Of a stretch of 50,786 nucleotides of DNA, positions 1 to 50,786 are shown in pieces; the stretch's first letter is position 1, and each line of letters starts with the position of its first letter. Below the pieces are notes generated by a model. It worked only from the letters and a program-made list of their open reading frames with translations, had not been told where the DNA came from and ran no database searches. The position numbers were made by a program, and so were the translations under genes. The stretch lies in the IMG/VR virus record IMGVR_UViG_3300030099_004693, positions 1 to 50,786 of that record, one strand, 5' to 3'. Source of the DNA: a virus. Its lineage: Duplodnaviria > Caudoviricetes.

Positions 1-100
1 CCATTGTAATCATTTGTTGAATCAGTTATCCCCCAAACATATATATCCCTGCTGTCAGAAGCTGCTGTTAATACTGCCCCTATATTAGTTTTAGATGCCA
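1..100. repeat. Terminal direct repeat, copy 1 (circular contig overlap)
   Basis: 1-100 equals 50687-50786 except position 99 (C vs T). Confidence 0.95.
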
Positions 101-560
101 CTGCAAGCTCTCCCATATCTACAACATTTGATACACTTACTATTGCTAAAGTATCATCTAAAACTGCTCTAGACCAATTATCGATGTTGCCAGTGCCACC
201 ACCATCTACTACTCTATTTCCCAAAGAGTCACTTACAGTACCTAAAACTTGACTATTAGATGTAAATACTAGTTTAAAAGGGCCTGTAGCGCTAGAACCA
301 GTTCCAGATGCATCTGTAGAATTAGTTGTTAATACTGCGCTAAGAGATTGAAGTATTGCACTACCACCTTTTGTTGCTACTGCATTTGCAATTTTAGTTG
401 TCACGAACATTACATCGCCAGAAGTGCCATGTGAAGTCAAAGTAGCAGTAATATCAAAGCTATCAATGTTCATTTGGCTTAATTTTTTATTATTGGATAG
501 CACTTCTTGTCTAGTCTGAGTAACAGTGCTACCCGCATGTTTTATTGTTAAATCACTCAT
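1..560 (-). CDS. 5' part of a 199-aa putative virion structural protein crossing the circular junction (not in ORF track)
   Basis: ATG at 560-558 with GGAG RBS; frame MSDLTIKHAG...DIYVWGITDSTNDYN is open to base 1 and continues at 50686 to TAA at 50649-50647; S/T/G/V-rich beta-like composition. Confidence 0.85.
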   Translation of the reverse strand, partial: MSDLTIKHAGSTVTQTRQEVLSNNKKLSQMNIDSFDITATLTSHGTSGDVMFVTTKIANAVATKGGSAILQSLSAVLTTNSTDASGTGSSATGPFKLVFTSNSQVLGTVSDSLGNRVVDGGGTGNIDNWSRAVLDDTLAIVSVSNVVDMGELAVASKTNIGAVLTAASDSRDIYVWGITDSTNDYN

Positions 561-573
561 TTTTTCTCCATTT

Positions 574-609
574 AAAAATTATGTTAAGGGGCCATAAAGA
601 CCCCCTAAC
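574..609 (-). terminator. Probable intrinsic terminator after the capsid genes
   Basis: Minus strand GTTAGGGGGTC-TTTAT-GGCCCCTTAAC followed by ATAATTTTT. Confidence 0.6.
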
Positions 610-619
610 GATTACATTG

Positions 620-1258
620 TTATGATGGGTCTTTACCTATACCACCAAAAGTAACTGGGTTATTAATAGTATCATTCTTTTTTGCTTGTTTGTCAATAGG
701 ACATCTTGCGAATGCAGCATTAACTGCAGCTACACCTGCTGTAACTAATCCCGCTGCAACTCCATCACTACCAGCATCAGTTACTACCATTTTAACTCTT
801 AATCTAACAACTCCAGCTAGCAGAAGGTCTTCATCTGAAGCTGTAGCAGGGACTAACACTTCGCTTGTATAATCTTTAGCAGCAGTACCTATATCTGTCC
901 ATGTGCCACCATCTTGCAATGCTGCTGTACCAGGAACAACCTCGTTTCCACTGTTAAAATTATTACCATTTGAAGATTTATAATATTGCCAACATGCTGT
1001 TATTTGAGCATCACCCGTATCACCAATTTCAAGTTGAGTCCCAGGCTTAAGAGTACCAATACACAACTCTTCACTAAAATAAGTATCTGTTTCACCTGCA
1101 GCAGTAGCTCCAGGGTCAGACATTATAGTACCAGCTGTGAATTGAATGCTCATATTAGTTTCTGTTTGCGCCCAATTTGAAGACAAGACACCTATGGGAT
1201 GGGACCCCGAAGGGTCCCCACCAATGCCACCTATTGTAAGATTACTTTGGTCTGCCAT
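620..1258 (-). CDS. Putative capsid decoration/auxiliary head protein
   Basis: Directly downstream of the major capsid gene, GGAGG RBS, beta-rich; GGIGxDPS motif at both termini. Confidence 0.5.
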   Translation of the reverse strand: MADQSNLTIGGIGGDPSGSHPIGVLSSNWAQTETNMSIQFTAGTIMSDPGATAAGETDTYFSEELCIGTLKPGTQLEIGDTGDAQITACWQYYKSSNGNNFNSGNEVVPGTAALQDGGTWTDIGTAAKDYTSEVLVPATASDEDLLLAGVVRLRVKMVVTDAGSDGVAAGLVTAGVAAVNAAFARCPIDKQAKKNDTINNPVTFGGIGKDPS

Positions 1259-1268
1259 AATCTACCTC

Positions 1269-2612
1269 CTAACTAAACTTAAGAACAGCGTGAGTTTCTG
1301 GTAGGCTAATTTCAAGACCAGCTTCTGTAATCACTTGGTCTTGTCTTCCATCAACTCCGTTATCCTGTACGTTAGTTTCAACAAAGGTATCTCTGCTTAT
1401 TCCATTTCCAACTAATGGTCTGTACGCTACATTTTTCATATCAACAGCCATACAATAGTTTTCCCATGGACCTCTCAATAAAGGTTCAGCAACAAAATGT
1501 AAATTACCAAAAATAGTATTTACCATTGTTACTTGATGACCAAATGCGCCCTTAATATTTTGCACATCTAAGTTATATTGAGAAGCTCCAACTGAATTGT
1601 TTAAGAAAGAGCCATTACCTAGTTTATTTAAATAAGTAATAACTTTTCTTGAAGCAAGTACTAGTTTGTTTCCAGAATTACCACCTTCAGGTGCAAAGAA
1701 ATCTTCCATTGCATCTAAGAAAGCATCGTATCCAGAAGAAGCGTAAGTCATACTATATACTTTACCATTAGCTTCTGTATACGGAACAATTCCATGCGTA
1801 TATCTAGTTGTGCTTGCACCAGCAGTTGCATTACCTAACCCAAATAACATAGCTTGTTCTATGTCCATTTTGTGTTCCATAAGTTTATCTGTCCAGATTC
1901 TTTGGAACTCATTTTTAATGCCTCTATACTCTGTAGCAAGTGCAGTATTAGAAAAAACATTCATTCCAGTTTTAAAGATTTGACAATAACCTTCGCTATC
2001 ACTCATTAAATCTTCCCAACCTTCAGGAGTGTCAGTTCCTTCTGCCCATGCAGAACCAATTACTTGACCTTTAGCTCCAGCAGATATATCATCATTAGTA
2101 GCAATAGCATCAATAGCTGTCATTTTAGCTGCTGCAATTGTAACTTGACCATCTGTACCATCAGTACCTGCAAATGTTAATCCAGAGCCTGATGTTGCGT
2201 CTTCTGCTATTTTAATTCGCTTAACGCCTTGGTCAAATTGAATTGCAAGAACTAAACCACCTACAATAAATTCAGGTCTACAATCATTTTGTATTTTACC
2301 TTTACTATTATAAGGAGCTGTTATTACTATATTTTCACTTAATGCTGAACCTGCAGAAGCTGCTGTCATATTATTAACCGCTTCACATGTAAAGTTACGT
2401 CTTTGGTATTGATGTCTTTGTTCTAAAAACTTAAAGACTGGGTCGTTTGTTGGTTTTTTTGATACTTTATTTAAATAAACGAAGAAAGGACTTTGCTGAG
2501 GAGCAAGTTCGGCAACCCTATCACCAAAATCAAATTTTCTTCGAGTATTATCTAAAGATACACCTGTGCCAGTTTGATTGGCAGAGGTACTAAATACGGT
2601 TGCTGTAGCCAT
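1269..2612 (-). CDS. Major capsid protein (HK97 fold, SU10/DUF5309-like)
   Basis: Follows portal and scaffold; motifs G.A..EG.D.P, YCQIFKT, HK.DIE.A.LFG, TIFG.L, EAGLE resemble this family; strong AAGGAG RBS. Confidence 0.85.
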   Translation of the reverse strand: MATATVFSTSANQTGTGVSLDNTRRKFDFGDRVAELAPQQSPFFVYLNKVSKKPTNDPVFKFLEQRHQYQRRNFTCEAVNNMTAASAGSALSENIVITAPYNSKGKIQNDCRPEFIVGGLVLAIQFDQGVKRIKIAEDATSGSGLTFAGTDGTDGQVTIAAAKMTAIDAIATNDDISAGAKGQVIGSAWAEGTDTPEGWEDLMSDSEGYCQIFKTGMNVFSNTALATEYRGIKNEFQRIWTDKLMEHKMDIEQAMLFGLGNATAGASTTRYTHGIVPYTEANGKVYSMTYASSGYDAFLDAMEDFFAPEGGNSGNKLVLASRKVITYLNKLGNGSFLNNSVGASQYNLDVQNIKGAFGHQVTMVNTIFGNLHFVAEPLLRGPWENYCMAVDMKNVAYRPLVGNGISRDTFVETNVQDNGVDGRQDQVITEAGLEISLPETHAVLKFS

Positions 2613-2677
2613 ATTTATTCTCCTTTACTCTTAATTAACTCTCTCTCAGCTGTCGTGGGACCTTCGAGTAGAGTTGG

Positions 2678-3619
2678 TTACCACGGATTCTTATTATTAA
2701 AATCCGATATTAAACTATCCATAATCTTATCAGAGTCACTTCTTGCATCATTCCCGCCACCTTGACCTGTCTGAACACCCATCGGAGATGGTATCTGCTG
2801 AGCTCTTTGTGTTTGTTGAAACTCAGGACTTGGTCCAGCATTAGGTTGTGGTTGGCCTTGGCCTTTTTGCAGTCTGTATAACTGAACAAGATTATCTAAA
2901 CTAAGTGAATTAGGGTCTGACATCTGTTGAATAAACTCTTGAGCATCAGCATTATTAAATCCATAATGACCTTGAAGATGAGTGCTGACATCAGCCATTT
3001 GCTGCTGTTGAGCTGCATGCGCTTGCTGTCTTTGTATTTCATCTTGCCTAGCTTTTTCTTGAGCATCAAACTTTTCTTGCATCTGAGTTACGGTATACTC
3101 TTGTTTTAAAGTAGCGTATTCAGACATGTTATCACGCCATTCCTCATAATCATCTAAGTACCTAGCGCTTTCGCTAGTAGGGTCGCTATACGCTTCCTCT
3201 CTACTATAGCCTCTAGGTTTTTGGGGTCTTTCAGGTGGCTCAGGAAACTCTTCAACAAGTTCTGCTTCTTGTTGTGGAACTTGCATTGCGTTCATTTGAG
3301 CTTGTAATTGCTCATTCTGCCGCTGAATTTCTGCTATTTGATTATCTCTTTGAGCAGTTTGGCTTTGCCAGTACTCAAATCGTTTTTCATCATTTTTAGC
3401 AGAATACTCTTGTGCTTGCTCTTGTATTGGAGCAGATTCAGGGGTCTCAGCTACTGCTGGAGCCTGTTCCTGTGGTTCTGTTGTTTCTTGAGTGCCTAAA
3501 AAAGCATCCTCAATAGACATACTATCACTAGAGCCTTCTGTTGGCCATGGTCCTTCAAATGCAGTAGTTGCATCATTTGGATTGGCATTTTCCATCGGGG
3601 TATCTATGTTGTCTGTCAT
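2678..3619 (-). CDS. Capsid scaffolding protein
   Basis: Acidic, Q/E-rich coiled-coil protein between portal and capsid genes. Confidence 0.7.
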   Translation of the reverse strand: MTDNIDTPMENANPNDATTAFEGPWPTEGSSDSMSIEDAFLGTQETTEPQEQAPAVAETPESAPIQEQAQEYSAKNDEKRFEYWQSQTAQRDNQIAEIQRQNEQLQAQMNAMQVPQQEAELVEEFPEPPERPQKPRGYSREEAYSDPTSESARYLDDYEEWRDNMSEYATLKQEYTVTQMQEKFDAQEKARQDEIQRQQAHAAQQQQMADVSTHLQGHYGFNNADAQEFIQQMSDPNSLSLDNLVQLYRLQKGQGQPQPNAGPSPEFQQTQRAQQIPSPMGVQTGQGGGNDARSDSDKIMDSLISDFNNKNPW

Positions 3620-5835
3620 TTCTTTTTACTCACTTTCGGCTTGCCCTGTTCGCCGCTTACGGGGGTAGAAGCCTCTGTTTTTATTGAACCAGCGATATCA
3701 CGCTTGATTACGGCCATATTGTCGTCAAGTCGTTTTTCATAAACAGAGCTTGCAGCTTTTGCTTTATTACTAACTTGGTCAAGTTCTGTTTTAAATTTCT
3801 CAACTTCAATTCTTTTTCTAAGGTTAACTGACTCCCTATCTCTAGATTGCAAGTCACCTTTTAATTTTTTAATTTCATCAACTGCCTGTTGCAACTGTGT
3901 TTGGAGTTGTCCGACTTGGTCGGTTCTTTCAACAACACCCTCCATATCAAATACTTCTGTCTTCTTGAGAACCTCAATTCTATCAACCAATCCTTTCTGA
4001 TAAGCATCCATATAAAACTCAAGCTCTGCATATCTGTTAGAAGGTAATGTACTACCTGATAGATAAATTACATCATATTTTCCAACTGTAATATCATTAA
4101 ATGTAGTAATTTCATTTGTTTTGTCGTCAATAAGTTTTTTATTAATAACAAATTCACTTAATGAGTTATTAGGCTGTATTACTCTAAACACTTTTTCTTG
4201 CGTATACAACTGCTGCATTAAAGGTATGGCCACTTGAGCTACTTTAGTTAGACCAGCTTCAATATCAGCTAATTTTGATTTAATTTTTCTTTGTCCAAAT
4301 TCATCAAGACTAATCGTAGCCTTGTAGGTTTGTGGAGCAGCTTGGGCATTACCCATCATCATTTCGTATAATCCTAACTGATGGTCAATATCTTGCTTAG
4401 CTACTTGCTCACCGCTATAAAGTTCGTTTGGAAGCGGAGAGGGTTGGACAGGCATTGGTGCGCCATCTGTTGGGTCATAAGGAATTGCGACACCAGGCTG
4501 AGCCCATTTCTGCTCAAATTCTGACATGTCTACACTACCTTCTGGGACAAGTATCTTAGTATTAGTACTTGTCGTTGCATGCGCTACTATTAACGAACGC
4601 ATTTTATTTATATATTCTTGAAGACCTTTTATCATCCTTACATCAGATTGAGGATAAGGAGTTCTTGTATGTAAACTCATAAATGGTACAATTGGATAAT
4701 CTTCTATTGGAAGCTCTCTACTGTATAAATGTTTATCTCCCATAATAACGCACATATTGACTCGTTTAATTTGAGTTACAACTGTCTGTATTAGTTGTCG
4801 TTCAATAAGTTCTGCAAAACTTACTTCTTCAACGTTAATAGGCTCAGGCGCAATAGGAACTTCTGCATTGCCATCTAAACCCATACTCGTCATACCAGAT
4901 TCCATTTGAGTTTGATACTGCTGTCTTTGTTGTTCTAGTTGAGATAAAATTACCTTTGCTTGTGCGGGGTCATCAATTATTTCACCATTAATTATATATG
5001 CTTGTCGTTGAACGTAGCTAGCATATTCTTCTTCATTTAATAATAATTCTTTTTTACTCCATACTTCATAAACCCTATACCTATCAACCATTACTTTATA
5101 ATAACGTTCATATCCTCTAAGATATTCAGTATTATCTGTTCTATCTACATCTTCAGGAAAATGAGTAGCCATATCGTTAGCTCTACCTGTTTCTGGCCTA
5201 TCATGGTCATAATCACCAGCGTTATTAGCAGCATTCTTAATAGCTTTTTCGTACATAGGATATAAGTTAGCAGCTTGTTCTCTAGTAAATAATCTAGATA
5301 TAATAATATTTTCAGCATCATTAAAGAATCTATCTCTACTATTTGGGTCTACATATACATCAAGTGGGTCTACATCGTGAATACAAACTTCTCCTTTACC
5401 CATATCCATCATTGGGTCTTGATATACGTGTATATATCCTAACCCCATTACATAGTAATCATCTATCATTTGCCGTACTGCGGTTCGCCCATCAGATATA
5501 TCATACATATACGCAAGCATAGCACTCATTACTTGTGCTACTTTATTATCAGAATCTTCTCTAGGCGCTACTCTAAATGATGGTCTATTTGCAGACATCA
5601 TTGATTTTGCTGCTTCAACAGCAGGATGCACTCTATTAACAACTACAGGCGCTTGTCCTCTGGCTCTTAATATATCCTCTTGTTCTTTTGTCCATTGACG
5701 ACCAAGTCTAAACTCTTTATCTTCTTTGGCATGCTTTGCCCAGTTGTCGCGCTTAGAGCCATACTTCTTAAACAAGTCTAATGTTTCATCGACTAAGGGT
5801 TTGCCTGAAAGTTTCTTTTTAACGGTATATGCCAT
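3616..5835 (-). CDS. Portal protein (P22-like)
   Basis: Follows terminase; EDKEFRLGRQW, RGQAPVVVNRVHPAV, VYVDP, GKYDV motifs; C-terminal coiled-coil barrel. Confidence 0.9.
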   Translation of the reverse strand: MAYTVKKKLSGKPLVDETLDLFKKYGSKRDNWAKHAKEDKEFRLGRQWTKEQEDILRARGQAPVVVNRVHPAVEAAKSMMSANRPSFRVAPREDSDNKVAQVMSAMLAYMYDISDGRTAVRQMIDDYYVMGLGYIHVYQDPMMDMGKGEVCIHDVDPLDVYVDPNSRDRFFNDAENIIISRLFTREQAANLYPMYEKAIKNAANNAGDYDHDRPETGRANDMATHFPEDVDRTDNTEYLRGYERYYKVMVDRYRVYEVWSKKELLLNEEEYASYVQRQAYIINGEIIDDPAQAKVILSQLEQQRQQYQTQMESGMTSMGLDGNAEVPIAPEPINVEEVSFAELIERQLIQTVVTQIKRVNMCVIMGDKHLYSRELPIEDYPIVPFMSLHTRTPYPQSDVRMIKGLQEYINKMRSLIVAHATTSTNTKILVPEGSVDMSEFEQKWAQPGVAIPYDPTDGAPMPVQPSPLPNELYSGEQVAKQDIDHQLGLYEMMMGNAQAAPQTYKATISLDEFGQRKIKSKLADIEAGLTKVAQVAIPLMQQLYTQEKVFRVIQPNNSLSEFVINKKLIDDKTNEITTFNDITVGKYDVIYLSGSTLPSNRYAELEFYMDAYQKGLVDRIEVLKKTEVFDMEGVVERTDQVGQLQTQLQQAVDEIKKLKGDLQSRDRESVNLRKRIEVEKFKTELDQVSNKAKAASSVYEKRLDDNMAVIKRDIAGSIKTEASTPVSGEQGKPKVSKKK

Positions 5836-5850
5836 CTTGCAATTTAACTC

Positions 5851-7347
5851 CTACATAGTCATCCAATCAAGGAATTTCTTTTTCTTCTTTTTATCATACT
5901 TTTTTTCGTCATATTCTTTAAGTCTACACGGTTTTGCTCCATCTAATGCTGTCCACACAGCATCCATAACATCATCATGTTTACCTCTAGGGTATGATAG
6001 AAATTCTTGTTGGGGTTTTATGTCTTCTGGTCTAAAATAAAATTGTTTTCTAGCAAACATTGGAACCATAGACAATAATCGTTCTGATTTTCTAGTTCTT
6101 GGTTTTACACCAGCCTCTAATCCTGGTATGTATAATCCTTTTTCTTTCATTATGTCTCTTACACCTACACGTAGCGCTTCCTGATAACCTGTTGTTTCTA
6201 TCTTAACTCGTCTAGGTTTAAACTTTGTAAACGTATCAATAATCATATCAGGTTGTTTAGAAGGAGTAACTCGTTCTCTTTTAATATCTATTACGTATTT
6301 ATTATTTTCATTGTCTATGCCAATAGTAGCAATAACAAAATAGTCTGCCCTTGAGGACAATGAAGATGCGGGGTCTACTCCTGAATACACTTCAACAGGT
6401 ATTATCTTTTCTTCTTCGTCTATTGTTCTAACTAAGCACCCTTGTCCATTACGTATTTCGTAATCGTAATGATGCATTTGTATCCATTCAGGTTTAAACG
6501 GTGCATTATCTGGTGACTGCGCTATATTCATATACTCTTGGTAAAATCCGTTTAAGTTACCAATACTAGCAAACTCGTCTTTTATTTGCATTATACGTTC
6601 ATGTGGAAATCGTTCAGGCCATATACTTTTTTCATCGTCGTCCCATATACTATACCACAAAACATTCCACGAAGAAGATTCTTTTATCCAATACAAAAAA
6701 CAATCTTCTGATATAACCGTACCAATCATTACTAATTTACCGTCATCTGATAGCGATGGTATTACCGCTTCAGTCATCCATTTCTTATTTTTAGCTCTAG
6801 CTTCTGGTGTATACGCATTTAGCTCAGACTCAAAGTCGTCTACAATAATTAAGTTAGGCCTAGTATCTCCCTCAATAAAACCTCTAACTCTTTGCCCTGT
6901 ACCCACAGCTATAATTCTAGTGCCATTAGAAAGTATAACATCATTGTTTGTCCATCTTTTGGCAGTAGTAGGTCCCATATCTCCAAAAAGCTCTGTAAAT
7001 TTATCTGAATGCGCCAAATGATATTTAATTCTAGATAAAAAGTTAATAGACTGAGTTTGTGATTCTGATATGATAACAATAAATAAATCTTCGTCACTAC
7101 GTTTAAACGCAGCTTTCCATAATGGGAATATAAGTGATGTGGTTGTGCTTTTGGCTGTACCACGAGGGGCCGCTATTGCGACCCTTCGTTGCGTGTTATC
7201 GGATAAGGATTTGTAGATATTGAAGTGAAAAGGAGGTATTTCCTTTTTGAGGGCTGTTGGGAAGCAGTACCTTCCAAACAATGCCATGTTAGTATATAAT
7301 TTTTTTAACGCTTGCTGTTGAGCATAGCGTTCTTCATAATTACTCAT
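5851..7347 (-). CDS. terL: Terminase large subunit
   Basis: Walker A APRGTAKST, Walker B IIVDD, FYQEYMN, RNase H-like GVDPA and HDDVMDA. Confidence 0.95.
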   Translation of the reverse strand: MSNYEERYAQQQALKKLYTNMALFGRYCFPTALKKEIPPFHFNIYKSLSDNTQRRVAIAAPRGTAKSTTTSLIFPLWKAAFKRSDEDLFIVIISESQTQSINFLSRIKYHLAHSDKFTELFGDMGPTTAKRWTNNDVILSNGTRIIAVGTGQRVRGFIEGDTRPNLIIVDDFESELNAYTPEARAKNKKWMTEAVIPSLSDDGKLVMIGTVISEDCFLYWIKESSSWNVLWYSIWDDDEKSIWPERFPHERIMQIKDEFASIGNLNGFYQEYMNIAQSPDNAPFKPEWIQMHHYDYEIRNGQGCLVRTIDEEEKIIPVEVYSGVDPASSLSSRADYFVIATIGIDNENNKYVIDIKRERVTPSKQPDMIIDTFTKFKPRRVKIETTGYQEALRVGVRDIMKEKGLYIPGLEAGVKPRTRKSERLLSMVPMFARKQFYFRPEDIKPQQEFLSYPRGKHDDVMDAVWTALDGAKPCRLKEYDEKKYDKKKKKKFLDWMTM

Positions 7348-8098
7348 CTATTGGTTTAGTAGTAGTCCTTGACGCTTCTATGTGCGATTCTTCTTTTACT
7401 ATATCATCAATCATAGAAACAGATTTAGACTCTATCTTATCTACCGTTTTCTCCATATACTTTTCTTTCATGCCATGCATATCCTGTAAGTTTTCTACAG
7501 CACGCATTATGCTAGGAATATCTTTTTTATCCTTAGCCATTCTTATTGCATCTTCTAACAAATCAAGAGTATATTTTTCTGTTAAACCCTGTTCTTGCAA
7601 TAAACTCGCTAATTGTTCTCGTACCATCTTTTTAAAGACCTCCGATTTCATAGTGCGTCGCCACTTACGTCTTTGCGAGCTAGTTACTGAACCTAATGCC
7701 CATTCTATAGCTATATCGTAATCTGGCTTTAACGCATACATTGTTGCCAAGTTTTTCATTTTTTGCTGACCCGCCTGTACTTCTATATAGCTCTTACCTG
7801 TAAAAGTTACATTAGTTTTGCGACCAGCAACAATAAGTTTTTTAGAATCATACTTAGGATTATAAAAGGTATAACCCCAAGGAAAACGCAAATAAATACT
7901 AGAACGACCATTTTCTGCCACATAATCTTTCTTTTTGATGACCTTTGCAACATAATCGTCATCAGAGATTGCATATTCTCCCTCTTCCGCTTCTTTCCAA
8001 TATTTAAATTTAATCCCATTATCTTCTGCTTCGTTCCTTCTATAGACCGTATAAACTATCTTGCCTCGGTCTTTGTGATTAATTGGTATATCGTACAT
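7340..8098 (-). CDS. Putative terminase small subunit
   Basis: Overlaps the terL start; basic, helical C-terminal half; positional inference. Confidence 0.5.
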   Translation of the reverse strand: MYDIPINHKDRGKIVYTVYRRNEAEDNGIKFKYWKEAEEGEYAISDDDYVAKVIKKKDYVAENGRSSIYLRFPWGYTFYNPKYDSKKLIVAGRKTNVTFTGKSYIEVQAGQQKMKNLATMYALKPDYDIAIEWALGSVTSSQRRKWRRTMKSEVFKKMVREQLASLLQEQGLTEKYTLDLLEDAIRMAKDKKDIPSIMRAVENLQDMHGMKEKYMEKTVDKIESKSVSMIDDIVKEESHIEASRTTTKPIDE

Positions 8099-8652
8099 TA
8101 AACCATAGTATCTAAAAAAGCACTTTGATACCCAGGATTTACTATATCATCCATAAAAGATTCATCAGGCGTTTCATCTAAATAAAACTGCGATTGTTTT
8201 ATAAAATGCTCTTCTGTTCCTTTGCCAGCTTTAGTATTCCAATTTTGTTTCCAATAATTAGCTTGCCCTTCTAAATCTTCGGGTATTGCAGAAGGAATAT
8301 TTAATAATCCCATTCTTGTTAATGCAGCTGATATATATGGATTATGGTTTTCTTGAGATAAGTCTAAATTTAAAATATCAAAATCAGGTCTATTTAATTT
8401 ATCCTGCAAATACTGATTAGCAATTTGAACTCTTTTAGCTCCTTCAGGGCCCGTAGCTCTTTGAACAATATCTTTATATTTAATGGGGTCAATTTGCGAA
8501 GCTCCAAAAGAATATCCTCCCATTTTATCCATACCAAGATTGCTTTCTGTTGCAGCTACATTTTTCATAAACTGACCTACATCACTATATCCTGCATCAG
8601 AGTACAATTGATTAATCTCTTGTATTGCTTCTAATGTTTTTTCTTTAGACAT
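8098..8652 (-). CDS. Lysozyme-like/lytic transglycosylase-like protein (endolysin candidate)
   Basis: AATESNLG (catalytic-Glu-like ES), FGASQI (G..Q), ANYWKQNWNT..GKG. Confidence 0.55.
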   Translation of the reverse strand: MSKEKTLEAIQEINQLYSDAGYSDVGQFMKNVAATESNLGMDKMGGYSFGASQIDPIKYKDIVQRATGPEGAKRVQIANQYLQDKLNRPDFDILNLDLSQENHNPYISAALTRMGLLNIPSAIPEDLEGQANYWKQNWNTKAGKGTEEHFIKQSQFYLDETPDESFMDDIVNPGYQSAFLDTMV

Positions 8653-8969
8653 TACTTACTCATTGACCTAGCACGCTCTTTACCGCAGTTGCAGTTCCAT
8701 TTACGCAATGCTTTGTTTATTCTGCTGTTTGGGTCGTTAGCCGTCTTCGCTCCCGTTAGTCTACGCTTCATTCCACACATTCTAGCACAGAAAGAACTTC
8801 TTCTTTTAGCAGATTTACTGCCTTTCTTTAACTTACTTGGCTTTGTGGTAACAGCCATCTTTAGCTTAGAACCAGGGTTTGCGGCTCTATACGACGCAAT
8901 ACCCTTTCTGTTTAAGCCACCAGATTTACTCTTACCCGCTTTACGTTGCCATGCTGGTGTTTTTGCCAT
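8652..8969 (-). CDS. Small basic conserved phage protein (DUF6321-like)
   Basis: GGLNRKG...NPGSKLK...RRSSFCARM...DPNSRINKALRKWNC pattern recalled from marine phages. Confidence 0.7.
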   Translation of the reverse strand: MAKTPAWQRKAGKSKSGGLNRKGIASYRAANPGSKLKMAVTTKPSKLKKGSKSAKRRSSFCARMCGMKRRLTGAKTANDPNSRINKALRKWNCNCGKERARSMSK

Positions 8970-8974
8970 ATTAC

Positions 8975-9103
8975 CTACTTATTGTATTTTCTAATTTTTT
9001 TTATCTTACCATTGTGGGTTCTAGCAAACTTATGTGTTTTAGTTTCTCTAATGAGAGTACCATAATAACGTTTGCCACCCCACATCCAACTAACTTTTGC
9101 CAT
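8975..9103 (-). CDS. 42-aa small basic protein (not in ORF track)
   Basis: MAKVSWMWGGKRYYGTLIRETKTHKFARTHNGKIKKIRKYNK; TAATG coupling to the upstream gene. Confidence 0.75.
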   Translation of the reverse strand: MAKVSWMWGGKRYYGTLIRETKTHKFARTHNGKIKKIRKYNK

Positions 9104-9276
9104 TACTTACCTACTTTCATAGCAGCTATCTTATGTGACTGAGTAAACGACAATCCTTTCTTCATAGCAGCAACCATTGATTTAATGTGTTTTGATGTAT
9201 GATGTACACTATGCTTCATTAGAGCACGTTGCTGCCTCTTACTTAAAAAATCTACTGCAACTCCTTTTATCTTCAT
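9103..9276 (-). CDS. 57-aa small basic His-rich protein (not in ORF track)
   Basis: MKIKGVAVDFLSKRQQRALMKHSVHHTSKHIKSMVAAMKKGLSFTQSHKIAAMKVGK; fills the gap between neighbours. Confidence 0.75.
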   Translation of the reverse strand: MKIKGVAVDFLSKRQQRALMKHSVHHTSKHIKSMVAAMKKGLSFTQSHKIAAMKVGK

Positions 9277-9281
9277 AAGTA

Positions 9282-9578
9282 TTAATACACTTTAGAGGAT
9301 TTCTTAGTCACAGCGTCTCTATTACTTGCTTTTTTTAACATTTTTCTATCTACAGCTCCTTTTCCAGCCATAGCTCCCATATTAGCACCAGCTTTATACA
9401 TTGGACCTCGTGCTGCAGCTTTTTTTAGTCCACTTCTTGCTACTCCACTAGCGCCTATTCCTTTACCAGCAGCAAATCCACCTACTCTTCCTGCTGCTTT
9501 ACCTGCTTCTGCTACTTTTTTTGCAGCTGCTTTACCTTTTTTTGTATATGGAAACTTTTTCCCGCCTACATCTGGCAT
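9282..9578 (-). CDS. Small K/A/G-rich basic protein
   Basis: MPDVGGKKFPYTKKGKAAAKK N-terminus; AGGAGG RBS. Confidence 0.8.
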   Translation of the reverse strand: MPDVGGKKFPYTKKGKAAAKKVAEAGKAAGRVGGFAAGKGIGASGVARSGLKKAAARGPMYKAGANMGAMAGKGAVDRKMLKKASNRDAVTKKSSKVY

Positions 9579-9602
9579 AATTACCTCCTACGTTAAGTTT
9601 TA

Positions 9603-9956
9603 TTAAATTTCAATATCCTGTGGTTCTCTAAATTTTCGTGGTAGTGTTCTGTAATCTGGAACATCTTCTTCAAGAAATCGAGGTGTGGGCCTTCTATTTT
9701 TAAATGGTTTATCGCCAAACGCCCTATCTATCTCTCTAAACGTCTTTCTAGTAAAAAAATCTACCTTAGGCTTACGTTTAAATTGTTTTAATCCAAGTTT
9801 TTTTTGTTCAGCATTTATATTTAGGAATGCTTTCTTAATATCCTGGTTTTTAAAGCCTAATTGCTGAGCTATCTTAACTCCTCTAGATACTCCATGCTTC
9901 TGTAATAACCTTATAAGAACCTTTGCTATACTTGCTACTGCCATTTTATACTCCAA
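9603..9956 (-). CDS. Basic hypothetical protein, first gene of the leftward block
   Basis: GGAG RBS suggests a start at MAVAS (9944). Confidence 0.7.
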   Translation of the reverse strand: MEYKMAVASIAKVLIRLLQKHGVSRGVKIAQQLGFKNQDIKKAFLNINAEQKKLGLKQFKRKPKVDFFTRKTFREIDRAFGDKPFKNRRPTPRFLEEDVPDYRTLPRKFREPQDIEI

Positions 9957-10010
9957 TTTGGTAGATAACTTAAATAATAAACAGATTCATTTCCAAGAAC
10001 TAAATTTTAC

Positions 10011-10121
10011 CTACTACTAGTAGTACTACTAGTACTTACATACGTTTATCTGTTAATACTAAGTATTATATGTTACCAATCTCACTACTACTAGTACTAC
10101 TATTAGTACTACTACGTAGTA
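10011..10121. repeat. CTACTAGTA/TAGTACTA palindromic direct-repeat cluster
   Basis: CTACTACTAGTA occurs at 10011 and 10085, with several overlapping ACTAGT and AGTACT palindromes; A-tracts follow at 10121-10170. Confidence 0.7.
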
Positions 10122-10198
10122 AAATAAGAAAGTTTAGAAAAAATGCAAGAAAAAAATTTTCAAAAAATTTTCTGTAGAATGGATGCACGTGATATACC

Positions 10199-10597
10199 AT
10201 CTATGCCACGGGGTTGATTTACGGGTCGTGGGGGTCAACTTTCGTTGAAACTTGTATTTGTGTTGCCCCCAGCACGACCATCACTCATAATCTCAACCAA
10301 CTAGCTGTATACTACAAATACTTGCTGTTTGTTTAGGCATTTGTGCTTGTGCTTGTGGTTGGTTGAGAGTTATTCATTGCGTACAATCGTATTGTATTAT
10401 ACCTTTTTACTACACATACTGGTATAATACAACTTGTTGTGTCAACCCTCGCTTTACTTATATCAAGCCTAATATTCGCTGTTTTACACTACCTTTATTA
10501 CTACTCTAATCACTACCATCGGTAGTGTAAAAGTATGCTAGCATACCACGAATATTAGTTTGATATAAGTATGCGCTCGTTGTCCCTAGGCATAGAT
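10199..10597 (+). ncRNA. Candidate ~400-nt multi-domain structured RNA (or ssDNA) element
   Basis: Nested stems 10199-207/10589-597, 10210-218/10441-449, 10224-230/10273-279, 10291-303/10356-368, 10392-403/10421-432, 10456-466/10560-570, 10469-478/10549-558, 10482-493/10521-532; most non-Watson-Crick positions within arms are G-U on the + strand. Confidence 0.55.
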
Positions 10598-10648
10598 TTT
10601 TTTCCTCTTCTAGTAGGTGATAATTTTAAATTTACAAAGGAGAAAGAT

Positions 10649-10984
10649 ATGTTAAGCTTACAAGAAATAGTAACCAATTTAAAATTTACTGATACTATGA
10701 ACCAGCTACTATCAAAGATAGTAGCACCAGATGCAGTATCAGTAATACCCTCAAAGAGCAAGAAAGGCGTTGAGGGTATTAAGATTTACGGCATTCAATG
10801 CTTTAACAAAGCTCAGCTGATGAAAGATGAAGACTTTTCAGCATTGAATGACGCAATCAAAGCATCATCTAACCATAGTCTGCTTGTACGTCACGATGAT
10901 GCGTATGAAACGCCTATGGTTTGGATTGGCCCAGGCTCTACTAATAGCCAATCCAAAGAAGATAAGCAGGCCCTGTTTGCTTAG
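10649..10984 (+). CDS. First early gene, hypothetical
   Basis: ORF 10571-10984; AAGGAG RBS supports a start at 10649. Confidence 0.75.
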   Translation: MLSLQEIVTNLKFTDTMNQLLSKIVAPDAVSVIPSKSKKGVEGIKIYGIQCFNKAQLMKDEDFSALNDAIKASSNHSLLVRHDDAYETPMVWIGPGSTNSQSKEDKQALFA

Positions 10985-10989
10985 TCTTC

Positions 10990-11010
10990 AAGGGAACTTA
11001 CGTTCCCTTT
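10990..11010 (+). terminator. Hairpin/possible terminator
   Basis: AAGGGAAC-TTAC-GTTCCCTT just after the stop codon; U tail is short. Confidence 0.5.
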
Positions 11011-11027
11011 AAACGTTAATGTATAAT

Positions 11028-11093
11028 TGGTGGTGGCAAAAGCTCAAGTGTTGTTACTAGTCCTTTCACTACTTGGACGAGTAGCCACCACTA
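11028..11093 (+). promoter_or_regulatory. Intergenic stem-loop before RBS
   Basis: TGGTGGTGGC/GCCACCACTA closing stem (one G-U). Confidence 0.5.
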
Positions 11094-11109
11094 CAACTGT
11101 GAGGTAAAT

Positions 11110-11250
11110 ATGAATAAATTTAAAATAGTAAACTTATTAAATGGTGCAGTAACAGTAGTAGTAGCTAAGTCTTATGTATCAGCACTTAAACGCGGTAGAA
11201 GATACTTTAGTGAGCCAAATAGAACTAAAGTACCAGTGCAGGTAATATAG
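11110..11250 (+). CDS. 46-aa hypothetical protein (not in ORF track)
   Basis: GAGG RBS; MNKFKIVNLLNGAVTVVVAKSYVSALKRGRRYFSEPNRTKVPVQVI. Confidence 0.7.
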   Translation: MNKFKIVNLLNGAVTVVVAKSYVSALKRGRRYFSEPNRTKVPVQVI

Positions 11251-11252
11251 AT

Positions 11253-11624
11253 ATGAAGACGAATGATATTTTTCTATATTGGACTGTTACAGTATTTGTA
11301 TTGGCAATTACAGCTGGTATGTATTTAAAACATATTGATTACTGGTTTATAGGTGCTGTAATTGTATTTTTACTAGTTGGTTACTATTTTGATATTGCAG
11401 AACAAGAACAGAATCATAAGACGAGTGTTCTTGATAAGTCTGATTATAAAATGCAATACCAGGCTCCAGATGAACCAGATTGGGAAGCTGAAGCTGCAAT
11501 ATCAGCAATAGAAGATAGTTGGGACGATTACGAAAAAATGTGGGATAGTAAAGTCAATTGTAACAAATGTAAAAACGAGGTTTATTTACATGTATGCATG
11601 TGTAAACCTGTAGTTAATAATTAA
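11253..11624 (+). CDS. Membrane protein (2 TM) with acidic tail and C-terminal Cys cluster
   Basis: Two hydrophobic segments; CNKC...HVCMC. Confidence 0.7.
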   Translation: MKTNDIFLYWTVTVFVLAITAGMYLKHIDYWFIGAVIVFLLVGYYFDIAEQEQNHKTSVLDKSDYKMQYQAPDEPDWEAEAAISAIEDSWDDYEKMWDSKVNCNKCKNEVYLHVCMCKPVVNN

Positions 11625-11627
11625 CGA

Positions 11628-11702
11628 AATAAAGCACGGATTTATTAGAGGATACTTTGCGTCGATGACAAGCTCAGTATTGGTCTCGGTTCGTGCTTTA
11701 TT
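11628..11702 (+). promoter_or_regulatory. Long intergenic hairpin before RBS
   Basis: AATAAAGCACGGA/TTCGTGCTTTATT 13-bp stem plus inner GATACT/AGTATT. Confidence 0.55.
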
Positions 11703-11721
11703 ACTAACTTATGAGGTAATA

Positions 11722-12081
11722 ATGAGATATAAAAACGAATTTGTAACATTAATTAGTGGTTGTGTAGCTGTTGTATTGTTAGGCTATTTATCATACAATG
11801 CAATGGTAACAAGAGATGTACCTGTCGAAAAGATAGTATATCAAGATAAAGAAGTAATGGTAGAAGTACCAAAGTATATAACAGAAACAATAACAGATAC
11901 AATATACAGAGACCAATTTATTCCTTTGTATTTAAGTATCAGTAAAAGTGAGTTTGAAGAGGTGTTTAGGCATTACCGAGATTTACGAGGTCCATGTAGT
12001 ACATTTGACTGGAATGGTAGACTATACAACACCAGACTCGACATAGAACCAAAAGATATTTGCTCTCCTAAAGTAAAATGA
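11722..12081 (+). CDS. Membrane-anchored hypothetical protein
   Basis: GAGG RBS supports a start at 11722; N-terminal TM followed by a VPVEKIV/VEVPK stalk. Confidence 0.7.
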   Translation: MRYKNEFVTLISGCVAVVLLGYLSYNAMVTRDVPVEKIVYQDKEVMVEVPKYITETITDTIYRDQFIPLYLSISKSEFEEVFRHYRDLRGPCSTFDWNGRLYNTRLDIEPKDICSPKVK

Positions 12082-12218
12082 GCTATATAAAACAATATTG
12101 TCCATACAGAACAAGATACGAATTATTAGAATGGGCAAAAACTCGGTATCCTTCAACCAAGTTTGATAGTAAGTGGTCTAAAAAAAGACTGTTCGCGCTA
12201 TACTACAATACTAAATGA
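12078..12218 (+). CDS. 46-aa hypothetical protein (not in ORF track)
   Basis: ATGA overlap; MSYIKQYCPYRTRYELLEWAKTRYPSTKFDSKWSKKRLFALYYNTK. Confidence 0.65.
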   Translation: MSYIKQYCPYRTRYELLEWAKTRYPSTKFDSKWSKKRLFALYYNTK

Positions 12219-12243
12219 AGGTGGTGTAAGAAACCATCTACTA

Positions 12244-12298
12244 GCAGGTGTATACAATACTCCTCTCATCCGTGTCTTGTTCGCGTGTATGCACCTGC
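12244..12298 (+). promoter_or_regulatory. Intergenic hairpin
   Basis: GCAGGTGTATACA/TGTATGCACCTGC 13-bp stem (one G-U). Confidence 0.5.
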
Positions 12299-12477
12299 AA
12301 ATAATTAAAACTATGTACCTCATAGTTATAGGTGATGGGTAACCATTATAAAGATATTGACGACTTATGTTAGGCACGTTACATAGTAACAGATGCATTA
12401 AGTATTGGAAGGGTCAAGCCACCTAAATTTTTAATTCAACAGATAAACAAGATAACGCTAACGTAAGGAGTCATGTT

Positions 12478-12747
12478 ATGGCAAACACAAATGTAATAAC
12501 AATAGAAAGTAATATACCAATACCAGAATCAAGATGGTTAGGGAATTCAGATAAATATGGGTTTGTAAATAATTTAAATGTAAGTGATAGTTTTTACATA
12601 AATGGAAATACTCCAGATTATAAACCACAAAATGTTAAGGCTCATATTTACAAATTAAATGCTAGTACTGATAAAAAATATACAATTAGAACTATTGAAG
12701 GAACATCAGCAAATCCTGTCGCAATAAGAGTTTGGAGAACAGCTTAA
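12478..12747 (+). CDS. Small conserved phage protein (IExNIPIP...KY.F..L.V.DSF...RVWR type)
   Basis: Pattern recalled from a common small phage family; AAGGAG RBS. Confidence 0.65.
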   Translation: MANTNVITIESNIPIPESRWLGNSDKYGFVNNLNVSDSFYINGNTPDYKPQNVKAHIYKLNASTDKKYTIRTIEGTSANPVAIRVWRTA

Positions 12748-12791
12748 TTTAACAGATAATAAGATAACGATAAAATAAAGGAGCCTATATT

Positions 12792-13061
12792 ATGGCAAAC
12801 GCAACAAGTGCACCTAGCGGTGAAAGAACAGTAAGTGTAAGTGAAAATGGTAGCTGGTCTACTAAAACAATCGTAGCAAATACTATTGGCGAACTAAGAA
12901 TAGCGTTAGATATACCTAACGAAGCTACAGTTAACGTTCAAGACCAATTGTATACAGATAATTCATCTGCAATGCCAGTTAACGAGCTAAATGATGATGG
13001 TACAACACGACCATTATGTATTGGCTGGGTAGCTAACAATAAAACAGGAGGCGCAAAGTAA
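12792..13061 (+). CDS. Ubiquitin-like (beta-grasp) protein precursor ending GG-AK
   Basis: Strand-strand-helix (TIGELRIAL)-strand-strand pattern, C-terminal NKTGGAK; next to JAB and E1 genes. Confidence 0.7.
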   Translation: MANATSAPSGERTVSVSENGSWSTKTIVANTIGELRIALDIPNEATVNVQDQLYTDNSSAMPVNELNDDGTTRPLCIGWVANNKTGGAK

Positions 13062-13086
13062 TGTATCCTGATAAGTAAATAATAAT

Positions 13087-13178
13087 TAAGGGGGACAATA
13101 AGCCAAGTAGTTCTAGTGGATATAGGTGGTGTTCACCGAACACAGAAACTAGACATAGACATCGGTGAGTCCCCCTTA
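13087..13178 (+). promoter_or_regulatory. Structured intergenic element with possible pseudoknot
   Basis: TAAGGGGGAC/GTCCCCCTTA closing stem, TCACCGA/TCGGTGA, crossing TCTAGT/ACTAGA. Confidence 0.5.
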
Positions 13179-13195
13179 TAAAATAAAGGAGAATT

Positions 13196-14818
13196 ATGAA
13201 TTTGTTATTAGATTTTAATTCAAGTCCAACAATTAATAAAAATATCGTAGAATGTAGTAAATCTCCTGTAGAATTTACAGAAACAGGAGCACGCATTAAG
13301 TTTATTAGACCACCACGATATGAGCCATCACACAATTCATTGTGGATAGATATTCTTAATATTGATACATTGTGGGATAATGTAGATGCAGAGCAGTTTG
13401 CAAATAACACAGGAATGCAAGACATAATAGCATTTAAAGAAGAGCTGGAAATAGTAAACACATATTTGTATGATGCTTTTGGAATAACAGATAAGATTGA
13501 TGTTACTAAATCATATGGTTGGAAGAAAGGTTGTTACGATATTGTTAAAGATGCAATTGCAAAAGCTCACAGATTTAACATGAGACCATCAGGTATGCCT
13601 AGTATATTCAACAGAATACAAGATAATAGGTGGATGTATGAACAGCTACAAAGACAAATGCTAGGTCTTGATGCTTATCGTAATAAAGCTAAATCAGCAG
13701 AAATAACACTTGATAGTAGTATCGAAAATATTATTGAAAGCCAACGAGCAGCTTATGATAATATCATAGAAAGTACAAATCAAGCTAATAATATGTCTGA
13801 TTATTACAAAGTATATAATTACATTGAACCATCAACTGATAGTGTTGATATTCAATTATATACAATTGTACATTGCAAATCAAAAGATATGACTATTATT
13901 AACAACAGAAACGAAGAGATATGTAAAATGAAAGTGCCTGAATGTTATCTTAAGTTTCATAGACCATTGTACAGAGCATTAAATGGTGGGAACAGGTATC
14001 CTTTACATTATACTGCAGCTGTTATGCATGGTAAACATCCATACATTAACGCAACACCGTATCGAAGGTTAAATCATTCGAGTATAGATAGATATGCATG
14101 GAGCACATTATGTCTATCTAGTTATACTGATGATATAGAGCGTGCGTTGAAAAAAAATGATTACATGTCTTTTGTTATGGGTATTATGAATTGGAATAAT
14201 ATTTATAATAAAGATGCAACTAATCCATATGCTGAAATCACACAAGTTATGACTTATGGTACATTTCCAGAAGTTAAAAACGAAGATGAACTGCATAGAA
14301 TAAGAACGGCTCTTAATATTAGTCTACACGAGTTCTTTCGCGCTAAATACTTTAAACACACAATGACAGAACTTGATAGTGTTCAAAGAGATTGGAACGA
14401 AAGAATAACTAGAAATTACTCTCCATATGCAAGATATATTGTTGAAGAATATGATAGTAAGAATTGTCCAACACGAAATGTTTGCACTGGATATCAAAAT
14501 CTTAAATCATATCTTGATTCAGATACGCAGTATATGGTAGAAGAAATGGTAGGTAATTTTCTTATTAATGACAATAGTAATGAGTTTGATGTAGGCTATG
14601 AGTTTCAAGAACTAGAATCAATACTAATGGCTATAAATCATTCTGTAAGAGCTGAAAACTTGTGGGACCAGTTACAGCAACTAAAGTACTCAGATGAAAC
14701 TGATTACTGGGGTGAAGCCCCGATAAAAACCGATAATAACCCTGATATTGCAGCGATGCAAGCTAAAATATCACAATGGGAAGAACAATTAGCAGCCTCA
14801 GGAGGTATAAATGAGTAG
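13196..14818 (+). CDS. Large protein with putative E2 (UBC-like) conjugating domain
   Basis: H281-PYIN...STL-C306-L then a helix and YN...NPY, echoing E2 HPNI...ICL...PN..SP; operon context. Confidence 0.6.
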   Translation: MNLLLDFNSSPTINKNIVECSKSPVEFTETGARIKFIRPPRYEPSHNSLWIDILNIDTLWDNVDAEQFANNTGMQDIIAFKEELEIVNTYLYDAFGITDKIDVTKSYGWKKGCYDIVKDAIAKAHRFNMRPSGMPSIFNRIQDNRWMYEQLQRQMLGLDAYRNKAKSAEITLDSSIENIIESQRAAYDNIIESTNQANNMSDYYKVYNYIEPSTDSVDIQLYTIVHCKSKDMTIINNRNEEICKMKVPECYLKFHRPLYRALNGGNRYPLHYTAAVMHGKHPYINATPYRRLNHSSIDRYAWSTLCLSSYTDDIERALKKNDYMSFVMGIMNWNNIYNKDATNPYAEITQVMTYGTFPEVKNEDELHRIRTALNISLHEFFRAKYFKHTMTELDSVQRDWNERITRNYSPYARYIVEEYDSKNCPTRNVCTGYQNLKSYLDSDTQYMVEEMVGNFLINDNSNEFDVGYEFQELESILMAINHSVRAENLWDQLQQLKYSDETDYWGEAPIKTDNNPDIAAMQAKISQWEEQLAASGGINE

Positions 14819-15779
14819 ACCTAACTTTATTATTAAAGAAAAAGCGTGGAACACTATGCAACAGTATGCAGGCATTGCATATGACAAGGATAAAAACGAG
14901 ATATCTGGATTGATACCATATAAACTAACAAAGCATCCTGTATCAAACGAGACTGTATATGAGTTATTTGACCCAGTTATCTTAAAACAAGAAAACTCAG
15001 GAACAACAACAGAGCTTGATGGTGAAGCGTTACGAGATTACCAAATTAAAGCTGGCATGAAATATGGAACAGACATCAGGTTTTGTTGGTGGCATTCACA
15101 TCATACAATGGGCGCATTCTGGTCAGGAACAGATGACAAAGAAATAAAAGCATGGAAGAATGATTCATGGTCACTTGCACTTGTTGTTAATCTGTTTGGA
15201 GAATACAAACTAAATGTATCTGTTTGGAAACCAATAGAGTTTTCTGAAGATGTGCCATTAGAAATTATAAGAGATATTCCTAAAGCAACAAAAACACAGC
15301 TTAAAGAATACGATGAATTATGTTCTAATAAAACAGAAGTCGTACATACTGGCTGGCAATCAAAAGGATATACTCCTCACAATCAAGTAACTATGTGGAA
15401 TAATCAAACTAAAGAAGATGCGCTTGACCCTAATGCGCACAAAAAGCTAAAATGGGTTCATGGAGAATCTATGGAACCTTATGCAGAGCTTATCGAAGCA
15501 TTAGATGAAGCAGTATCTGATATAATAGATGATTTCTGTCAAGGTACTATGGATTATAAAGAATATTCTAGCAAAATCAAAATGTTAAACAAAGACTTAA
15601 AGCAAAGAAATGCAAAAGTTAAAATTAATATACTGCCAAAAGGCAAAGTATTGGAAAAAGCAATGACTATGCAAGCTTGGGAACATTTAAAATATGATAA
15701 CGAAGCTGTAGAAAAATCATATGATGATGCTAGATTAACTAACTATCAAACAAACTATGGAGGTTATGGATGGGTATAA
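14811..15779 (+). CDS. JAB/JAMM (MPN+) metalloprotease
   Basis: E30...H95-S-H97-x7-S105-x2-D108, an exact JAMM motif. Confidence 0.9.
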   Translation: MSRPNFIIKEKAWNTMQQYAGIAYDKDKNEISGLIPYKLTKHPVSNETVYELFDPVILKQENSGTTTELDGEALRDYQIKAGMKYGTDIRFCWWHSHHTMGAFWSGTDDKEIKAWKNDSWSLALVVNLFGEYKLNVSVWKPIEFSEDVPLEIIRDIPKATKTQLKEYDELCSNKTEVVHTGWQSKGYTPHNQVTMWNNQTKEDALDPNAHKKLKWVHGESMEPYAELIEALDEAVSDIIDDFCQGTMDYKEYSSKIKMLNKDLKQRNAKVKINILPKGKVLEKAMTMQAWEHLKYDNEAVEKSYDDARLTNYQTNYGGYGWV

Positions 15780-16441
15780 ACATGAGAAGCGAAGGCTTAG
15801 TAAACACTTTGCATGAATATACTTTTCATATATTAGGTTGCGGAGCTATTGGTAGTTCTGCAGCTACTCAGTTACTAAGATGTGGTGCTAAAAACTTTGT
15901 ATTATACGATATGGATAAAGTAGCAACAGAAAACATCGGCGTATCTCAGTATATGGATGAGCATATTGGCATGTTAAAAACTGAAGCATTAGAAGAACAT
16001 CTGATGAGTATTAATTGTAGGAACGTAGAAATAATACAATCACCAGAATACTTTAACATGTTTCGATATCAAAATAATAATGACATTGTAATATTAGGTT
16101 TTGATAGTATGAAATCTAGAAAACATGCAGTTCAAGAAATATGTTCAAATAAACAAACTAAACCATTCTTGTTGATAGATGGTAGGATGGGCGGTGAACA
16201 TTACCAACAATATTTGTTTAAAGACTTGACACTAAATAAATATCTAAAAACATGGTATTCTGACGAAGATGGTGATGCAGAGCCATGTAATGTCAAAGCA
16301 ACAAGTTATTGCTCAAATATGGCAGGTAGTATGATTGTAAACGCTATTAGAAAGGTAGTTACAGATAGTCCTTACGAAACAATGTTGACTTTTAACTTCC
16401 CTACAATGACAATACAAAAAAATACTTGTTTCCCAGCCTGA
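15770..16441 (+). CDS. ThiF/MoeB/E1-like adenylyltransferase
   Basis: GCGAIGS, DMDKV..EN, G..K..AL, FDS...R, IDGRMG, candidate catalytic C173 (EPCN). Confidence 0.92.
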   Translation: MGINMRSEGLVNTLHEYTFHILGCGAIGSSAATQLLRCGAKNFVLYDMDKVATENIGVSQYMDEHIGMLKTEALEEHLMSINCRNVEIIQSPEYFNMFRYQNNNDIVILGFDSMKSRKHAVQEICSNKQTKPFLLIDGRMGGEHYQQYLFKDLTLNKYLKTWYSDEDGDAEPCNVKATSYCSNMAGSMIVNAIRKVVTDSPYETMLTFNFPTMTIQKNTCFPA

Positions 16442-16454
16442 CAATTAGTAAATT
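16426..16454 (+). promoter_or_regulatory. Possible sigma70-like promoter for the replication module
   Basis: TTGTTT-17 nt-TAAATT with an upstream A-tract. Confidence 0.35.
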
Positions 16455-16490
16455 GATAGCTCGTCTTCAATCTCTGAAGGCGAGTTATCG
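16454..16490 (+). promoter_or_regulatory. 16-bp hairpin after the E1 gene
   Basis: TGATAGCTCGTCTTCA-ATCTC-TGAAGGCGAGTTATCG, three G-U pairs. Confidence 0.55.
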
Positions 16491-16515
16491 TTATCGTAAA
16501 TAAGGAAAAAACACA

Positions 16516-17190
16516 ATGAAACTAACAAAAGAAAAAAGGAAAGCTATTTCTGTAAATCCTTCTACTTTATTATTGTATGGAGCACCTAAAGTTGGTAAAA
16601 CTACCATGCTATCTAATTTAGATGATTGTCTAATAATAGATACAGAAAAAGGTAGTCGTATGATTGAAGGTTACATACAAGAAGTAAATAGTAGAGATGA
16701 GTTAATTGAAACATTAATAGCTATTAAAGAAAGTAAAGATGTAAAGTATAAATATATAGCTATTGATACAATTGATAAAGTCGCAGAATGGGCTGAACGC
16801 AGAGTATGCGAAGAAGAAGGTGTGAACTCTATTGCTGATTTAGCATTTGGTAAAGGTTATGGACTTGTACGTGAAAAAGTAGCTAAAACTATTTCACATT
16901 TCAAAGAAGTAGCAGAACATCTTATCATCATTGGACATAGAAAAGTAGCGTATGCAGTAACAGAAGGTAACCCTATAGTAATACCAGAATCTCTTGATTT
17001 AACAGGTAAACTAAAAAATGTTATCATGGCTGGTTGTGATGCTATTGGATATGTATATCGTGATGACAAAGAAAACCTAATGGTGTCTTTTAAAGCTAAT
17101 GATAGCATAGAAGCAGGTAGTAGATGTCCTCATTTAAAGGGTAAAGAAGTTAAATTTGAATGGAAAAATATATATAAGGAGGCTAAATAA
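16516..17190 (+). CDS. AAA_24/Sak4-like P-loop ATPase (ssDNA annealing/recombination)
   Basis: LLYGAPKVGKTT, IIDTEKG, IAIDT, FGKGY, IIIGH. Confidence 0.85.
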   Translation: MKLTKEKRKAISVNPSTLLLYGAPKVGKTTMLSNLDDCLIIDTEKGSRMIEGYIQEVNSRDELIETLIAIKESKDVKYKYIAIDTIDKVAEWAERRVCEEEGVNSIADLAFGKGYGLVREKVAKTISHFKEVAEHLIIIGHRKVAYAVTEGNPIVIPESLDLTGKLKNVIMAGCDAIGYVYRDDKENLMVSFKANDSIEAGSRCPHLKGKEVKFEWKNIYKEAK

Positions 17191-17802
17191 ATGGCTATAT
17201 TCAAACCAGAAACAACAAGTGCAGGAACAGGGACTCCTAAGTCTTCATACTTAGGAGCAATAGAAGTGGGTACAGTAGGATTTAAAGATAGAAGTGGCGA
17301 CTTTCCAGGACAAGACTGGGCTGAGATATTTTTAGAAATAGAATTATCTGTCAAAGGTAGCGAATACACAAATAAAATGTCTTTATTAGGTAGATTAGAT
17401 AAAGATAGTGAAGGTAAAATAGTTGGAGGTAGTGTACTAAAAAGAATGTACAATATCTTTGATATGATTGGATTTAAAGGTGGTCTTACTATTGATAAAA
17501 AATGGGAAGACGAAAATGGCAATCAAATAACTAATATTGCAGAACATCTTAACAGCAACTTTAAAATGGATGGACAGGACTTTATTGCGTATGCATACAA
17601 AAAGAAGCCTAAAAAGCCAGGAGATAAAGTATATACAGAAATGTGGCCTAAACTATGGTTAAACACAGAAGGTGGCAGAATGCAGTGCGACAAAGATGTT
17701 AAATGGCTTAAAGAAAATGGTTATCTAAAGGAAGCTAGTCAAGATGATTTTGCTCCAAAAGGACAAACTAATTTAGCAGACAACGCATTAGCTAATCTAT
17801 GA
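17191..17802 (+). CDS. Putative ssDNA-binding protein
   Basis: Lies between the Sak4-like ATPase and primase; beta-rich; positional inference. Confidence 0.4.
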   Translation: MAIFKPETTSAGTGTPKSSYLGAIEVGTVGFKDRSGDFPGQDWAEIFLEIELSVKGSEYTNKMSLLGRLDKDSEGKIVGGSVLKRMYNIFDMIGFKGGLTIDKKWEDENGNQITNIAEHLNSNFKMDGQDFIAYAYKKKPKKPGDKVYTEMWPKLWLNTEGGRMQCDKDVKWLKENGYLKEASQDDFAPKGQTNLADNALANL

Positions 17803-19565
17803 AATACGTAGAGGTAGCAGTCGGAGGTCCTCATAACCGAGGAAATCTAGTTTTGCGTAGTGAGCTTGGCCATTATCTTCCTAAAGATGGAAGCCCACTA
17901 TATCGCTCTGTTTATCTCTACGGTGATGATGCAAAAGAATATGCTGATTCACATAGGACGTTAAAAGGCTATCACGGTAAGCGTGGTATTGATAATATAC
18001 TTATTGATATAGACAAAAAAGATAATTCAGATGAATACACACTAAAACAATTGCGTACTACTCTTCAACATCTAAATACCCTAGAAGTCCTAGATGAGAG
18101 TATACAATGCTATTTTAGTGGTACTGGTTATCATATCGTCATAACAAACAAAGTATTCAATTTCCAAGCTAGTGATAGCTTGCCCTATCAAGTAAAACAA
18201 ACCATGTCGAATCTGTTTGAAGATATTGACTCAAGTATCTACATGAGAAGTGGAATATATCGTGTGACACACACAAAAAACCAGAAAACAGGTTTATATA
18301 AAATACCTATTACACTACATGAAGCATACAACAAAACATATCAACAGATACACGAGATGGCTAAAGACCCACGCTTTGAGTACCCATATGAATTATTAGA
18401 TGGAGATTGTGAACTAGAAGGCTATATATGCCTAGATGTACCAAAAATACGTCAACAAGGCAAAGTTAGTGAACCTACGAAGGTAGTACCTTGTGTACAA
18501 ACAATGCTTAGGAATGGCCCAATACAAGGCTCTAGGCACAATACACTACTTAGGATAGCTAGTTATCTAAAAAGAAATGGAGTACCCAGCGACTATGCAA
18601 AAGTAATGATATTGCATTGGAATAACAATATGATGGATGAAGAAGCAGTCATACAAAAAATAGAATCTGTTTACAATGGAAACTATAGATACAGTTGTCA
18701 TGACTCAATTATGAAAGAACATTGTCAAACTAAATGTGTTTATTTCAAAAACAAAAACTATCATATCGATGTAAAAGATTCTGATACATTACAAAAAGAA
18801 TATGAAGAACGCTTAGAAACCAACTTCCAAGGTAGAACTGTACCTTTATCAGATATGTTTGGTTTAAAAGGATATGATACACAAATATATCCAGGCGAAC
18901 TTGTAACGATATTCGGTCCAACAGGGTCTAACAAAACTACACTCGCACAGAATCTTGCATTGGGTGTAGATTTTAAAAACGATAGAATAAACAAACAATG
19001 GCAAATACCAACATTGTTTTTATCACTAGAGTTATCAGCATGGTACATGCACAGACGTCATTTGCAAATAGTATCTGGTTTATCAAAAGAAGAAGTGAAT
19101 GCTAATTACAAAGAAGTATACAAGCGTCATTCTGATGAGCTACAACATCTACATATACAAACAGTTACACCAACACTAACATCAATACAAGACAAAATAA
19201 AAGAACTAAGTCCATATCTTGTAGTAGTTGATTATATAGATTTGGTAGATACACCAAAAGATGTTAAAGGAGAGTATGAACAAATTAAATACATATCTCA
19301 TAACTTATCTAATATGGCTGTTAATCTAGATGTTATTATTATACAAGTATCACAAGTTAGTAGAGAATACAGTAGAAATGAAGTTTTAGACCTGTATGCA
19401 GGTAAAGGTTCAGGTGCTATTGAGAATGCATCACGTAAAGTGATTGGTCTTAATGGACAGGCTGATTCTAATATAAAAGAAATTCATATGTACAAAAATA
19501 CTGACGGTGAATTATTTGACGTTGATGTAGAATGGAATGAAAGCTTTAGGTTAAGGAGAATATAA
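17799..19565 (+). CDS. AEP primase-polymerase fused to PriCT-like and SF4 (DnaB-like) helicase domains
   Basis: IDID, FSGTGYH, GSRHNTL, C..H..C..C cluster, Walker A GPTGSNKTT, VVVDYI, VSQVSR. Confidence 0.88.
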   Translation: MKYVEVAVGGPHNRGNLVLRSELGHYLPKDGSPLYRSVYLYGDDAKEYADSHRTLKGYHGKRGIDNILIDIDKKDNSDEYTLKQLRTTLQHLNTLEVLDESIQCYFSGTGYHIVITNKVFNFQASDSLPYQVKQTMSNLFEDIDSSIYMRSGIYRVTHTKNQKTGLYKIPITLHEAYNKTYQQIHEMAKDPRFEYPYELLDGDCELEGYICLDVPKIRQQGKVSEPTKVVPCVQTMLRNGPIQGSRHNTLLRIASYLKRNGVPSDYAKVMILHWNNNMMDEEAVIQKIESVYNGNYRYSCHDSIMKEHCQTKCVYFKNKNYHIDVKDSDTLQKEYEERLETNFQGRTVPLSDMFGLKGYDTQIYPGELVTIFGPTGSNKTTLAQNLALGVDFKNDRINKQWQIPTLFLSLELSAWYMHRRHLQIVSGLSKEEVNANYKEVYKRHSDELQHLHIQTVTPTLTSIQDKIKELSPYLVVVDYIDLVDTPKDVKGEYEQIKYISHNLSNMAVNLDVIIIQVSQVSREYSRNEVLDLYAGKGSGAIENASRKVIGLNGQADSNIKEIHMYKNTDGELFDVDVEWNESFRLRRI

Positions 19566-19765
19566 TGGGATGGTTTATAGCAATAATACTAGACGATAAT
19601 TTAGCTATGATAGAGTTATTTAAAGCGTTTAGAATAGGCGTAGCATGGATTAATGATGAAACAGGTAAAGCATCATCATTAATTTTAGGGCTATGGAAAC
19701 TAGAAACAAATTTTACATTAGCTGTGCGAAAAAAGTTAGGATGGCATGAAACAGGACAAGCGTAA
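19565..19765 (+). CDS. Hypothetical protein
   Basis: TAATG coupling, AAGGAG RBS. Confidence 0.65.
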   Translation: MGWFIAIILDDNLAMIELFKAFRIGVAWINDETGKASSLILGLWKLETNFTLAVRKKLGWHETGQA

Positions 19766-20222
19766 AATTACTAGTAGAATGAAGTTTTGGGAGGACAAGT
19801 TCCTCCCAAAGCTTAAAAAACATCATGGAAACAGAAGTAAAGGTGTATTTCATCGTTTAATGAAAAAGTCATCTACACTGCGAACTTCACTAAAAAGAAG
19901 GAGCAGAGAATATGAAGTATTATTTGATATTAGCCTTAAAGAAATACGCGAGCTTATCTTATTGGCGTACGGAAAACAATGTAAATATTGCAAAGAAATA
20001 CTTAAAGTTAACAATATGGTTTGTGACCACACTAATCCTATTAGCCACGGCGGAGATTCTATCAAAACAAATCTTCAAATGATATGTGCACGTTGCAATA
20101 CCAGAAAAGGCCCTTTAACAGATAAAGTATATAAAAAGTTATTAGGCTGGTTAAAAAGACAAAACAAAAATTCAAGAGATTATATATTAAGAAAACTTGC
20201 TAGAAGCGATGTATTTAAATAA
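19746..20222 (+). CDS. HNH endonuclease
   Basis: CKYC...DH..P...GG....NLQ..CARCN..KG. Confidence 0.9.
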   Translation: MKQDKRKITSRMKFWEDKFLPKLKKHHGNRSKGVFHRLMKKSSTLRTSLKRRSREYEVLFDISLKEIRELILLAYGKQCKYCKEILKVNNMVCDHTNPISHGGDSIKTNLQMICARCNTRKGPLTDKVYKKLLGWLKRQNKNSRDYILRKLARSDVFK

Positions 20223-20312
20223 ATACTGGCTGGAAGTTGCAGTATAAAAACTCCAAGATGTTTTCGTATTTCTTTTTCATAGGTAACGGAAACTTTATTA
20301 GTCGAAAGAAAA

Positions 20313-20367
20313 CGGGGAGGGTCAAACAATTAACAGGAGCTGTTATAGTTTGGTGCAGCTCTCCCCG
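20313..20367 (+). promoter_or_regulatory. Intergenic hairpin before RBS
   Basis: CGGGGAGGGT/GCTCTCCCCG with inner CAAAC/GTTTG and TAACAG/CTGTTA. Confidence 0.55.
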
Positions 20368-20385
20368 CTCATATAAGGAAATATT

Positions 20386-20640
20386 ATGATATTATTTGGA
20401 ATGGTTATTAAATGTTATACAATACTTACTTTTATGACAATAACAGATGAGATATGGAACCTAAACAATCCACGTCCATATCCTGCAACAAAATATGAAT
20501 TAGCAAATTGGGAAGAAAAAGATTTTATTTTTTATACAAATGGAACATATGTATTAAGAAAAAAAAGAAAAGTGGACAACAAAACAAAAGCAGAAGCCAG
20601 GAGGTTATGGCATGAACGTCAAAATAAGCAAATTCGATAG
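20386..20640 (+). CDS. Hypothetical protein
   Basis: AAGGA RBS; lies on the coding strand. Confidence 0.55.
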   Translation: MILFGMVIKCYTILTFMTITDEIWNLNNPRPYPATKYELANWEEKDFIFYTNGTYVLRKKRKVDNKTKAEARRLWHERQNKQIR

Positions 20641-20743
20641 AATCGGCATCAAACTAAAAAGGTTGTTAGGATGGAAAATAAAAGACCTCGCTACAAGATA
20701 CAACGTAACGACAAGGACAATATATCGTGCGTTGAAAAAATAA
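20612..20743 (+). CDS. 43-aa helix-turn-helix DNA-binding protein (not in ORF track)
   Basis: AGGAGG RBS; MNVKISKFDRIGIKLKRLLGWKIKDLATRYNVTTRTIYRALKK matches HTH consensus G....LA..Y.V...TIYR.L. Confidence 0.8.
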   Translation: MNVKISKFDRIGIKLKRLLGWKIKDLATRYNVTTRTIYRALKK

Positions 20744-20809
20744 TAAAACATCAAGAAAATCTGTTTAATCTAACATTTAGAAATGGCAGATGGATAAGGA
20801 GATATAACA

Positions 20810-21040
20810 ATGGACTTAAAAAAAATAAAAAAGTCAACAAAAAAGACAACTCTAGTAAACCTGTCATCAGAACAAAGAGATGCAGGAAGAACGCTTTCAA
20901 AACCAAAAACATCAACAGTAGATAGACGTACAAAAGCTATTAAAAAAGCTGCTAATGGATGTTGGTGGATAGAAACATATTTAAATGGCGTATATACTTG
21001 GAGAGCTAAAGAACAAATGAATGGAGTAGATGATGAGTAA
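20810..21040 (+). CDS. Basic hypothetical protein
   Basis: AAGGAG RBS. Confidence 0.65.
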   Translation: MDLKKIKKSTKKTTLVNLSSEQRDAGRTLSKPKTSTVDRRTKAIKKAANGCWWIETYLNGVYTWRAKEQMNGVDDE

Positions 21041-21419
21041 ATTCTACGATATTGATTTGCCTTTCGGAATAAAATATGAAGGTACATTATCAGAATTATT
21101 GACAGCAGATACAAACAGGTTAATTGAAGTCAAAACAGAACGTAATAAATGGAAAGAGACAGGCAATATATTTGTAGAATTTGTATGGCGTGGGACCTTG
21201 AGTGGCATAACGACTACCAAGGCTGATTGGTGGGCAACAATACTAACCCTAGAGGAGGAGATACAAGGGATAATATTGTTGCCTACTAATATAATGAAAG
21301 CCAAAGTTAAAAAATTAATAAACGAAGGGATAGCTAGTTATCCAGTAAAAGGTGGTGATGACAATGCTAGTGAAGGTGCGTTAGTACCTATAAAGGAGTT
21401 AATGAATTATGAAGGATAA
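21030..21419 (+). CDS. PD-(D/E)XK-family nuclease-like protein
   Basis: IEVKTER..W..TGNIFVE...SGI.TT.ADWW. Confidence 0.7.
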   Translation: MMSKFYDIDLPFGIKYEGTLSELLTADTNRLIEVKTERNKWKETGNIFVEFVWRGTLSGITTTKADWWATILTLEEEIQGIILLPTNIMKAKVKKLINEGIASYPVKGGDDNASEGALVPIKELMNYEG

Positions 21420-22143
21420 AATAGAACTATACAAAGAAAGCTTAGACATCAGAAGACATGAATCAGGAGATAGGTGGTATGCGCCAGTTGGTTCTTACAA
21501 TTGGAAACCTTCAGTTACTACTATTATAGGTGGTACATTAAATAAAGGTAAGGGTTTTGAGCAATGGTTAGGTAATCATCCCAGCTACAAAATTGCGTGT
21601 GAAGAACGTGATAAAGCAGCAGATAGAGGAACGCTTGTTCATGACCTTGCAGAAAAATATATGCATGGTGAATCTGTTGAAGCAGAAGATGAAGAAATAT
21701 GTAAACATCTTATGTCATTTGAAAAATTTTGGAGAGATAATGAAATACAAATGATTGACACAGAATTGTTTATGTGGCACAAAGATGTGCCGTGGGCAGG
21801 TACTTGTGATATAATAGCTAAAATGAATGGTAAATATGCTATTATAGACATTAAAACAGGAGGCTATTATAAGTCTCATGAAATACAGCTAAATATGTAT
21901 GCTGAACTGTTATCTAAAATAACAGGAGAAGAAATAGGTATATTAGCAGGATTGTACACCAAAGGTAAATGGATAAGAGAACCTAACTATCAATTAAAAA
22001 AGTTTAAGTTTAACTTAGACATAGCTATGTCTGTTGATAGTGTATGGAGATTCTTAAATGGTGGCAATCCAAAACCAAAAATAAAAGCAAAACTAAAAAC
22101 TACATTTCAGATAGGAGGTAAAGATGAGTATGAGTTTTTATAG
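21409..22143 (+). CDS. PD-(D/E)XK exonuclease (lambda-exo/Cas4-like superfamily)
   Basis: PSVTTI, RGTLVH..AE, AGTCD, IIDIKT, QL..YA. Confidence 0.85.
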   Translation: MKDKIELYKESLDIRRHESGDRWYAPVGSYNWKPSVTTIIGGTLNKGKGFEQWLGNHPSYKIACEERDKAADRGTLVHDLAEKYMHGESVEAEDEEICKHLMSFEKFWRDNEIQMIDTELFMWHKDVPWAGTCDIIAKMNGKYAIIDIKTGGYYKSHEIQLNMYAELLSKITGEEIGILAGLYTKGKWIREPNYQLKKFKFNLDIAMSVDSVWRFLNGGNPKPKIKAKLKTTFQIGGKDEYEFL

Positions 22144-22375
22144 AGATAAAATACAAAAACTACAACAAATGTTAGATAATAAAGATGAAGAAATAAAACG
22201 ATTAACTAATGAATTATTTCTTTGCCAAGAAACAAAACAAACAAAATCTGTTGCAATAACAAAAGGCAATTCAACGCAAACACCATTAGTTGAGTTTGAA
22301 AACAGTAACGTAGCTACAATATTAAAAGGTCGATTAAAAGCTATGAAAATGTACACGGAGAAAAGAGATGAGTAA
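22124..22375 (+). CDS. Coiled-coil hypothetical protein
   Basis: GGAGG RBS; overlaps neighbours. Confidence 0.6.
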   Translation: MSMSFYRDKIQKLQQMLDNKDEEIKRLTNELFLCQETKQTKSVAITKGNSTQTPLVEFENSNVATILKGRLKAMKMYTEKRDE

Positions 22376-22619
22376 TGCAAAATACAAAAACATTGGTAAA
22401 AAACAAATAATCAATGTTATTAATCAAACAATACAAAAAGTTGAAGCAACAGAAATGACAATTAATCTATTGCTTATGAAGTTAGACGAAGATAAAATAC
22501 TATCACAAGAATCATTTCATGCATTTATGAAAGAAAAGTTAGGAGGTCTTGATGAAACACAAGGAAATGAAGAATCTAATGGAAAAGAAGATTCTACCGC
22601 AGATAACAAAGACTCGTGA
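22368..22619 (+). CDS. Hypothetical protein
   Basis: GGAG RBS; coupled to neighbours. Confidence 0.6.
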   Translation: MSNAKYKNIGKKQIINVINQTIQKVEATEMTINLLLMKLDEDKILSQESFHAFMKEKLGGLDETQGNEESNGKEDSTADNKDS

Positions 22620-22869
22620 CTCAGGGCAGAAAGAATACGCTCATGATGAAGATAATGTATTTGCTAACTTCGAAAGAGTAGCAGAATCCTGCAATATATC
22701 CAGAGAACAAGCTCTTTGGGTATATGCATCAAAACACTTTGATGGAATATCTGCTTATGTTAAAGGATATAAAAGTCAAAGAGAAGATGTACGTGGTAGA
22801 TTAACAGACCTTACAGTATACTTATGGTTGTTGTGGGGTATGATAGAAGAATCAGAAAGTAAGTCCTGA
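22549..22869 (+). CDS. All-alpha nucleotide-modification-associated/MazG-like-fold protein
   Basis: KEYA...VFANFERVA...KH...RL.DL..Y pattern. Confidence 0.45.
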   Translation: MMKHKEMKNLMEKKILPQITKTRDSGQKEYAHDEDNVFANFERVAESCNISREQALWVYASKHFDGISAYVKGYKSQREDVRGRLTDLTVYLWLLWGMIEESESKS

Positions 22870-25800
22870 CCCAGGTGTTGGGACTTTTCTTTCTTCACCT
22901 TCTCTTAATTCTTTGGACGCTCTACTTAATCCTATTAATGGTATGCCTGTCCATTTATCTACAAGTGACATTGGGTTTTCTATTAAATTGTTTTGAGCAA
23001 CAAAATCTCTAGATATTCTTCCAAATGGATACATAGTGTGTATGTAATAGTTAGCTACTCGTTCCCAATCATCTTCTAATACAGCTCTCATAGATGCCAT
23101 TGGCAGTCTTGCTATTGGTGGAGTAATTAGTTGTAATGGTGCAATTGGCTGTGGCCATTGCCCAAAAAATGCTCTTTTCTTATCTTTTTCATCACCAAAC
23201 AACCATTCACTAGTATCCTGCATCCAGTTCCATGGCGATGGCATTGCAGTATCAAATAATGAATATGCAAAAGCATTACCTAATGAAAATACAAATAGGT
23301 CTAATTGCATTATTCTTGCCACACGTTCTGCTTCTTTACCTTTAAAACCATATAATCTAGCTTGTCTTAATGCTTCTCTTCTAAAACGTATAGCATTCCA
23401 GCCCCAAAGCTGGAAACGTGTCATTACTTTACCTAATGCTGTTCTAGCAAACATAGGTCTAAATGGAGCAGAATATAAAAACTGAGTAGATTTAACTCCT
23501 TTCTTAGCTAAATCTATTAATATAGGGTGGTCAAACTCTCTAATAGCACCATTGAATTTTTTATACCAAAATAAATAATGTGCCATAAATGCATCTCTTC
23601 TTAATGCTCTTTCTGGTACAGACATAAACTTAGCTGCTAATTCTGTAACAGGTCTTGTGATACCCTTTTCTTTACCTAAATCTAAAACAGATTCACTAGA
23701 TAAATTAGGGTCACGTTTAAGTTTACGTGCAACAAGTTCAATAAACTCTTTATTACGAGATGATTGATATTCTGTTGCTAAACCATATTCCTCAAGTAAT
23801 TGCTCAGGCAATACGCCTTGTTTAATTACAAACGCTTCTCTAGCTTCTTTAGATGCAAACTTATCACTAAGTGCAGCCATATATTTATTGTTTCTAGCAT
23901 CCATCCAAGTCTTCATACCAACAGATTGTACAGTATGCATAGTACCACCAAAAATATTAGCAACAACAGACTTAGGATGTGCTAATAACGATGCTAACTC
24001 AAACTTAGCTTCTAGGTTACTCCAGTTACGTACATCATTTAAATCTAAACCTCTAAGTTCTTCAGGTAATTCTTTCTTAATTAATCCTAATTTGTCTCCT
24101 ATTTTATTAAGTCTATCTTTAACTCTATTATCAGCCCACCATCCATAAGGTGTACCTTTTATTTTCATGTTAGGATTTTCATAAACATACTCAGGGACAA
24201 CATCAGGATTGCCTATAGCGCCTTGCACATAAAGTTTTAAGAATGTAGACCACGATTCTTTAATGTTTTCTGGTACTTTTCTATCAAACATTGACTGTTC
24301 AAACTTAGATATAGTATCTCTTGCAAGTATTTGAGCCCATTGTTTGTAATATGTATTGTTTAAACTTTTACCATAGCCTGTGGGAACCTGTATGTCTAAT
24401 GAATATCCAGGTATATGACCTTCTCTACTAAGCTGAGAACCAGTTTTCTTTATATCTTGCAACCAACTTATACGTTCTTCTTTTTTTTGTTTACGTTTGC
24501 CTATATTTTCTAAACTTTTATTAAATCCTTCCCAAGTATTAATAGCTTCAAACATATAATCACCAGTTAATGCGTGATGTCTGTATGTTAATTTAGTTAT
24601 TAACTTATCTTGTTCTTTAGCATCTAAACTGCTTTTGCGTATATATTTTACATATTCTTTAAGTGCGTTAAGTGCGGTTTTTTTACTAAAATGATTATGT
24701 GGAAAATACATTTCTTCTGATATTCTACCAGTTCTAGATGGAAATGTTTCATACATTTTTTTCAATTCTTTTTTCTTTAGTTTTTTAGTATTAGTAGCTA
24801 TTTCATATTTCATTGACCTAGCTATAGTATTTATACCATCAATACCAAATTCTGTCGGTATTTTTTTGTTTTTAGCTACAGCTCTATTAAAATCGTTTAC
24901 AAGTTTTTCAAAGTTAATAATTGGATTTTGTTTAGTTTTAGGGTCGTAAAATCCTTTAACGTAGCCACTATTTTTAGGACCAGATGTAAATCCAGGAATA
25001 CCAAACTCTATAGCTTTTTGTAATGCATATAATGGTTGACCATCTGCAGTTGTTCCTATTACTTTTAAATTACCAGAAGAATCTTTAGGAACATTACCTT
25101 GTGCAATCTCTAATTCTTTTTTATAATATGCTGTTTCTTTATTGTTAATAATATCAACAATTTCAGAACCCTTTAACTTTTGCAGTTTTTTATCTATTTC
25201 AACAGTATAAACTTTATCTTTTAAATCAGTTTCGTATTTATGTTTTTTAGTAATTTCATTAAAAGCATCTGTATATGTCTTAGCGTGAAACATAGCAAGA
25301 GGTTTATCTTTTTTACTTACATCTGTTAAAATCTTTTCTGCCATAGGAAGTTCTCGTTTAACCATAGCTACTTCCCATAATTGTTTGCCTTCAGGTATAG
25401 CATCTAAAAACGTATATTCTTTTACTCGTTCTAAAGATAACTGTTCATTGGCTGCATCTGCTGCATCTAACACGCTTTTAATTCTATATTGAGTAATGTC
25501 TATGTACTGAGTAGGTAATATAGACTTACCAGTCTTCATACCTTCTGCTGTCATAAATATACCTTTCTTTTGCATCAGAACAATTTCATCTCGCATTAAT
25601 TCTTTATTAATAGTTTCAGGAAACTGTAAATATGTACGCTGTGATACTTTACTAATATCTTCACCTTTTAATCGTTGCCAAAAAGTACCAGTCTTAGTAT
25701 CTCTAAGCCAATTGCGAAGTACCATCCAGTCCTGTTTATTAAATATATTTATATCTTTGCCTACAACTTCACGTGCAATAAATCCAATGTTTTGTACTAC

Positions 25801-28800
25801 TTTATTGTTTTCTGTTTTTAAGTCCATTACAATGTCATCAATATAACCCTTAGTCTCAGCATCTAGTTTAGTTTTACCTTTAGCTTCTTTAACGCCTTCC
25901 CATCCAGTAGTAAATACTTCTGTTAGTTTAGCATCAGATTCCTCAGGCCACCCTTTTTCAATGCTTTCTTTTTTAGTAGGTTCTTCTAATAGTATAGTTC
26001 CTTCTCTTCGTATTTGTTCTGGTGCACGATGAGTAGATACTTCGTTGTATGTATTGTTTATTTCACCTAAAAACTTTCCAATAGAATTAGTTTCCATAGC
26101 TTCGCTGTTGTATCCCAACATAGATGATGACGTTCTTGCTGTATTTGTAAGCTCTGTATCATAGTCTTTTTGTTCCTTATTAGTTAAAGGTCTTTCTAGT
26201 TTAATTGCGTTTAGTTCTGCTAACTTTTCAAGATTACCACGATTCAATGAACCTAACATTAATGTATCAAACAATCTTTTTTCTATGTCAGTTCTATTAC
26301 GTTTCCATTTTCTTATCTCTGCATCAATAGCATTTTGGTCTTTAATCGATGAACCTTTAGACTTTCTTTGTCTACCAATATTTAGTTCAGTATCTAAACT
26401 ATTTCTATCATCTCTCATTAGATACGATTCTGCTTTTAATTTTTCTACTGTAGTATGCGCATCTTCTATCATTGCATTTACTTCAGCTTTTGTAATACCA
26501 GGAACTCTTTTCTTTACAACATCTATAATTTTTACAAGCTCTTGTACAGTCACCATTGTTTGTATATCTCTACCAGAAAAATCACCAGCTTGTTCTTTTA
26601 ATCGTTCTAATACAGCAATGCGTTCTTGTTCTGTGTAAAGTTTATTTTTTGCCTTTTTAAATGTAGCAAACTTAGTTCCTTTTATAACATCGTAAAACGT
26701 AGCTTTGTTTTTAGCAGCTGCAACTAATGCATCAGGGTTTAATAAATTGTATTTATACACTTTATTAATAATTGTAGGAGTAGGTGTTTTTAATGTTCTT
26801 CTTCCTAACATACCTTTTAAAGAACTATACTCAGCTACACTTTTGTTGTAGTTATTATATAAATCTGTTATTCTATCAAATTTTACTCTATTTAATGCGT
26901 GGTCAGAATAGTCTATATTATGTAACAGTCTAGCTATTTTAGGCGTCATAGTAGTAATATTCTTTGGGTCTTCAGCCATAAGTTCTGCTGTAAGATTCTT
27001 TCTGTCTTCCATAGTATATTGACGTTGATTTGTATAATCTTTGCCGTAGTATGCATTATTAGCTTTACTTAACATACCAATAACACCATTTTTATTAAAC
27101 TCTGAAACATTCAACTTAGCTAATGGCACTTTTGATTTAACAATAAAGTGAGCCTCTAATGCTTGTTTATACCAATTCTCATAGCCTTTAGGCTTACCAT
27201 AATCCATTGCATCTGATGAAAAACCAACCATAGCACGCATTAGTTTATTTGCGTAATCTATTTCTTGAGGTTTAGTTTTAGGGATAAGAGTTACTTTTAT
27301 ATCTTTACCAAAATGTTTAACAGTAAACTCGTCTTTACCTTTATTAAGTATCATTTGATATGCAGATGCCATAATGTTTTTAGGATTAACAGCAGCTCCA
27401 CCAAGAAGTCCTCTACCTTCTACAGCACCTTCTGATGCTTGATGTCGCATATTAGGCGCAAACATACCAGCCTGACTTTTAAATAACGCGTCTTCTCTTG
27501 GACTATATTCTTGTATAAGCTTTTTCTCAAATTCTTTAGCTTTGTTATCAGCTATTTTAAACCTACCATCTTTCTGTTTAACATAGAACTCTTGTTCTTG
27601 AGCTTCCATTACATCTTTATATTCTTTCTTTAAACCACCCTTACCACCAAAGTACATATACGCAGAATCAATATCAAGGTCAGCACCACCTAACGCTCTC
27701 ATCTTTAACCCATGCATTAGTATGCCATAGTCATTTCTTCCAGTAAACCCAGCAAACTGCAATATTTGTGTACCAGAGTTAGAATCTGCTGGAACTCTTA
27801 TAACTGCAGTCCTAAAAACCTCTTCTAGCCGTTTTTTAGCCGATTCTGGAGTACTTTTACTTAAGTACGTGCTATAGAGCTCTTCGAGTGTTTTCTTTCC
27901 ATATAGCTCTGTTTCAATAACTTTCTTTTTATGTTTGTCTCCAAGGAAAAATATTTTAGAATTTGTATTTAATTCTTTTAACCTAGGATTAACACCATCT
28001 AAATCTTTCTGTAATCCTTCATCATATGGTCTAATAATAGCTGCAGCAGAGTTTTTAACCTTTGGTTTAGTAACAGAGTTTACTATCCAACTAGACATCA
28101 TTTTATCTCTGTATTTGTTTATATCTGGATGCGTAAATATATTAGCTTCATTCTCTGGTTTACCACGTTTAATAGCGTCTTTACGTGCAGCTGCTATCAT
28201 TTTTTGTGCAACAGAATGGTAATACTCAACTTCCCTATTGTTTGCATCGTATTCTGCTTCTGTCATTACACCTTCGGCATACTCTTCTCTTATAGCAGAC
28301 TTTCTATTTAACAATAGATAGTTATAAAATGCCTTAGAAAACAATTGATTACCAGGTTGTTTCATAGCATCTGTTATACGTTCTAACCCAATAGCATCAA
28401 AATCTAGCTTATCTAGTTCTTTAGCTAATTGTTTATCTGATGCTGTAGGTAGTTTTTCTAAGTACGCATCTAATGCTTCATTAGCTTTTGCATCACCTTT
28501 AATACGTGGCTCCATAAAATCTTTAAATATACCATCAACTGCTTCTTTGACAGTAAAGCCATCTTTAGATGCTTTTTGAAATGCCATAGCTTCTACTAAA
28601 TTAGTAAGCATTTGTTTTTTAATACTCTGCGGTGCAATAAACTTTTTACTTTGCTTTATGCCTAAATCTTGTTTAATATGCGTAGGGTCTAAATCATATA
28701 CTTCATAAAACTCTCTTGTACCTTTTTGTTTAACAGCAGATGCCATAATATTCATATGTATACCAGCATCTTTCATTTCTGCTGATAACTTAGGTCCTGC

Positions 28801-31272
28801 TGGATGTATTGCATATTTACCAAGCAATGCACCGTGCTCAGCATTAGGCGATACTATTAATGATTTATTAGTACCAGATTCAGGCGTACCTTTTTCTAAA
28901 TTTAAAGCTCGTACAACATCATCTCTAGCTATAATAGCACCATCAAGATGTTCTTCTGTTTTAGTAGACTCTATGTCTGAAAACTTAGCAGCTTCTTTCA
29001 TTTTATCTTGTAATCGTTTAGGTAAGTTTTGACCAAAATCAGGTATAATATTATATCTAAAATTACCTTCTACTAAATCAGCTATGTGCCCAGGGCTTTG
29101 TTTGTTAGTAAAAAACTCTTTTTCAGCAGAATATGCATCTGTCATTAATAATGGCAGTCTTTTATTAAATGCTATTGCATTCTTTAAAAACCCATCGCCT
29201 TGCATTTTTTTAATATTAGCAGGTGTAAACTCTAAACCATTCATTTCTAACTGCCATAATACGTTAGATGCAAACCCTCTATCAAACTCAGCTTGAGTTA
29301 AATTGTATTTTTTCTTAAAATCATTTCTAAGCGCACGAATATCTGATGCTTTAAATTGAGATATAATAGTTCGCATGTTACCAGCTGTATTGCTTTTAGG
29401 ATGATGTTTCATAAAGTATAGTCTGTCTGCAGTACCTTTACCACCAAAATAACTATAACCTTTTTTATTCATTTCTTTTATAGTGCCGCCTACTAAATTA
29501 TAGTAATCTTTTGCACCACCATACTCTGCATACTCCATCTGTTTAAGTTTTTGTAATGATATTTCACGTTGACCATTTTCACCTTCTACAACTATATGGT
29601 CAAGAAACGTATGTGCACGTTCATCTTTGCCAGTTAACTTTTTCCATATTTGGTCAGCTATTTTTAATGGCTCTGTTAATATTTTTTTATTACCTGCTAA
29701 ATTCTTAGCATTCTGCTCTGTTAAAAAGTATATATTAGTACCATCTGTCGTAAGTACTTCTGTAACCTTATCGTTTTTATATCGAGTAATAAACTGTCTT
29801 ATATCACCTTCTGTACGCAATACTCTTTCTGGGTCTTTATTAGAATTTTTAATTTGATATTTATAGTCTTCTTGTAGCATTTCTTGTATTTTTCTAAATG
29901 CATCAGATGACTCGTTAGTCTTGGGACCTCTAACGTATTTGTCTAGTATATTAGACATTTTAGTTGTTATCTCAGCTGTCTGGTCTAATCTTTCTTGAGA
30001 TGTAATTTCTTTACCTTTAAAAAAATCAGGCATATCAAACCTAACTATGTTTTGAGCTTTATTGCCTATCTTTGGGTCTATAGTAGGTTCTACGCCTACA
30101 TTACTTTCTTCTGTGCTACCAGTCTCAAATACTTCTTTTTCTTTCTCTACTATCTTAGTAGGCTCAGTTTTAACCTCTACTTTAGGTACACCCTCTTGCT
30201 CTAATAATTTTTCTGTTTCTATATTTAATTGTTTTTGTAATTCATTGGCAGCTGTTCGTTGCACCTGTTCTTCTACAGTTCCTCTAGTTTGATTAAACTG
30301 AGTAATTACTTCTTTTTGTACTTCAGGCGGTAATTTACTAAACTCAGGATGTCTAGCAGGGTCATATATTTCAACCAATGCTTCGTTACCAGGTTTTTGT
30401 GCATCTTTTTCATATTTTTGTGAAAACTTTTGTGCTTTAGCTACAGTCCATGGTCGTTCTTGTCCTCCAAACCAAGCACCCATAACATATTCATAAACTT
30501 GCTCAGGTGTAGTTGCACCTCTCATAGTAGCAGGTAATCCCATAAACAATGAACCTGCTAATGTTTTAGCTACTTTATTACCAGCTTCACTTCCAGTATT
30601 AACAAAGTTACCTATACTTCTAAATACACCACCAGCTTGCGCGCCACCTACAAATGCAGCCATCATTTCATCGACACCACCTTGCCAAGCTGATGCTGCT
30701 GATGCTGCTCCTAAATGAAATGCACCTTCAGCTATATGTCTAGCTCTTTCACCTAATATAAAATTACTAGCAGTTCTTACTGCATCATTTTTAGCCAGTC
30801 TACCTTGATTTAAAAATGGTTTAACAATTTTTTTTGTTTGTTTAGTTGCAAAATTAGCCACAGCCATAGGAACAGACTTGTTGTTTAATGAACGAGCAGT
30901 ATTAGCTGCTGTCATAAGAGATGTAGTTTTAAGTCCTAACTTAGCAGATACTTTAGCAGCAGCACCTAATGGCGCTCCTATAATACCAGGTGCAAACCCA
31001 GCTAAATGACCTAGGTTTTTAAAAATTGCTTCGTATTCGTTGTCTGGAGTGTCGCCTACTTTTAATGTAGTAAAACCTTCTATAAACCCCGAGCCAAGGT
31101 CTGTTAATGCATCAGATATACTAAATTCACCGCTATAAAAAGGTATGTTGTGATAATCAGCGTGTTGCTGTATTGTGTCTTTGAGGTTTGCATAAGCGTC
31201 TGGATTCTTTTTATAAGAATCAATTAATGTTCTTACAGTACGCTCATCCAATCGTGGTTGGAACTCAGCCAT
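22852..31272 (-). CDS. Giant ejection protein with double-psi-beta-barrel (crAss-like) virion RNA polymerase
   Basis: RVP...FAGF...GGA-D1198-L-D-I-D1202 catalytic-like loop; upstream LLGKY and S845-AVK; Gly/Ala-rich N-terminus; last gene of the ejection cluster. Confidence 0.75.
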   Translation of the reverse strand: MAEFQPRLDERTVRTLIDSYKKNPDAYANLKDTIQQHADYHNIPFYSGEFSISDALTDLGSGFIEGFTTLKVGDTPDNEYEAIFKNLGHLAGFAPGIIGAPLGAAAKVSAKLGLKTTSLMTAANTARSLNNKSVPMAVANFATKQTKKIVKPFLNQGRLAKNDAVRTASNFILGERARHIAEGAFHLGAASAASAWQGGVDEMMAAFVGGAQAGGVFRSIGNFVNTGSEAGNKVAKTLAGSLFMGLPATMRGATTPEQVYEYVMGAWFGGQERPWTVAKAQKFSQKYEKDAQKPGNEALVEIYDPARHPEFSKLPPEVQKEVITQFNQTRGTVEEQVQRTAANELQKQLNIETEKLLEQEGVPKVEVKTEPTKIVEKEKEVFETGSTEESNVGVEPTIDPKIGNKAQNIVRFDMPDFFKGKEITSQERLDQTAEITTKMSNILDKYVRGPKTNESSDAFRKIQEMLQEDYKYQIKNSNKDPERVLRTEGDIRQFITRYKNDKVTEVLTTDGTNIYFLTEQNAKNLAGNKKILTEPLKIADQIWKKLTGKDERAHTFLDHIVVEGENGQREISLQKLKQMEYAEYGGAKDYYNLVGGTIKEMNKKGYSYFGGKGTADRLYFMKHHPKSNTAGNMRTIISQFKASDIRALRNDFKKKYNLTQAEFDRGFASNVLWQLEMNGLEFTPANIKKMQGDGFLKNAIAFNKRLPLLMTDAYSAEKEFFTNKQSPGHIADLVEGNFRYNIIPDFGQNLPKRLQDKMKEAAKFSDIESTKTEEHLDGAIIARDDVVRALNLEKGTPESGTNKSLIVSPNAEHGALLGKYAIHPAGPKLSAEMKDAGIHMNIMASAVKQKGTREFYEVYDLDPTHIKQDLGIKQSKKFIAPQSIKKQMLTNLVEAMAFQKASKDGFTVKEAVDGIFKDFMEPRIKGDAKANEALDAYLEKLPTASDKQLAKELDKLDFDAIGLERITDAMKQPGNQLFSKAFYNYLLLNRKSAIREEYAEGVMTEAEYDANNREVEYYHSVAQKMIAAARKDAIKRGKPENEANIFTHPDINKYRDKMMSSWIVNSVTKPKVKNSAAAIIRPYDEGLQKDLDGVNPRLKELNTNSKIFFLGDKHKKKVIETELYGKKTLEELYSTYLSKSTPESAKKRLEEVFRTAVIRVPADSNSGTQILQFAGFTGRNDYGILMHGLKMRALGGADLDIDSAYMYFGGKGGLKKEYKDVMEAQEQEFYVKQKDGRFKIADNKAKEFEKKLIQEYSPREDALFKSQAGMFAPNMRHQASEGAVEGRGLLGGAAVNPKNIMASAYQMILNKGKDEFTVKHFGKDIKVTLIPKTKPQEIDYANKLMRAMVGFSSDAMDYGKPKGYENWYKQALEAHFIVKSKVPLAKLNVSEFNKNGVIGMLSKANNAYYGKDYTNQRQYTMEDRKNLTAELMAEDPKNITTMTPKIARLLHNIDYSDHALNRVKFDRITDLYNNYNKSVAEYSSLKGMLGRRTLKTPTPTIINKVYKYNLLNPDALVAAAKNKATFYDVIKGTKFATFKKAKNKLYTEQERIAVLERLKEQAGDFSGRDIQTMVTVQELVKIIDVVKKRVPGITKAEVNAMIEDAHTTVEKLKAESYLMRDDRNSLDTELNIGRQRKSKGSSIKDQNAIDAEIRKWKRNRTDIEKRLFDTLMLGSLNRGNLEKLAELNAIKLERPLTNKEQKDYDTELTNTARTSSSMLGYNSEAMETNSIGKFLGEINNTYNEVSTHRAPEQIRREGTILLEEPTKKESIEKGWPEESDAKLTEVFTTGWEGVKEAKGKTKLDAETKGYIDDIVMDLKTENNKVVQNIGFIAREVVGKDINIFNKQDWMVLRNWLRDTKTGTFWQRLKGEDISKVSQRTYLQFPETINKELMRDEIVLMQKKGIFMTAEGMKTGKSILPTQYIDITQYRIKSVLDAADAANEQLSLERVKEYTFLDAIPEGKQLWEVAMVKRELPMAEKILTDVSKKDKPLAMFHAKTYTDAFNEITKKHKYETDLKDKVYTVEIDKKLQKLKGSEIVDIINNKETAYYKKELEIAQGNVPKDSSGNLKVIGTTADGQPLYALQKAIEFGIPGFTSGPKNSGYVKGFYDPKTKQNPIINFEKLVNDFNRAVAKNKKIPTEFGIDGINTIARSMKYEIATNTKKLKKKELKKMYETFPSRTGRISEEMYFPHNHFSKKTALNALKEYVKYIRKSSLDAKEQDKLITKLTYRHHALTGDYMFEAINTWEGFNKSLENIGKRKQKKEERISWLQDIKKTGSQLSREGHIPGYSLDIQVPTGYGKSLNNTYYKQWAQILARDTISKFEQSMFDRKVPENIKESWSTFLKLYVQGAIGNPDVVPEYVYENPNMKIKGTPYGWWADNRVKDRLNKIGDKLGLIKKELPEELRGLDLNDVRNWSNLEAKFELASLLAHPKSVVANIFGGTMHTVQSVGMKTWMDARNNKYMAALSDKFASKEAREAFVIKQGVLPEQLLEEYGLATEYQSSRNKEFIELVARKLKRDPNLSSESVLDLGKEKGITRPVTELAAKFMSVPERALRRDAFMAHYLFWYKKFNGAIREFDHPILIDLAKKGVKSTQFLYSAPFRPMFARTALGKVMTRFQLWGWNAIRFRREALRQARLYGFKGKEAERVARIMQLDLFVFSLGNAFAYSLFDTAMPSPWNWMQDTSEWLFGDEKDKKRAFFGQWPQPIAPLQLITPPIARLPMASMRAVLEDDWERVANYYIHTMYPFGRISRDFVAQNNLIENPMSLVDKWTGIPLIGLSRASKELREGEERKVPTPGSGLTF

Positions 31273-31275
31273 AAA

Positions 31276-32184
31276 TTATTCTTCTGTTGCAGTATTATAT
31301 AAGTCGTATAGTCCCATAGCAGTTAATCCACCATATCCAATGCCTTTAGCTATAGGATGAGGAACTTTAGATGTTAAACCTAGCAATCCTCTTATTCCTG
31401 CGGCAGTCATTAAACCGCCACCAAGGTACTCTCCTACTTCTCTGCCTGTTTCACCTGCTACTGCTTCACCTATTTCTGGTGCAACAGCGCTAGCAATTAA
31501 TGATGTTCCTACTTTAGGAGTTAATTTTCTAATATTTTTTACTCTAGCCTTAGCTTTAGACTTGGGTGTTTTCTTTTCACTAACATCTTCAAGTCCTAAT
31601 CTTTTTGCAATACCCTTTGATTTACCAGATAAAAGATATTCTCCACCTCTTAAAGCACCATAAGTCCCAAGTCCTGTACTTATAGGGTTTTCTGAAACAA
31701 ATTCTGATGCTCTTGAAAGTAAACTTTCATCTTCATCTAATGGCATAAATGATTTAATAGCAGCTGCTTGTTGCAGTCCTTCAGGAGTCTGCGTAGCTTC
31801 TGCATCGCTAATCATGTCTAGTAAATTATTGTATAAGTCTGGGGTGTCTTTTACTATCTTACGTATATCTTTTGCTTCATAGCCTCTATTAGCAAGATTT
31901 TGTAATCCTTTTAAAGTATTTTGTTCTTTGGCTGCAACTACTGAGTTATAGTATTGTTCAAATAATCCCAGGTCTTGAGGAGATAGCCTGCCGCCTTTAA
32001 TTTGCACATACTGATTCCAAATTTCTGTTTTTGATGGCAACGGCATAGAATCGCCTTTGTATACAGGTGTATCGCCACTAGTATCAAATACAGGGTCGTT
32101 GTTCATACCAAATTGCATCAAATTTGTAAAGAATTGATTTTCTGCGTTTTGTTGTCGTTGCGCTATAGCTTCACTTAATTTCAT
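31276..32184 (-). CDS. Putative internal virion/ejection protein
   Basis: Upstream of the giant gene; Gly-rich hydrophobic C-terminal segments. Confidence 0.55.
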   Translation of the reverse strand: MKLSEAIAQRQQNAENQFFTNLMQFGMNNDPVFDTSGDTPVYKGDSMPLPSKTEIWNQYVQIKGGRLSPQDLGLFEQYYNSVVAAKEQNTLKGLQNLANRGYEAKDIRKIVKDTPDLYNNLLDMISDAEATQTPEGLQQAAAIKSFMPLDEDESLLSRASEFVSENPISTGLGTYGALRGGEYLLSGKSKGIAKRLGLEDVSEKKTPKSKAKARVKNIRKLTPKVGTSLIASAVAPEIGEAVAGETGREVGEYLGGGLMTAAGIRGLLGLTSKVPHPIAKGIGYGGLTAMGLYDLYNTATEE

Positions 32185-32192
32185 ATGTTCCT

Positions 32193-33179
32193 CTAATATG
32201 GATTGTTAACTCTCATGTCCATTGCACCATCAGTTCTTATCTTATTTCTTTGCATTATTTCATACAACATTTCATTACTTGCTGGTCCATAGTATTCAAT
32301 TGGAGCTTTTTTTATCATATCTGGGGTAATGTTATCATAATCTATTTCATCTTCAATCGCAGGTGGTGCAACAGGTTGTTCTATATTAGGTTGAGATTCT
32401 TGTTGTTGAATTATTAAAGATTGCAATGGGCCATAAATTTGATTCATTAATGCACCCCTAGCTTGAGCTTCCTTGCCACTATATAAAACATTAGGATTAA
32501 ATGGCATGTTATTTACATCTCTTTTTTTCTTAGCTTCTATTTCAGCTGATATAGTATATGGTTCTCTAGCAGGTTTAGGAATAGGAGCTTCAAACTCTGG
32601 AAGAGGTTCAGGTCCAGGCATAGGTATTGTTTTTCTATACATTTTAGACGGCAACCCAAAGTCAACTTCTCCAAATTCAATATCTTGAGGTCTTTCAGTA
32701 ACATATCTATCAGACATTTCTATTGATGGAGTTAAAGATTTTTTTCTAGCTTGTTTTTGCAATCTTTTTAATTTTCTTTGTTTTAATGCTTTTACTAATG
32801 TGCTGTCTTGAGAACCTTCAAACTGGTCAAGCATATCTTTGTCGCCTATAAATAAATCTACAGCTGTATCTGCTGCTTGTTTAACTTTTCTACCTGTGTT
32901 TTTAATACCAGTAGATATGTTTTGACGAGCTCCTTTAATCTTTTGTTGTAATCCTTTACTCCCTTTTTTTATTGCAAGTCCAGTAGCTCCAATTGCCCCT
33001 GGAACAGCTAATGCTGCAGCTAATAAATTTTTACCTACATTTTTACCACCTTCTGGAAATAGTTTTTGTCCAACTACTGCACCAGCATCACCTAAATTTT
33101 CACCAAGAGTACTCATTTGTTTTTGCAACATTAAATCTTGTTGCCAATTGTTTTTAGACATATCAAATTGCAAAGCCAT
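32193..33179 (-). CDS. Putative internal virion/ejection protein
   Basis: Position; low-complexity sequence with one Ala/Gly hydrophobic segment. Confidence 0.5.
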   Translation of the reverse strand: MALQFDMSKNNWQQDLMLQKQMSTLGENLGDAGAVVGQKLFPEGGKNVGKNLLAAALAVPGAIGATGLAIKKGSKGLQQKIKGARQNISTGIKNTGRKVKQAADTAVDLFIGDKDMLDQFEGSQDSTLVKALKQRKLKRLQKQARKKSLTPSIEMSDRYVTERPQDIEFGEVDFGLPSKMYRKTIPMPGPEPLPEFEAPIPKPAREPYTISAEIEAKKKRDVNNMPFNPNVLYSGKEAQARGALMNQIYGPLQSLIIQQQESQPNIEQPVAPPAIEDEIDYDNITPDMIKKAPIEYYGPASNEMLYEIMQRNKIRTDGAMDMRVNNPY

Positions 33180-33847
33180 TATGAAGGTATCCCTTGTGCA
33201 TAAGCACCCATTAAACCAGAACCCATGCCACTTAACATACTAGACATTGCCATGTTTCTTCTTTCAAACTCTTGTTGTTCATAGTTTCTTTCAGCTAATC
33301 TAGCCTGTGCAATGTTTTCATCAAGACCCATTTGCATTCTACCGATATTTCCTAATAGTCCTTGAGATTGCCCAAGAACGCCCATTCCTTGCATTCTATT
33401 CTGCATAAAAGCTTGCTGCCCTTGTTGCATAGCACTTTGAGCCATCCTTCCTTGAGTAACTCTGTTTTGAGCTGCTGTAATACCAGAATCTTGTCCCATA
33501 GCTGCTGCTTGCCTTCTTGCTAACATATGTTGCATTGCAAGTTGGTCAGCAGATTGATTTCTAATCATCTGTTGTTGTTGTTGGTTAATAGCACTATTAG
33601 GGTCCATAAGTCCTTGACCCATGCTTTGCATTTGTCCATAACCAGATTGCATTTGATTGACTACACCTTGGCTTCTAGATAAGTCTCCTCTAACTTCTCC
33701 TGGTGTAATAGGTCGGTTTGGGTTTTCTCTCATAGCCATAAGACCACCAGCAACAGATGCGCCTATACTTAATGCAGGTAATAAAAATTGCCTATCATTA
33801 GCTGCAGGGCCATTATGTACCCAATTCTGTATTTGTTCTAAATTCAT
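33179..33847 (-). CDS. Putative DNA pilot/ejection protein
   Basis: Q/M/G-rich helical protein with hydrophobic Gly-rich ends. Confidence 0.55.
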   Translation of the reverse strand: MNLEQIQNWVHNGPAANDRQFLLPALSIGASVAGGLMAMRENPNRPITPGEVRGDLSRSQGVVNQMQSGYGQMQSMGQGLMDPNSAINQQQQQMIRNQSADQLAMQHMLARRQAAAMGQDSGITAAQNRVTQGRMAQSAMQQGQQAFMQNRMQGMGVLGQSQGLLGNIGRMQMGLDENIAQARLAERNYEQQEFERRNMAMSSMLSGMGSGLMGAYAQGIPS

Positions 33848-33909
33848 AAATCTTCCTTTTAATTAGAAAATATCATTATAATATAATACTTTGCTTCTTA
33901 TTAAACCAA

Positions 33910-34563
33910 TTAAAAATTTGCTCCAAAAAACATAGCATTATCGCTAGCATCTGGCATTGTTAAATCTAAATGTGGCCAGTAAGCAGTATCTCCATAATCT
34001 GCATACCAAACACCACTATAATTAGAACTTGATGTTGGTGCAATATTTCTTAAATCATTTGGAAAATCTAACAAACAAACTTGAAATGTGTTGTTTGAAC
34101 GAATGTCTGTTAATGCATCACTGGTTAAAGTAAATGAATTAAATCCACTAGTATCCCATGACGTTAATACATTTCCATAAATAGTTACGTTAGAAAAATT
34201 ATTTACTCCTGTTTGCCATCCATTGATAGCATCAAAATCAGCAGTCGATATAGTAAGTCCATGGTTTGCTTTAACTGCAACAACATCAGAATTTCCAAAT
34301 GTTCTTCCTCGTACTTTTAATACACCAGAAGTAGGAGCTTGTGTAATACTAGAAACATTAAAATAAAAAAACGACCTTGTTATTACATATAATGTACCAC
34401 CTCTTGCACTAGTTACAGATGACCTAATTCCAAATGAATTTCCAACTAAACTACTGTTTGCAAAACTACCTGTAGTTGCATCTCTTGCACCAGCATATGT
34501 ACCAGAACTTTTACCTACATATCCATCTCCTGAAGTAGTAGAGTATATTAACTCAGTAGGCAT
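33910..34563 (-). CDS. Beta-rich tail-fibre-associated protein
   Basis: RSFFYFNVSSI carbohydrate-binding-like motif; C-terminal AMFFGANF. Confidence 0.5.
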   Translation of the reverse strand: MPTELIYSTTSGDGYVGKSSGTYAGARDATTGSFANSSLVGNSFGIRSSVTSARGGTLYVITRSFFYFNVSSITQAPTSGVLKVRGRTFGNSDVVAVKANHGLTISTADFDAINGWQTGVNNFSNVTIYGNVLTSWDTSGFNSFTLTSDALTDIRSNNTFQVCLLDFPNDLRNIAPTSSSNYSGVWYADYGDTAYWPHLDLTMPDASDNAMFFGANF

Positions 34564-35114
34564 TAGACTGTTATCTTTGGCATATAATAAACATTACCAT
34601 CAAAATATAAATTTTCATCAGGAGTTACATTTATCTGCTCATATGATATAGAATCAAATGCATACTTATTATTCTCAGCAGACTCATTATTCCAATAAGT
34701 TACTTTTCCACCAGACTTAATACGCTCTAATGCAAATGTTTTAAAACTATCTAAATTATCATCTCCAAATGTATCTAGAAAGATGCCATCATATGTGTCT
34801 GTAAGGCTTAAATTAGCCCAATCTCCCTCAATTATTGTTACATTAGACTTACCACTAGCCCAATCATTTAACTTCTCTAAAATCTGTGGATGTATCTCAA
34901 TTATTGTATGACTATTTACTCCCTGTTCTTGTATATAATCAGCACATATACCCATACCAAATCCTATTTCAAGTACATCTCCATTGTTGTGAGATATATA
35001 TTGTGCAGCTTTTTGCATTATAGGAGCTTCCCAAAACATCATAACTTCTAATCCTGACTGTACATCAAAGATTTGGGTATCGCTAAATTCTAATGTATTA
35101 TCTTTAAATGCCAT
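34563..35114 (-). CDS. Class I SAM methyltransferase, GAMT/Rmt2-like
   Basis: VMMFWEAPIM, VLEIGFGMG, HTIIEIHP, GDW, YDGIFLDTF. Confidence 0.85.
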   Translation of the reverse strand: MAFKDNTLEFSDTQIFDVQSGLEVMMFWEAPIMQKAAQYISHNNGDVLEIGFGMGICADYIQEQGVNSHTIIEIHPQILEKLNDWASGKSNVTIIEGDWANLSLTDTYDGIFLDTFGDDNLDSFKTFALERIKSGGKVTYWNNESAENNKYAFDSISYEQINVTPDENLYFDGNVYYMPKITV

Positions 35115-37825
35115 TAAAAATTTAAAGTTGCAGCTGCATAGGCTATTTTACTTTCTGCGTCCCAAAATATACTTATTATATCTGTTTTATTTGCTGTTGT
35201 AGTTAATGTTGGATTTGAACCCCCTGGAAATTTAACATCAGTAGTAGATAAACCGTTGTGACTCATTGCTTTGTATGCAGTAATAACCCCACTTCCACTT
35301 GAATCTTGTTCTAATGCTACAGTAAAGTTTCCTGAAAATTCTGGAAATATAAACCCAAGAATTGCAACTGTTTGCCCACCAGTTAATTCTAATCTAGCTT
35401 TTTGACATTCTCTAAAATCAATGTCAGTATTATTGCCAGTATTAGCAGTATACACAACATCACCATAAACAGGCTGATATATATTATCAGAACCATGTTT
35501 AAATGCTATACATCCATCGATTCCAACAATGTTTCCACTAACGCCATTTTCATCTATTTGAATAACAGTATCGCCACCTACTACAAAATCAAGCGTGTCA
35601 GCTGCACTTTCAGTTATATATGTATCTCCTACACCATCAAAATATAATTTATTTAAAGCTTGTATAGCTACTGAATCACTAGCTCCACCACCACCTTCTG
35701 TAACCTCTAATATGGTTTGACCCCCAACAACTACATCTAATTTATCTGCAGATACTTCATGTATATATGTATCATTACCATTATCAAAAAATACTTTACC
35801 AGTAGCTATTGTTGAAATATTACTTGTAGCATTAATAATTCCTGTAACATCTAATCCAGCATCATCAATTCTCATTTTTGTTGCTTCATCTACTGAAAAT
35901 GTAAATGCACCTTTATCCCCAGTACTGCTCGCTGTTTTACTTATAAATTCAACAACATCTATTCCTTTGGCACCTGCATTGTAATTAGCAACAATTTGTA
36001 GGCATTCAGTATCAGAAGAGCCTATTTGCCATACTGGGTTACCATCATTAACATCTCTTATAAATTTATTGGCTTGACTGCTTATTACTCTTTTATTATC
36101 ATTGTCAAAAACAATTTCAAAATCATCACTATTATTTTTAAGCTCTATAGATGTATCAATAGATAATGTCCCTGTAAAAGCGGGGCCATCAAACATAGTT
36201 GCCTTAGATTCATTGGTAACATTTCCTAATCCTACGTCATTAGCAGTAGCTGCAGTTAATATTTCACTTTGTAACGTAGCAGCAGACTTGTTATCTACAA
36301 GATTTAATGTTAAATCAGATTTAGTTTGGTCTGCATCTCTACCTACCAAGTCTCCACTTGAATCAAATTGAGCAAAATCTCCATTAGCTATTGTTCCTGA
36401 TTTATCTAATTTAGCAGTTACAGTCGTTTCTAAATTAGATATATTTGGAATTTGTACAGTTCCTGTAAATACAGGGTCAGCTTTTGTAGCTCTTGAATTT
36501 ATATTATTAGTTATATCAGCAGCAAAAGAAGCATTATCTCCTAATGCGGCTGCAATAGCATTAAGTGTATTTAAATCACTTGGAGCTCCATCTATAAGTG
36601 CATCTATTTTTGTTTGAGCTAAAGCATTTACTTCAGCGTCAAAATTTGTTATTTTGCCCTTAGGTAAATCTACAATTTTATCATTTGCAATTGCATCTCC
36701 ACCCCAAGTACCTGAAGTTATACTCCCTACTACTTGAATGCCTAAATTTTCTACACCAGTTTTATCTAATTGTGTGTCTGTAAAAACTGCAGATGCTGGA
36801 ACTTTTGTCCCTATATTTAACACCCATTCTCCTGCAGTAATAGCATCAGAATCATCTGCTTCTGCAATATATATCTTATTACTATCATTAGTGTCCATCC
36901 ACAAATCACCTTTTTTTACAGGAGGTGTAGCAGATGCACCATTTGGTATTGCGTCTTGTTTGTAAAAATTTGGCTTATAACCTAAGTTAGTAGTTACAGT
37001 TGTTGAAAAATTAGCATCATCACCAAGTGCAGCAGCAAGCTCATTAAGCGTATCTAAAGCACCTGGAGCAGAATCGATTAGGTTGTTAACCCCAGCAGTT
37101 ACTTTTCCGTCTACTTCACTGTCAAAATCAGATATTTTAGTATGGTCTATAGTATCTAAAACTGCTAAAGCTCCTAGGCCACTAACATCTCCAGCTGCTA
37201 AATCTGTTCCATTGATTTTAAATTTACTTCCAGACGATAAATCAACATCTCCATCGACATTTATTTTACCAGTACCATGAGCATTAATTGCAATATTACC
37301 ATTATCCCCATCTGTAATAGTAATGCTACCTGTATTTGTACTACCTGTATCTAAAATTAAATCTTGGTCACCTTTAGATGTAATTTTTCCTGCGGAGTCA
37401 CCTTTGCCTATAACTATATTAGAGTCAATTGCTAAATTACCATCGTTATTAATAATGTCAATATTTTGACCTTTTTTATTAACAATAGGGACTGCAGCAT
37501 TACTATCATATTTAACAGATTCCCCAGCAATAGGTTTTTTACTCCAACCTTTAGTTCCTTCCCCCGTATTATATCCATTAGAATTAACAGCAGGATGAAA
37601 GTTTCCATTTACATTGACAAGCCATTGTTTACCGTCATATATAATATCAGTAACAATACCATCATCAGTTGTTACTACTTGAGTATCTCCTGCTCGTGGA
37701 GGTCTCTTAGATGGTTTACCATCTGTTTCAGGCATTAAACCGTCTATTTTATCGTAGATATCTCGTAAAGCATTATCTACTATAGGGTCATTAACTTTCT
37801 TTCGTGTAAGGCGTGTTCTAGCCAT
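35114..37825 (-). CDS. Tail fibre protein
   Basis: Two LID.AP..L.TLN..AAALGD...F repeats; two DTYI.E..AD.LD.VVGG repeats; C-terminal FPGG..PTLTTTA..TDII. Confidence 0.85.
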   Translation of the reverse strand: MARTRLTRKKVNDPIVDNALRDIYDKIDGLMPETDGKPSKRPPRAGDTQVVTTDDGIVTDIIYDGKQWLVNVNGNFHPAVNSNGYNTGEGTKGWSKKPIAGESVKYDSNAAVPIVNKKGQNIDIINNDGNLAIDSNIVIGKGDSAGKITSKGDQDLILDTGSTNTGSITITDGDNGNIAINAHGTGKINVDGDVDLSSGSKFKINGTDLAAGDVSGLGALAVLDTIDHTKISDFDSEVDGKVTAGVNNLIDSAPGALDTLNELAAALGDDANFSTTVTTNLGYKPNFYKQDAIPNGASATPPVKKGDLWMDTNDSNKIYIAEADDSDAITAGEWVLNIGTKVPASAVFTDTQLDKTGVENLGIQVVGSITSGTWGGDAIANDKIVDLPKGKITNFDAEVNALAQTKIDALIDGAPSDLNTLNAIAAALGDNASFAADITNNINSRATKADPVFTGTVQIPNISNLETTVTAKLDKSGTIANGDFAQFDSSGDLVGRDADQTKSDLTLNLVDNKSAATLQSEILTAATANDVGLGNVTNESKATMFDGPAFTGTLSIDTSIELKNNSDDFEIVFDNDNKRVISSQANKFIRDVNDGNPVWQIGSSDTECLQIVANYNAGAKGIDVVEFISKTASSTGDKGAFTFSVDEATKMRIDDAGLDVTGIINATSNISTIATGKVFFDNGNDTYIHEVSADKLDVVVGGQTILEVTEGGGGASDSVAIQALNKLYFDGVGDTYITESAADTLDFVVGGDTVIQIDENGVSGNIVGIDGCIAFKHGSDNIYQPVYGDVVYTANTGNNTDIDFRECQKARLELTGGQTVAILGFIFPEFSGNFTVALEQDSSGSGVITAYKAMSHNGLSTTDVKFPGGSNPTLTTTANKTDIISIFWDAESKIAYAAATLNF

Positions 37826-40800
37826 TATTTAATGCTTTTGGGTTTATATACTACTCCTATAGAGTCAATATATCCTTTTTGTCCGCGTAATCTAATACTT
37901 AAATTCTTTCCTTTAGTTCCTGCTGGAAACTTTAATACTGGAGAAACAACATGTATTAAAGCATTTGCACTATGACTTGCTGCCGTAGTGCCCATAATGC
38001 CTCTAGTTATATCTGCATAATTATATCTTGCAGTTTCGATTTTAAGAGCAGTACTAACAAACATTAATTCATCATCTATTCTAATTATATGACCTTCTCT
38101 AATAAATGATTGATATCTTTTAGTGTTATCAGTAGTATCTGCTCCAGAAGAAGTGTATGGTTTAATATCAGTTATCATAGCAAGAGATGTTTGCTCGGCA
38201 TTTATACTAGTTTCAAGTTTTGCTCCGCCCAAATTCAATGTTTCATAAAATCGTTCTTTGACTAATAATTTTACTAAGTCTCCATCTACATACGCTTGAA
38301 CAGATACAATATCATTTTTATTAGTTGAGTCATATTCTATTGGAGTGTCTTCAAGACTATATATGCTAGGAGTACCTAAAAATTTAATGCTTCTAAATAC
38401 TTTATCTTGAGTATCAGCCCCAAAGTTAATATCTTTACTAAACCAATCCCAACTTCTTCTATTGTAATCTACCCATTCATCAGATTCTAATTTTAGGTAA
38501 TTATATATATTAGTGTTGTCTGCTATTAATATATCAGAATCTTTAGAAAAAGTTACAGCATGTGGCGTTGGAGCATCCCATAAATCCCATCTTCTTTTTG
38601 CTATATTAAATGCAAATACTTTTCCTTCTCCAGCTGAATTAGATAAATGTATTAAAAAGCTATTGTGTTTACCAGAATATGACACATGTGGTTTGTGGCC
38701 ATTAGTTAATGTAGATTGAATTAGTTCTCTATATCCTTGCTCTAATTTTATAAATCCATCTGTATTAGTAGTATTATAAACAACAGAATCATTAGAAGAG
38801 TATAATATAGGGTCACCTATAGTAACTGGTTTGTTTCCATCGTGCAAGTATATATTATTTGAATCTATAAAGCAAAGACCATATTCTGTTTTAACAAAAG
38901 AATCTTTACTAGATACACTAAATCCTTGATAGCTATCTTCCACTAACATACTATAAGGGTCTATTTTATATAAATTATTTTCACCCCATACATAAAGTCT
39001 ACTGTTAAAACTGGTCATGCAAATTGGAGTTTCTGGCATAATAACAAAATCTTCTGTCCAATTAAATGCATAAAAATTATCAGGTTGAGACCTAAATATA
39101 TAATGCTTGACGTTACCTAATTCAGGATGTGAAGCCCTAGATACAAATAAATATCCTTGATGAGCACACGATAATCCGTAATTTAATGAAGTGTCTTCAA
39201 TACTTGCATCTATACCATTATTAGCAAAATATGTTGACTGTAAAACTCCTGTGTCTTGAATTGTAAAATTATAAGATTTTGAATCACTATTGTATATCCA
39301 GCTACTTTCAAAACTAATTACGCCAACTTTACTATACTCTACATCTATTCCGCCTTCATATTTTCTATATACTACAATTCCTGTAATTCTATCTGACATT
39401 GCATTGACAATATCTTCTGGAATAGCAATATTTATATTAATATATTCATACCTTTTAGTTCCATCTGTTGTAGATACAGTTAAAGAATGGCTTACAGATT
39501 CTTTTGTTAAGGTAGATTCATATTGGTTGTCATACTCATACGCTAATTTATAATAGTATGTTCCTTCTTCTAAATTCCCCTCAGTACCTTCTCCAGAATT
39601 TGTAAAATTAATATAAGTATTTAATGTAGTAAGTATTTCACTATCATCAGATGCGCTAAATAATTGCCCACTATCTCCTTCAGCATCAGATGCACTAAAA
39701 AAAGTGCTATTTAAATCTTCAGTATAAGTAGAACCTTCTTGTCTAAGATAAGAGTGAGTATTAGTTCCAAAATATACATTAGAACTATTTTGTGCATTCG
39801 TATTAATAAACCAATGATAATCTGCATTAGCAAGAGAATCTTTACTGTGATTTGCTAATGGATTAAAAGGAGCAAGTAAAAGTTGAGCTCCAGTAACTAT
39901 ACTATCATATTTATCTAATCCAGATTGTTTCATTTGCAGATTGTCAATTATAGTGCCATTAGGATTATATACTGTATCTAAATCAGTTATGTTTATAATT
40001 TCTGCTCCATGGGTTCCTCTATTATTTACTGATTGAGAAGTATCAGTAGCCCCAAATCCAAGACTTCCATAAGCTAAGCGGCTAACAAAAAGACCATTAT
40101 GCCACATTTCTCTATGGTAAGTACTATCTGGGCTTTTATCAGAAATTAAATCCCAAATATAATCAAAATTAGTTCTTAAAACTAAAGCTCCAGACCCTTG
40201 AGTGCCTTGTCTGCTAGTCGCGCATAAATATCCTGCGCAAAAATCATAACTTGAATCGTTAGTAGTGTCTACATTGCTATTTAAAACAAAAGGAAATATA
40301 CTAGAAATTTCACCCATATCTGCTATTGCTATTTTATGCATTGTACATACTGCTTGCATATTACTAGGCATCGTATTGTAAGGAGTTTTAAAATTAATAT
40401 CATTATCATTTACAACTGGGAATTTAAATCTACTGCATTGATACCACCATCCATCTAACCAATCTTGATTAGTCGACGACGGCTTTACTCCGCTTTCAAC
40501 ATTATCTGACAATGCTGTGCTACTAAAATTATTCCATCTATTTTTATTTAAACCTGCAACGCCTGTTGTATTAAAAATTTGAAATCCCCAGGCACTTTCT
40601 GCATCAGCCTCGCTAAATCCATCCATAAATGTCCCAGAATAATTTGTCATGTTTTGCCATGACCTATTAATATAAACATAATAGCCAGACCCTGGATTAA
40701 ATAGATAAGGCGGAGTATATCCATCCCATCCTTTATCTGTAGCTTCAGTAGTAGCTGTGGTGCTGGTATCATAAGCGCCTCCATTTACACTACTGTGAGA

Positions 40801-43800
40801 GCCAATTTGTATACTATTGTATACTCTAAACGAACCTAAATACATTGGTGGCTCTATTTCAGGTCCTCCAAAATTAGGTCTAGATAATTCTATTCCTCCT
40901 TTAGGACTTCTTTTGCTTACAAAAGAACCAGACTCATCAGTTAGTGAGCCATCATGCCCCTCCATTGGGGTAGTTAAATTTAATGCATCAGAGCCTTGTT
41001 CATATTTAACAGAACCTCTATGTCCACTATAATCATCGATAGTAAACAATGTATAATCGTTATTATAAGTTTTTATTCTTTCATAATCAGCGCCCATTAC
41101 TTCAAAAGTTCTACTTAAGTCACTATTATTTTGCAGTGTATAATCTGTAGTGCTAGTTCCTAATCCTTTTCTATGAAGCATTCCTGGCTGAACAACAAAA
41201 TCACCCTTTACTTTTCCAATAAAAGTTACTGCATGTTTAGGTCTATTATGATATTTTGATTCACTGTTTCGAGTACTTGAATGTGTATCTTCATTAAAAG
41301 TATCTGTATAATTTATACTGTGACCAGGATAAGCCATATTGCCATTATATAAACTAGAATAAGGCACTAAAGGATGTAAAGAATTATTTGTAGGCATTAC
41401 TTGCCTAGGACTATCTACGCTCCATCCAATATTATTTCCAAAAATTAAATTACCAGTTATGTCGCCTGCACTAGGCCCATAATATCCACCTACCCAATCT
41501 GTAGGTCTATTAAGATTACCAAAAGTATCGCCAGGTATAACTCTTATAGTGCCATTAGAAGCCCATCTTCCCGCTTTGTCATATATTCCCCATTCACAAG
41601 GATTACCATCGCCATTTGTTCCATCATATCCAGATAAGTCAGAACCACAATTCCAAACTTGAGCATCAGTCAAACCATTTAAAGTTGAAGAAGAGCTATC
41701 GTCATTTGCTTGAGGGTCTTGGTCATTTTTAATAAATGCAAATTGCCCAGGATACCACATTTTAGCATTATCATTACCAACCCTCCTACTTACTGTATGA
41801 TATCTTGCTTGTTGATATGGTGGAGTTCTATCCGCCATATACATTAATCTGCTCGAGGAAACTTCTGTTGTGTTAGTATTATATAAAAATAAATCCCAGC
41901 TATTAAATGAAGCTGATGATGATTTTTTGCCATATAATATCCAAAGTTTAGAGTTCCACCACTTGGGTTTTCTGTTGACGCTTAATTTTGGAACTTTTGT
42001 ATTAGAAGCAGTATCAATCCAAAACGCATATCCATCATCACACACGCTAACTGTATATGGTTCTGCAATATTAAAATTATCCCATTTATCTCCATCGGTA
42101 TCATATCCAGCAATATTATCATCTTCTTGTATTGCCATCCCTGCAAATCTTACAATATCCCCAGATGTTAATCTAGATTGATTGACTGTAGTTATTTTAT
42201 ATGCTTCATGAGTTCCAATAGCTCCACCAACAGCTTGAGTTGCTGTTTCTACTAAATTTATATCTCCACAATCAAATGTTTCGCATATACCAATAATAGC
42301 AGCATTATTAGGAATATTTGACCATCCTTCTACATTATGTGTTTTTGGGTCATGCTCTCCATTATACAGTTGGTCTTCAATGGTTCTTCTAATCATTCCC
42401 TTTCCATCTTCTGCATGTAATTGGTCAGGGATTCTAGTAAAATCTAAAGTCATATCTTCTATTTGTATACCAGTAGTAGATAATTCATGAAAATCTATTG
42501 CATTTAATCTATATATCGTATTTCTTGAATTTAAACTTGCAACATAAAATACTCCGTGCCTATAAAGTATTTTCATATAACCATTTTTATAAAACAAATC
42601 ACTATCTTCTACATATGGACTTGCTCCAGCATTTGCCAATCCAATAGAGTTATATATTGCTGGACTAGCACATTGTGATATAGAGCTAATAGCATTACCA
42701 GAATATCTGTCGTTATCTAATAAATCAATAGATGTAATTCTAGATTCTTGTCGAGTTATAGGTACGGTATCATTAGCATCTATAATAGATTTTGATATAT
42801 TAATACTTCCTGCTCCAAAAGCATCAGTATCTGCCGCAGATGTTAAACTAACTTTATATATAAAAGAGCTATCTTTTTTAATAGCATAAGCAAAAGAAGG
42901 TTGCTGTGTTACAGTGTTTCCTAAAAATCTAAGTATTGGAGCTCCTTCAGAAGTATTTCCGCAATACAAAAACAAATCTCCTGTTGCAACAGGGCCATCT
43001 CCTGAATTATTTTTATTAAAATCATAGTCTTTCCATTGTGCAAGAGCATCATCTGAAAAATCATTAGTGCTGCTATGATTAATTATTTTAAAAATTTGAC
43101 CTATTTTTAATGGATATAAATCTCCTGATGGATGTTCAATATGATATTTTAATGTGTTATTATCCCCAGTTCTATCTGAACTCGTATTTAATGTCAAATC
43201 AAAATCACCAAATATTTTATTAGAGCCTGCATTTACAGTATCATCTAAAGATATAGCAACTTCTCCTGCTGTATCTCCATGTATAGGAAACATCATCATT
43301 TCAGAAAACATTCCTGTAAAATCTTCACTTGATGGTGGTGCTAATTCTGCGTCAAAAACATTGTAATCTGTGCTTTTAGTCCCTACGATTGATTTACCAT
43401 AAGGCCTCATTATTACTTTTGGTTTTTTAGACTCTCCACTACCTAAACCAATGTGCACACGGTCATCAGAAGAGACAAAATTAAATTCTCCGATATCAGA
43501 TTCTATTCCTGGAAAATCAGTAATACCAATATTATTTCCATATAAATTCTCTACTATTGAAATAGTATCTATAACATTAGATGTACTAGATGCAGATTTA
43601 CCTATTACTAAATTAGTTTTATCTTTAGTGATTCTATCTGACGTAGTAATCATTTCTTTTACATATTGAACAGTCATTCCAGAACTAGAAGCAAAACCAG
43701 ACGTGCTTAATACTTTATCCTTATCTATTCCTTGCAATCTTCCATCAGATGTTTGTGGGTCTATGTTAGATGAGTATTTAGCAGATTGCTCATCAGTATC

Positions 43801-43866
43801 TGTTGCAGATGGAGTACTTACTATTCCTCCTGTAAACTTATTTATTTCTATTAATCTTTTCGGCAT
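37825..43866 (-). CDS. Large tail structural protein (nozzle/stabilisation-like), 2013 aa
   Basis: I..F.GG N-terminus, beta-propeller-like C-terminal region, W.SK..NFG...DK.FR.I, YYYKLAYEYD..ES module. Confidence 0.65.
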   Translation of the reverse strand: MPKRLIEINKFTGGIVSTPSATDTDEQSAKYSSNIDPQTSDGRLQGIDKDKVLSTSGFASSSGMTVQYVKEMITTSDRITKDKTNLVIGKSASSTSNVIDTISIVENLYGNNIGITDFPGIESDIGEFNFVSSDDRVHIGLGSGESKKPKVIMRPYGKSIVGTKSTDYNVFDAELAPPSSEDFTGMFSEMMMFPIHGDTAGEVAISLDDTVNAGSNKIFGDFDLTLNTSSDRTGDNNTLKYHIEHPSGDLYPLKIGQIFKIINHSSTNDFSDDALAQWKDYDFNKNNSGDGPVATGDLFLYCGNTSEGAPILRFLGNTVTQQPSFAYAIKKDSSFIYKVSLTSAADTDAFGAGSINISKSIIDANDTVPITRQESRITSIDLLDNDRYSGNAISSISQCASPAIYNSIGLANAGASPYVEDSDLFYKNGYMKILYRHGVFYVASLNSRNTIYRLNAIDFHELSTTGIQIEDMTLDFTRIPDQLHAEDGKGMIRRTIEDQLYNGEHDPKTHNVEGWSNIPNNAAIIGICETFDCGDINLVETATQAVGGAIGTHEAYKITTVNQSRLTSGDIVRFAGMAIQEDDNIAGYDTDGDKWDNFNIAEPYTVSVCDDGYAFWIDTASNTKVPKLSVNRKPKWWNSKLWILYGKKSSSASFNSWDLFLYNTNTTEVSSSRLMYMADRTPPYQQARYHTVSRRVGNDNAKMWYPGQFAFIKNDQDPQANDDSSSSTLNGLTDAQVWNCGSDLSGYDGTNGDGNPCEWGIYDKAGRWASNGTIRVIPGDTFGNLNRPTDWVGGYYGPSAGDITGNLIFGNNIGWSVDSPRQVMPTNNSLHPLVPYSSLYNGNMAYPGHSINYTDTFNEDTHSSTRNSESKYHNRPKHAVTFIGKVKGDFVVQPGMLHRKGLGTSTTDYTLQNNSDLSRTFEVMGADYERIKTYNNDYTLFTIDDYSGHRGSVKYEQGSDALNLTTPMEGHDGSLTDESGSFVSKRSPKGGIELSRPNFGGPEIEPPMYLGSFRVYNSIQIGSHSSVNGGAYDTSTTATTEATDKGWDGYTPPYLFNPGSGYYVYINRSWQNMTNYSGTFMDGFSEADAESAWGFQIFNTTGVAGLNKNRWNNFSSTALSDNVESGVKPSSTNQDWLDGWWYQCSRFKFPVVNDNDINFKTPYNTMPSNMQAVCTMHKIAIADMGEISSIFPFVLNSNVDTTNDSSYDFCAGYLCATSRQGTQGSGALVLRTNFDYIWDLISDKSPDSTYHREMWHNGLFVSRLAYGSLGFGATDTSQSVNNRGTHGAEIINITDLDTVYNPNGTIIDNLQMKQSGLDKYDSIVTGAQLLLAPFNPLANHSKDSLANADYHWFINTNAQNSSNVYFGTNTHSYLRQEGSTYTEDLNSTFFSASDAEGDSGQLFSASDDSEILTTLNTYINFTNSGEGTEGNLEEGTYYYKLAYEYDNQYESTLTKESVSHSLTVSTTDGTKRYEYININIAIPEDIVNAMSDRITGIVVYRKYEGGIDVEYSKVGVISFESSWIYNSDSKSYNFTIQDTGVLQSTYFANNGIDASIEDTSLNYGLSCAHQGYLFVSRASHPELGNVKHYIFRSQPDNFYAFNWTEDFVIMPETPICMTSFNSRLYVWGENNLYKIDPYSMLVEDSYQGFSVSSKDSFVKTEYGLCFIDSNNIYLHDGNKPVTIGDPILYSSNDSVVYNTTNTDGFIKLEQGYRELIQSTLTNGHKPHVSYSGKHNSFLIHLSNSAGEGKVFAFNIAKRRWDLWDAPTPHAVTFSKDSDILIADNTNIYNYLKLESDEWVDYNRRSWDWFSKDINFGADTQDKVFRSIKFLGTPSIYSLEDTPIEYDSTNKNDIVSVQAYVDGDLVKLLVKERFYETLNLGGAKLETSINAEQTSLAMITDIKPYTSSGADTTDNTKRYQSFIREGHIIRIDDELMFVSTALKIETARYNYADITRGIMGTTAASHSANALIHVVSPVLKFPAGTKGKNLSIRLRGQKGYIDSIGVVYKPKSIK

Positions 43867-44072
43867 TATTTATCGTACCATTTCTTTTCTTTAACTGGAG
43901 CGTGTCCAGTCAACATTCTAAGTTTAATTTTTTCTATTTCTTCTGTATTAGCTTTAACAGCCTTATCTAGCTCATTATCTTCAAATACATACTTATATAC
44001 CATTTCAAGCTTATCTAGCTTAAATTGCTTGATTACAAGCTTTAAAACGACTTTGGCTATTTTATCAACCAT
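43866..44072 (-). CDS. Hypothetical protein
   Basis: GGAG RBS; coupled to neighbours. Confidence 0.65.
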   Translation of the reverse strand: MVDKIAKVVLKLVIKQFKLDKLEMVYKYVFEDNELDKAVKANTEEIEKIKLRMLTGHAPVKEKKWYDK

Positions 44073-44349
44073 CTAACTCCCTTCCACATTCTTTGCAACT
44101 TTTTTTGTTTGCTTCATTTATTTTTATCATAGTGTCTAACATTGCTTTTGTCGCTTTAAGCTCCATTAATGCTACCTTTTGCGCGTCTATTAATTTAATA
44201 ATAATTGCCTCTAATCTGCCAAAACTTTCGTCAAGTTCTTGCATTAATGTATCTTGTATAAATTTATTCTGTTTCCATATAAAGAAACCGAACGCTATCG
44301 CTACAGCTATGGGGACACCATACTGCTCTATTATTTGCAGTATTTCCAT
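44065..44349 (-). CDS. Holin-like protein (BhlA/UviB-type: N-terminal TM plus coiled coil)
   Basis: IIEQYGVPIAVAIAFGFFIWK followed by a coiled coil. Confidence 0.55.
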   Translation of the reverse strand: MEILQIIEQYGVPIAVAIAFGFFIWKQNKFIQDTLMQELDESFGRLEAIIIKLIDAQKVALMELKATKAMLDTMIKINEANKKSCKECGRELDG

Positions 44350-44513
44350 TAGCTATTAAAGTATATTTTTTTAAGAATAAATAAGACGAGTATAGCTGCC
44401 ATAACAGAAATCATATCAGTAGCATGATTGCCACTATCACTTTCTATAGTAACAAATGGAGTCTCTATTTTAAAAGACTCCAATTTTTGTGTGTTATGCG
44501 CTATACTATCCAT
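44349..44513 (-). CDS. 54-aa membrane protein (not in ORF track)
   Basis: MDSIAHNTQKLESFKIETPFVTIESDSGNHATDMISVMAAILVLFILKKIYFNS; TAATG overlaps on both sides. Confidence 0.7.
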   Translation of the reverse strand: MDSIAHNTQKLESFKIETPFVTIESDSGNHATDMISVMAAILVLFILKKIYFNS

Positions 44514-45298
44514 TATTTTTTCTTACCTTTAATAAGCTCTCCCCATAAGGAAGCTTGGCCATTTATTATTTGTACAACATGCACAGTAAAATTACCTTTA
44601 GTATAAAAATCAACTACTCCAAAAGCATGTGCCCATTTATGCTGTCTACCACCTAACCACTTGTTTTTATCACCAGACATATCTTTAAGACATCCTAATG
44701 ACCATGCAGACTTAGGTCCATCCATGTGTGTAACAGAATCCTGTTGCAAACTATGATGATGCCCATACATGATATTGCATCCAAGTTTCCTTAGATGGTT
44801 AGATGTATGATACTGACCACCAAAATGATGACCATGATAAAAAAACATTTTACCTATTTTAAGGTAATCTCCTGGTTTATGATATGTATACCCACGTTCA
44901 TCTGATTTTATTGCCTTTTTAAAACCATATCGGCTTAAATAAGGGTACTCAGATACAAAATGGTCTAACCATTCATCGTGATTACCAGCAGTAATATGTC
45001 TTTTTTTGCATCCTGCTTTATCTAAAGAGCTATCCATTAAATCTAAAAACTTATTAACAGACTTAATTTCTTCTTCTACTTTCGGTATAATATATTCAAC
45101 TGGAGGTTTTTTCTTTCGTTTCCATTGCCAATGAGATACGCTACCCCATTCTCCAACGTCACCTAAGTCAATATATACATCAGGCTTTATTATTTCTACA
45201 GCCTGTCTTACTACGCTAGTAGCAAGAACATCATGTAGAGGAACATGTTTGTCTGGTGTGACAACGACACGTTTTACAACGCCTCTATCTTTACTCAT
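44513..45298 (-). CDS. Calcineurin-like metallophosphoesterase
   Basis: PDKH, LGDV.E, GNHD, HGH, GHHH. Confidence 0.9.
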   Translation of the reverse strand: MSKDRGVVKRVVVTPDKHVPLHDVLATSVVRQAVEIIKPDVYIDLGDVGEWGSVSHWQWKRKKKPPVEYIIPKVEEEIKSVNKFLDLMDSSLDKAGCKKRHITAGNHDEWLDHFVSEYPYLSRYGFKKAIKSDERGYTYHKPGDYLKIGKMFFYHGHHFGGQYHTSNHLRKLGCNIMYGHHHSLQQDSVTHMDGPKSAWSLGCLKDMSGDKNKWLGGRQHKWAHAFGVVDFYTKGNFTVHVVQIINGQASLWGELIKGKKK

Positions 45299-45306
45299 TT
45301 ATTCTC

Positions 45307-45624
45307 CTACGAGAACTCTGAACGCTCTAAAAATCCCCAATCATCTGGATTTGTAAATGTATCTTTAACTTGTTCAAGCATTTTCTCTGTTCTCTTTACG
45401 CTAAACCTTCTTAGCAAGTTCCCACATTCAAGACAGCCCCATATAATGGGGCCGTCATACGCACCTAAGATTTCTATGCCTCTTATTGAATAGCTACGGC
45501 ATTCAGGACACTTTTTAGGTCTATTTCTAAAAGCATTATATTTTTCATTAATGCCTACGTCGCATAGGATGTCTCCAGTATGTGATTCAATCATATCCTC
45601 AAATACTATCATCCTATCTTTCAT
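45307..45624 (-). CDS. Zinc-ribbon protein
   Basis: CPEC...W.CLECG. Confidence 0.7.
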   Translation of the reverse strand: MKDRMIVFEDMIESHTGDILCDVGINEKYNAFRNRPKKCPECRSYSIRGIEILGAYDGPIIWGCLECGNLLRRFSVKRTEKMLEQVKDTFTNPDDWGFLERSEFS

Positions 45625-45917
45625 TATTTATCAGACCTTAAGCCTTTAATTAGGCCTCTTACAGCACCTCCCATAAAGTTATCTACAAGGTCAATAAACC
45701 ATGGCTCTATTGTTGAGTTCCAAAGTCCTTTTGTAACTTTCCATTTACCAAGACCTAACGTCATTGCTTTGCCTAAAGTTTCAAAAGTTGTCTCTACAAC
45801 AGAACAGATATGTTCATTAGGAACTTTTTTTAGTACCCACAATGCTATACCAGCAGCACCTCCGCCAGTCATTAAGCCTGCGTTACCTGTTAAAAATGTC
45901 ATAAAACTAGATTCCAT
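45624..45917 (-). CDS. Putative membrane protein
   Basis: Gly-rich hydrophobic N-terminus; AGGAG RBS. Confidence 0.65.
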   Translation of the reverse strand: MESSFMTFLTGNAGLMTGGGAAGIALWVLKKVPNEHICSVVETTFETLGKAMTLGLGKWKVTKGLWNSTIEPWFIDLVDNFMGGAVRGLIKGLRSDK

Positions 45918-45946
45918 AACTTCTCCTGTTTAATTAAACTAATTTA

Positions 45947-47389
45947 CTACACTGTTCCCCATAATTCAATGAGAAATTTTCCTGCAGAATAATCAGCATC
46001 TCCAGAGCTTTGACAAACTAAATAAAGGTAATCATTGCCTACAGGTAAAGCTGCATTATTAAATATAGTTGTTGTTCCTAAAGTTTGGGTTCCACCATCA
46101 ACAACTTGTTTTTCTGTTAATGTTGATATTGCTGTATCTTCAACACCAGTGCCTTCTGAAGCTGCGTATAAATCCATATCTTGGACAGTAGGCTGTTCTA
46201 AGCATGTAATTCTACCACTAAATATAGTGCCGTTAAGAGCTGTTGTTATTTGACCTATATGGCAAGGATTACTTGTTCCATCATTACCAATAATATCTCC
46301 AGCTGCACTATGCCTAAGCCCTGTAACATCTATTAGTATACTTGTTTTTATAACAGTTCCGTATCGTTCTACCCAGCTTTTATGAACTTCGCCAGTAGCA
46401 TCTGTAATACCTGTTCCTGGCGTAGGACCTGTATTTCCATTTAATAAAACTTTACTTGCAAATGTATTATCACCTGCCCCTGATTGTACAATATTTTGTG
46501 TTAATGTAACTACTCCGCTACCTGATATTGAAATAGCATCTCCATCACCCGTAGTTCCTATAGTGCCAGAATTTTGCAAAATAAGATTACCACCTAATGT
46601 TACAGCTCCAGATGTTAATATAGCACCGCCATCTGCTATTGTAATAGCATCATCCCCATCTGTATAAGCTATTTTAGTTGTTCGAAGTTCTCCATTTCCT
46701 AAATGAAGGTTGCCACTAGCATCTAAAACAAAATCATTATCTAACTTAGTAGCTTGAAAACCTGTTCCTGTATGTATTACAAAAGCACCTACATCACTTT
46801 CTTGAGAATCATCTATTCCCATCCATACTTCGCAAGTGTCGTGCCTAAAATTAATAGTTTTATCAGCAGCATCATCACCATCACCTATTACAATATCATC
46901 ACCTTTTACTATTAAATCTCCTGATACATTTACATTGCTATCCGCATCTGTTTGAATTGCTACTCCGCCATCCTGTGCATATATTGTATTATTACCTAGC
47001 TGAACTCCTGCTAATGCTACAAACTTAGGAGTAGACGTTACTATTCCAGCGCCTGCAGGAGTAAGAGTTAAGCCTACATTAGTTTCTCCAGCAGTTGTAA
47101 TTGTTACTGCATTTCCAGTAGCAGAATTAGTTATTCCTAAATATCCTACTGCATCAGTTGTAGATGTTAATAATATAGATTCATTCCCATTAGAATCGAA
47201 TATTGTGCCATTAGAAAGCTTTATTCCTAATGCAGCAGTAATTAAGCCTGAAAAGCTCATAGGAGATGCGAATGTAGTTACTTCTGAATCAGCATCGCTG
47301 CCATCAGTATAATATAGTTTATTATCTCCTTTTTGAAATAAAAGTTTTTTATATGTAGTCGATATTACTGCATCTGTTAATGTGCCCAT
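45947..47389 (-). CDS. Fibre/spike-like virion protein
   Basis: G/T/D-rich beta repeats (GDDAITI / GDAISI); beta-sandwich-like C-terminal domain. Confidence 0.65.
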   Translation of the reverse strand: MGTLTDAVISTTYKKLLFQKGDNKLYYTDGSDADSEVTTFASPMSFSGLITAALGIKLSNGTIFDSNGNESILLTSTTDAVGYLGITNSATGNAVTITTAGETNVGLTLTPAGAGIVTSTPKFVALAGVQLGNNTIYAQDGGVAIQTDADSNVNVSGDLIVKGDDIVIGDGDDAADKTINFRHDTCEVWMGIDDSQESDVGAFVIHTGTGFQATKLDNDFVLDASGNLHLGNGELRTTKIAYTDGDDAITIADGGAILTSGAVTLGGNLILQNSGTIGTTGDGDAISISGSGVVTLTQNIVQSGAGDNTFASKVLLNGNTGPTPGTGITDATGEVHKSWVERYGTVIKTSILIDVTGLRHSAAGDIIGNDGTSNPCHIGQITTALNGTIFSGRITCLEQPTVQDMDLYAASEGTGVEDTAISTLTEKQVVDGGTQTLGTTTIFNNAALPVGNDYLYLVCQSSGDADYSAGKFLIELWGTV

Positions 47390-47397
47390 TATTACTC

Positions 47398-47676
47398 CTA
47401 AGTTGTTGTACTTCCGTCATCACGGAACCATCTTGATATTTTATCTTTACTGAATTTACCTGTTATAGAATCCCAACCTGCATCATTAAAAAAAACTCCA
47501 GTTATTTGATTAAATTTAAATGCCCCAGGCGCAGTTAATTTTGGACCAGAAAAATTGCCACCACCGTCATCTACAACTAGATTTGAATCAGCTGTATGTA
47601 ATCCAGAGCCTTGCTTGTAAGTATCTGCAGGCTCAACAGAATTATTCCCTTTAATTGTTTCTCTAGTCCAGGCCAT
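47398..47676 (-). CDS. Hypothetical structural protein
   Basis: Coupled within the structural operon. Confidence 0.6.
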   Translation of the reverse strand: MAWTRETIKGNNSVEPADTYKQGSGLHTADSNLVVDDGGGNFSGPKLTAPGAFKFNQITGVFFNDAGWDSITGKFSKDKISRWFRDDGSTTT

Positions 47677-48095
47677 TAAAAATCCTGAGGTGCAATAACA
47701 CCAGTTTGTATATAATTACTTCTTGCAAATTTCTTTGCTTGTTTAACTACCTTTTCATATTCCATGTCAAAATATTGAGCTATGTTAATATCCATAGTAG
47801 GAGGTGTTTTATATCCCATTGCTATAACTTTATATACTAATGCTTCATGAAATTGAGTTGGTATATGACCTAGTGGTCCAGCAGATGTATTTTCAAAATC
47901 TGATTCTACTATTTTGTCACCAGTATTAAAATGGTCTGCTTTGCATATACTATTAATTCTAATTGGTTTTGCTTCTGATATAGTTTGATAATTAGTAGTA
48001 GCATTGTCTACAGTAGTAGAACCCTTTTTTTCTATAATAGATAATCTATCATTGTCTACAAAATAAAATCTAGCTGGATTTGTATTTATACTCAT
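47676..48095 (-). CDS. Putative head-tail adaptor/ring protein (C-terminal-type half)
   Basis: IP.QFHEALVY...GY motif typical of adaptor proteins. Confidence 0.5.
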   Translation of the reverse strand: MSINTNPARFYFVDNDRLSIIEKKGSTTVDNATTNYQTISEAKPIRINSICKADHFNTGDKIVESDFENTSAGPLGHIPTQFHEALVYKVIAMGYKTPPTMDINIAQYFDMEYEKVVKQAKKFARSNYIQTGVIAPQDF

Positions 48096-48397
48096 TACAT
48101 TTCCTCCGTAGTAGTATCATCTATTATAGGCTTTCCTGTTATTCTTGGTATTCTAACATCATTTAAATATACTTCTCGTATTGTAAGTATTTCACTTGGT
48201 AAGCTATAATATCTTTTATTTGCAGTTGTAGAATCAGGGTCAACATTAGCTCCTAAACTAAAACTATGTTTAATAATTTCTGTTTTAGCGCAAAAATCAT
48301 CAGATGCTCTGTTTAATAGTAATCTAATTTCATTATCAGCCATATTAGGATGATGTTGTCTAATTAATTCTATCATTTCATTCAATGTCATTGCCAT
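48095..48397 (-). CDS. Putative head-tail adaptor/ring protein (N-terminal-type half)
   Basis: MTLNEMIE...LLNRA..DFC..T...YSLP.EIL.I..V motif. Confidence 0.5.
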   Translation of the reverse strand: MAMTLNEMIELIRQHHPNMADNEIRLLLNRASDDFCAKTEIIKHSFSLGANVDPDSTTANKRYYSLPSEILTIREVYLNDVRIPRITGKPIIDDTTTEEM

Positions 48398-49052
48398 CTC
48401 CTACTGCTTGAAAAGGTAATCCTAGTCTTTGCATCTCTTCTTGAGTTAATTTGTCTATTGATGCTATTTGATTTTGCAGTAAAGCAAGCAATTCATTATC
48501 TTCTTCTTCTTGAACTGCTTCACTAATTTTTGCTTGTAAAAGATAAGAACAAGCCTTTAATATTCCAAATTGAACTGCAGCATCTGGAAATCGCATACTA
48601 TATCCATTTGTTACTGAATCTAGTGTTAAATCTTCATTTTGTAAGTATTCAAATCTAAATATTTTAACAGTACCACCTAATGGCTTAACAACCATATCTC
48701 CTCTAGGCTTGTAACTAAATATTGGATTTTTATAGTTTTTTTCATTGTAATAAATACTAGTCTTATCTTCACCTTTTTTTAAATAATCATAAGGAACTTC
48801 TTTGCAAACTCTTTCAATCCCATCAGAATCTGTTCTAGTAACTAATATAACCTTATAAGTTCCAGCATCAGGAGTTTGTAAGTTAGTATCACTAGAAGGA
48901 AAATTAGTAGTTCTCCATAGCTCTGAATTAACAGGTATTAAGTCCGCTGCATGATTAAAACCAGAATTAATTAAATCTTTGTAACCTACAATATTAGTTA
49001 CTTCATCTCCAACTAAATCTTTTATTCGTGTAAATATGCTATTATGAGGCAT
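48378..49052 (-). CDS. Putative neck/adaptor protein
   Basis: Position; helical C-terminus EED.EL. Confidence 0.45.
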   Translation of the reverse strand: MPHNSIFTRIKDLVGDEVTNIVGYKDLINSGFNHAADLIPVNSELWRTTNFPSSDTNLQTPDAGTYKVILVTRTDSDGIERVCKEVPYDYLKKGEDKTSIYYNEKNYKNPIFSYKPRGDMVVKPLGGTVKIFRFEYLQNEDLTLDSVTNGYSMRFPDAAVQFGILKACSYLLQAKISEAVQEEEDNELLALLQNQIASIDKLTQEEMQRLGLPFQAVGDGNDIE

Positions 49053-49200
49053 CTTTTATTTCCTCTTTATCAGATTCATTTTCTATTGATTCTAATACTT
49101 CAATAGCTCCTAAAATTTTAAATCTCAACTGAGTTAATTGTTCTAGTTGAGCTGTTATTTTTGATAAATCAGTTTTTAGATTTTCTATCTTTTCTTGCAT
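49042..49200 (-). CDS. 52-aa coiled-coil protein (not in ORF track)
   Basis: MQEKIENLKTDLSKITAQLEQLTQLRFKILGAIEVLESIENESDKEEIKDAS; GAGG RBS. Confidence 0.7.
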   Translation of the reverse strand: MQEKIENLKTDLSKITAQLEQLTQLRFKILGAIEVLESIENESDKEEIKDAS

Positions 49201-49201
49201 A

Positions 49202-49360
49202 TTATCTTCTAACCTCGTTTTTTATTTTTAATATCATATATATTAAAGTAGCTATAGCTGTCAAAGCACTTAAAAATGGAGGAATAACTTCTAGCCAAGC
49301 TACCATAGTGCCACCCATTCCAACGAAAGACGTTCTAACTGTGTCTATTGAACTATTCAT
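49202..49360 (-). CDS. 52-aa holin-like membrane protein (not in ORF track)
   Basis: MNSSIDTVRTSFVGMGGTMVAWLEVIPPFLSALTAIATLIYMILKIKNEVRR; hydrophobic with basic C-terminus. Confidence 0.65.
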   Translation of the reverse strand: MNSSIDTVRTSFVGMGGTMVAWLEVIPPFLSALTAIATLIYMILKIKNEVRR

Positions 49361-49589
49361 TTTCTATCCAAGTTGATTTATCAAGTTCTGTTAATATCTC
49401 ATTATGATTATAAATTGTCATTCCATCAAAACAAGTAGGTGTCTCCCCTTCCCATTTAAGTATTGCTTTAGTGCCATCTAATGATTTTCTAAGTGTATCC
49501 ATAGATGTTTGTATTGCACTTTCTAACATTTCATCTGTTATATCAGATACGTTTACAATCACCCATTTTCTATTACTATAATCTATCAA
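49353..49589 (-). CDS. Small protein associated with the LamG gene
   Basis: TLRKSLDGTKAILKWEG.TP motif; overlaps the LamG gene stop. Confidence 0.65.
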   Translation of the reverse strand: MIDYSNRKWVIVNVSDITDEMLESAIQTSMDTLRKSLDGTKAILKWEGETPTCFDGMTIYNHNEILTELDKSTWIENE

Positions 49590-50647
49590 GGTGAACCTCC
49601 TACTATTTCGGCTCCACTATATAAATATCCAGGATTGCCGTTAATTTTTTTAACAGAAACATTATCAATGCTCCCTCTAAATTGAGCTCCAACTACGGAA
49701 TAAAATTTTAAATTTGTCGTATCTGTTGCTTGAAAAAATTTAACATGATAGCCGTTAGTAACACTAGTCTCCGTTAGAATATGCCCGCCAACAGCTATTA
49801 CAAGAACTCCTTCTGTCCATGAAGACGCCTGAAATTCTACTCTATAAATTTCACCAGCTACAGCACTTACATCCTGCTCTAATGAAGCAAAGCCAGATGA
49901 ACATGTTGCTACTCCACTGCTTACTGCCCAACCTGTGTTTACTGTCCAATTATCTCCATTTGGGAAGCCTCCATCTGTTACTTTATTAGCACCTAAATTT
50001 GTATTTGTTTCATCTTGAACAACAGGAGCTGGATAAATTGCAGAATCACCCATGCGCCACCACGCTTGTAAATTAGATGAGCATACGCCTTCTTTGTGAT
50101 TATAAGGCTCTCTGCCATTGTATAATGTGTTTGCTTCTGATGCTGACAATGCTTTGTCGTATATAGCTACTTCTGATATATTGCCTTGAAAAAAATTATT
50201 TGTAGAAGTATGACTTCTTGCTCCAATTCTTATAACAGCAGAGCCTGATACATTTATTGTTTCTCCTGATGTATCTGCTGTTTCAACTGAAACACCATTA
50301 ACATAAATAGTGCTTGTGCTTCCATCATTTGTGCAAACAATATGTGACCATTGATTTAAAGGTAATTTAGTGTCATAATGACCATCTGTATTATCAATTT
50401 GATAGGTTACGTCACCATCTCCTAAAAAAACATGTACACCATCATTATTTGCATCTCTATAATCAAACAAGCTCATTGAACCTGATTCTGCAGCAGGATT
50501 AACCCAAATAGATATAGAATTAACATTATAATTAAATGAAGGAACACCAGAGATTTCTACATAATCATCACTACCATCAAACGCTACAGAAAGCTCATCT
50601 TTAAATTTATCGCCACCCATTGTTGCTATTCTACGTGTCGTAAACAT
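49586..50647 (-). CDS. LamG/concanavalin A-like virion protein with CBM-like C-terminal domain
   Basis: FDGSDDYV, SIWV, W.HIV.T.DG....IYVNG, F.G.I.EVAIYDKALS, WWRMGD, IDNVSVK. Confidence 0.85.
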   Translation of the reverse strand: MFTTRRIATMGGDKFKDELSVAFDGSDDYVEISGVPSFNYNVNSISIWVNPAAESGSMSLFDYRDANNDGVHVFLGDGDVTYQIDNTDGHYDTKLPLNQWSHIVCTNDGSTSTIYVNGVSVETADTSGETINVSGSAVIRIGARSHTSTNNFFQGNISEVAIYDKALSASEANTLYNGREPYNHKEGVCSSNLQAWWRMGDSAIYPAPVVQDETNTNLGANKVTDGGFPNGDNWTVNTGWAVSSGVATCSSGFASLEQDVSAVAGEIYRVEFQASSWTEGVLVIAVGGHILTETSVTNGYHVKFFQATDTTNLKFYSVVGAQFRGSIDNVSVKKINGNPGYLYSGAEIVGGSP

Positions 50648-50786
50648 TAATCTTGTACTATCCCAAATTTAAGACTTATAGTAGCCCCATTGTAATCATT
50701 TGTTGAATCAGTTATCCCCCAAACATATATATCCCTGCTGTCAGAAGCTGCTGTTAATACTGCCCCTATATTAGTTTTAGATGCTA
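50647..50786 (-). CDS. 3' end of the junction-spanning gene (continues from 560-1)
   Basis: ...NDYNGATISLKFGIVQD, TAA at 50649-50647 overlapping the LamG ATG. Confidence 0.85.
   Translation of the reverse strand, partial: ASKTNIGAVLTAASDSRDIYVWGITDSTNDYNGATISLKFGIVQD
50687..50786. repeat. Terminal direct repeat, copy 2
   Basis: 99/100 identical to 1-100. Confidence 0.95.

Follow-up and report, generated by a model that had tools for sequence, protein, structure and literature searches.

The genome of an uncultured marine phage carries, ahead of its first rightward gene, a densely paired segment (positions 10199–10597; hereafter the element) that is a real, conserved and structured non-coding element, apparently undescribed so far. 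It belongs to a known kind, the structured control regions with which early operons of phages begin. We put forward, tentatively and as a possibility short of an even chance, that it is a candidate hairpin-packed 5′ leader RNA of the first (pre-early) transcription unit.

The window that we analysed, 50,786 nucleotides in length, spans a complete IMG/VR virus record (50,786 bp, linear, 99% complete according to CheckV). One minus-strand block, running from 9944 down to 1, has the large terminase, portal and major head protein among its genes; a plus-strand block from 10649 to about 22143 includes genes for a Sak4-like annealing protein and a primase–helicase; and the remaining minus-strand block holds tail genes and two giant open reading frames (ORFs). 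The element lies inside the 700-bp divergent gap that separates the minus-strand and plus-strand blocks, and is single-copy in its genome. The closest cultured phage shares just ~27% identity in the terminase (TerL) which, together with the listing of marine metagenome runs, points to an uncultured marine family. A blastn search with positions 9900–10700 found no match among 50,697 phage records, the neighbouring minus-strand gene (9603–9944) had no protein relative among viral contigs, PHROGs and Pfam searches with 10 neighbouring ORFs returned nothing informative, and a search of the literature on two-barrel polymerases in marine phages found nothing on this phage family. None of the RNA runs listed contained the region, and two metatranscriptome runs from the same sample yielded a single 74-nt piece (9018–9091) and none on the element, and are uninformative on expression.

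The surroundings of the element are themselves distinctive (Table 1). Nine of the 24 genome copies of TACTAC fall in 9950–10650, where 0.33 would be expected by length; six of these are in the upstream array, and TACTAC also occurs near the tips of H2, H3 and domain 2 in the window. The A/T-rich tract that follows the array is a candidate UP-element-like or easily melted segment. AT skew has a positive peak at 10075–10224, stays below zero across the element and becomes positive near 10600; by composition, with AT skew negative up to ~10600, the element sides with the leftward gene block.

Table 1 Coordinates of the element, its parts and its flanking features in the window
Feature	Position	Strand	Remarks
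(AG)TACTAC repeat array, direct and inverted	10005–10125		5′ of the element; may be operator or iteron sites; kept in relatives
A/T-rich tract (A-runs on the + strand)	10120–10172		Between array and M1; kept in relatives
M1 TGTAGAATGGATGCACGTGATATACC	10172–10198	+	Conserved 26-nt motif directly 5′ of P1
P1 5′ arm ATCTATGCC	10199–10207	+	Pairs with 10589–10597; MFE fold and inverted repeats
P2 5′ arm GGGGTTGAT	10210–10218	+	MFE fold
H1 hairpin	10222–10279	+	Covarying base stem; conserved G5/C5 stem; loop GTTGAA at 10244–10249
H2 long imperfect hairpin	10287–10373	+	ACTAC unit near tip (10310)
H3	10392–10432	+	Perfect 12-bp stem 10392–10403/10421–10432; 17-nt loop with TTTTACTACACATAC (10405–10419)
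P2 3′ arm GTCAACCCT	10441–10449	+	Closes domain 1
Domain 2, optional 137-nt near-perfect hairpin module	10447–10583	+	Stems 10455–10466/10560–10571, 10469–10478/10549–10558 and 10482–10493/10521–10532
P1 3′ arm GGCATAGAT	10589–10597	+	T6 follows in this genome
M2 CCTCTTCTA	10604–10612	+	Conserved; 2–7 nt past the P1 3′ arm
Ribosome site AGGAG	10638–10642	+	Ahead of ORF1
ORF1, 111 amino acids	10649–10984	+	First gene of the + block; conserved family-wide
Hairpin AAGGGAAC-TTAC-GTTCCCTT	10990–11009	+	Just past ORF1; T-run follows in relatives

An earlier sequence-only reading of this DNA had described a large multibranched fold that ends ~50 nt before the first early ATG, and these points were borne out. 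The stems that it listed, the outer P1 included, are all present at the coordinates given, both in the minimum free energy (MFE) fold and among the inverted repeats, and 51 nt separate the end of the element from the ATG at 10649. Folding goes far beyond chance, with z of about −9.4 on each strand: the plus strand reaches −138.7 kcal/mol (shuffles, mean −89.8, s.d. 5.2; z = −9.42) and the minus strand −136.7 (z = −9.38), and on neither strand was any of 100 shuffles as good. Among 504 genome windows of 400 nt, 10201–10600 shows the largest GC-corrected folding-energy excess (z = −4.3). Stems in the element are 9–34 bp in length and loops 4–27 nt, and the palindrome GTATGCTAGCATAC is present. 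The TTTTACTACACATAC of H3 is the sole exact copy in the window; H3 also contains TGTATTAT (10393–10400), a −10-like sequence. The prediction that no known Rfam family would be matched held at both gathering and permissive thresholds. The whole window had no match to Rfam 15 at the gathering threshold, and the best sub-threshold match of the element was to a microRNA precursor model (E = 0.57; 24.7 bits, against a gathering threshold of 140). ARAGORN found no tRNA or tmRNA genes in the window.

Relatives were gathered through ORF1 (5 loci), through the terminase (80 loci, 67–99% identity) and through the M1 pattern, which is present in 20 viral contigs and in further metagenome contigs; a looser M1 pattern gave at least 120 metagenome stretches, with at least 32 passing the motif filter and at least 24 that were new and distinct. 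Members have a common order of TACTAC-type repeats, A/T-rich tract, M1, a variable arm of 7–10 nt, and a stretch with a G-run and GTTGAA, followed by a variable region, M2, ribosome site and ORF1. In the closer clade (terminase identity of ~83% or more), the element measures 249–693 nt and has the same architecture as in the window.

The strongest regularity in this clade is long-range pairing. P1 is present in all 22 sequences that could be anchored on M1 and M2, in about a dozen distinct arm sequences that are all complementary (174 Watson–Crick, 4 G–U and 5 A–C pairs); it begins 22–27 nt after the start of M1 and stops 2–7 nt before M2. The two arms of a given sequence match each other better than arms exchanged between sequences do (none of 5,000 permutations as good, without correction for kinship). 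P2 has a clear partner in 13 of 16 long forms, with up to 14 perfect pairs (0 of 5,000 permutations) and with arm variants such as GTGGTTGAATTTAG/CTAAATTCAACCAC and GGGCGAAAATCA/TGATTTTCGCCC; it is weak or ambiguous in L022, L023 and L035. The base stem of H1 varies in the same way (GGTCGT/ACGACC, GGGCGT/ACGCCC and GGCTGT/ACAGCC; 0 of 5,000 permutations by a crude, ungapped detection), and the GTTGAA in its loop is invariant family-wide, with GTT invariant in the alignments of 31 mixed sequences (A4) and 35 short forms (A6). A whole-element MAFFT alignment (A3) misplaced the 3′ arms in 5 of 18 rows; pair counts were therefore not taken from it, and anchored-arm permutation tests were used instead.

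Projected onto six close relatives (five distinct rows), the fold of the window leaves 97.3% of cells paired. Seven of its 131 pairs changed on both sides, five in P1 (5 of its 9 pairs), one in H1 and one in domain 2 (a compensating C–G to U–A change), a level reached in none of 500 shuffles. No pair changed on one side only, so that no G–C to G–U steps are seen among these relatives.

The interior of the element is modular. L002, L005 and L006 carry domain 2, whose absence from L003 and L004 is clean, and a 20-nt domain 2 probe matched three viral contigs, all in the same context. Other relatives have different, larger hairpins at the domain 2 position or inside H3. The sequence of H2 is unrelated between subgroups, yet it always forms a long hairpin. 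The TTTTACTACACATAC is kept in long forms, unpaired in the H3 loop of the window; several other long forms hold an inverted copy with which it pairs. A loop–loop pairing of GTATTTGT with ACAAATAC, proposed by the sequence-only reading, exists in the window but was absent from all 10 representatives outside the near-identical group (12 were checked), in which the best complement was no better than in shuffles. A mobile element of the MITE or REP kind would occupy several loci; we found a single genome copy, and one context only for the domain 2 probe.

Distant members define what is family-wide. Their first 75 nt align nearly gap-free, and the distances between M1, two Cs, a T and GTTGAA are constant. 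RNAalifold gave no consensus pairs for the 5′ 125 nt of the A4 sequences or for the 5′ 110 nt of the A6 short forms, and a hand-drawn helix (columns 34–38/47–51) showed pairing in just 57% of cells and did not outperform slid controls. In a stretch anchored on ORF1, many short forms had no P1 above chance, and P1 was also missed in several long forms with longer spacers. Covariation in homologues was found for P1, P2 and H1 in the closer, long-form clade but no common helix extends across the family, and a riboswitch-like class, with a family-wide consensus fold and covariation, is not what we see. Because no helix is family-wide, the conserved part is best described as a module of primary sequence whose spacing is fixed, and the large fold as an elaboration of one clade. 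In distant members, M1 lies only ~90–280 nt from the start of ORF1, which leaves little room for another promoter.

The motifs that flank the fold give the element its place in a transcription unit. M1 has one match in the window at three or fewer mismatches (none expected) and is invariant in all six close relatives, even with unrelated sequence upstream (L005 and L006 differ there); as a motif, it is the only one upstream of ORF1 with family-wide conservation. From its conservation and position, M1 is a candidate promoter or start region. It contains TAGAAT (10175–10180), which matches five of the six positions of a −10 hexamer, with TG before it, A/T-rich sequence upstream and no −35; GATATAC is a second −10-like candidate. 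A scan with the sigma-70 consensus listed no site at M1, and the promoter type of the host may differ. A sigma-54 reading of M1 was dropped because the GG is not conserved. Three further candidates were also set aside: a helix between TAGAA of M1 and TTCTA of M2 (both are invariant, and distant relatives have a different M2), an anti-ribosome-site role for M2 (complementarity is poor) and a small leader ORF from ATG 10203 to the TGA in GTTGA (a ribosome site is lacking, and L033 and L034 do not preserve the frame).

Downstream, ORF1 was modelled with AF2 at a middling pLDDT of 72, and a Foldseek search with the model found no match at E ≤ 0.001. The hairpin at 10990–11009, with the T-run that it has in relatives, looks like an intrinsic terminator; a terminator consensus scan of the window omits it, its T-tail being weak here, and a scan of 9500–11200 listed no terminators. 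Past it lie a TGTATAAT site and then a GGTGGTGG...CCACCAC hairpin ahead of the next gene. A stand-alone small-RNA gene would have an intrinsic terminator of its own at the 3′ end; P1 is followed by T6 in the window, but most of the 22 anchored relatives either lack this T-run or have it interrupted. Given a single-copy and invariant M1 and a terminator-like hairpin past ORF1, these three parts (M1, element and ORF1) have the look of a first transcription unit of their own.

Which strand acts is less readily read from the fold. The sequence-only reading held that most non-Watson–Crick positions are G–U on the plus strand, a claim that did not survive counting: the plus-strand fold has 11 G–U pairs and the minus-strand fold 8 (A–C on the plus strand), so there is no clear plus-strand bias in the window. 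Across 17 representatives, the better MFE belongs to the plus strand in 8 and to the minus strand in 9, and ensemble diversity divides 9 versus 8; 13 non-redundant sequences have ~82 G–U pairs in plus-strand folds versus ~96 in minus-strand folds; and in four relatives the minus-strand fold is better by 12–38 kcal/mol. The stems carry no strand signal. The unpaired bases do: they are pyrimidine-rich and G-poor on the plus strand (T 549, C 354, A 260 and G 129 in the 17 representatives), and ACTAC occurs 40 times on the plus strand versus 7 on the minus strand in 12 representatives. Structured RNAs usually have purine-rich loops, and pyrimidine-rich ones are unusual. Read on the minus strand, the loops of the element would be purine-rich.

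How these observations combine into a leader RNA can be set out as follows. Covarying arms that lie 270–700 nt apart need a fully single-stranded molecule, and the position of that molecule between M1 and ORF1 makes plus-strand RNA the simplest candidate. The unit would consist, in order, of the M1 start signal, the multi-hairpin domain closed by P1, M2, the ribosome site, ORF1 and the terminator-like hairpin, and its working form would be the nascent plus-strand RNA; rightward transcription of the region and the use of M1 as its promoter are both inferred. P1 and P2 would tie the two ends of the RNA together, and H1–H3 and the optional domain 2 would leave almost no unstructured stretch in the long leader. 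Such a fold could shield the first message from nucleases and Rho, and could offer a binding factor its pyrimidine-rich ACUAC loops and invariant GUUGAA. The arms are probably kept perfect with some help from template switching between them. The proposal of a structured RNA or leader in the sequence-only reading is in this respect partly supported by the fold, the compensating changes and the leader position, but energy, ensemble and the G–U/A–C balance favour neither strand. Our confidence is held down by the strand symmetry of the stems, the odd composition of the loops and the restriction of the fold to one clade. In addition, stems with 12–34 near-perfect pairs are closer in appearance to DNA palindromes than to the usual riboregulator.

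Another reading is an element that acts in DNA, as part of a replication origin with TACTAC iterons, an A/T-rich melting site and hairpins on both unwound strands, at which priming or helicase loading would occur or which M1 would feed as an R-loop zone. Equal folding of both strands and balanced G–U and A–C counts fit a duplex palindrome or the use of both strands. The site is single-copy, the repeat array and the A/T-rich tract lie directly upstream, and it stands at the strand and skew switch next to the genes for the Sak4-like annealing protein and the primase–helicase. G-runs (G4, G3 and G5) follow M1 on the non-template strand, and the conserved GGGGGTC includes GGGTC, the recognition site of the T7 primase. 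Such an origin would resemble the RSF1010 oriV with its ssiA/ssiB hairpins and the T4 and T7 origins that combine a promoter with unwinding, with ColE1 as a further parallel; T4 origins are described as acting through promoter-started R-loops (PMC3016281). Several points weigh against an origin: no initiator protein was identified in the ORFs nearby, the skew switch cannot be separated from the change in transcription direction, the apparent transcription unit contains the hairpin domain and does not merely adjoin it, and the loops are strongly strand-biased. We therefore regard an origin as unlikely, if worth keeping in view.

More doubtful is the idea that the palindromes are largely a by-product, grown by template switching in a tolerant non-coding leader of which only the core from M1 to GTTGAA is functional, with arms made alike by mutation and not by selection for a shape. 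The large fold is confined to one clade, and what the core conserves is primary sequence at constant spacing; entire hairpins appear and disappear, with element lengths of 249–693 nt; the stems are long, near-perfect and strand-symmetric, with two-sided changes and no one-sided intermediates; and a motif in L044 is inverted relative to L047. Three reports describe template switching between inverted-repeat arms as homogenising and expanding the arms and inverting the spacers (PMC8604942, PMC13100816, PMC7202029). Local switching would not readily explain why P1 and P2 stay fixed beside M1 and M2, 270–700 nt apart, through about a dozen sequence states. Also against a by-product, the H3 15-mer and the ACTAC units are conserved and strand-specific, and folding is extreme even for this genome. 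Template switching may nevertheless act alongside any of the other readings, the leader RNA included.

A last alternative concerns the polymerase that would read the entering DNA. The sequence-only reading had suggested, as an alternative, a single-stranded DNA fold read by the virion polymerase, by analogy with the hairpin promoters of N4. These have a stem of 5–7 bp and a 3-nt loop, lie in several copies ahead of early genes and are used by a T7-like polymerase. The analogy fits poorly: the stems here are 9–34 bp and not short, M1 and the H3 15-mer are single-copy, and the polymerase of the phage is predicted to be of another type. In the structural block, an ORF of 2,806 amino acids (22852–31272) has GGADLDID at residue 1198; the motif in 32 aligned homologues is RVPMDS...GGADLDGD, with three invariant aspartates. 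Residues 1000–1500 were modelled at a pLDDT of 82. In a Foldseek search with this core model, almost all of the 50 matches listed were bacterial β′ chains (best E = 7e-4, TM ~0.2), and the 50 rows listed by VIA-align were all largest subunits of two-barrel polymerases (Z of 9.0–10.6), PhiKZ, AR9 and P74 included. A putL-polymerase entry is among the PDB titles in the Foldseek listing. The model thus predicts the double-psi beta-barrel core and the aspartate triad of the NADFDGD type that mark the two-barrel class, and the predicted polymerase is two-barrel and not of the T7-like N4 type. Given the invariant aspartate motif and the fold matches, the phage probably carries a giant polymerase of the crAss type.

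Polymerases of this type have properties that make a promoter scaffold conceivable. In the report on crAss-like phages (10.1101/2020.03.07.982082), phi14:2 injects its two-barrel polymerase; the crAss-like gp66 is efficient on single-stranded or denatured templates and a poor transcriber of double-stranded DNA; early transcripts are described as having no common upstream motif; and two long intergenic regions of phi14:2 give rise to abundant early non-coding RNAs, with a function given there as unknown. The virion polymerase of P23-45 is described as transcribing pre-early genes that adjoin the entering end (10.1101/2022.12.01.518664). By analogy, hairpins of the element might extrude from the entering supercoiled DNA and present ACTAC units and the H3 15-mer as single-stranded loops on which a two-barrel virion polymerase starts. 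The match of ORF 22852–31272 to two-barrel largest subunits, as modelled, would supply such an enzyme, the preference of the homologous gp66 for a single-stranded template (10.1101/2020.03.07.982082) and the action of the P23-45 enzyme near the entering end (10.1101/2022.12.01.518664) would be compatible precedents, and the conserved motifs at the tips of H2, H3 and domain 2 are strand-specific. We nonetheless consider this reading the least probable of those weighed here. Loops of 17–27 nt between arms disfavour cruciform extrusion from duplex DNA; plus-strand pyrimidine loops used as template would give leftward and not early-gene transcripts; the motifs are single-copy; distant relatives with the same polymerase family do not have the large fold; and packaging of the polymerase in the virion is an assumption.

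As a hairpin-packed leader RNA, the element would join a series of phage early leaders, namely the lambda pL-nutL-N leader with its RNase III hairpin, the HK022 put RNAs, the T7 early leader with its RNase III site R0.3 and the P4 CI RNA leader. Like these, it would place non-coding hairpins directly behind the promoter that acts first and ahead of the first early gene, and a terminator-like hairpin follows, so that read-through could be regulated. The known leaders are ~70–220 nt in length, whereas the element spans 250–700 nt, is modular and has no sequence or Rfam match; its stems, moreover, carry no strand signal, and it is predicted from sequence alone. Phage phi14:2 offers a further likeness, a giant two-barrel polymerase together with long non-coding regions near early genes (10.1101/2020.03.07.982082). 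The RNAs of phi14:2 were seen there by RNA-seq, whereas the present element is known only from its DNA sequence, and the host and the phage family differ.

Two other groups invite comparison. Folded single-stranded DNA signals include the N4 virion-polymerase hairpin promoters, sso, the ssiA/ssiB priming hairpins and integron attC, and the Frpo and ssi signals of conjugative plasmids are described as such (PMC11541004). The element resembles them in that structure is conserved more than sequence, in its asymmetric conserved tip bases and in its position at the first-acting DNA. They differ in being naturally single-stranded, whereas the element resides in a double-stranded DNA phage; the N4 hairpins are also far smaller and occur in several copies. 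To our knowledge, no process unwinds the whole 400 nt of the element. GOLLD and ROOL are large, ornate non-coding RNAs of phages and prophages, with which the element shares size class, phage context and many helices; it differs from them in having no Rfam match, long near-perfect helices and few conserved junction bases, and in being clade-specific.

If the element is a leader RNA, it would rank with the largest early-gene leaders known from phages, and with the most modular, in a family of abundant, uncultured marine phages. If it acts as folded DNA, two questions would become testable: how injected two-barrel polymerases that prefer single strands choose their start sites, and how replication starts in a phage with only a primase–helicase. 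Were the promoter scaffold true, it would explain how crAss-type polymerases without an early promoter motif find start sites. The locus is also a natural experiment, in which distant arms keep pairing across about a dozen sequence states as the hairpins between them turn over, and it allows selection for pairing to be separated from the mutational homogenisation of palindromes.

The sequence TG followed directly by TAnnAT is common to three sites: one in M1, the unique conserved motif and candidate promoter upstream of the hairpin-dense element, one in H3, the 12-bp-stem hairpin inside the element, and one before gene 2. The next 11 nt are also alike at the M1 and H3 sites (ACGTGATATAC versus ACTACACATAC), and a third related unit (repeat family D6) lies in H2, the long imperfect hairpin. 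These sequence likenesses suggest that H3 may hold a duplicated start module.

Coordinates of features in and around the element
Feature	Position	Strand	Description
DUF6321 ORF, 105 aa	8652-8969	-	Stand-alone DUF6321 domain (Pfam E 6e-17)
Repeat array	10005-10125		Dense direct and inverted AGTACTAC and TACTAGTA units
TGTAGAAT	10172-10179		In M1; TG + TAnnAT
TGTATTAT	10393-10400		In H3; TG + TAnnAT
ORF1, 111 aa	10649-10984		First gene after the element
Hairpin pair	10990-11095		3' of ORF1; terminator-like hairpin, TGTATAAT, second hairpin
TGTATAAT	11021-11028		Between terminator-like hairpin and gene 2; TG + TAnnAT
ORF of 2,806 aa	22852-31272	-	Invariant RVPMDS...GGADLDGD motif

Upstream of the element, the repeat array includes 6 copies of TACTAC in 120 bp, is kept in relatives and may supply a DNA-binding protein with operator sites or iterons. 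Three independent contigs from relatives (L019, L018/L104 and L033/L101) stop 157-191 nt past the start of M1, within the variable H2 region; assembly seems to have broken off there, where the sequence is hypervariable or rich in hairpins. The first GTTGAAATT-type motif past the outer stem P1 is inverted in the related contig L044 (TCAATTTCAAC; L044:1687-1796 versus L047:1410-1519), the pattern expected of spacer inversion through template switching.

ORF1 is conserved throughout the family (12-95% identity) and has a predicted alpha/beta fold, for which structural comparison gave no convincing match; in its placement it is reminiscent of host-takeover or anti-defence genes that are expressed first. 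A conserved GGTGGTGG...CCACCAC hairpin with CACTAC in its loop directly precedes the next gene (ATG at 11110), and among 504 windows of 400 nt across the genome, 10701-11100 and 10601-11000 rank second and third for structure.

In the leftward block, the PHROGs matches of the DUF6321 ORF lie at the C-termini of phage proteins that far exceed it in length.

More than 100 metagenome homologues, 1,558-3,876 aa in length, were found for the 2,806-aa ORF. Among the matches listed for its modelled core, all are largest subunits of two-barrel RNA polymerases. The ORF probably encodes a crAss-type giant polymerase in a marine phage of about 51 kb, possibly one that is carried in the virion.

Follow-up and report, generated by a model that had tools for sequence, protein, structure and literature searches.

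A predicted ubiquitin-like conjugation cassette with a putative Gly-Gly precursor tag in an uncultured marine phage lineage

Gene content and conservation of the cassette

The analysed window (the whole stretch of 50,786 nt) is a whole virus record, estimated at 99% completeness, and includes genes for portal, terminase, capsid and tail proteins. Preceding its Sak4-like ATPase and primase-helicase genes is a cassette in the order Ubl, 540-aa protein, JAB and E1, whose products are 89, 540, 322 and 223 aa long (Table 1). The first-pass annotation had described a ubiquitin-like (Ubl) open reading frame in which a diglycine is followed by Ala-Lys, and this is borne out by direct reading of the C-terminal end as ...LCIGWVANNKTGG-AK-stop. 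It had also placed the JAB gene adjacent to the Ubl gene, which is incorrect: a 134-nt structured spacer and the 540-aa E2-like gene intervene. The cassette order is the same in 13 of the 16 loci retrieved by the Ubl profile (the remaining three are truncated by the contig end) and in those retrieved by the 540-aa protein. The cassette is conserved in this uncultured marine phage lineage. Among cultured phages, no relative was found by tblastn of the Ubl, tblastn of the 540-aa protein or blastn of the region, where a single 46-nt blastn match was judged to be noise. Among the papers listed in literature searches, none was found to describe such a phage cassette. Two relatives (L019 and L030) have a radical-SAM gene between the tag and E2-like genes, which is a DNA-repair gene of the spore-photoproduct-lyase family unrelated to the cassette.

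Table 1 Features of the cassette and their positions in the window
Feature	Position	Strand	Remarks
Shine-Dalgarno AAGGAG	12778..12783	+	Sequence reading; 8 nt before the Ubl start codon
Ubl precursor gene	12792..13061	+	89 aa; ATG start; ends NNKTGG-AK; from the ORF list
Gly86-Gly87 codons, predicted mature C-terminus	13047..13052	+	Invariant in 29/29; codons vary synonymously
Ala88-Lys89 cap, predicted removable	13053..13058	+	Homologue tails differ or are absent
Structured RNA-like spacer between Ubl and enzyme genes	13088..13177	+	Closing stem AAGGGGGAC / GUCCCCCUU
540-aa protein	13196..14818	+	N-terminal helical hairpin, UBC/E2-like core (~residues 180-357), C-terminal helical domain
540-aa protein His281	14036-14038	+	
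540-aa protein Cys306	14111-14113	+	
JAMM/JAB (MPN+) metallopeptidase	14811..15779	+	322 aa; start overlaps stop of the 540-aa gene
JAB Glu30	14898-14900	+	
JAB H95-x-H97...S105-x-x-D108	15093-15134	+	
ThiF-type E1 adenylating enzyme	15770..16441	+	223 aa; start overlaps JAB stop
E1 GCGAIGS nucleotide loop	15836-15856	+	
E1 invariant Cys173	16286-16288	+	
E1 invariant Cys181	16310-16312	+	

The spacer folds with a z-score of -3.48, and 0 of 200 shuffles were as stable. Its ends are conserved in nine loci and its closing stem is 95.1% paired, with one pair appearing as GC (4), UA (4) and GU (1). A comparison with Rfam gave no match for the spacer, and a search of the + strand for terminator-like sites was negative. 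Metatranscriptomic contigs from two runs of one study cover positions 12628-12791, 12843-13091, 13286-13434 and 13923-14088, where the gaps carry no meaning and the contigs are no proof of expression, because DNA can be present in RNA libraries and the ends of transcripts are not visible in contigs.

The Ubl precursor and its C-terminus

The Ubl family comprises 415 homologues at E<=1e-3, and the C-terminal motif and tails were scored on the best 120 of them. Three proteins of 792-1286 aa that match in several stretches (P0039, P0042 and P0048, the first two being repeat proteins) were dropped from the alignments, as was P0046, a 54-aa fragment lacking the C-terminus; P0043, matching in its C-terminal half only, is included in alignment A3 and absent from A4. 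The Gly-Gly, N82 and K84 are invariant in 19/19 sequences of A3 and 29/29 of A4, among homologues at 31-81% identity; the positions invariant in all 29 sequences of A4 are M1, P42, N82, K84, G86 and G87. N-x-K-x-GG occurs in all but one of the best 120 of the 415 family members (119/120). The lone exception, P0019, has an apparent frameshift. Within the same best 120, 63 proteins stop exactly at GG, and 56 continue with tails of 1-19 residues that have no common sequence (for example AK, IK, TK, A, Q, KKQ and SVEHKVYVYIV). The family displays what the first-pass annotation had proposed to look for, a Gly-Gly kept in front of variable tails. In the window's own clade, 18 of the 19 sequences have 1-14 residues after GG and the 19th is frameshifted.

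The codons of the two glycines also spell AGGAGG, which had been raised as a caveat. The hexamer is indeed there (13046-13051, overlapping the Gly86-Gly87 codons), but it is not what is conserved. Among 23 distinct nucleotide versions, the first Gly codon is GGA in 15, GGC in 4, GGT in 2 and GGG in 2, and the second is GGC in 11, GGT in 8, GGA in 3 and GGG in 1; the hexamer is intact in only 11/23, and even GGAGG is gone in 8/23. Because the Gly codons vary synonymously, the conservation of GG is, on this codon comparison, a protein-level constraint and not an AGGAGG ribosome site, and a Shine-Dalgarno role for these codons was ruled out.

The acidic loop insertion (NELNDDGT) noted in the first pass is real: about 13 residues around it are missing from five short forms in A4 (L039, L040 and P0049-P0051). 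By our reading, the short forms contain strands plus one helix and end in ...DGxYVAY..NNK[TV]GG, and we take this pattern and C-terminal end to parallel ThiS/MoaD termini. No family was detected at threshold for the Ubl in Pfam, PHROGs, PADLOC or NCBIfam, and its profiles (A1, A3 and A8) searched against solved structures gave chance-level matches only (best E 0.047, to phosphoserine aminotransferase). The ThiS model PF02597 matched neither the window's Ubl nor anything else in this virus record or in the crAss-like and FpV4 records. Below threshold, it matched 7 of 40 short-form members (best P0051, E 0.0097, 16.9 bits against a cut-off of 22.5), and the ubiquitin-like DUF348 matched 3 of 40. 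In the ESM-Atlas, the short form lies nearest to viral clusters, two of which have 12-25% of their members labelled ThiS (scores 0.93-0.94). Modelled alone with AF2 from a shallow alignment (19 rows at 69-98% identity), the Ubl had a pLDDT of 48.8, no helix and a resemblance to a beta-sandwich; a VIA-wide fold search with this low-confidence model was uninformative, its best Z of 4.1 being to unrelated pilin/adhesin domains. In the complex run with JAB, which used a 29-row alignment, the Ubl reached a pLDDT of at least 82 and docked on JAB via its strands. The sub-threshold ThiS matches and the language-model neighbours hint at a beta-grasp fold for the Ubl.

The JAB, E1 and E2-like proteins

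The JAB looks active, as judged from its residues: the motif E30, H95-S-H97-HTMGAFW-S105-GT-D108 is invariant in 13/13 sequences, down to 38% identity, and both residues singled out in the first pass (E30 and H95) lie within this intact motif. Its match to Prok-JAB PF14464 (E 8.7e-4, 19.6 bits) is under the cut-off of 25. Prediction of a complex of JAB(1-170), Zn and Ubl gave a score of 0.76, compared with 0.00 for the best of three controls, with the runs agreeing in at least 84% of contacts. Of 157 solved complexes, 116 attain this mark of 0.76, as do 2 of 215 mismatched pairs, counts that are only rough here because our own alignments were used and Zn was included; moreover, JAMM-ubiquitin-type complexes have already been solved, so that the pass may reflect likeness to them. 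The confident contacts connect Ubl residues 15, 17-24, 46-51 and 74-80 with JAB residues 71-92 and 114-121, and the Ubl tail (81-89) and the JAB catalytic residues fall outside them. The modelled complex supports binding of the Ubl by JAB. Four of the 13 complete cassettes (L034, L036, L039 and L040) have a Ubl ending at GG yet keep the JAB. Because of these relatives, priming cannot be the sole or universal role of the JAB, and deconjugation is the likelier conserved job.

The E1 matches PF00899 with an E of 2.1e-20 (73.3 bits against a cut-off of 28.1), and GCGAIGS, D47-x-D49, K70, D112, Cys173 and Cys181 are invariant in 11/11 sequences. Its best solved relative is UBA5 (1.9e-6); TcdA, Uba4 and MccB (the last one weak, E 7.6e-4) are also among the solved relatives. 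In sequence it is closest to ThiF and MoeB models, with an E of 2.7e-22 and 79.5 bits against a cut-off of 159 for the NCBIfam ThiF model PRK08644.

The 540-aa protein was modelled by AF2 with a pLDDT of 76.7, falling below 50 in the Cys306 loop (294-307). E2 chains were superposed on model residues 177-357 with Z of 4.3-5.4, covering 117-142 of ~150 residues at an rmsd of 3.7-4.5 A, where Z below 8 is common by chance. H281 (in HPY[IL]N) and C306 (in LCLS) are invariant in 17/17 members, down to 17% identity. None of these 17 matches any E2 family in Pfam, and the protein itself has no match in Pfam, PHROGs, PADLOC or NCBIfam. Foldseek of the model returned no PDB match at E<=0.001, and a VIA-wide search was swamped by the helical hairpin (73-174), with only two rows touching the 181-338 core. 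The model weakly suggests that the 540-aa protein is E2-like.

Relation to known systems and the proposed pathway

The closest parallel in gene organization is BilABCD (type II Bil), a bacterial ubiquitination system made up of BilA Ubl, BilB E2, BilC JAB and BilD E1 (Chambers et al., PMC10557695; Hor et al., bioRxiv 10.1101/2023.09.04.556158). BilC has been shown to cut BilA after a conserved Gly and also to deconjugate it, and type II BilA proteins carry up to nine extra residues (PMC10557695). The phage cassette shares the operon order (tag / E2-like / JAB / E1) and the conserved C-terminal Gly of the tag plus a few extra residues in many members. Nevertheless, there is no detectable sequence relationship between the two. 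Of the four cassette proteins, only the E1 has matches in PADLOC, and those listed (25 of 31) were all to CBASS Cap2 'E1-E2' models; in PDB searches, no Bil chain appeared among the solved relatives of the cassette proteins. Moreover, the phage E1 is a minimal ThiF-type protein of 223 aa, the phage E2-like protein has large extra domains, and Bil resides in bacterial defence islands, whereas the cassette is phage-encoded and located in the replication module.

The PRTRC cassette (ParB-related, ThiF-related; NCBIfam TIGR03735-03742) is carried by mobile elements and contains a Ubl, an E2-like protein, a JAB and a ThiF-type E1 beside replication/partition genes; it is not known to have been tested experimentally. 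It is reportedly operon class 6d in the scheme of Iyer and co-workers from 2006. The phage cassette has the same four component types near replication genes. However, PRTRC_ThiF scores 26 bits against 144.75 and PRTRC_A (JAB) 12-17 bits against 101.8 in 4/4 JABs, PRTRC models match 0/15 tags and 0/6 E2-like proteins, and the cassette contains no ParB.

In archaeal sampylation (SAMP1-3, UbaA and HvJAMM1), too, a small tag with a terminal GG, there of beta-grasp fold, works together with a ThiF/MoeB-type E1 and a JAMM protease, the HvJAMM1 desampylase, which can also process C-terminal extensions (PMC4443979). It differs in having no known E2 and in that SAMPs double as sulfur carriers, and the JAB of one relative matched the desampylase model with only 15.7 bits (E 0.01) against a cut-off of 130. 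Among phages, the lambda/T1 tail assembly protein I contains a Ubl with a conserved C-terminal Gly whose release by the JAB domain of protein K was predicted (Iyer et al. 2006, PMC1779556). This is also a phage-encoded Ubl plus JAB, but it belongs to the tail module, has no E1/E2 and has its Ubl fused to another domain, whereas the present cassette lies in the early/replication region.

E1 proteins at 28-32% identity over at least 80% of the length were found in 66 of 75 matching phage records, those of crAss-like and Flavobacterium psychrophilum phages. The gene just upstream matches the JAB profile (E 4.9e-5 in cr85_1 and 2.6e-8 in FpV4). Both JAB-E1 pairs lie in the replication module, as in the window. 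These phages differ in that the tag and 540-aa profiles find nothing there, and aligning the tag family by hhalign with the opening genes of the cassettes in the crAss-like phage and FpV4 yielded probabilities of 0.2% and 1.9%. The pair is annotated in those phages as 'metalloprotease domain' and 'thiamine biosynthesis protein ThiF'. In the literature searched, no paper was found that mentions 'crAss-like' together with 'ThiF'.

Our preferred interpretation, to which we assign a probability of roughly 0.6, is that the cassette encodes a phage-borne Ubl conjugation system with a precursor tag, trimming by JAB after Gly87, an E1 and E2-like transfer. The 89-aa tag would be translated as a precursor ending in ...NNKTGG-Ala-Lys, and the JAB, encoded two genes downstream, would bind the tag body and cut after Gly87, removing Ala-Lys (199.13 Da); the trimming of capped BilA by BilC provides a precedent for this step. 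Once freed, the Gly87 carboxylate would be adenylated by the E1, and the tag would probably be relayed via Cys173 or Cys181 of the E1 to Cys306 of the 540-aa protein, whose large, fast-evolving flanking domains may choose the target. The tag would land on lysines in proteins of the host, of rival phages or of the phage itself, presumably early in infection since the cassette heads the replication module, and could be stripped off again by the JAB.

A sulfur-relay function appears unlikely. Here the Ubl would be a ThiS/MoaD-type carrier, thiocarboxylated after adenylation by the E1 and serving a phage-directed thiolation whose substrate could be a cofactor, tRNA or DNA. Maturation of the carrier, or hydrolysis of its adducts, would fall to the JAB, and the 540-aa protein would not be an E2. 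QbsE/QbsD and CysO/Mec+ are systems in which a JAB matures a carrier or hydrolyses carrier adducts. Although the E1 is nearest to ThiF/MoeB models (with PRK08644 and the solved TcdA, Uba4 and MccB among its relatives) and what family hints there are for the tag point to ThiS, the best ThiF score lies well short of the family cut-off, and the cassette contains no rhodanese, cysteine desulfurase or sulfur-accepting enzyme. The radical-SAM gene of the two relatives serves DNA repair and not sulfur insertion. The weak E2 assignment of the 540-aa protein would favour a carrier, yet this partner is never missing, and its UBC-like core contains a Cys and a His that do not vary. Identities are 26-79% for the tag, 19-43% for the 540-aa protein and 61-87% for the E1, and such fast evolution of tag and partner relative to the E1 is unexpected for a housekeeping-style sulfur relay. 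These points weigh against a carrier, even though JABs occur with ThiS/MoaD-like proteins in sulfur-assimilation neighbourhoods according to Iyer et al. 2006 (PMC1779556).

It is also improbable that the Ubl system is real and the JAB is not its maturase, the tails being neutral, host-trimmed or tolerated and the JAB acting as an isopeptidase that recycles phage conjugates or, as counter-defence, strips Bil/CBASS Cap2-type host conjugates. The retention of the JAB beside a Ubl that already ends at GG, the tail-less state of about half of the family (as scored on the best 120 of 415), the freedom of the tails in sequence and length, and a predicted interface in which the tail is not confidently located at the active site would all fit such a role. 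Against this, tails are the rule in the window's clade, and the specific binding predicted for JAB and Ubl contrasts with the controls. Furthermore, E1 chemistry requires a free Gly carboxylate, and the cognate JAB performs both jobs in BilABCD (PMC10557695).

We regard it as highly improbable that the protein is not ubiquitin-like at all, having another fold or being a double-glycine leader-type precursor beside an E1 and a JAB that are there by coincidence or for other chemistry (for example MccB-like peptide adenylation): the isolated model is beta-sandwich-like and not confident, no family is reached at threshold and MccB is among the weak E1 relatives, but the conserved part is a body of 67-89 aa linked to E1 and JAB in all complete loci, the protein is modelled confidently in the complex with a deeper alignment and docks on the JAB by its strands, and the short forms, in our reading, parallel ThiS/MoaD termini. 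A double-glycine leader/RiPP reading was ruled out, because nothing follows GG in 63 of the best 120 members and there is therefore no core peptide to release.

What has so far been characterized of ubiquitin-like tagging in bacteria is its use by hosts to fight phages (Bil, CBASS Cap2/Cap3). In the present lineage the same tagging logic appears to belong to the conserved core of the phages themselves, in a cassette built from families named by no library, with at least 415 members in the tag family alone. A more tentative proposal, to which we give somewhat less than even odds, is that a lytic marine phage lineage runs the complete Ubl pathway offensively, with the 540-aa enzyme uniting E2 chemistry and fast-evolving domains for target recognition, thereby acting as E2-E3 in one chain, and tagging host defence/proteolysis proteins or competing virions early in infection. 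Such an offensive pathway would mirror the Bil defence, and prokaryotic viruses would bring their own 'ubiquitination' system. The four-gene system is small and directly testable in E. coli; since an invariant Lys lies three residues before the predicted mature end, trypsin would leave a diagnostic Thr-Gly-Gly on tagged lysines. Of six genes compared in the region, those for the tag and the E2-like protein evolve fastest, which fits an arms race or host-specific targeting.

Conservation of the diglycine and variability of the tail

The first-pass annotation reported an 89-aa ORF ending in ...LCIGWVANNKTGG-AK-stop, which matches the sequence exactly, and proposed that it encodes a ubiquitin-like protein (Ubl), capped after its diglycine, with GG conserved and tails variable among homologues; this expectation held in all 29 rows of the Ubl alignment described below and in 119 of the 120 best family members. 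The first homologue search returned 19 proteins of 70-100% identity, 18 of which carry NNKTGG followed by AK, IK, TK, A, AKQ, KIA, AVILS, TMKPTK, TMKTDK or SVEHKVYVYIV; the nineteenth (P0019) diverges before this motif and looks frameshifted. Distant members came from a profile search across 1.84 billion representatives, 14 of them at E<=0.001; a 54-aa fragment and three proteins of 792-1286 aa with matches in several separate stretches were set aside. Twenty-two viral contigs fetched with the Ubl profile provided more. M1, P42, N82, K84, G86 and G87 are invariant in the 29-row alignment (31-81% identity to the window's Ubl), in which GG is final in six rows and the other rows extend 1-20 residues further. 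A profile search with this alignment detected 415 proteins at E<=1e-3; among the best 120 of these, the N-x-K-x-GG carriers comprise 63 that stop at GG and 56 with tails of 1-19 residues and no common sequence, and no precomputed Pfam domain was found in these 120. The glycine codons also spell AGGAGG, as the annotation had cautioned, and this motif is ruled out as the cause of GG conservation because the codons differ among 23 distinct nucleotide versions, with AGGAGG intact in 11 and GGAGG missing in eight. By these comparisons, selection acts on Gly-Gly but not on the tail. The acidic NELNDDGT segment, correctly read as a loop insertion, is absent from the short forms of the family (67-76 aa), indicating insertion into a smaller core.

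Layout and enzymes of the cassette

The Ubl ATG is preceded by AAGGAG at a distance of 8 nt, the three following ORFs overlap by 8 nt and then 10 nt, and the E1 gene is followed by a Sak4-like AAA_24 ATPase, a 203-aa protein and a primase-helicase. Of 16 loci retrieved with the tag profile, 13 have the four genes in this order with the same replication genes behind them and three are cut off by a contig end; loci fetched with the 540-aa protein have the identical cassette order before the replication genes. The identity ranges across nine complete loci indicate that the tag and the presumed conjugating and targeting 540-aa enzyme diverge fastest.

Features of the window, with the identity of each protein to its window counterpart over nine complete loci
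Feature	Position	Strand	Size or sequence	Identity
Small basic protein	8652-8969	-	105 aa	
Small basic protein	9282-9578	-	98 aa	
Ubl (tag) ORF	12792-13061	+	89 aa, ends ...LCIGWVANNKTGG-AK-stop	26-79%
Mini-ORF	13061-13078	+	five codons, MYPDK	
Spacer between Ubl gene and 540-aa ORF		+	134 nt	
Structured RNA-like spacer segment	13088-13177	+		
Probable E2-like ORF	13196-14818	+	540 aa	19-43%
C-terminus of 540-aa protein	14795-14815			
JAB ORF	14811-15779	+	322 aa	39-69%
C-terminus of JAB	15756-15776			
E1 ORF	15770-16441	+	223 aa	61-87%
Neighbouring ATPase				66-95%
203-aa protein				41-60%
Giant ORF	22852-31272	-	2806 aa	
Giant ORF	37825-43866	-	2013 aa	

With 73.3 bits for PF00899 (cut-off 28.1), the 223-aa protein belongs to the ThiF family of E1 enzymes; its best solved relatives are UBA5, TcdA, Uba4 and MccB (E 1.9e-6 to 8e-4), and all 11 sequences compared keep the nucleotide loop, Cys173 and Cys181. 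The 322-aa protein scores 19.6 bits against the JAB Pfam model, under the cut-off of 25, and possesses a complete JAMM motif (E30...H95-S-H97-x7-S105-x2-D108) that is invariant in 13 of 13 sequences, down to 38% identity. A Gly/aromatic-rich C-terminal tail (YGGYGWV, YGGYGHGWY, FGYGGWCD) is present in 13 of 13 relatives.

Sequence-family searches placed the 540-aa protein in no family. In its AF2 model (pLDDT 76.7), a long hairpin of helices precedes a core of beta-meander plus helices, and the C-terminal domain is again helical; Foldseek returned no solved structure at E<=0.001, with E2 enzymes recurrent among the weak rows. Re-alignment to E2 catalytic domains gave Z 4.3-5.4 and rmsd 3.7-4.5 A over 117-142 residues (model 177-357). 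The hairpin dominates the rows of an unbiased wide structure search; only two rows fall on the core, a Knl1 chain (Z 5.9) and a chain of the UFM1-ligase/RQC ribosome complex (Z 5.4), both of which we take to be RWD-type, i.e. UBC-like, domains. All 17 sequences compared, down to 17% identity, retain His281 (HPY[IL]N) and Cys306 (LCLS), the Cys loop being poorly modelled, and the entire architecture recurs in six unnamed viral proteins of BFVD (E 5e-19 to 3e-11). The 540-aa protein is a probable, not a proven, E2-like enzyme. Its C-terminus is often Gly, or GG plus three residues: (S/T)GG(I/V/L)(N/H)E in 9, GG in one and NG or RG in six of 19 aligned family members, and Gly-final in 6 of 17 in a second alignment. 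The C-termini of CBASS CD-NTases are activated and trimmed, and by analogy the 540-aa enzyme may itself be a substrate.

The structured spacer segment is conserved: a closing stem, AAGGGGGAC/GUCCCCCUU, surrounds variable hairpins, and the ends ...ACAAYAACUGGUCCU and AGGCAAAGGAAUAUGUGAGUCCCC recur in nine loci, with inserts giving a total of 71-190 nt. The fold has a z-score of -3.48, the stem shows 95.1% pairing and one pair changes between GC (4) and UA (4). Neither an Rfam match nor a T-run was found in the segment, which may set the tag:enzyme ratio or be a processing site. Metatranscriptomic contigs (two runs of one study, >=99% match) cover 12628-12791, 12843-13091, 13286-13434 and 13923-14088, the second spanning most of the Ubl gene and stopping at the base of the spacer's stem; as RNA libraries can contain DNA, these contigs no more than hint at expression. 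The MYPDK mini-ORF starts in TAATG at the end of the Ubl gene, 9 nt past AGGAGG; retained only in close relatives, replaced by a different four-codon one in two loci (L031, L033) and absent from most, it is probably of no consequence. In L019 (1383-2243) and L030 (about 1700-2620), an additional gene separates the tag from the E2-like gene; it belongs to the radical-SAM, spore-photoproduct-lyase family (TIGR03886, E 1.1e-88, below cut-off; Pfam SPL, E 3.3e-21) and is probably a UV-repair moron.

Role of the JAB and identity of the tag

In the work of Chambers et al. (PMC10557695), the JAB of a bacterial Ubl-E2-JAB-E1 operon, BilC, was shown to cleave its Ubl behind the conserved Gly and to deconjugate as well, and type II BilA homologues to carry up to nine extra residues; the same JAB cleavage was predicted for phage tail protein I in the account of Iyer et al. 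(PMC1779556). These precedents make JAB priming with possible deconjugation, as first proposed, the best supported mechanism here. A complex prediction with JAB 1-170 (13 rows), Zn and Ubl (29 rows) scored 0.76 versus 0.00 for the best of three controls, a score attained by 116 of 157 solved complexes and by 2 of 215 mismatched pairs, counts only roughly valid for this pair because the alignments were our own and the run included a ligand. Contact agreement between runs was at least 84% and partner pLDDT at least 82, and the pass may reflect likeness, as JAMM-ubiquitin-type complexes have already been solved. Confident contacts join the strands of the tag (residues 15, 17-24, 46-51 and 74-80) to JAB residues 71-92 and 114-121, beside the HxH strand; the tag tail (81-89) and the JAB catalytic residues lie outside them.

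One alternative is that the JAB is solely a deconjugase. Four of 13 complete relatives (L034, L036, L039, L040) keep the JAB with a GG-final tag, and about half of the family (the 63 of the best 120) makes its tag already mature, whereas BilC performs both reactions (PMC10557695). Deconjugation is thus the likelier conserved role, and priming would be an addition in phages whose tag has a tail. The observation is confirmed and the proposed mechanism partly supported: the computable test of GG and tail agrees with the predicted cleavage after Gly-Gly, and the tail-less relatives speak against priming as the sole or universal role of the JAB.

The weakest link is the Ubl identity of the 89-aa protein. 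That it is some other protein would fit the AF2 model of the Ubl alone (pLDDT 48.8 on a shallow first alignment, its fold search meaningless), the lack of a match among solved structures by sequence and profile searches, and the family libraries searched, none of which names the family. Against this, 40 short forms gave sub-threshold matches to ThiS (7) and ubiquitin-like DUF348 (3), and the protein is confidently folded (pLDDT >=82) when predicted with 29 rows beside the JAB. By our reading of their sequences, the short forms would run strand-strand-helix-strand...strand to a DGxYVAY..NNK[TV]GG terminus; gene context likewise points to a ubiquitin-like tag. In the ESM-Atlas, a short form has viral clusters as neighbours, two of them with 12-25% ThiS-labelled members (scores 0.93-0.94), a lead only. 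A sulfur-carrier system is suggested by the ThiF-like E1 and by ThiS as the only family hint; it becomes less likely given that a 540-aa partner bearing Cys and His is obligatory, that no sulfur-transfer gene is present and that tag and partner diverge fast together.

Related systems and genome setting

The cassette resembles both Bil and PRTRC, a mobile-element cassette, in its working and fails membership of both by the sequence models available; it appears to be a known kind of system in variant form, with an unusual carrier. Searches on phage-encoded Ubl, E1, E2 and JAB systems yielded Bil, Bub, CBASS and 2006-2010 comparative-genomic papers and no description of this cassette, and no paper pairing crAss-like phages with ThiF was found among those searched. 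ThiF/MoeB genes are described as common in archaeal viruses (PMC8276007). The replication modules of crAss-like cr85_1 (L041, 954-4669) and Flavobacterium phage FpV4 (L042, 610-4621) contain a JAB-E1 pair, annotated in the deposited records as 'metalloprotease domain' and 'thiamine biosynthesis protein ThiF'. A protein of 218 aa or 289 aa that ends in Gly (...GLIG, ...KMFG) is encoded two genes upstream of the pair, and its N-terminus looks like strand-strand-helix; as tag relatives these proteins are unsupported (hhalign 0.2% and 1.9%).

The window is the entire virus record (50,786 bases, estimated completeness 99%), whose minus strand bears portal, large terminase, major head and tail-fibre genes. 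Neither blastn of the region nor tblastn of the Ubl and the 540-aa protein detected a cultured relative among 50,697 phage records, the primase-helicase is at most 29% identical to those of Bacillus and Thermus phages, and the window's DNA is present in marine metagenome runs from several studies. The two giant ORFs, situated among tail-like genes, make up 28% of the genome; the larger has no PHROG match and the smaller a single weak one (E 1.1e-6). The two small proteins beside the terminase and a 184-aa protein are highly basic and Lys/Ala/Gly-rich, and are possibly DNA-binding or ejected internal proteins.

Follow-up and report, generated by a model that had tools for sequence, protein, structure and literature searches.

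The locus analysed here raises the question of whether a phage encodes its own E2-type conjugating enzyme and, if so, in what system that enzyme would work. The DNA studied (hereafter the window) is the whole of the virus record IMGVR_UViG_3300030099_004693, 50,786 bases long and with completeness rated 99%. Its minus strand carries the terminase, portal, major head and tail genes, while a block of plus-strand genes runs from about 10.5 to 22.9 kb and has a terminator-like hairpin at its 3' end (22861-22886). TerL is at most 27% identical to that of any deposited phage. Within the plus-strand block, in which this complete 50.8-kb phage has its replication genes, lies a module of four genes encoding, in this order, a ThiS-like tag, an E2-like protein, a JAB protease and a 223-aa ThiF-type E1 (Table 1). 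The E2-like and JAB genes overlap by 8 nt and the JAB and E1 genes by 10 nt; downstream of E1 come Sak4, a 203-aa protein and a primase-helicase. A first-pass annotation had described the second protein of the module, of 540 aa, as an unusually large and divergent E2 with possible built-in domains for substrate selection. This observation is confirmed here with corrections, and we consider the protein to be probably the E2-type carrier in a ubiquitin-like conjugation system that the phage encodes.

Table 1. Features of the four-gene module, with positions in the window
Feature	Position	Strand	Basis
Ubiquitin-like tag precursor, 89 aa, ThiS-like, ending NNKTGG-AK	12792..13061	+	
Ribosome-binding site AGGAG of the E2-like gene	13187..13191	+	4 nt before the E2-like start codon, read from sequence
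E2-like protein P0001, 540 aa	13196..14818	+	ORF open throughout; opposite strand full of stops
N-terminal flank, residues 1-175: small beta unit and long helical hairpin (helices 65-95, 134-167)	13196..13720	+	
Predicted UBC/RWD-type core, residues 176-360: helix, six-strand sheet, HPY 281-283, C306, helices, W333, N343-P344	13721..14275	+	Domain model, structure searches, conservation
H281 codon (HPY motif)	14036..14038	+	Conservation in 75 relatives
C306 codon, candidate catalytic cysteine	14111..14113	+	Conservation in database relatives and viral copies
C-terminal helical flank, residues 361-540: degenerate putative Cys4 site (F380, Y419, C424, C430), E449, W528	14276..14815	+	
CPTRNVC, residues 424-430, two of four family Cys columns	14465..14485	+	Family alignment
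Ribosome-binding site AGGAGG of the JAB gene	14800..14805	+	Inside E2-like codons S535-G536-G537
JAB/JAMM metalloprotease, 322 aa	14811..15779	+	Pfam Prok-JAB, E 8.7e-4, below cut-off
ThiF/MoeB-type E1, 223 aa, single adenylation domain	15770..16441	+	Pfam ThiF E 2.1e-20, NCBIfam, PADLOC, alignment

The E2-like family and its predicted core

Judging from its relatives, the E2-like gene is real. A word-indexed search returned 18 of them, mostly full length (529-554 aa), 29-90% identical and from marine metagenomes, and 1.84 billion representatives, searched exhaustively with HMMER, yielded 91 clusters at E<=1e-3, 33 at E<=1e-10 and 14 at E<=1e-30. The longest of the 91 clusters does not exceed 699 aa, so no fusion of the E2-like protein to JAB or to E1 is seen. 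The proposal of an unusual E2-type architecture is supported in that three parts spanning 480-700 aa are kept across a family for which Pfam, PHROG, NCBIfam and PADLOC hold no model.

Sequence comparison did not place the family in any known group. P0001 matched a single DUF in Pfam, below threshold (E 0.015), and nothing in PHROGs, PADLOC or NCBIfam. The Pfam E2 families (UQ_con and Prok-E2_A to E) gave no match with P0001 at E<=0.1, with any of 75 relatives at E<=0.01 or with 33 isolated cores, for which the threshold was relaxed to E<=10; none of the 75 relatives had a relevant Pfam match. Prok-E2_D (PF14460) was absent from the window in a six-frame search, and searches of the PDB with family profiles gave 0 E2 matches, returning either unrelated ones at E>=0.46 or none. 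In a language-model look-up, to be taken as a lead only, the named clusters nearest to the protein were three of Prok-E2_D (scores 0.86-0.87). Neither the gene nor the locus matched any of 50,697 phage records (tblastn, megablast), and two pattern scans of prokaryote genomes, one per species for 185,579 species, found no relative. Literature searches of partial coverage returned no description of the family, nor any of a Ubl/E2/JAB/E1 module in a lytic phage.

The evidence for an E2 comes instead from predicted structure. A model of residues 170-400 built from the 75-member alignment had a pLDDT of 92.1 and a pTM of 0.87, the full-length model being middling (pLDDT 75). In structure searches this core model matched E2/UBC and RWD structures, in agreement with the fold first assigned to the central domain. 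Its elements run from a helix (residues 176-200) through a six-strand sheet (204-276), the HPY motif and a loop to C306 and further helices, the same order as in classical E2s according to Iyer 2006 (PMC1779556). In the model HPY, part of the HPYIN at residues 281-285, directly follows the last strand of the sheet, the cysteine precedes a helix by 2 residues and the long helix by 17, and an N-P turn follows the latter. The N-terminal helix, antiparallel beta-meander and helices packed on one face that characterize the UBC/E2 superfold are all present in the model, although the sheet has six strands versus four in a classical E2. The E2-like domain, first placed at residues 215-350, thus stands, with its limits moved to about 176-360. 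Foldseek alone against the PDB gave nothing at E<=1e-3 with either the whole or the domain model, and the best E2-type entry there was Cap2 (E 0.092).

Conservation singled out the cysteine. C306, W333 and P344 do not vary among the 75 members, most of them full length, and P282 (71), Y337 (69), Y283 (70), I284 (68) and N343 (65) are nearly invariant; the motif with C306 was found in each of the 54 distinct full-length viral copies. H281, which had been put forward together with C306, fared less well: of the 75 relatives 48 have His in this column, whereas 24 have Phe, 2 Tyr and 1 Asn. The long loop that had been remarked between HPYIN and the cysteine exists, with 21 residues after the Ile in the window copy, but it is a variable trait of the family (10-23 residues in the 52 viral copies matched by pattern) and not specific to the window. 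Its place in the modelled topology, together with its invariance, suggests that C306 occupies the position of the catalytic cysteine of E2s. The local motifs HP[NY]I and [VIL]CL[DS] are similar to the canonical UBC active-site motifs. An HPN-type His is also lacking in other prokaryotic E2 classes (PMC1779556).

Several observations speak against an E2: no sequence method ties the protein to any member of that class, position 281 is Phe in a third of the family, and the sheet has six strands and not four. Archaeal SAMP systems conjugate their tags by means of E1-like enzymes and without an E2, so an operon of this kind does not strictly need one. We therefore weighed whether the core could be a non-catalytic UBC/RWD-type scaffold that binds tag, E1 or target, with conjugation, if any, carried out by E1 alone, as in the E2-free conjugation of archaeal and Thermus systems. 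This is unlikely given that a single cysteine is invariant in 75 of 75 relatives and 54 of 54 viral copies and sits where the topology of an E2 has its cysteine, whereas in RWD and UEV domains that residue is typically missing (Iyer 2006, PMC1779556).

A module with tag, protease and E1

The gene upstream of the E2-like protein encodes a candidate substrate for conjugation. This tag consists of one ThiS-like domain (65-89 aa among relatives) in which K84, G86 and G87 (K-x-G-G) are invariant in 24 aligned relatives. Pfam ThiS was matched by 4 of these 24 (best E 1.6e-4) and ThiS-like by 1, with no Pfam match for the window copy itself. In most of the 51 related loci listed, a set that leaves out the window's own locus, the homologue stops right after the GG (...NNKVGG), and in the others it continues for 1-21 residues. 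The first-pass annotation had made no link to this GG-ended tag gene or to the phage setting. The two together are what makes the E2-like protein interesting.

In the protease and the E1 the characteristic motifs are intact. The catalytic part of JAB (residues ~1-160) contains E-x-x-G followed by HSHHTMGAFWSGTD, and a fast-evolving extension of ~160 aa comes after it; HxHx7SxxD with the upstream ExxG was intact in 51 of 51 distinct related JAB copies. In the E1, the ThiF domain spans residues 11-217, the protein has the same size in 25 relatives, and GCGAIGS, D47, D112, R139, C173 and C181 are invariant. The scanned neighbour genes had no RING, HECT or other E3-type Pfam match, which agrees with the earlier statement that no separate E3-like gene is visible.

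In order to see how stable this arrangement is, we turned to 66 IMG/VR loci (9 + 51 + 6, with two contigs counted twice), the sets of 51 and 6 having been gathered with sub-family alignments. By phmmer, 42 of the 66 carry tag, E2-like protein, JAB, E1 and Sak4 in that order. Most of the remaining 24 loci (19) are cut by the end of the locus or contig. Only the tag was missing from 14 of the 66, all of which have the start of the E2-like gene less than 450 nt from the locus end; three further loci end at or just after the JAB gene, another is a 1.4-kb fragment, and L066 ends before the JAB gene. L063 lacks only Sak4. In L062 and L064 the tag was missed by phmmer and found by eye, with 17-21 residues after the GG; L065 and L067 gave the same matches. 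The order of the module is therefore constant in related viral contigs wherever the contig permits, and the E2-like protein holds in it the E2 slot of a Ubl-E2-JAB-E1 operon. The first interpretation is thus partly supported, by a UBC/RWD-type fold, an invariant cysteine and this place in the operon.

Tag, E1 and JAB are also the parts of sulfur-carrier systems. CysO/Mec and QbsE/QbsD are thiocarboxylate donor systems, and the module could in principle make such a donor, with the 540-aa protein as a Cys-dependent sulfur acceptor or transferase acting, for example, in a nucleic-acid modification carried out within the replication module. ThiF and ThiS are indeed the names that rank highest for E1 and tag in NCBIfam and Pfam, and the module is placed among DNA-metabolism genes. 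On the other hand, the best ThiF model (NCBIfam) scored 79.5 bits, far under its equivalog cut-off of 159, the E1 has no rhodanese domain, and the ORFs scanned between 11253 and 19565 gave no rhodanese, PP-loop or desulfurase-type Pfam match. E1s found in E2-containing neighbourhoods likewise lack rhodanese, according to Iyer 2006 (PMC1779556). With a partner of UBC-type fold as well, sulfur transfer seems improbable to us.

The E2-like protein itself ends in a tail with SGG, and it could be imagined as the cargo, its own C-terminus being activated by E1 like that of CD-NTases in type II CBASS. Several relatives end in GGINE, GGVHE, SQNG or GG, and W528 and the short tail are conserved. The tail glycines, however, are not conserved across the family, and a separate gene for a canonical GG-ended tag is present wherever the flank permits; moreover, the S-G-G codons of the window double as ribosome-binding site (AGGAGG) for the overlapping JAB gene, which explains their conservation. 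We regard this possibility as very remote. For the same two reasons, the codons serving as ribosome-binding site and a tail that is not family-wide, the ...SGGINE tail was rejected as a ubiquitin-like end.

The E2 reading, by contrast, is well supported by the predicted fold, the invariant cysteine and the operon context, and although sequence searches lend it no support we hold it to be the likely one. From these parts we infer the chemistry, the order of steps and the role given in the following. The JAB protease would remove the two residues that follow GG in the 89-aa tag, and the 223-aa E1, probably a homodimer like its relatives, would adenylate the exposed glycine and may hold the tag on C173 or C181. 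The tag would then be taken over by C306 of the UBC-like core in a thioester, and the E2-like protein would hand it to a target lysine with no separate E3, its N- and C-terminal domains holding E1 and/or the target. The mark could be reversed by the JAB protease. Such tagging could serve in host takeover, in counter-defence or in the exclusion of rival phages.

Flanking domains and uneven divergence

The flanks of the core were described as a helical or coiled-coil N-terminus and a C-terminus with CPTRNVC, and both descriptions needed amending. The N-terminal flank does contain a long helical hairpin, which was modelled confidently, but also a small beta unit, and it has conserved residues of its own: G112 (73 of 75), R140 (69 of 75) and Y114. 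Structure searches with the full-length model were swamped by helical-hairpin matches, so the flanks are left without a recognised fold. In the C-terminal flank CPTRNVC is present, but its two cysteines belong to a family-wide set of four columns, with Cys at 380 in 66 of 75 relatives, at 419 in 54, at 424 in 74 and at 430 in 69. This alignment pattern suggests that the four columns form one putative Cys4 metal site. The window copy has F380 and Y419 in place of Cys and keeps C424 and C430, CPTRNVC being thus the remnant of the family-wide site and not RING-like. A RING or E3-like reading of CPTRNVC was accordingly ruled out: the motif is part of a single four-Cys pattern that is degenerate in this phage. 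Near the C-terminus W528 is conserved in 67 of 75.

To compare the divergence of the genes in and around the module we took the 35 loci whose E2-like protein is less than 60% identical to that of the window and computed the median identity to the window for each product. Sak4 (66%), E1 and primase-helicase (59% each) and the catalytic half of JAB (54%) were the best conserved. The tag (28%), the C-terminal half of JAB (26%) and the whole E2-like protein (21%) fell far below them, and within the last the N-terminal flank, the core and the C-terminal flank gave 19%, 24% and 21%. E1 and the replication genes of the same genomes thus change several times more slowly than the tag, the JAB tail and the E2-like protein, the last of which diverges fastest of all parts of the module. 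Even in the close relative L007, in which the tag is 99% identical, the C-terminal flank of the E2-like protein is only 51% identical. Uneven divergence of this kind, read from sequence comparison, suggests an arms race, a shifting target or co-evolving recognition surfaces, without naming a target. The pattern is compatible with, rather than proof of, target selection by the flanks of the E2-like protein, for which oligomerisation or E3-like target recognition had first been suggested. Equally indirect support for such target choice comes from Bil, whose E2s are proposed to find their targets unaided by an E3 (PMC11601596).

Phage relatives and comparison with known systems

The E1 offers a possible link to better known phages. 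Its nearest phage relatives, 28-32% identical, are found in 75 records (29 Bacteroides, 29 Flavobacterium and 12 uncultured among them) and belong to crAss-like phages and to phages of Flavobacterium psychrophilum of the FpV4 type. As in the present module, the ThiF gene of these phages (product of ~230-255 aa) lies in the replication region downstream of one for a JAB protein with a long C-terminal extension, which in turn is preceded by a gene for an unknown protein (371 aa in crAss-like, 420 aa in FpV4-type phages); a separate GG-ended tag gene, in contrast, is not annotated there. Foldseek against viral models (BFVD) led from the core of the E2-like protein to an unnamed entry of 420 aa (E 1.0e-4) as well as to crAss-like ones of 373 aa (E 3.6e-4) and 435 aa (E 7.9e-3). 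These BFVD entries are only candidates for the proteins encoded upstream of JAB in the crAss-like and FpV4-type triads. Profile-profile comparison (hhalign) of the E2-like family with the upstream proteins of crAss-like and FpV4-type phages was negative, with a probability of 0.3% for the 35-member crAss family.

In a whole group of uncultured marine phages of ~50 kb, a full kit of tag, E1, E2-type protein and JAB is a constant element of the replication module. A bolder picture, which we offer as a tentative one and think rather doubtful as a whole, is that a widespread lineage of lytic marine phages includes a full machine for ubiquitin-like conjugation in its early/replication programme, with a related core perhaps in the crAss-like and Flavobacterium triads, and that the giant, diversifying E2 is an E2/E3 hybrid which tags proteins of the host or of rival phages. 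CBASS Cap2, Bil and Bub have been studied so far as host defence against phages. If the picture were true, viruses would have turned the chemistry of bacterial Bil defence to ends of their own, be it host takeover, counter-defence or superinfection exclusion, and the crAss-like link, if real, would extend this to the most abundant viruses of the human gut. If conjugation occurs, the four genes would make a tractable system for asking how an E2 can select its targets when there is no E3, how a minimal E1 of ThiF size passes a tag to an E2, and what phages gain by tagging proteins.

None of the known systems matches the module in all respects. Large eukaryotic E2/E3 hybrids such as UBE2O and BIRC6 offer an architectural analogy only, their sequences and flanking domains being unrelated. 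Bub systems act through oxyesters and without the cysteine. In type II CBASS, too, a JAB is found together with an E1 Rossmann domain and an E2-type domain, and the phage E1 matches the PADLOC E1-E2 models (E 2.4e-13), although only partially, over the nucleotide-binding part. In CBASS, however, Cap2 is an E1-E2 fusion, the substrate is the C-terminus of the CD-NTase and there is no separate Ubl, whereas here the genes are separate and include a Ubl; a CD-NTase was matched neither among the six proteins scanned with PADLOC nor in the neighbours scanned with Pfam. The class 6d / PRTRC cassette (TIGR03735/03736) has the same list of parts, and its E2-like proteins also depart from the classical His, as set out by Iyer, Burroughs and Aravind (2006, PMC1779556). 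The two differ in that the PRTRC models scored far below their cut-offs (PRTRC_ThiF 26 bits versus 144.75, PRTRC_A 14.8 versus 101.8), in that no extra alpha-helical protein or ParB was recognised in the phage module, and in the size and flanks of the E2.

The closest parallel in organization is with the Bil systems of types I and II. Bil operons have the gene order Ubl-E2-JAB(DUB)-E1, that is, BilA, BilB, BilC and BilD (Chambers et al., 10.1101/2023.09.26.559546), which is the order of the phage module, with a Ubl ending in Gly in it as well. The Bil tag has a Gly end and sometimes a short extension that JAB removes, and some phage tags also carry a short extension after the Gly. Bil has no E3, its E2s having been proposed to recognise targets directly (PMC11601596), and the phage module likewise lacks an E3 match in the scanned neighbours. 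At the level of the proteins no similarity in sequence to Bil came up; the PDB profile searches yielded no BilB chain and the structure-search lists no Bil chain. The differences concern the size of the parts and their setting. BilD is a multidomain E1 with inactive and active adenylation domains and a mobile CYS domain, while the phage E1 is a single domain of 223 aa, and the type I BilA of Collimonas has two ubiquitin-like domains (Hör et al., 10.1101/2023.09.04.556158) versus the one ThiS-like domain of the phage tag. The catalytic cysteine of E. aridi BilB is C138, which implies a small E2; the phage E2-like protein, with 540 aa and two extra domains, is three times larger. Finally, Bil lies in bacterial defence islands, whereas the module described here lies in the replication block of a phage.

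Junctions and insertions in the tag–E2-like–JAB–E1 module

The JAB gene overlaps the E2-like gene, and in the window sequence its ribosome-binding site, AGGAGG, is embedded in the final E2-like codons. Since this site overlaps the last codons, it probably accounts for the C-termini of many relatives, where GG is followed by just a few more residues. The C-terminal extension of JAB evolves at the pace of the E2-like protein: its identity is 26%, compared with 54% in the catalytic half. The extension may serve to bind a partner. Its end is rich in Gly and aromatic residues in the window (NYGGYGWV) and likewise in relatives (GFGGHFA, FGGGWYGN).

The module tolerates insertions: one separates the tag and E2-like genes in the related locus L003, and another, made up of small ORFs and shared by L064–L067, stands between the E2-like gene and the JAB gene.

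Features of the phage genome and of related loci
Feature	Position	Strand	Remarks
46-aa ORF (…QYCPYRTRYELLEWAKTRYPSTKFDSKWSKKRLFALYYNTK)	window 12078-12218		conserved in L008
89-aa ORF	window 12478-12747		directly upstream of tag gene; recurs in distant loci
E2-like gene end with JAB ribosome-binding site	window 14800-14813	+	site inside codons S535-G536-G537 (TCA GGA GGT)
JAB C-terminal extension	window 15291-15779	+	JAB gene; residues 161-322, about 160 aa
203-aa protein	window 17191-17802
Giant ORF, 2806 aa	window 22852-31272	minus	structural block
Giant ORF, 2013 aa	window 37825-43866	minus	structural block
Insertion, about 1 kb	L003:2572-3598
Insertion, about 3.3 kb	L064:7031-10346
Unnamed protein–JAB–ThiF triad	L068:2685-5669		uncultured phage cr85_1, crAss-like
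Unnamed protein–JAB–ThiF triad	L069:2551-5621		Flavobacterium phage FpV4

Neighbouring and distant genes

The 46-aa ORF is nearly identical in the window and L008, although the E2-like proteins there are only 41% identical. The 89-aa ORF has matches in L025, L038 and L064 (E 1e-18 to 1e-23). The gene of the 203-aa protein, which has no family match, invariably sits between those for Sak4 and the primase-helicase; its position suggests, as no more than a guess, a protein that binds single-strand DNA. The two giant ORFs jointly make up about 28% of the 50.8-kb genome.

Triads of crAss-like and FpV4-type phages

The replication region of crAss-like and FpV4-type phages encodes an unnamed protein of 371/420 aa, followed by a long-tailed JAB and then a ThiF. 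The annotation there includes no separate gene for a GG-ended tag, which the window's module does have. A comparison by hhalign gave no link between the window's E2-like family and the crAss-like proteins; in Foldseek the model of the E2-like core matches proteins of crAss-like phages. An H-S-H-I ... P-C-L-G pattern, invariant in the crAss family of the unnamed protein, is reminiscent of HPYI...CL[DSG].

Follow-up and report, generated by a model that had tools for sequence, protein, structure and literature searches.

The window analysed here, 50,786 bp from an uncultured marine phage, closes as a circle of 50,686 bp because its bases 1-98 recur at 50687-50784 (the end overlap is identical at 99 of 100 bases), in agreement with the compact genome of ~50 kb claimed by a first-pass annotation of this DNA. 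A minus-strand structural and late block of ~38 kb ends with the gene under study, which encodes a giant protein of 2,806 amino acids (aa) and whose ATG lies 3 nucleotides past the stop codon of the upstream gene at 31276-32184. The block runs in the order TerL, portal, a gene in the scaffold position, MCP, tail genes, metallophosphoesterase, a 2,013-aa protein, a tail fiber protein, and the giant gene. The portal is P22-like, as had been proposed (Pfam P22_portal, PF16510, E 1e-68), and the MCP matches Pfam SU10_MCP. The genome also encodes a primase-helicase, Sak4, and an exonuclease. Pfam/PHROG annotation of the 50.7-kb genome recognized no second RNA polymerase (RNAP), no DNA polymerase, and no tape-measure protein, and no tRNA gene was found. 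Coordinates of the features discussed below are collected in Table 1.

Table 1. Positions in the window of the giant gene, its predicted domains and motifs, and a conserved upstream element.
Feature	Residues	Window positions	Strand	Basis
Giant-protein gene, 2,806 aa	1-2806	22852..31272	-	ORF call, coordinates re-checked
Conserved N-terminal module	1-300	30373..31272	-	Block-wise identity, hydropathy
Predicted two-barrel RNA polymerase core	700-1400	27073..29175	-	AF2 model, Foldseek, VIA-align, BFVD
Predicted first (beta-like) double-psi beta-barrel region	~716-870	28663..29127	-	Strands at model residues 80-170
SAVK	845-848	28729..28740	-	Motif scan; K848 invariant
Predicted helical connector between barrels	~908-1068	28069..28551	-	Helices at model residues 209-369
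Predicted second (beta-prime-like) double-psi beta-barrel region	~1075-1240	27553..28050	-	Strands at model residues 376-541
Catalytic segment RVPADSNSGTQILQFAGFTGRNDYGILMHGLKMRALGGADLDID	1159-1202	27667..27798	-	Motif scan, alignments
Putative metal-binding triad	D1198/D1200/D1202	27667-27681	-	Motif scan, invariance
C-terminal module	2280-2806	22855..24435	-	Block-wise identity, AF2
Conserved 15-mer TTTTACTACACATAC		10405..10419	+	Common to window and three relatives

Searches of Pfam, PHROG, NCBIfam, and PDB sequences returned no match naming the giant protein, and a PDB profile search with it was empty. Neither that profile search nor hhalign against gp66 of phi14:2, a crAss-like Cellulophaga phage, gave a significant sequence match to a characterized RNAP; the 63-sequence profile reached E 0.18 (probability 0.3, not significant) and paired the catalytic segment with gp66 1313-1374 (RIP...GSDFDID). 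With tblastn, residues 1058-1208 (151 residues) paired at E 0.02 to 0.04 with crAss-like "putative RNA polymerase" genes, in 15 of 15 among the matches listed (36 records). The eukaryotic RdRP family PF05183 was matched weakly by 2 of 63 family members (best E 8e-4). The giant protein and gp66, which itself matches no PHROG, have no PHROG in common. At these hhalign and tblastn values, orthology with gp66-type RNAPs was rejected at the sequence level.

The polymerase reading of the first-pass annotation had been built on the motifs SAVK, RVP, GF, and GGADLDID, all of which we recovered (RVP at 1159-1161, AGF at 1174-1176, GGADLDID at 1195-1202). In a protein of this size they could simply have arisen by chance: at 5.5% Asp, the giant protein should contain 0.46 copies of a bare DxDxD by accident, and four other open reading frames of the window contain one. 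D1198/D1200/D1202 is the sole D.D.D in the 2,806 residues, and conservation around it extends well beyond the three aspartates. When 54 full-length sequences were aligned with MAFFT (P0001 plus 53 others, the identical P0002 having been dropped), R1159, P1161, S1166, G1167, G1175, F1176, G1183, H1187, G1195-G1196-A1197-D1198, D1200, and D1202 proved invariant in 54 of 54, as did K803, K819, K848 (the SAVK lysine), Q849, G851, and R853 upstream; the three Asp likewise show no change in 63 of 63 fragments that make up a second set. Thus, unlike the bare DxDxD, the extended motif greatly exceeds what chance would give, and this family-wide invariance together with the independent fold evidence (AF2, Foldseek, VIA-align, and BFVD) reduces the probability of a chance resemblance to a negligible level. 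The protein also passes the [RK]xPx{20,100}DxDxD filter of PMC10770324 (Supplementary Data 4).

Conserved motifs could also mark a structural or ejection protein that keeps the dead relic of a polymerase domain. The fourth motif position is Ile in the window's protein and Gly in 61 of 63 family members, and both this Gly-to-Ile change and end modules conserved as much as the core, or more, are compatible with a relic. This Ile also occurs in gp66, where it is reported to accompany a crystal conformation unable to bind Mg, but gp66 with that Ile is also reported to be active as a DNA-dependent RNAP (10.1101/2020.03.07.982082). Moreover, the three Asp and ~20 surrounding residues are invariant in both sets in a core that is otherwise only 30 to 50% identical, which indicates selection on catalysis. 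We consider a dead relic highly improbable.

Residues 700-1400 were modeled with AlphaFold2 (AF2), template-free and from an alignment of family members only, giving a pLDDT of 86.2 and a pTM of 0.84. The model places two double-psi beta-barrels (DPBBs) in one polypeptide: by VIA-align, model residues 17-171 pair with an expansin DPBB chain (Z 5.0), and model residues 374-527 with designed DPBB and VAT-N domains (Z 5.8 to 6.5). The DLDID triad sits between strands of the second barrel. Four invariant basic residues, K803, K819, K848, and R853, fall in the first barrel region, and in two-barrel RNAPs the other barrel is described as supplying basic residues to the active site (PMC7824862). Between the barrel regions, helices fill ~160 residues; gp66 and QDE-1 are reported to have a similar connector, ~140 residues long (10.1101/2020.03.07.982082). 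After the catalytic barrel comes a helix of 39 residues (model 574-612, residues 1273-1311), and gp66 is matched over its chain residues 889-1742, a stretch that includes its bridge helix and trigger loop.

Structural searches with this model were headed by polymerases. Foldseek against the PDB gave 17 matches at E ≤ 0.001, with phi14:2 gp66 (6vr4_A) on top at E 1.1e-8 and QDE-1 and RDR2 next, the matches listed being to gp66, QDE-1, or RDR2. Among 48,161 chains compared by VIA-align, two-barrel RNA polymerases take ranks 1 to 18: QDE-1 (Z 18.1), ZmRDR2 (14.7), P74-26 gp62 (14.7), gp66 (12.6; 512 residues aligned at 3.6 Å, 15% identity), and P23-45 gp96 (11.7), with Pol I/II/III, vaccinia, ASFV, AR9, and phiKZ enzymes at the lower of these ranks. 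In BFVD, two unnamed family members came first (E 4e-45 and 2e-33), and the next matches include crAss-like phage RNAP proteins (E 1e-12 to 1e-8). The two-barrel assignment covers the conserved core; over the whole protein Pfam gave no match, to a T7-like domain of the N4 type or otherwise, and a second domain may exist in residues 1-699 or 1401-2279. The first-pass annotation had suggested a comparison with gp66 and QDE-1 and had named a lack of barrels around residues ~800-1210 as the finding that would tell against its two-barrel reading; both barrel regions lie in a confident model, and the reading is supported.

The core shares with phi14:2 gp66 (PDB 6VR4) the single chain, the two DPBBs, the helical connector, and the R-x-P ... 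G-x-D-x-D-I-D segment, down to the unusual Ile that the window's copy has at motif position 4. The order of elements is alike too: in both phages the structural block contains a metallophosphoesterase gene (metallophosphatase in phi14:2), and the giant polymerase gene comes last. Unlike the giant protein, gp66 has 2,180 aa and other N- and C-terminal modules. QDE-1 and RDR2 (Pfam PF05183) have the same single-chain two-barrel plan (QDE-1 aligning over 432 residues) but are eukaryotic cellular enzymes of ~1,000 to 1,400 aa that act outside virions; they are 11 to 12% identical to the core, and the giant protein gave no PDB sequence or profile match to them. Thermus phage P23-45 gp96 and P74-26 gp62 are likewise two-barrel single-chain RNAPs, although no sequence similarity to the P23-45/P74-26 polymerases was found. 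In the literature, the polymerase of P23-45 gp96 is embedded in a giant protein of the virion, one that has to go through the tail, and the protein studied here is probably alike in this; unlike the latter, gp96 is fused to a tape-measure protein in a long-tailed phage, whereas this phage has a P22-like portal.

We conclude, with a probability of roughly 0.7, that the giant protein is a multi-module virion protein in which residues ~716-1400 form a single-chain two-barrel DNA-dependent RNAP of the QDE-1/crAss gp66/P23-45 clade. Its predicted activity is Mg-dependent, template-dependent NTP polymerization, for which the GGAD1198-L-D1200-I-D1202 loop of the beta-prime-like barrel would supply the Mg-binding triad. 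The core could instead serve another substrate, as an RNA-dependent RNAP or a primase, or as a DNA polymerase of the PolD kind standing in for the absent replicative one. In keeping with this, no DNA polymerase was recognized next to the primase-helicase, Sak4, and exonuclease, the best structural match QDE-1 is described as having both RNA- and DNA-dependent activity (PMC9508822), and PolD occurs among the structural matches. PolD falls far below the RNAPs, however (Z 5.5 versus 11.7 to 18.1), the giant gene lies in the structural block and not in the replication block, and the top Foldseek match, gp66, is the enzyme reported as a DNA-dependent RNAP. Another substrate is, in our judgment, quite unlikely.

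The giant protein is laid out as three conserved modules with variable linkers between them. The N-terminal module is Gly/Ala rich, has a weakly hydrophobic stretch at 87-108, and averages 44 to 55% identity to the query per 100-aa block, versus 19 to 27% in the following linker; it has no Pfam, PHROG, or NCBIfam match and may have a role in ejection or membrane contact. The C-terminal module is the best-conserved part of the protein (47 to 61% mean identity per block). AF2 predicts only helices there, at low confidence (pLDDT 59.7); no PDB match and no meaningful Pfam match was obtained, and the nearest Atlas clusters are viral hypothetical proteins. Its putative role is in packaging or ejection. 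A similar layout is known from the virion RNAP gp50 of coliphage N4 (Schitoviridae), described as a late-encoded protein of ~3,500 aa with an N-terminal injection part, a central polymerase, and a C-terminal encapsidation part (PMC5512222). The same paper describes the N4 polymerase as T7-like and single-subunit (PMC5512222), unlike the two-barrel core here, and we regard the resemblance as one of analogy, not homology.

Two-barrel phage polymerases need not be packaged. P23-45 gp64 and P74-26 gp62 are non-virion RNAPs, and the giant protein could, like P23-45 gp64 or the phiKZ non-virion RNAP, be an active enzyme made in the cell for middle or late transcription. Its place in the virion and its injection are deduced from gene position and architecture only, and as the sole polymerase recognized in the genome it could serve any temporal class. 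However, the matched non-virion phage chains are far smaller (8f5m, 592 residues; AR9 7s00_d, 410; phiKZ 7ogp_A, 361) than a 2,806-aa product of the last gene in a structural operon with conserved non-polymerase end modules, and a polymerase made only late would be unable to start its own expression. We consider an unpackaged enzyme unlikely and favor the virion polymerase.

Relatives of the giant protein are encoded at no fewer than 203 IMG/VR loci, and 320 representative clusters match at E ≤ 1e-3. Where both ends of the open reading frame are available, it is uninterrupted in 51 of 51 loci and 2,724 to 3,522 aa long. TerL is 66 to 99% identical to that of the window in all 29 related records checked and no more than 27% identical to anything in a collection of 50,697 phage records. 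These genomes form a coherent uncultured phage lineage with a giant polymerase-type gene in every genome examined. Membership in Crassvirales was rejected by comparison with one genome of that order, phi14:2: the window TerL, portal, and MCP match phrog_38, phrog_156, and phrog_1328, those of phi14:2 match phrog_6681, phrog_6547, and phrog_11589, and pairwise BLASTP gave E values of 0.83, 0.73, and 0.73. The window genome is, in addition, half the size of that of phi14:2. These comparisons bear out the earlier view that the lineage differs from crAss-like phages and, on TerL, portal, and MCP, place the genome outside the described virion-RNAP phage families, a placement within which had been named as counting against that view.

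Translation signals also set the two phages apart. A Shine-Dalgarno core (GGAG/GAGG/AGGA at -20 to -4) precedes 19 of 38 long open reading frames, versus 6.7% in the background, and a 5-mer precedes 12 of 38, versus 1.3%, which upholds the earlier claim of Shine-Dalgarno translation; the giant gene itself lacks the core in that interval. The corresponding counts are 3 of 33 in phi14:2, whose host belongs to the Flavobacteriia, and 14 of 37 in pelagiphage HTVC010P. The difference from phi14:2 argues for a Shine-Dalgarno-using host and against a Bacteroidia-type host, and these sequence signals suggest a host in a phylum other than Bacteroidota. Counting against such a host, two distant relatives (23 to 25% identity) lie on contigs of metagenome-assembled genomes labeled Bacteroidota and Rhodothermales.

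The only conserved upstream DNA motif found, TTTTACTACACATAC, sits in a divergent intergenic region (9957-10570) ahead of a plus-strand gene block. The three relatives sharing it have polymerase cores 36 to 48% identical to that of the window, and with up to one mismatch it occurs as a single copy in 9 of 30 related records, versus 2 of 30 for a reversed control. The early region contains 15 sigma-70-like sites, no excess over the 18.0 ± 3.7 of shuffles. Speculatively, the 15-mer is a candidate early promoter or other regulatory site. We propose that the giant protein would be made late and packed into the capsid via its conserved N- and/or C-terminal modules, and that upon infection it would be threaded through the portal and short tail along with the DNA. 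Once in the cell, it would transcribe the earliest genes without the host polymerase, and these are most likely those of the plus-strand block beginning near 10.4 to 10.6 kb; it may contribute to drawing in the genome as well. In a bolder and doubtful reading, with no DNA polymerase recognized, the same enzyme would also prime or drive genome replication or genome entry.

The giant protein represents a new family of a known kind of RNA polymerase. A crAss-type two-barrel core in a giant protein means that injecting an RNAP is probably also a strategy of a distinct and widespread lineage of phages. A further, doubtful reading is that this abundant marine lineage is a third independent home of ejected two-barrel RNAPs, with hosts outside Bacteroidota, which may be Shine-Dalgarno-using Proteobacteria such as SAR11-like Alphaproteobacteria, and with an RNAP closer than gp66 to the RNAi polymerases, because QDE-1 outscores gp66 in VIA-align and PF05183 is matched below threshold. 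If true, the closer kinship would supply a specific lineage as donor for eukaryotic RdRPs, whose origin in phages has been proposed.

A structural model predicts that the core of the giant protein (residues 700-1400) is a conserved two-barrel RNA polymerase active site. The core was modelled with AF2 from a 63-sequence alignment without templates, and the model has a mean pLDDT of 86.2 and a pTM of 0.84. When it was queried against the PDB with Foldseek, gp66, the virion RNA polymerase of the crAss-like Cellulophaga phage phi14:2, ranked first (6vr4_A, E 1.1e-8), followed by entries for the eukaryotic RNAi polymerases QDE-1 (E 4e-6 to 9e-5) and maize RDR2 and, further down, by bacterial beta-prime chains (E about 1e-3 to 1e-2). 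A second structural aligner, independent of Foldseek and run against 48,161 representative chains, placed exclusively two-barrel RNA polymerases at ranks 1-18. QDE-1 scored highest (Z 18.1, 432 residues aligned), ahead of ZmRDR2 and P74-26 gp62 (both Z 14.7), gp66 (Z 12.6; 512 residues at 3.6 A and 15% identity, chain 889-1742) and P23-45 gp96 (Z 11.7); Pol IV, I, II and III and the vaccinia, archaeal, ASFV, AR9, phiKZ and mycobacterial RNA polymerases scored Z 7.3-9.3. Isolated DPBB domains matched both barrel regions, an expansin at model residues 17-171 and designed DPBBs and VAT-N at 374-527 (numbered from the start of the model). The first-pass annotation, which had proposed from motifs that the protein may be a two-barrel RNA polymerase, is borne out by the fold. 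Model helices 209-369 form a connector between the barrels that resembles the connector of gp66 and QDE-1, which is described as roughly 140 residues long. In a viral structure library, the top two matches were unnamed members of the giant protein's own family (E 4e-45 and 2e-33), and the next included crAss-like phage RNA polymerase proteins (E 6e-12 to 2e-8); phi14:2 itself matched at E 2e-4 and P23-45 at 6e-3.

The motif positions in the first-pass annotation proved exact when the DNA coordinates were rechecked (see table). A bare DxDxD carries little meaning: 0.46 occurrences are expected from the length and Asp content of the protein, and the window has one in each of four further ORFs. 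An alignment of 54 full-length proteins (MAFFT) revealed invariant residues in an upstream segment (K803, G814, K819, K848, Q849, G851, R853, and K886) and in a second segment (R1159, P1161, S1166, G1167, G1175, F1176, G1183, H1187, GGAD1198, D1200, and D1202), and a second alignment of 63 fragments, drawing on 62 of 80 fetched IMG/VR loci, agrees. The resulting pattern, R-x-P...S-G...G-F...H...G-G-A-D-x-D-x-D, has the form of the active-site barrel in beta-prime (NADFDGD region). The giant protein also passes the [RK]xPx{20,100}DxDxD filter from Supplementary Data 4 of PMC10770324. Of 63 family members, 61 have DLDGD as the catalytic pentapeptide; DLDID is confined to the window and a twin 98% identical to it. 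gp66, with DFDID, has the same unusual Ile at the fourth motif position, and the gp66 paper singles out the Gly-to-Ile change as unique to DFDID. The Ile in the two proteins looks like an independent recurrence.

Sequence-level links to the crAss-like RNA polymerases and to RdRP are marginal and point the same way as the fold. Alignment of the family profile with gp66 by hhalign was not significant (E 0.18) and paired RVP...GGADLDID with RIP...GSDFDID at 1313-1374. A permissive tblastn search reached 36 phage records (27 Bacteroides phages, 6 uncultured, 1 Kehishuvirus, and 2 others), and the best 15 of the 36 were all "putative RNA polymerase" genes aligned to residues 1058-1208 (E 0.02-0.04). 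The Pfam RdRP family PF05183 was touched by 2 of 63 family members (best E 8e-4). Searches of Pfam, PHROGs and NCBIfam, and phmmer and profile searches of the PDB, found nothing that names the giant protein. At E<=1e-3, tblastn against 50,697 phage records, a collection from which the window's own genome and its nearest neighbors may be missing, returned nothing for the whole giant protein or for a high-GC relative.

Conservation divides the giant protein into three modules. In blocks of 100 aa, identity to the query averages 44-55% across residues 1-300, 45-50% in the barrels (800-900 and 1100-1200) and 47-61% across 2300-2800, against 19-27% in the linker at 300-600 and 21-39% at 1500-2200. 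The C-terminal module was modelled by AF2 as all helical with low confidence (pLDDT 59.7); it had no PDB or meaningful Pfam match and no significant hhalign match to gp66 (E 0.24), and a weak Atlas lead pointed to LPD38 (score 0.95, 149 shared features). Only two hydrophobic stretches are present, both weak, at 87-108 and 2651-2677. The modules parallel, by analogy only, the layout of the N4 virion RNA polymerase as described in PMC5512222. In some homologs (P0005, P0047, P0027 and P0041), precomputed Pfam annotation shows additional domains, PF12694 (cpYpsA/SLOG), PF13532 and PF25176, so accessory domains come and go, as they do in the "polyvalent" proteins delivered by phages along with DNA.

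As an IMG/VR virus record, the window is complete (CheckV 99%). Its bases 1-98 recur at 50687-50784 (99/100 identical), so that the genome closes into a circle of 50,686 bp or else is terminally redundant, even though IMG/VR lists it as linear; ORF 3-560(-), which runs off the left end, resumes at the right end. On the circular map, the minus-strand genes form a single block of ∼38 kb that the giant gene closes. The giant-gene ATG lies 3 nt past the upstream stop without a Shine-Dalgarno site, an arrangement that suggests translational coupling.

Features of the window and motifs of the giant protein, in map order within each block
Feature	Position	Strand	Remark
Small genes	start of minus-strand block	-	
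TerL	5851-7347	-	after small genes; PHROG 38
P22-like portal	3616-5835	-	after TerL; PHROG 156
Scaffold-position gene	between portal and MCP	-	
SU10-type MCP	1269-2612	-	PHROG 1328
LamG protein and several unknown genes	past MCP, across junction	-	
Calcineurin-like metallophosphoesterase	44513-45298	-	within structural block
2,013-aa protein	after metallophosphoesterase	-	
903-aa tail-fibre protein	after 2,013-aa protein	-	
Methyltransferase and four unknown genes	between tail-fibre gene and giant gene	-	
Giant gene	22852-31272	-	2,806 aa
SAVK	residues 845-848	-	giant protein
RVP	residue 1159 on	-	giant protein
AGF	residue 1174 on	-	giant protein
GGADLDID	residues 1195-1202	-	giant protein
DLDID	27667-27681 (residues 1198-1202)		catalytic pentapeptide
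Palindromic array	10011-10119		divergent intergenic region
Conserved 15-mer TTTTACTACACATAC	10405-10419		divergent intergenic region
Plus-strand block	10571-22619	+	small unknown genes, then replication/recombination genes
ThiF-like, Sak4, primase-helicase, HNH, PD-(D/E)XK exonuclease	within 10571-22619	+	replication/recombination genes
Two 89-aa genes	12478-12747, 12792-13061		leaders 12431-12480, 12744-12795
Genes for 540-, 322- and 223-aa proteins	13196-16441	+	first large plus-strand genes

Searches of Pfam and PHROGs recognized no second RNA polymerase in the window and also no DNA polymerase in the complete 50.7 kb, despite the primase-helicase, Sak4-like annealing protein, HNH endonuclease and PD-(D/E)XK exonuclease; no tRNA gene was found in the window. 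Among the first large plus-strand genes, the 540-aa product, kept in relatives at 541-558 aa, matched no family and was linked only weakly, through Atlas, to Prok-E2_D (score 0.81), the 322-aa product had a subthreshold JAB match, and the 223-aa product is ThiF/E1-like; together the three could constitute an E2/JAB/E1 ubiquitin-like conjugation triad. The adjacent 89-aa genes both start with ATGGCAAAC and have duplicated leaders (TTAATTyAACAGATAA...GATAACG), and they look like the result of a tandem duplication, leader included.

The gene order of phi14:2 is the same: TerL, portal, MCP, tail genes including a metallophosphatase, large virion proteins and, at the end, the polymerase. The phi14:2 metallophosphatase, g075, occupies the same relative position as the one in the window, with neighboring structural proteins that lack sequence similarity. 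TerL, portal and MCP belong to PHROGs 6681, 6547 and 11589 in phi14:2 rather than 38, 156 and 1328, and pairwise BLASTP found no similarity between the respective proteins (E 0.83, 0.73, and 0.73) or between the 2,013-aa protein and phi14:2 g067 (E 1.1). By these comparisons the window phage is placed outside the crAss-like phages, in agreement with the earlier proposal of a different lineage. In the 50,697-record phage collection, the closest TerL is 26.7% identical, and an MCP search reached only 4 records (24-27.5% identity). Membership in the CRP-810-type roseophages, raised by a weak MCP match, was rejected: the accessible text of the paper on that group describes no polymerase, and its structural genes differ.

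The lineage with the giant polymerase is compact (45-56 kb), has a P22-like portal, and turns up commonly in marine viromes. With residues 700-1400 as query, a word-indexed search gave 54 clusters, all metagenomic (2,345-4,021 aa), none with a functional name. When 1.84 billion representatives were searched exhaustively with HMMER, 320 clusters, defined at 50% identity, matched at E<=1e-3, and 81 did so at E<=1e-30. Relatives are encoded at no fewer than 203 IMG/VR loci, of which 80 were fetched. The phage collection searched (50,697 records) contained no cultured member. Of 56 loci examined, all 51 with both ORF ends encode one uninterrupted ORF of 2,724-3,522 aa; the giant modular protein, encoded in the late operon, is kept intact across a coherent lineage. 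In 29 of 29 related IMG/VR records checked, TerL is 66-99% identical to that of the window, against 30-98% for the polymerase cores of the same genomes; in five relatives, the values are 72-92% and 36-48%. Judged by these identities, the polymerase is changing much faster than the packaging gene TerL, and PMC7886860 remarks the same of crAss-like RNA polymerases. One distant relative, L084, lies on a 52.9-kb contig whose GC content is 68% and which has a 3,261-aa ORF containing LGGADLDGDSAFF (GGADLDGD) and a TerL piece 44% identical to that of the window; the family therefore spans roughly 32-68% GC, beyond the low-GC marine clade.

Shine-Dalgarno cores were counted upstream of long ORFs. The 4-mer core precedes 19 of 38 in the window (background 6.7%) and the 5-mer 12 of 38 (background 1.3%), compared with 3/33 and 0/33 in phi14:2, whose host is of the Flavobacteriia, and 14/37 and 4/37 in pelagiphage HTVC010P. 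The Shine-Dalgarno translation claimed in the first-pass annotation holds up, and most relatives sampled also show the enrichment, which favors a Shine-Dalgarno-using host and argues against Bacteroidia. A search of 185,579 species genomes yielded only two matches (23-25% identity), on MAG contigs labelled "Rhodothermales" and "Bacteroidota," the latter being L084. These labels, which are binning evidence from distant relatives, speak weakly against a non-Bacteroidota host.

We infer that the giant protein would be packaged into the capsid, ejected through the P22-like portal and short tail, and would then transcribe the first genes independently of the host polymerase. Sigma-70-like sites are not in excess in the early region (15 found versus 18.0 ± 3.7 in shuffles), which is compatible with host-independent early transcription and is not evidence for it. 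An exact repeat search for early promoters found no multicopy motif. The 15-mer TTTTACTACACATAC, conserved among four genomes compared, is a candidate for a regulatory site: allowing no more than 1 mismatch, it is present in single copy in 9 of 30 related records, whereas its reversed control is in 2 of 30. When up to 3 mismatches are allowed, its occurrence in the window is at chance level (5 found versus 4.2 expected), and a 14-mer scan of all viral contigs hit mostly unrelated contigs, as chance predicts for a word of this length. The same intergenic region, which separates the late from the replication block, contains a palindromic array, rich in TACTAGTA and built of TACTACTAGTAGTACTACTAGTA and variants in four overlapping copies with inverted arms of 30 nt, that may serve as an origin or operator. 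As single-stranded DNA, the array (10000-10125) folded no more stably than shuffles (z -1.25), a GC-rich stretch at 10185-10300 folded no better than shuffles (z -1.28), and Rfam gave no match for structured elements of the region.

To our knowledge, virion-delivered two-barrel RNA polymerases have so far been documented in crAss-like phages and in Thermus phage P23-45, where the enzyme is fused to the tape measure. The giant protein is of a known kind, a virion-type single-chain two-barrel RNA polymerase. Its family, domain architecture and phage lineage appear to be new, as no description was found in the open full-text literature or the readable supplements of PMC10770324, subscription journals being outside the scope of the search. 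The same two-barrel solution now occurs in a compact phage lineage with a P22-like portal, and a large set of "hypothetical" giant genes gains a function. The core of 700 residues is well predicted and lends itself to direct expression and assay. In the QDE-1/gp66 clade the family forms an additional deep branch, a point relevant to the origin of eukaryotic RNAi polymerases, and host-independent early transcription may be far commoner in small podophage-like viruses than thought.
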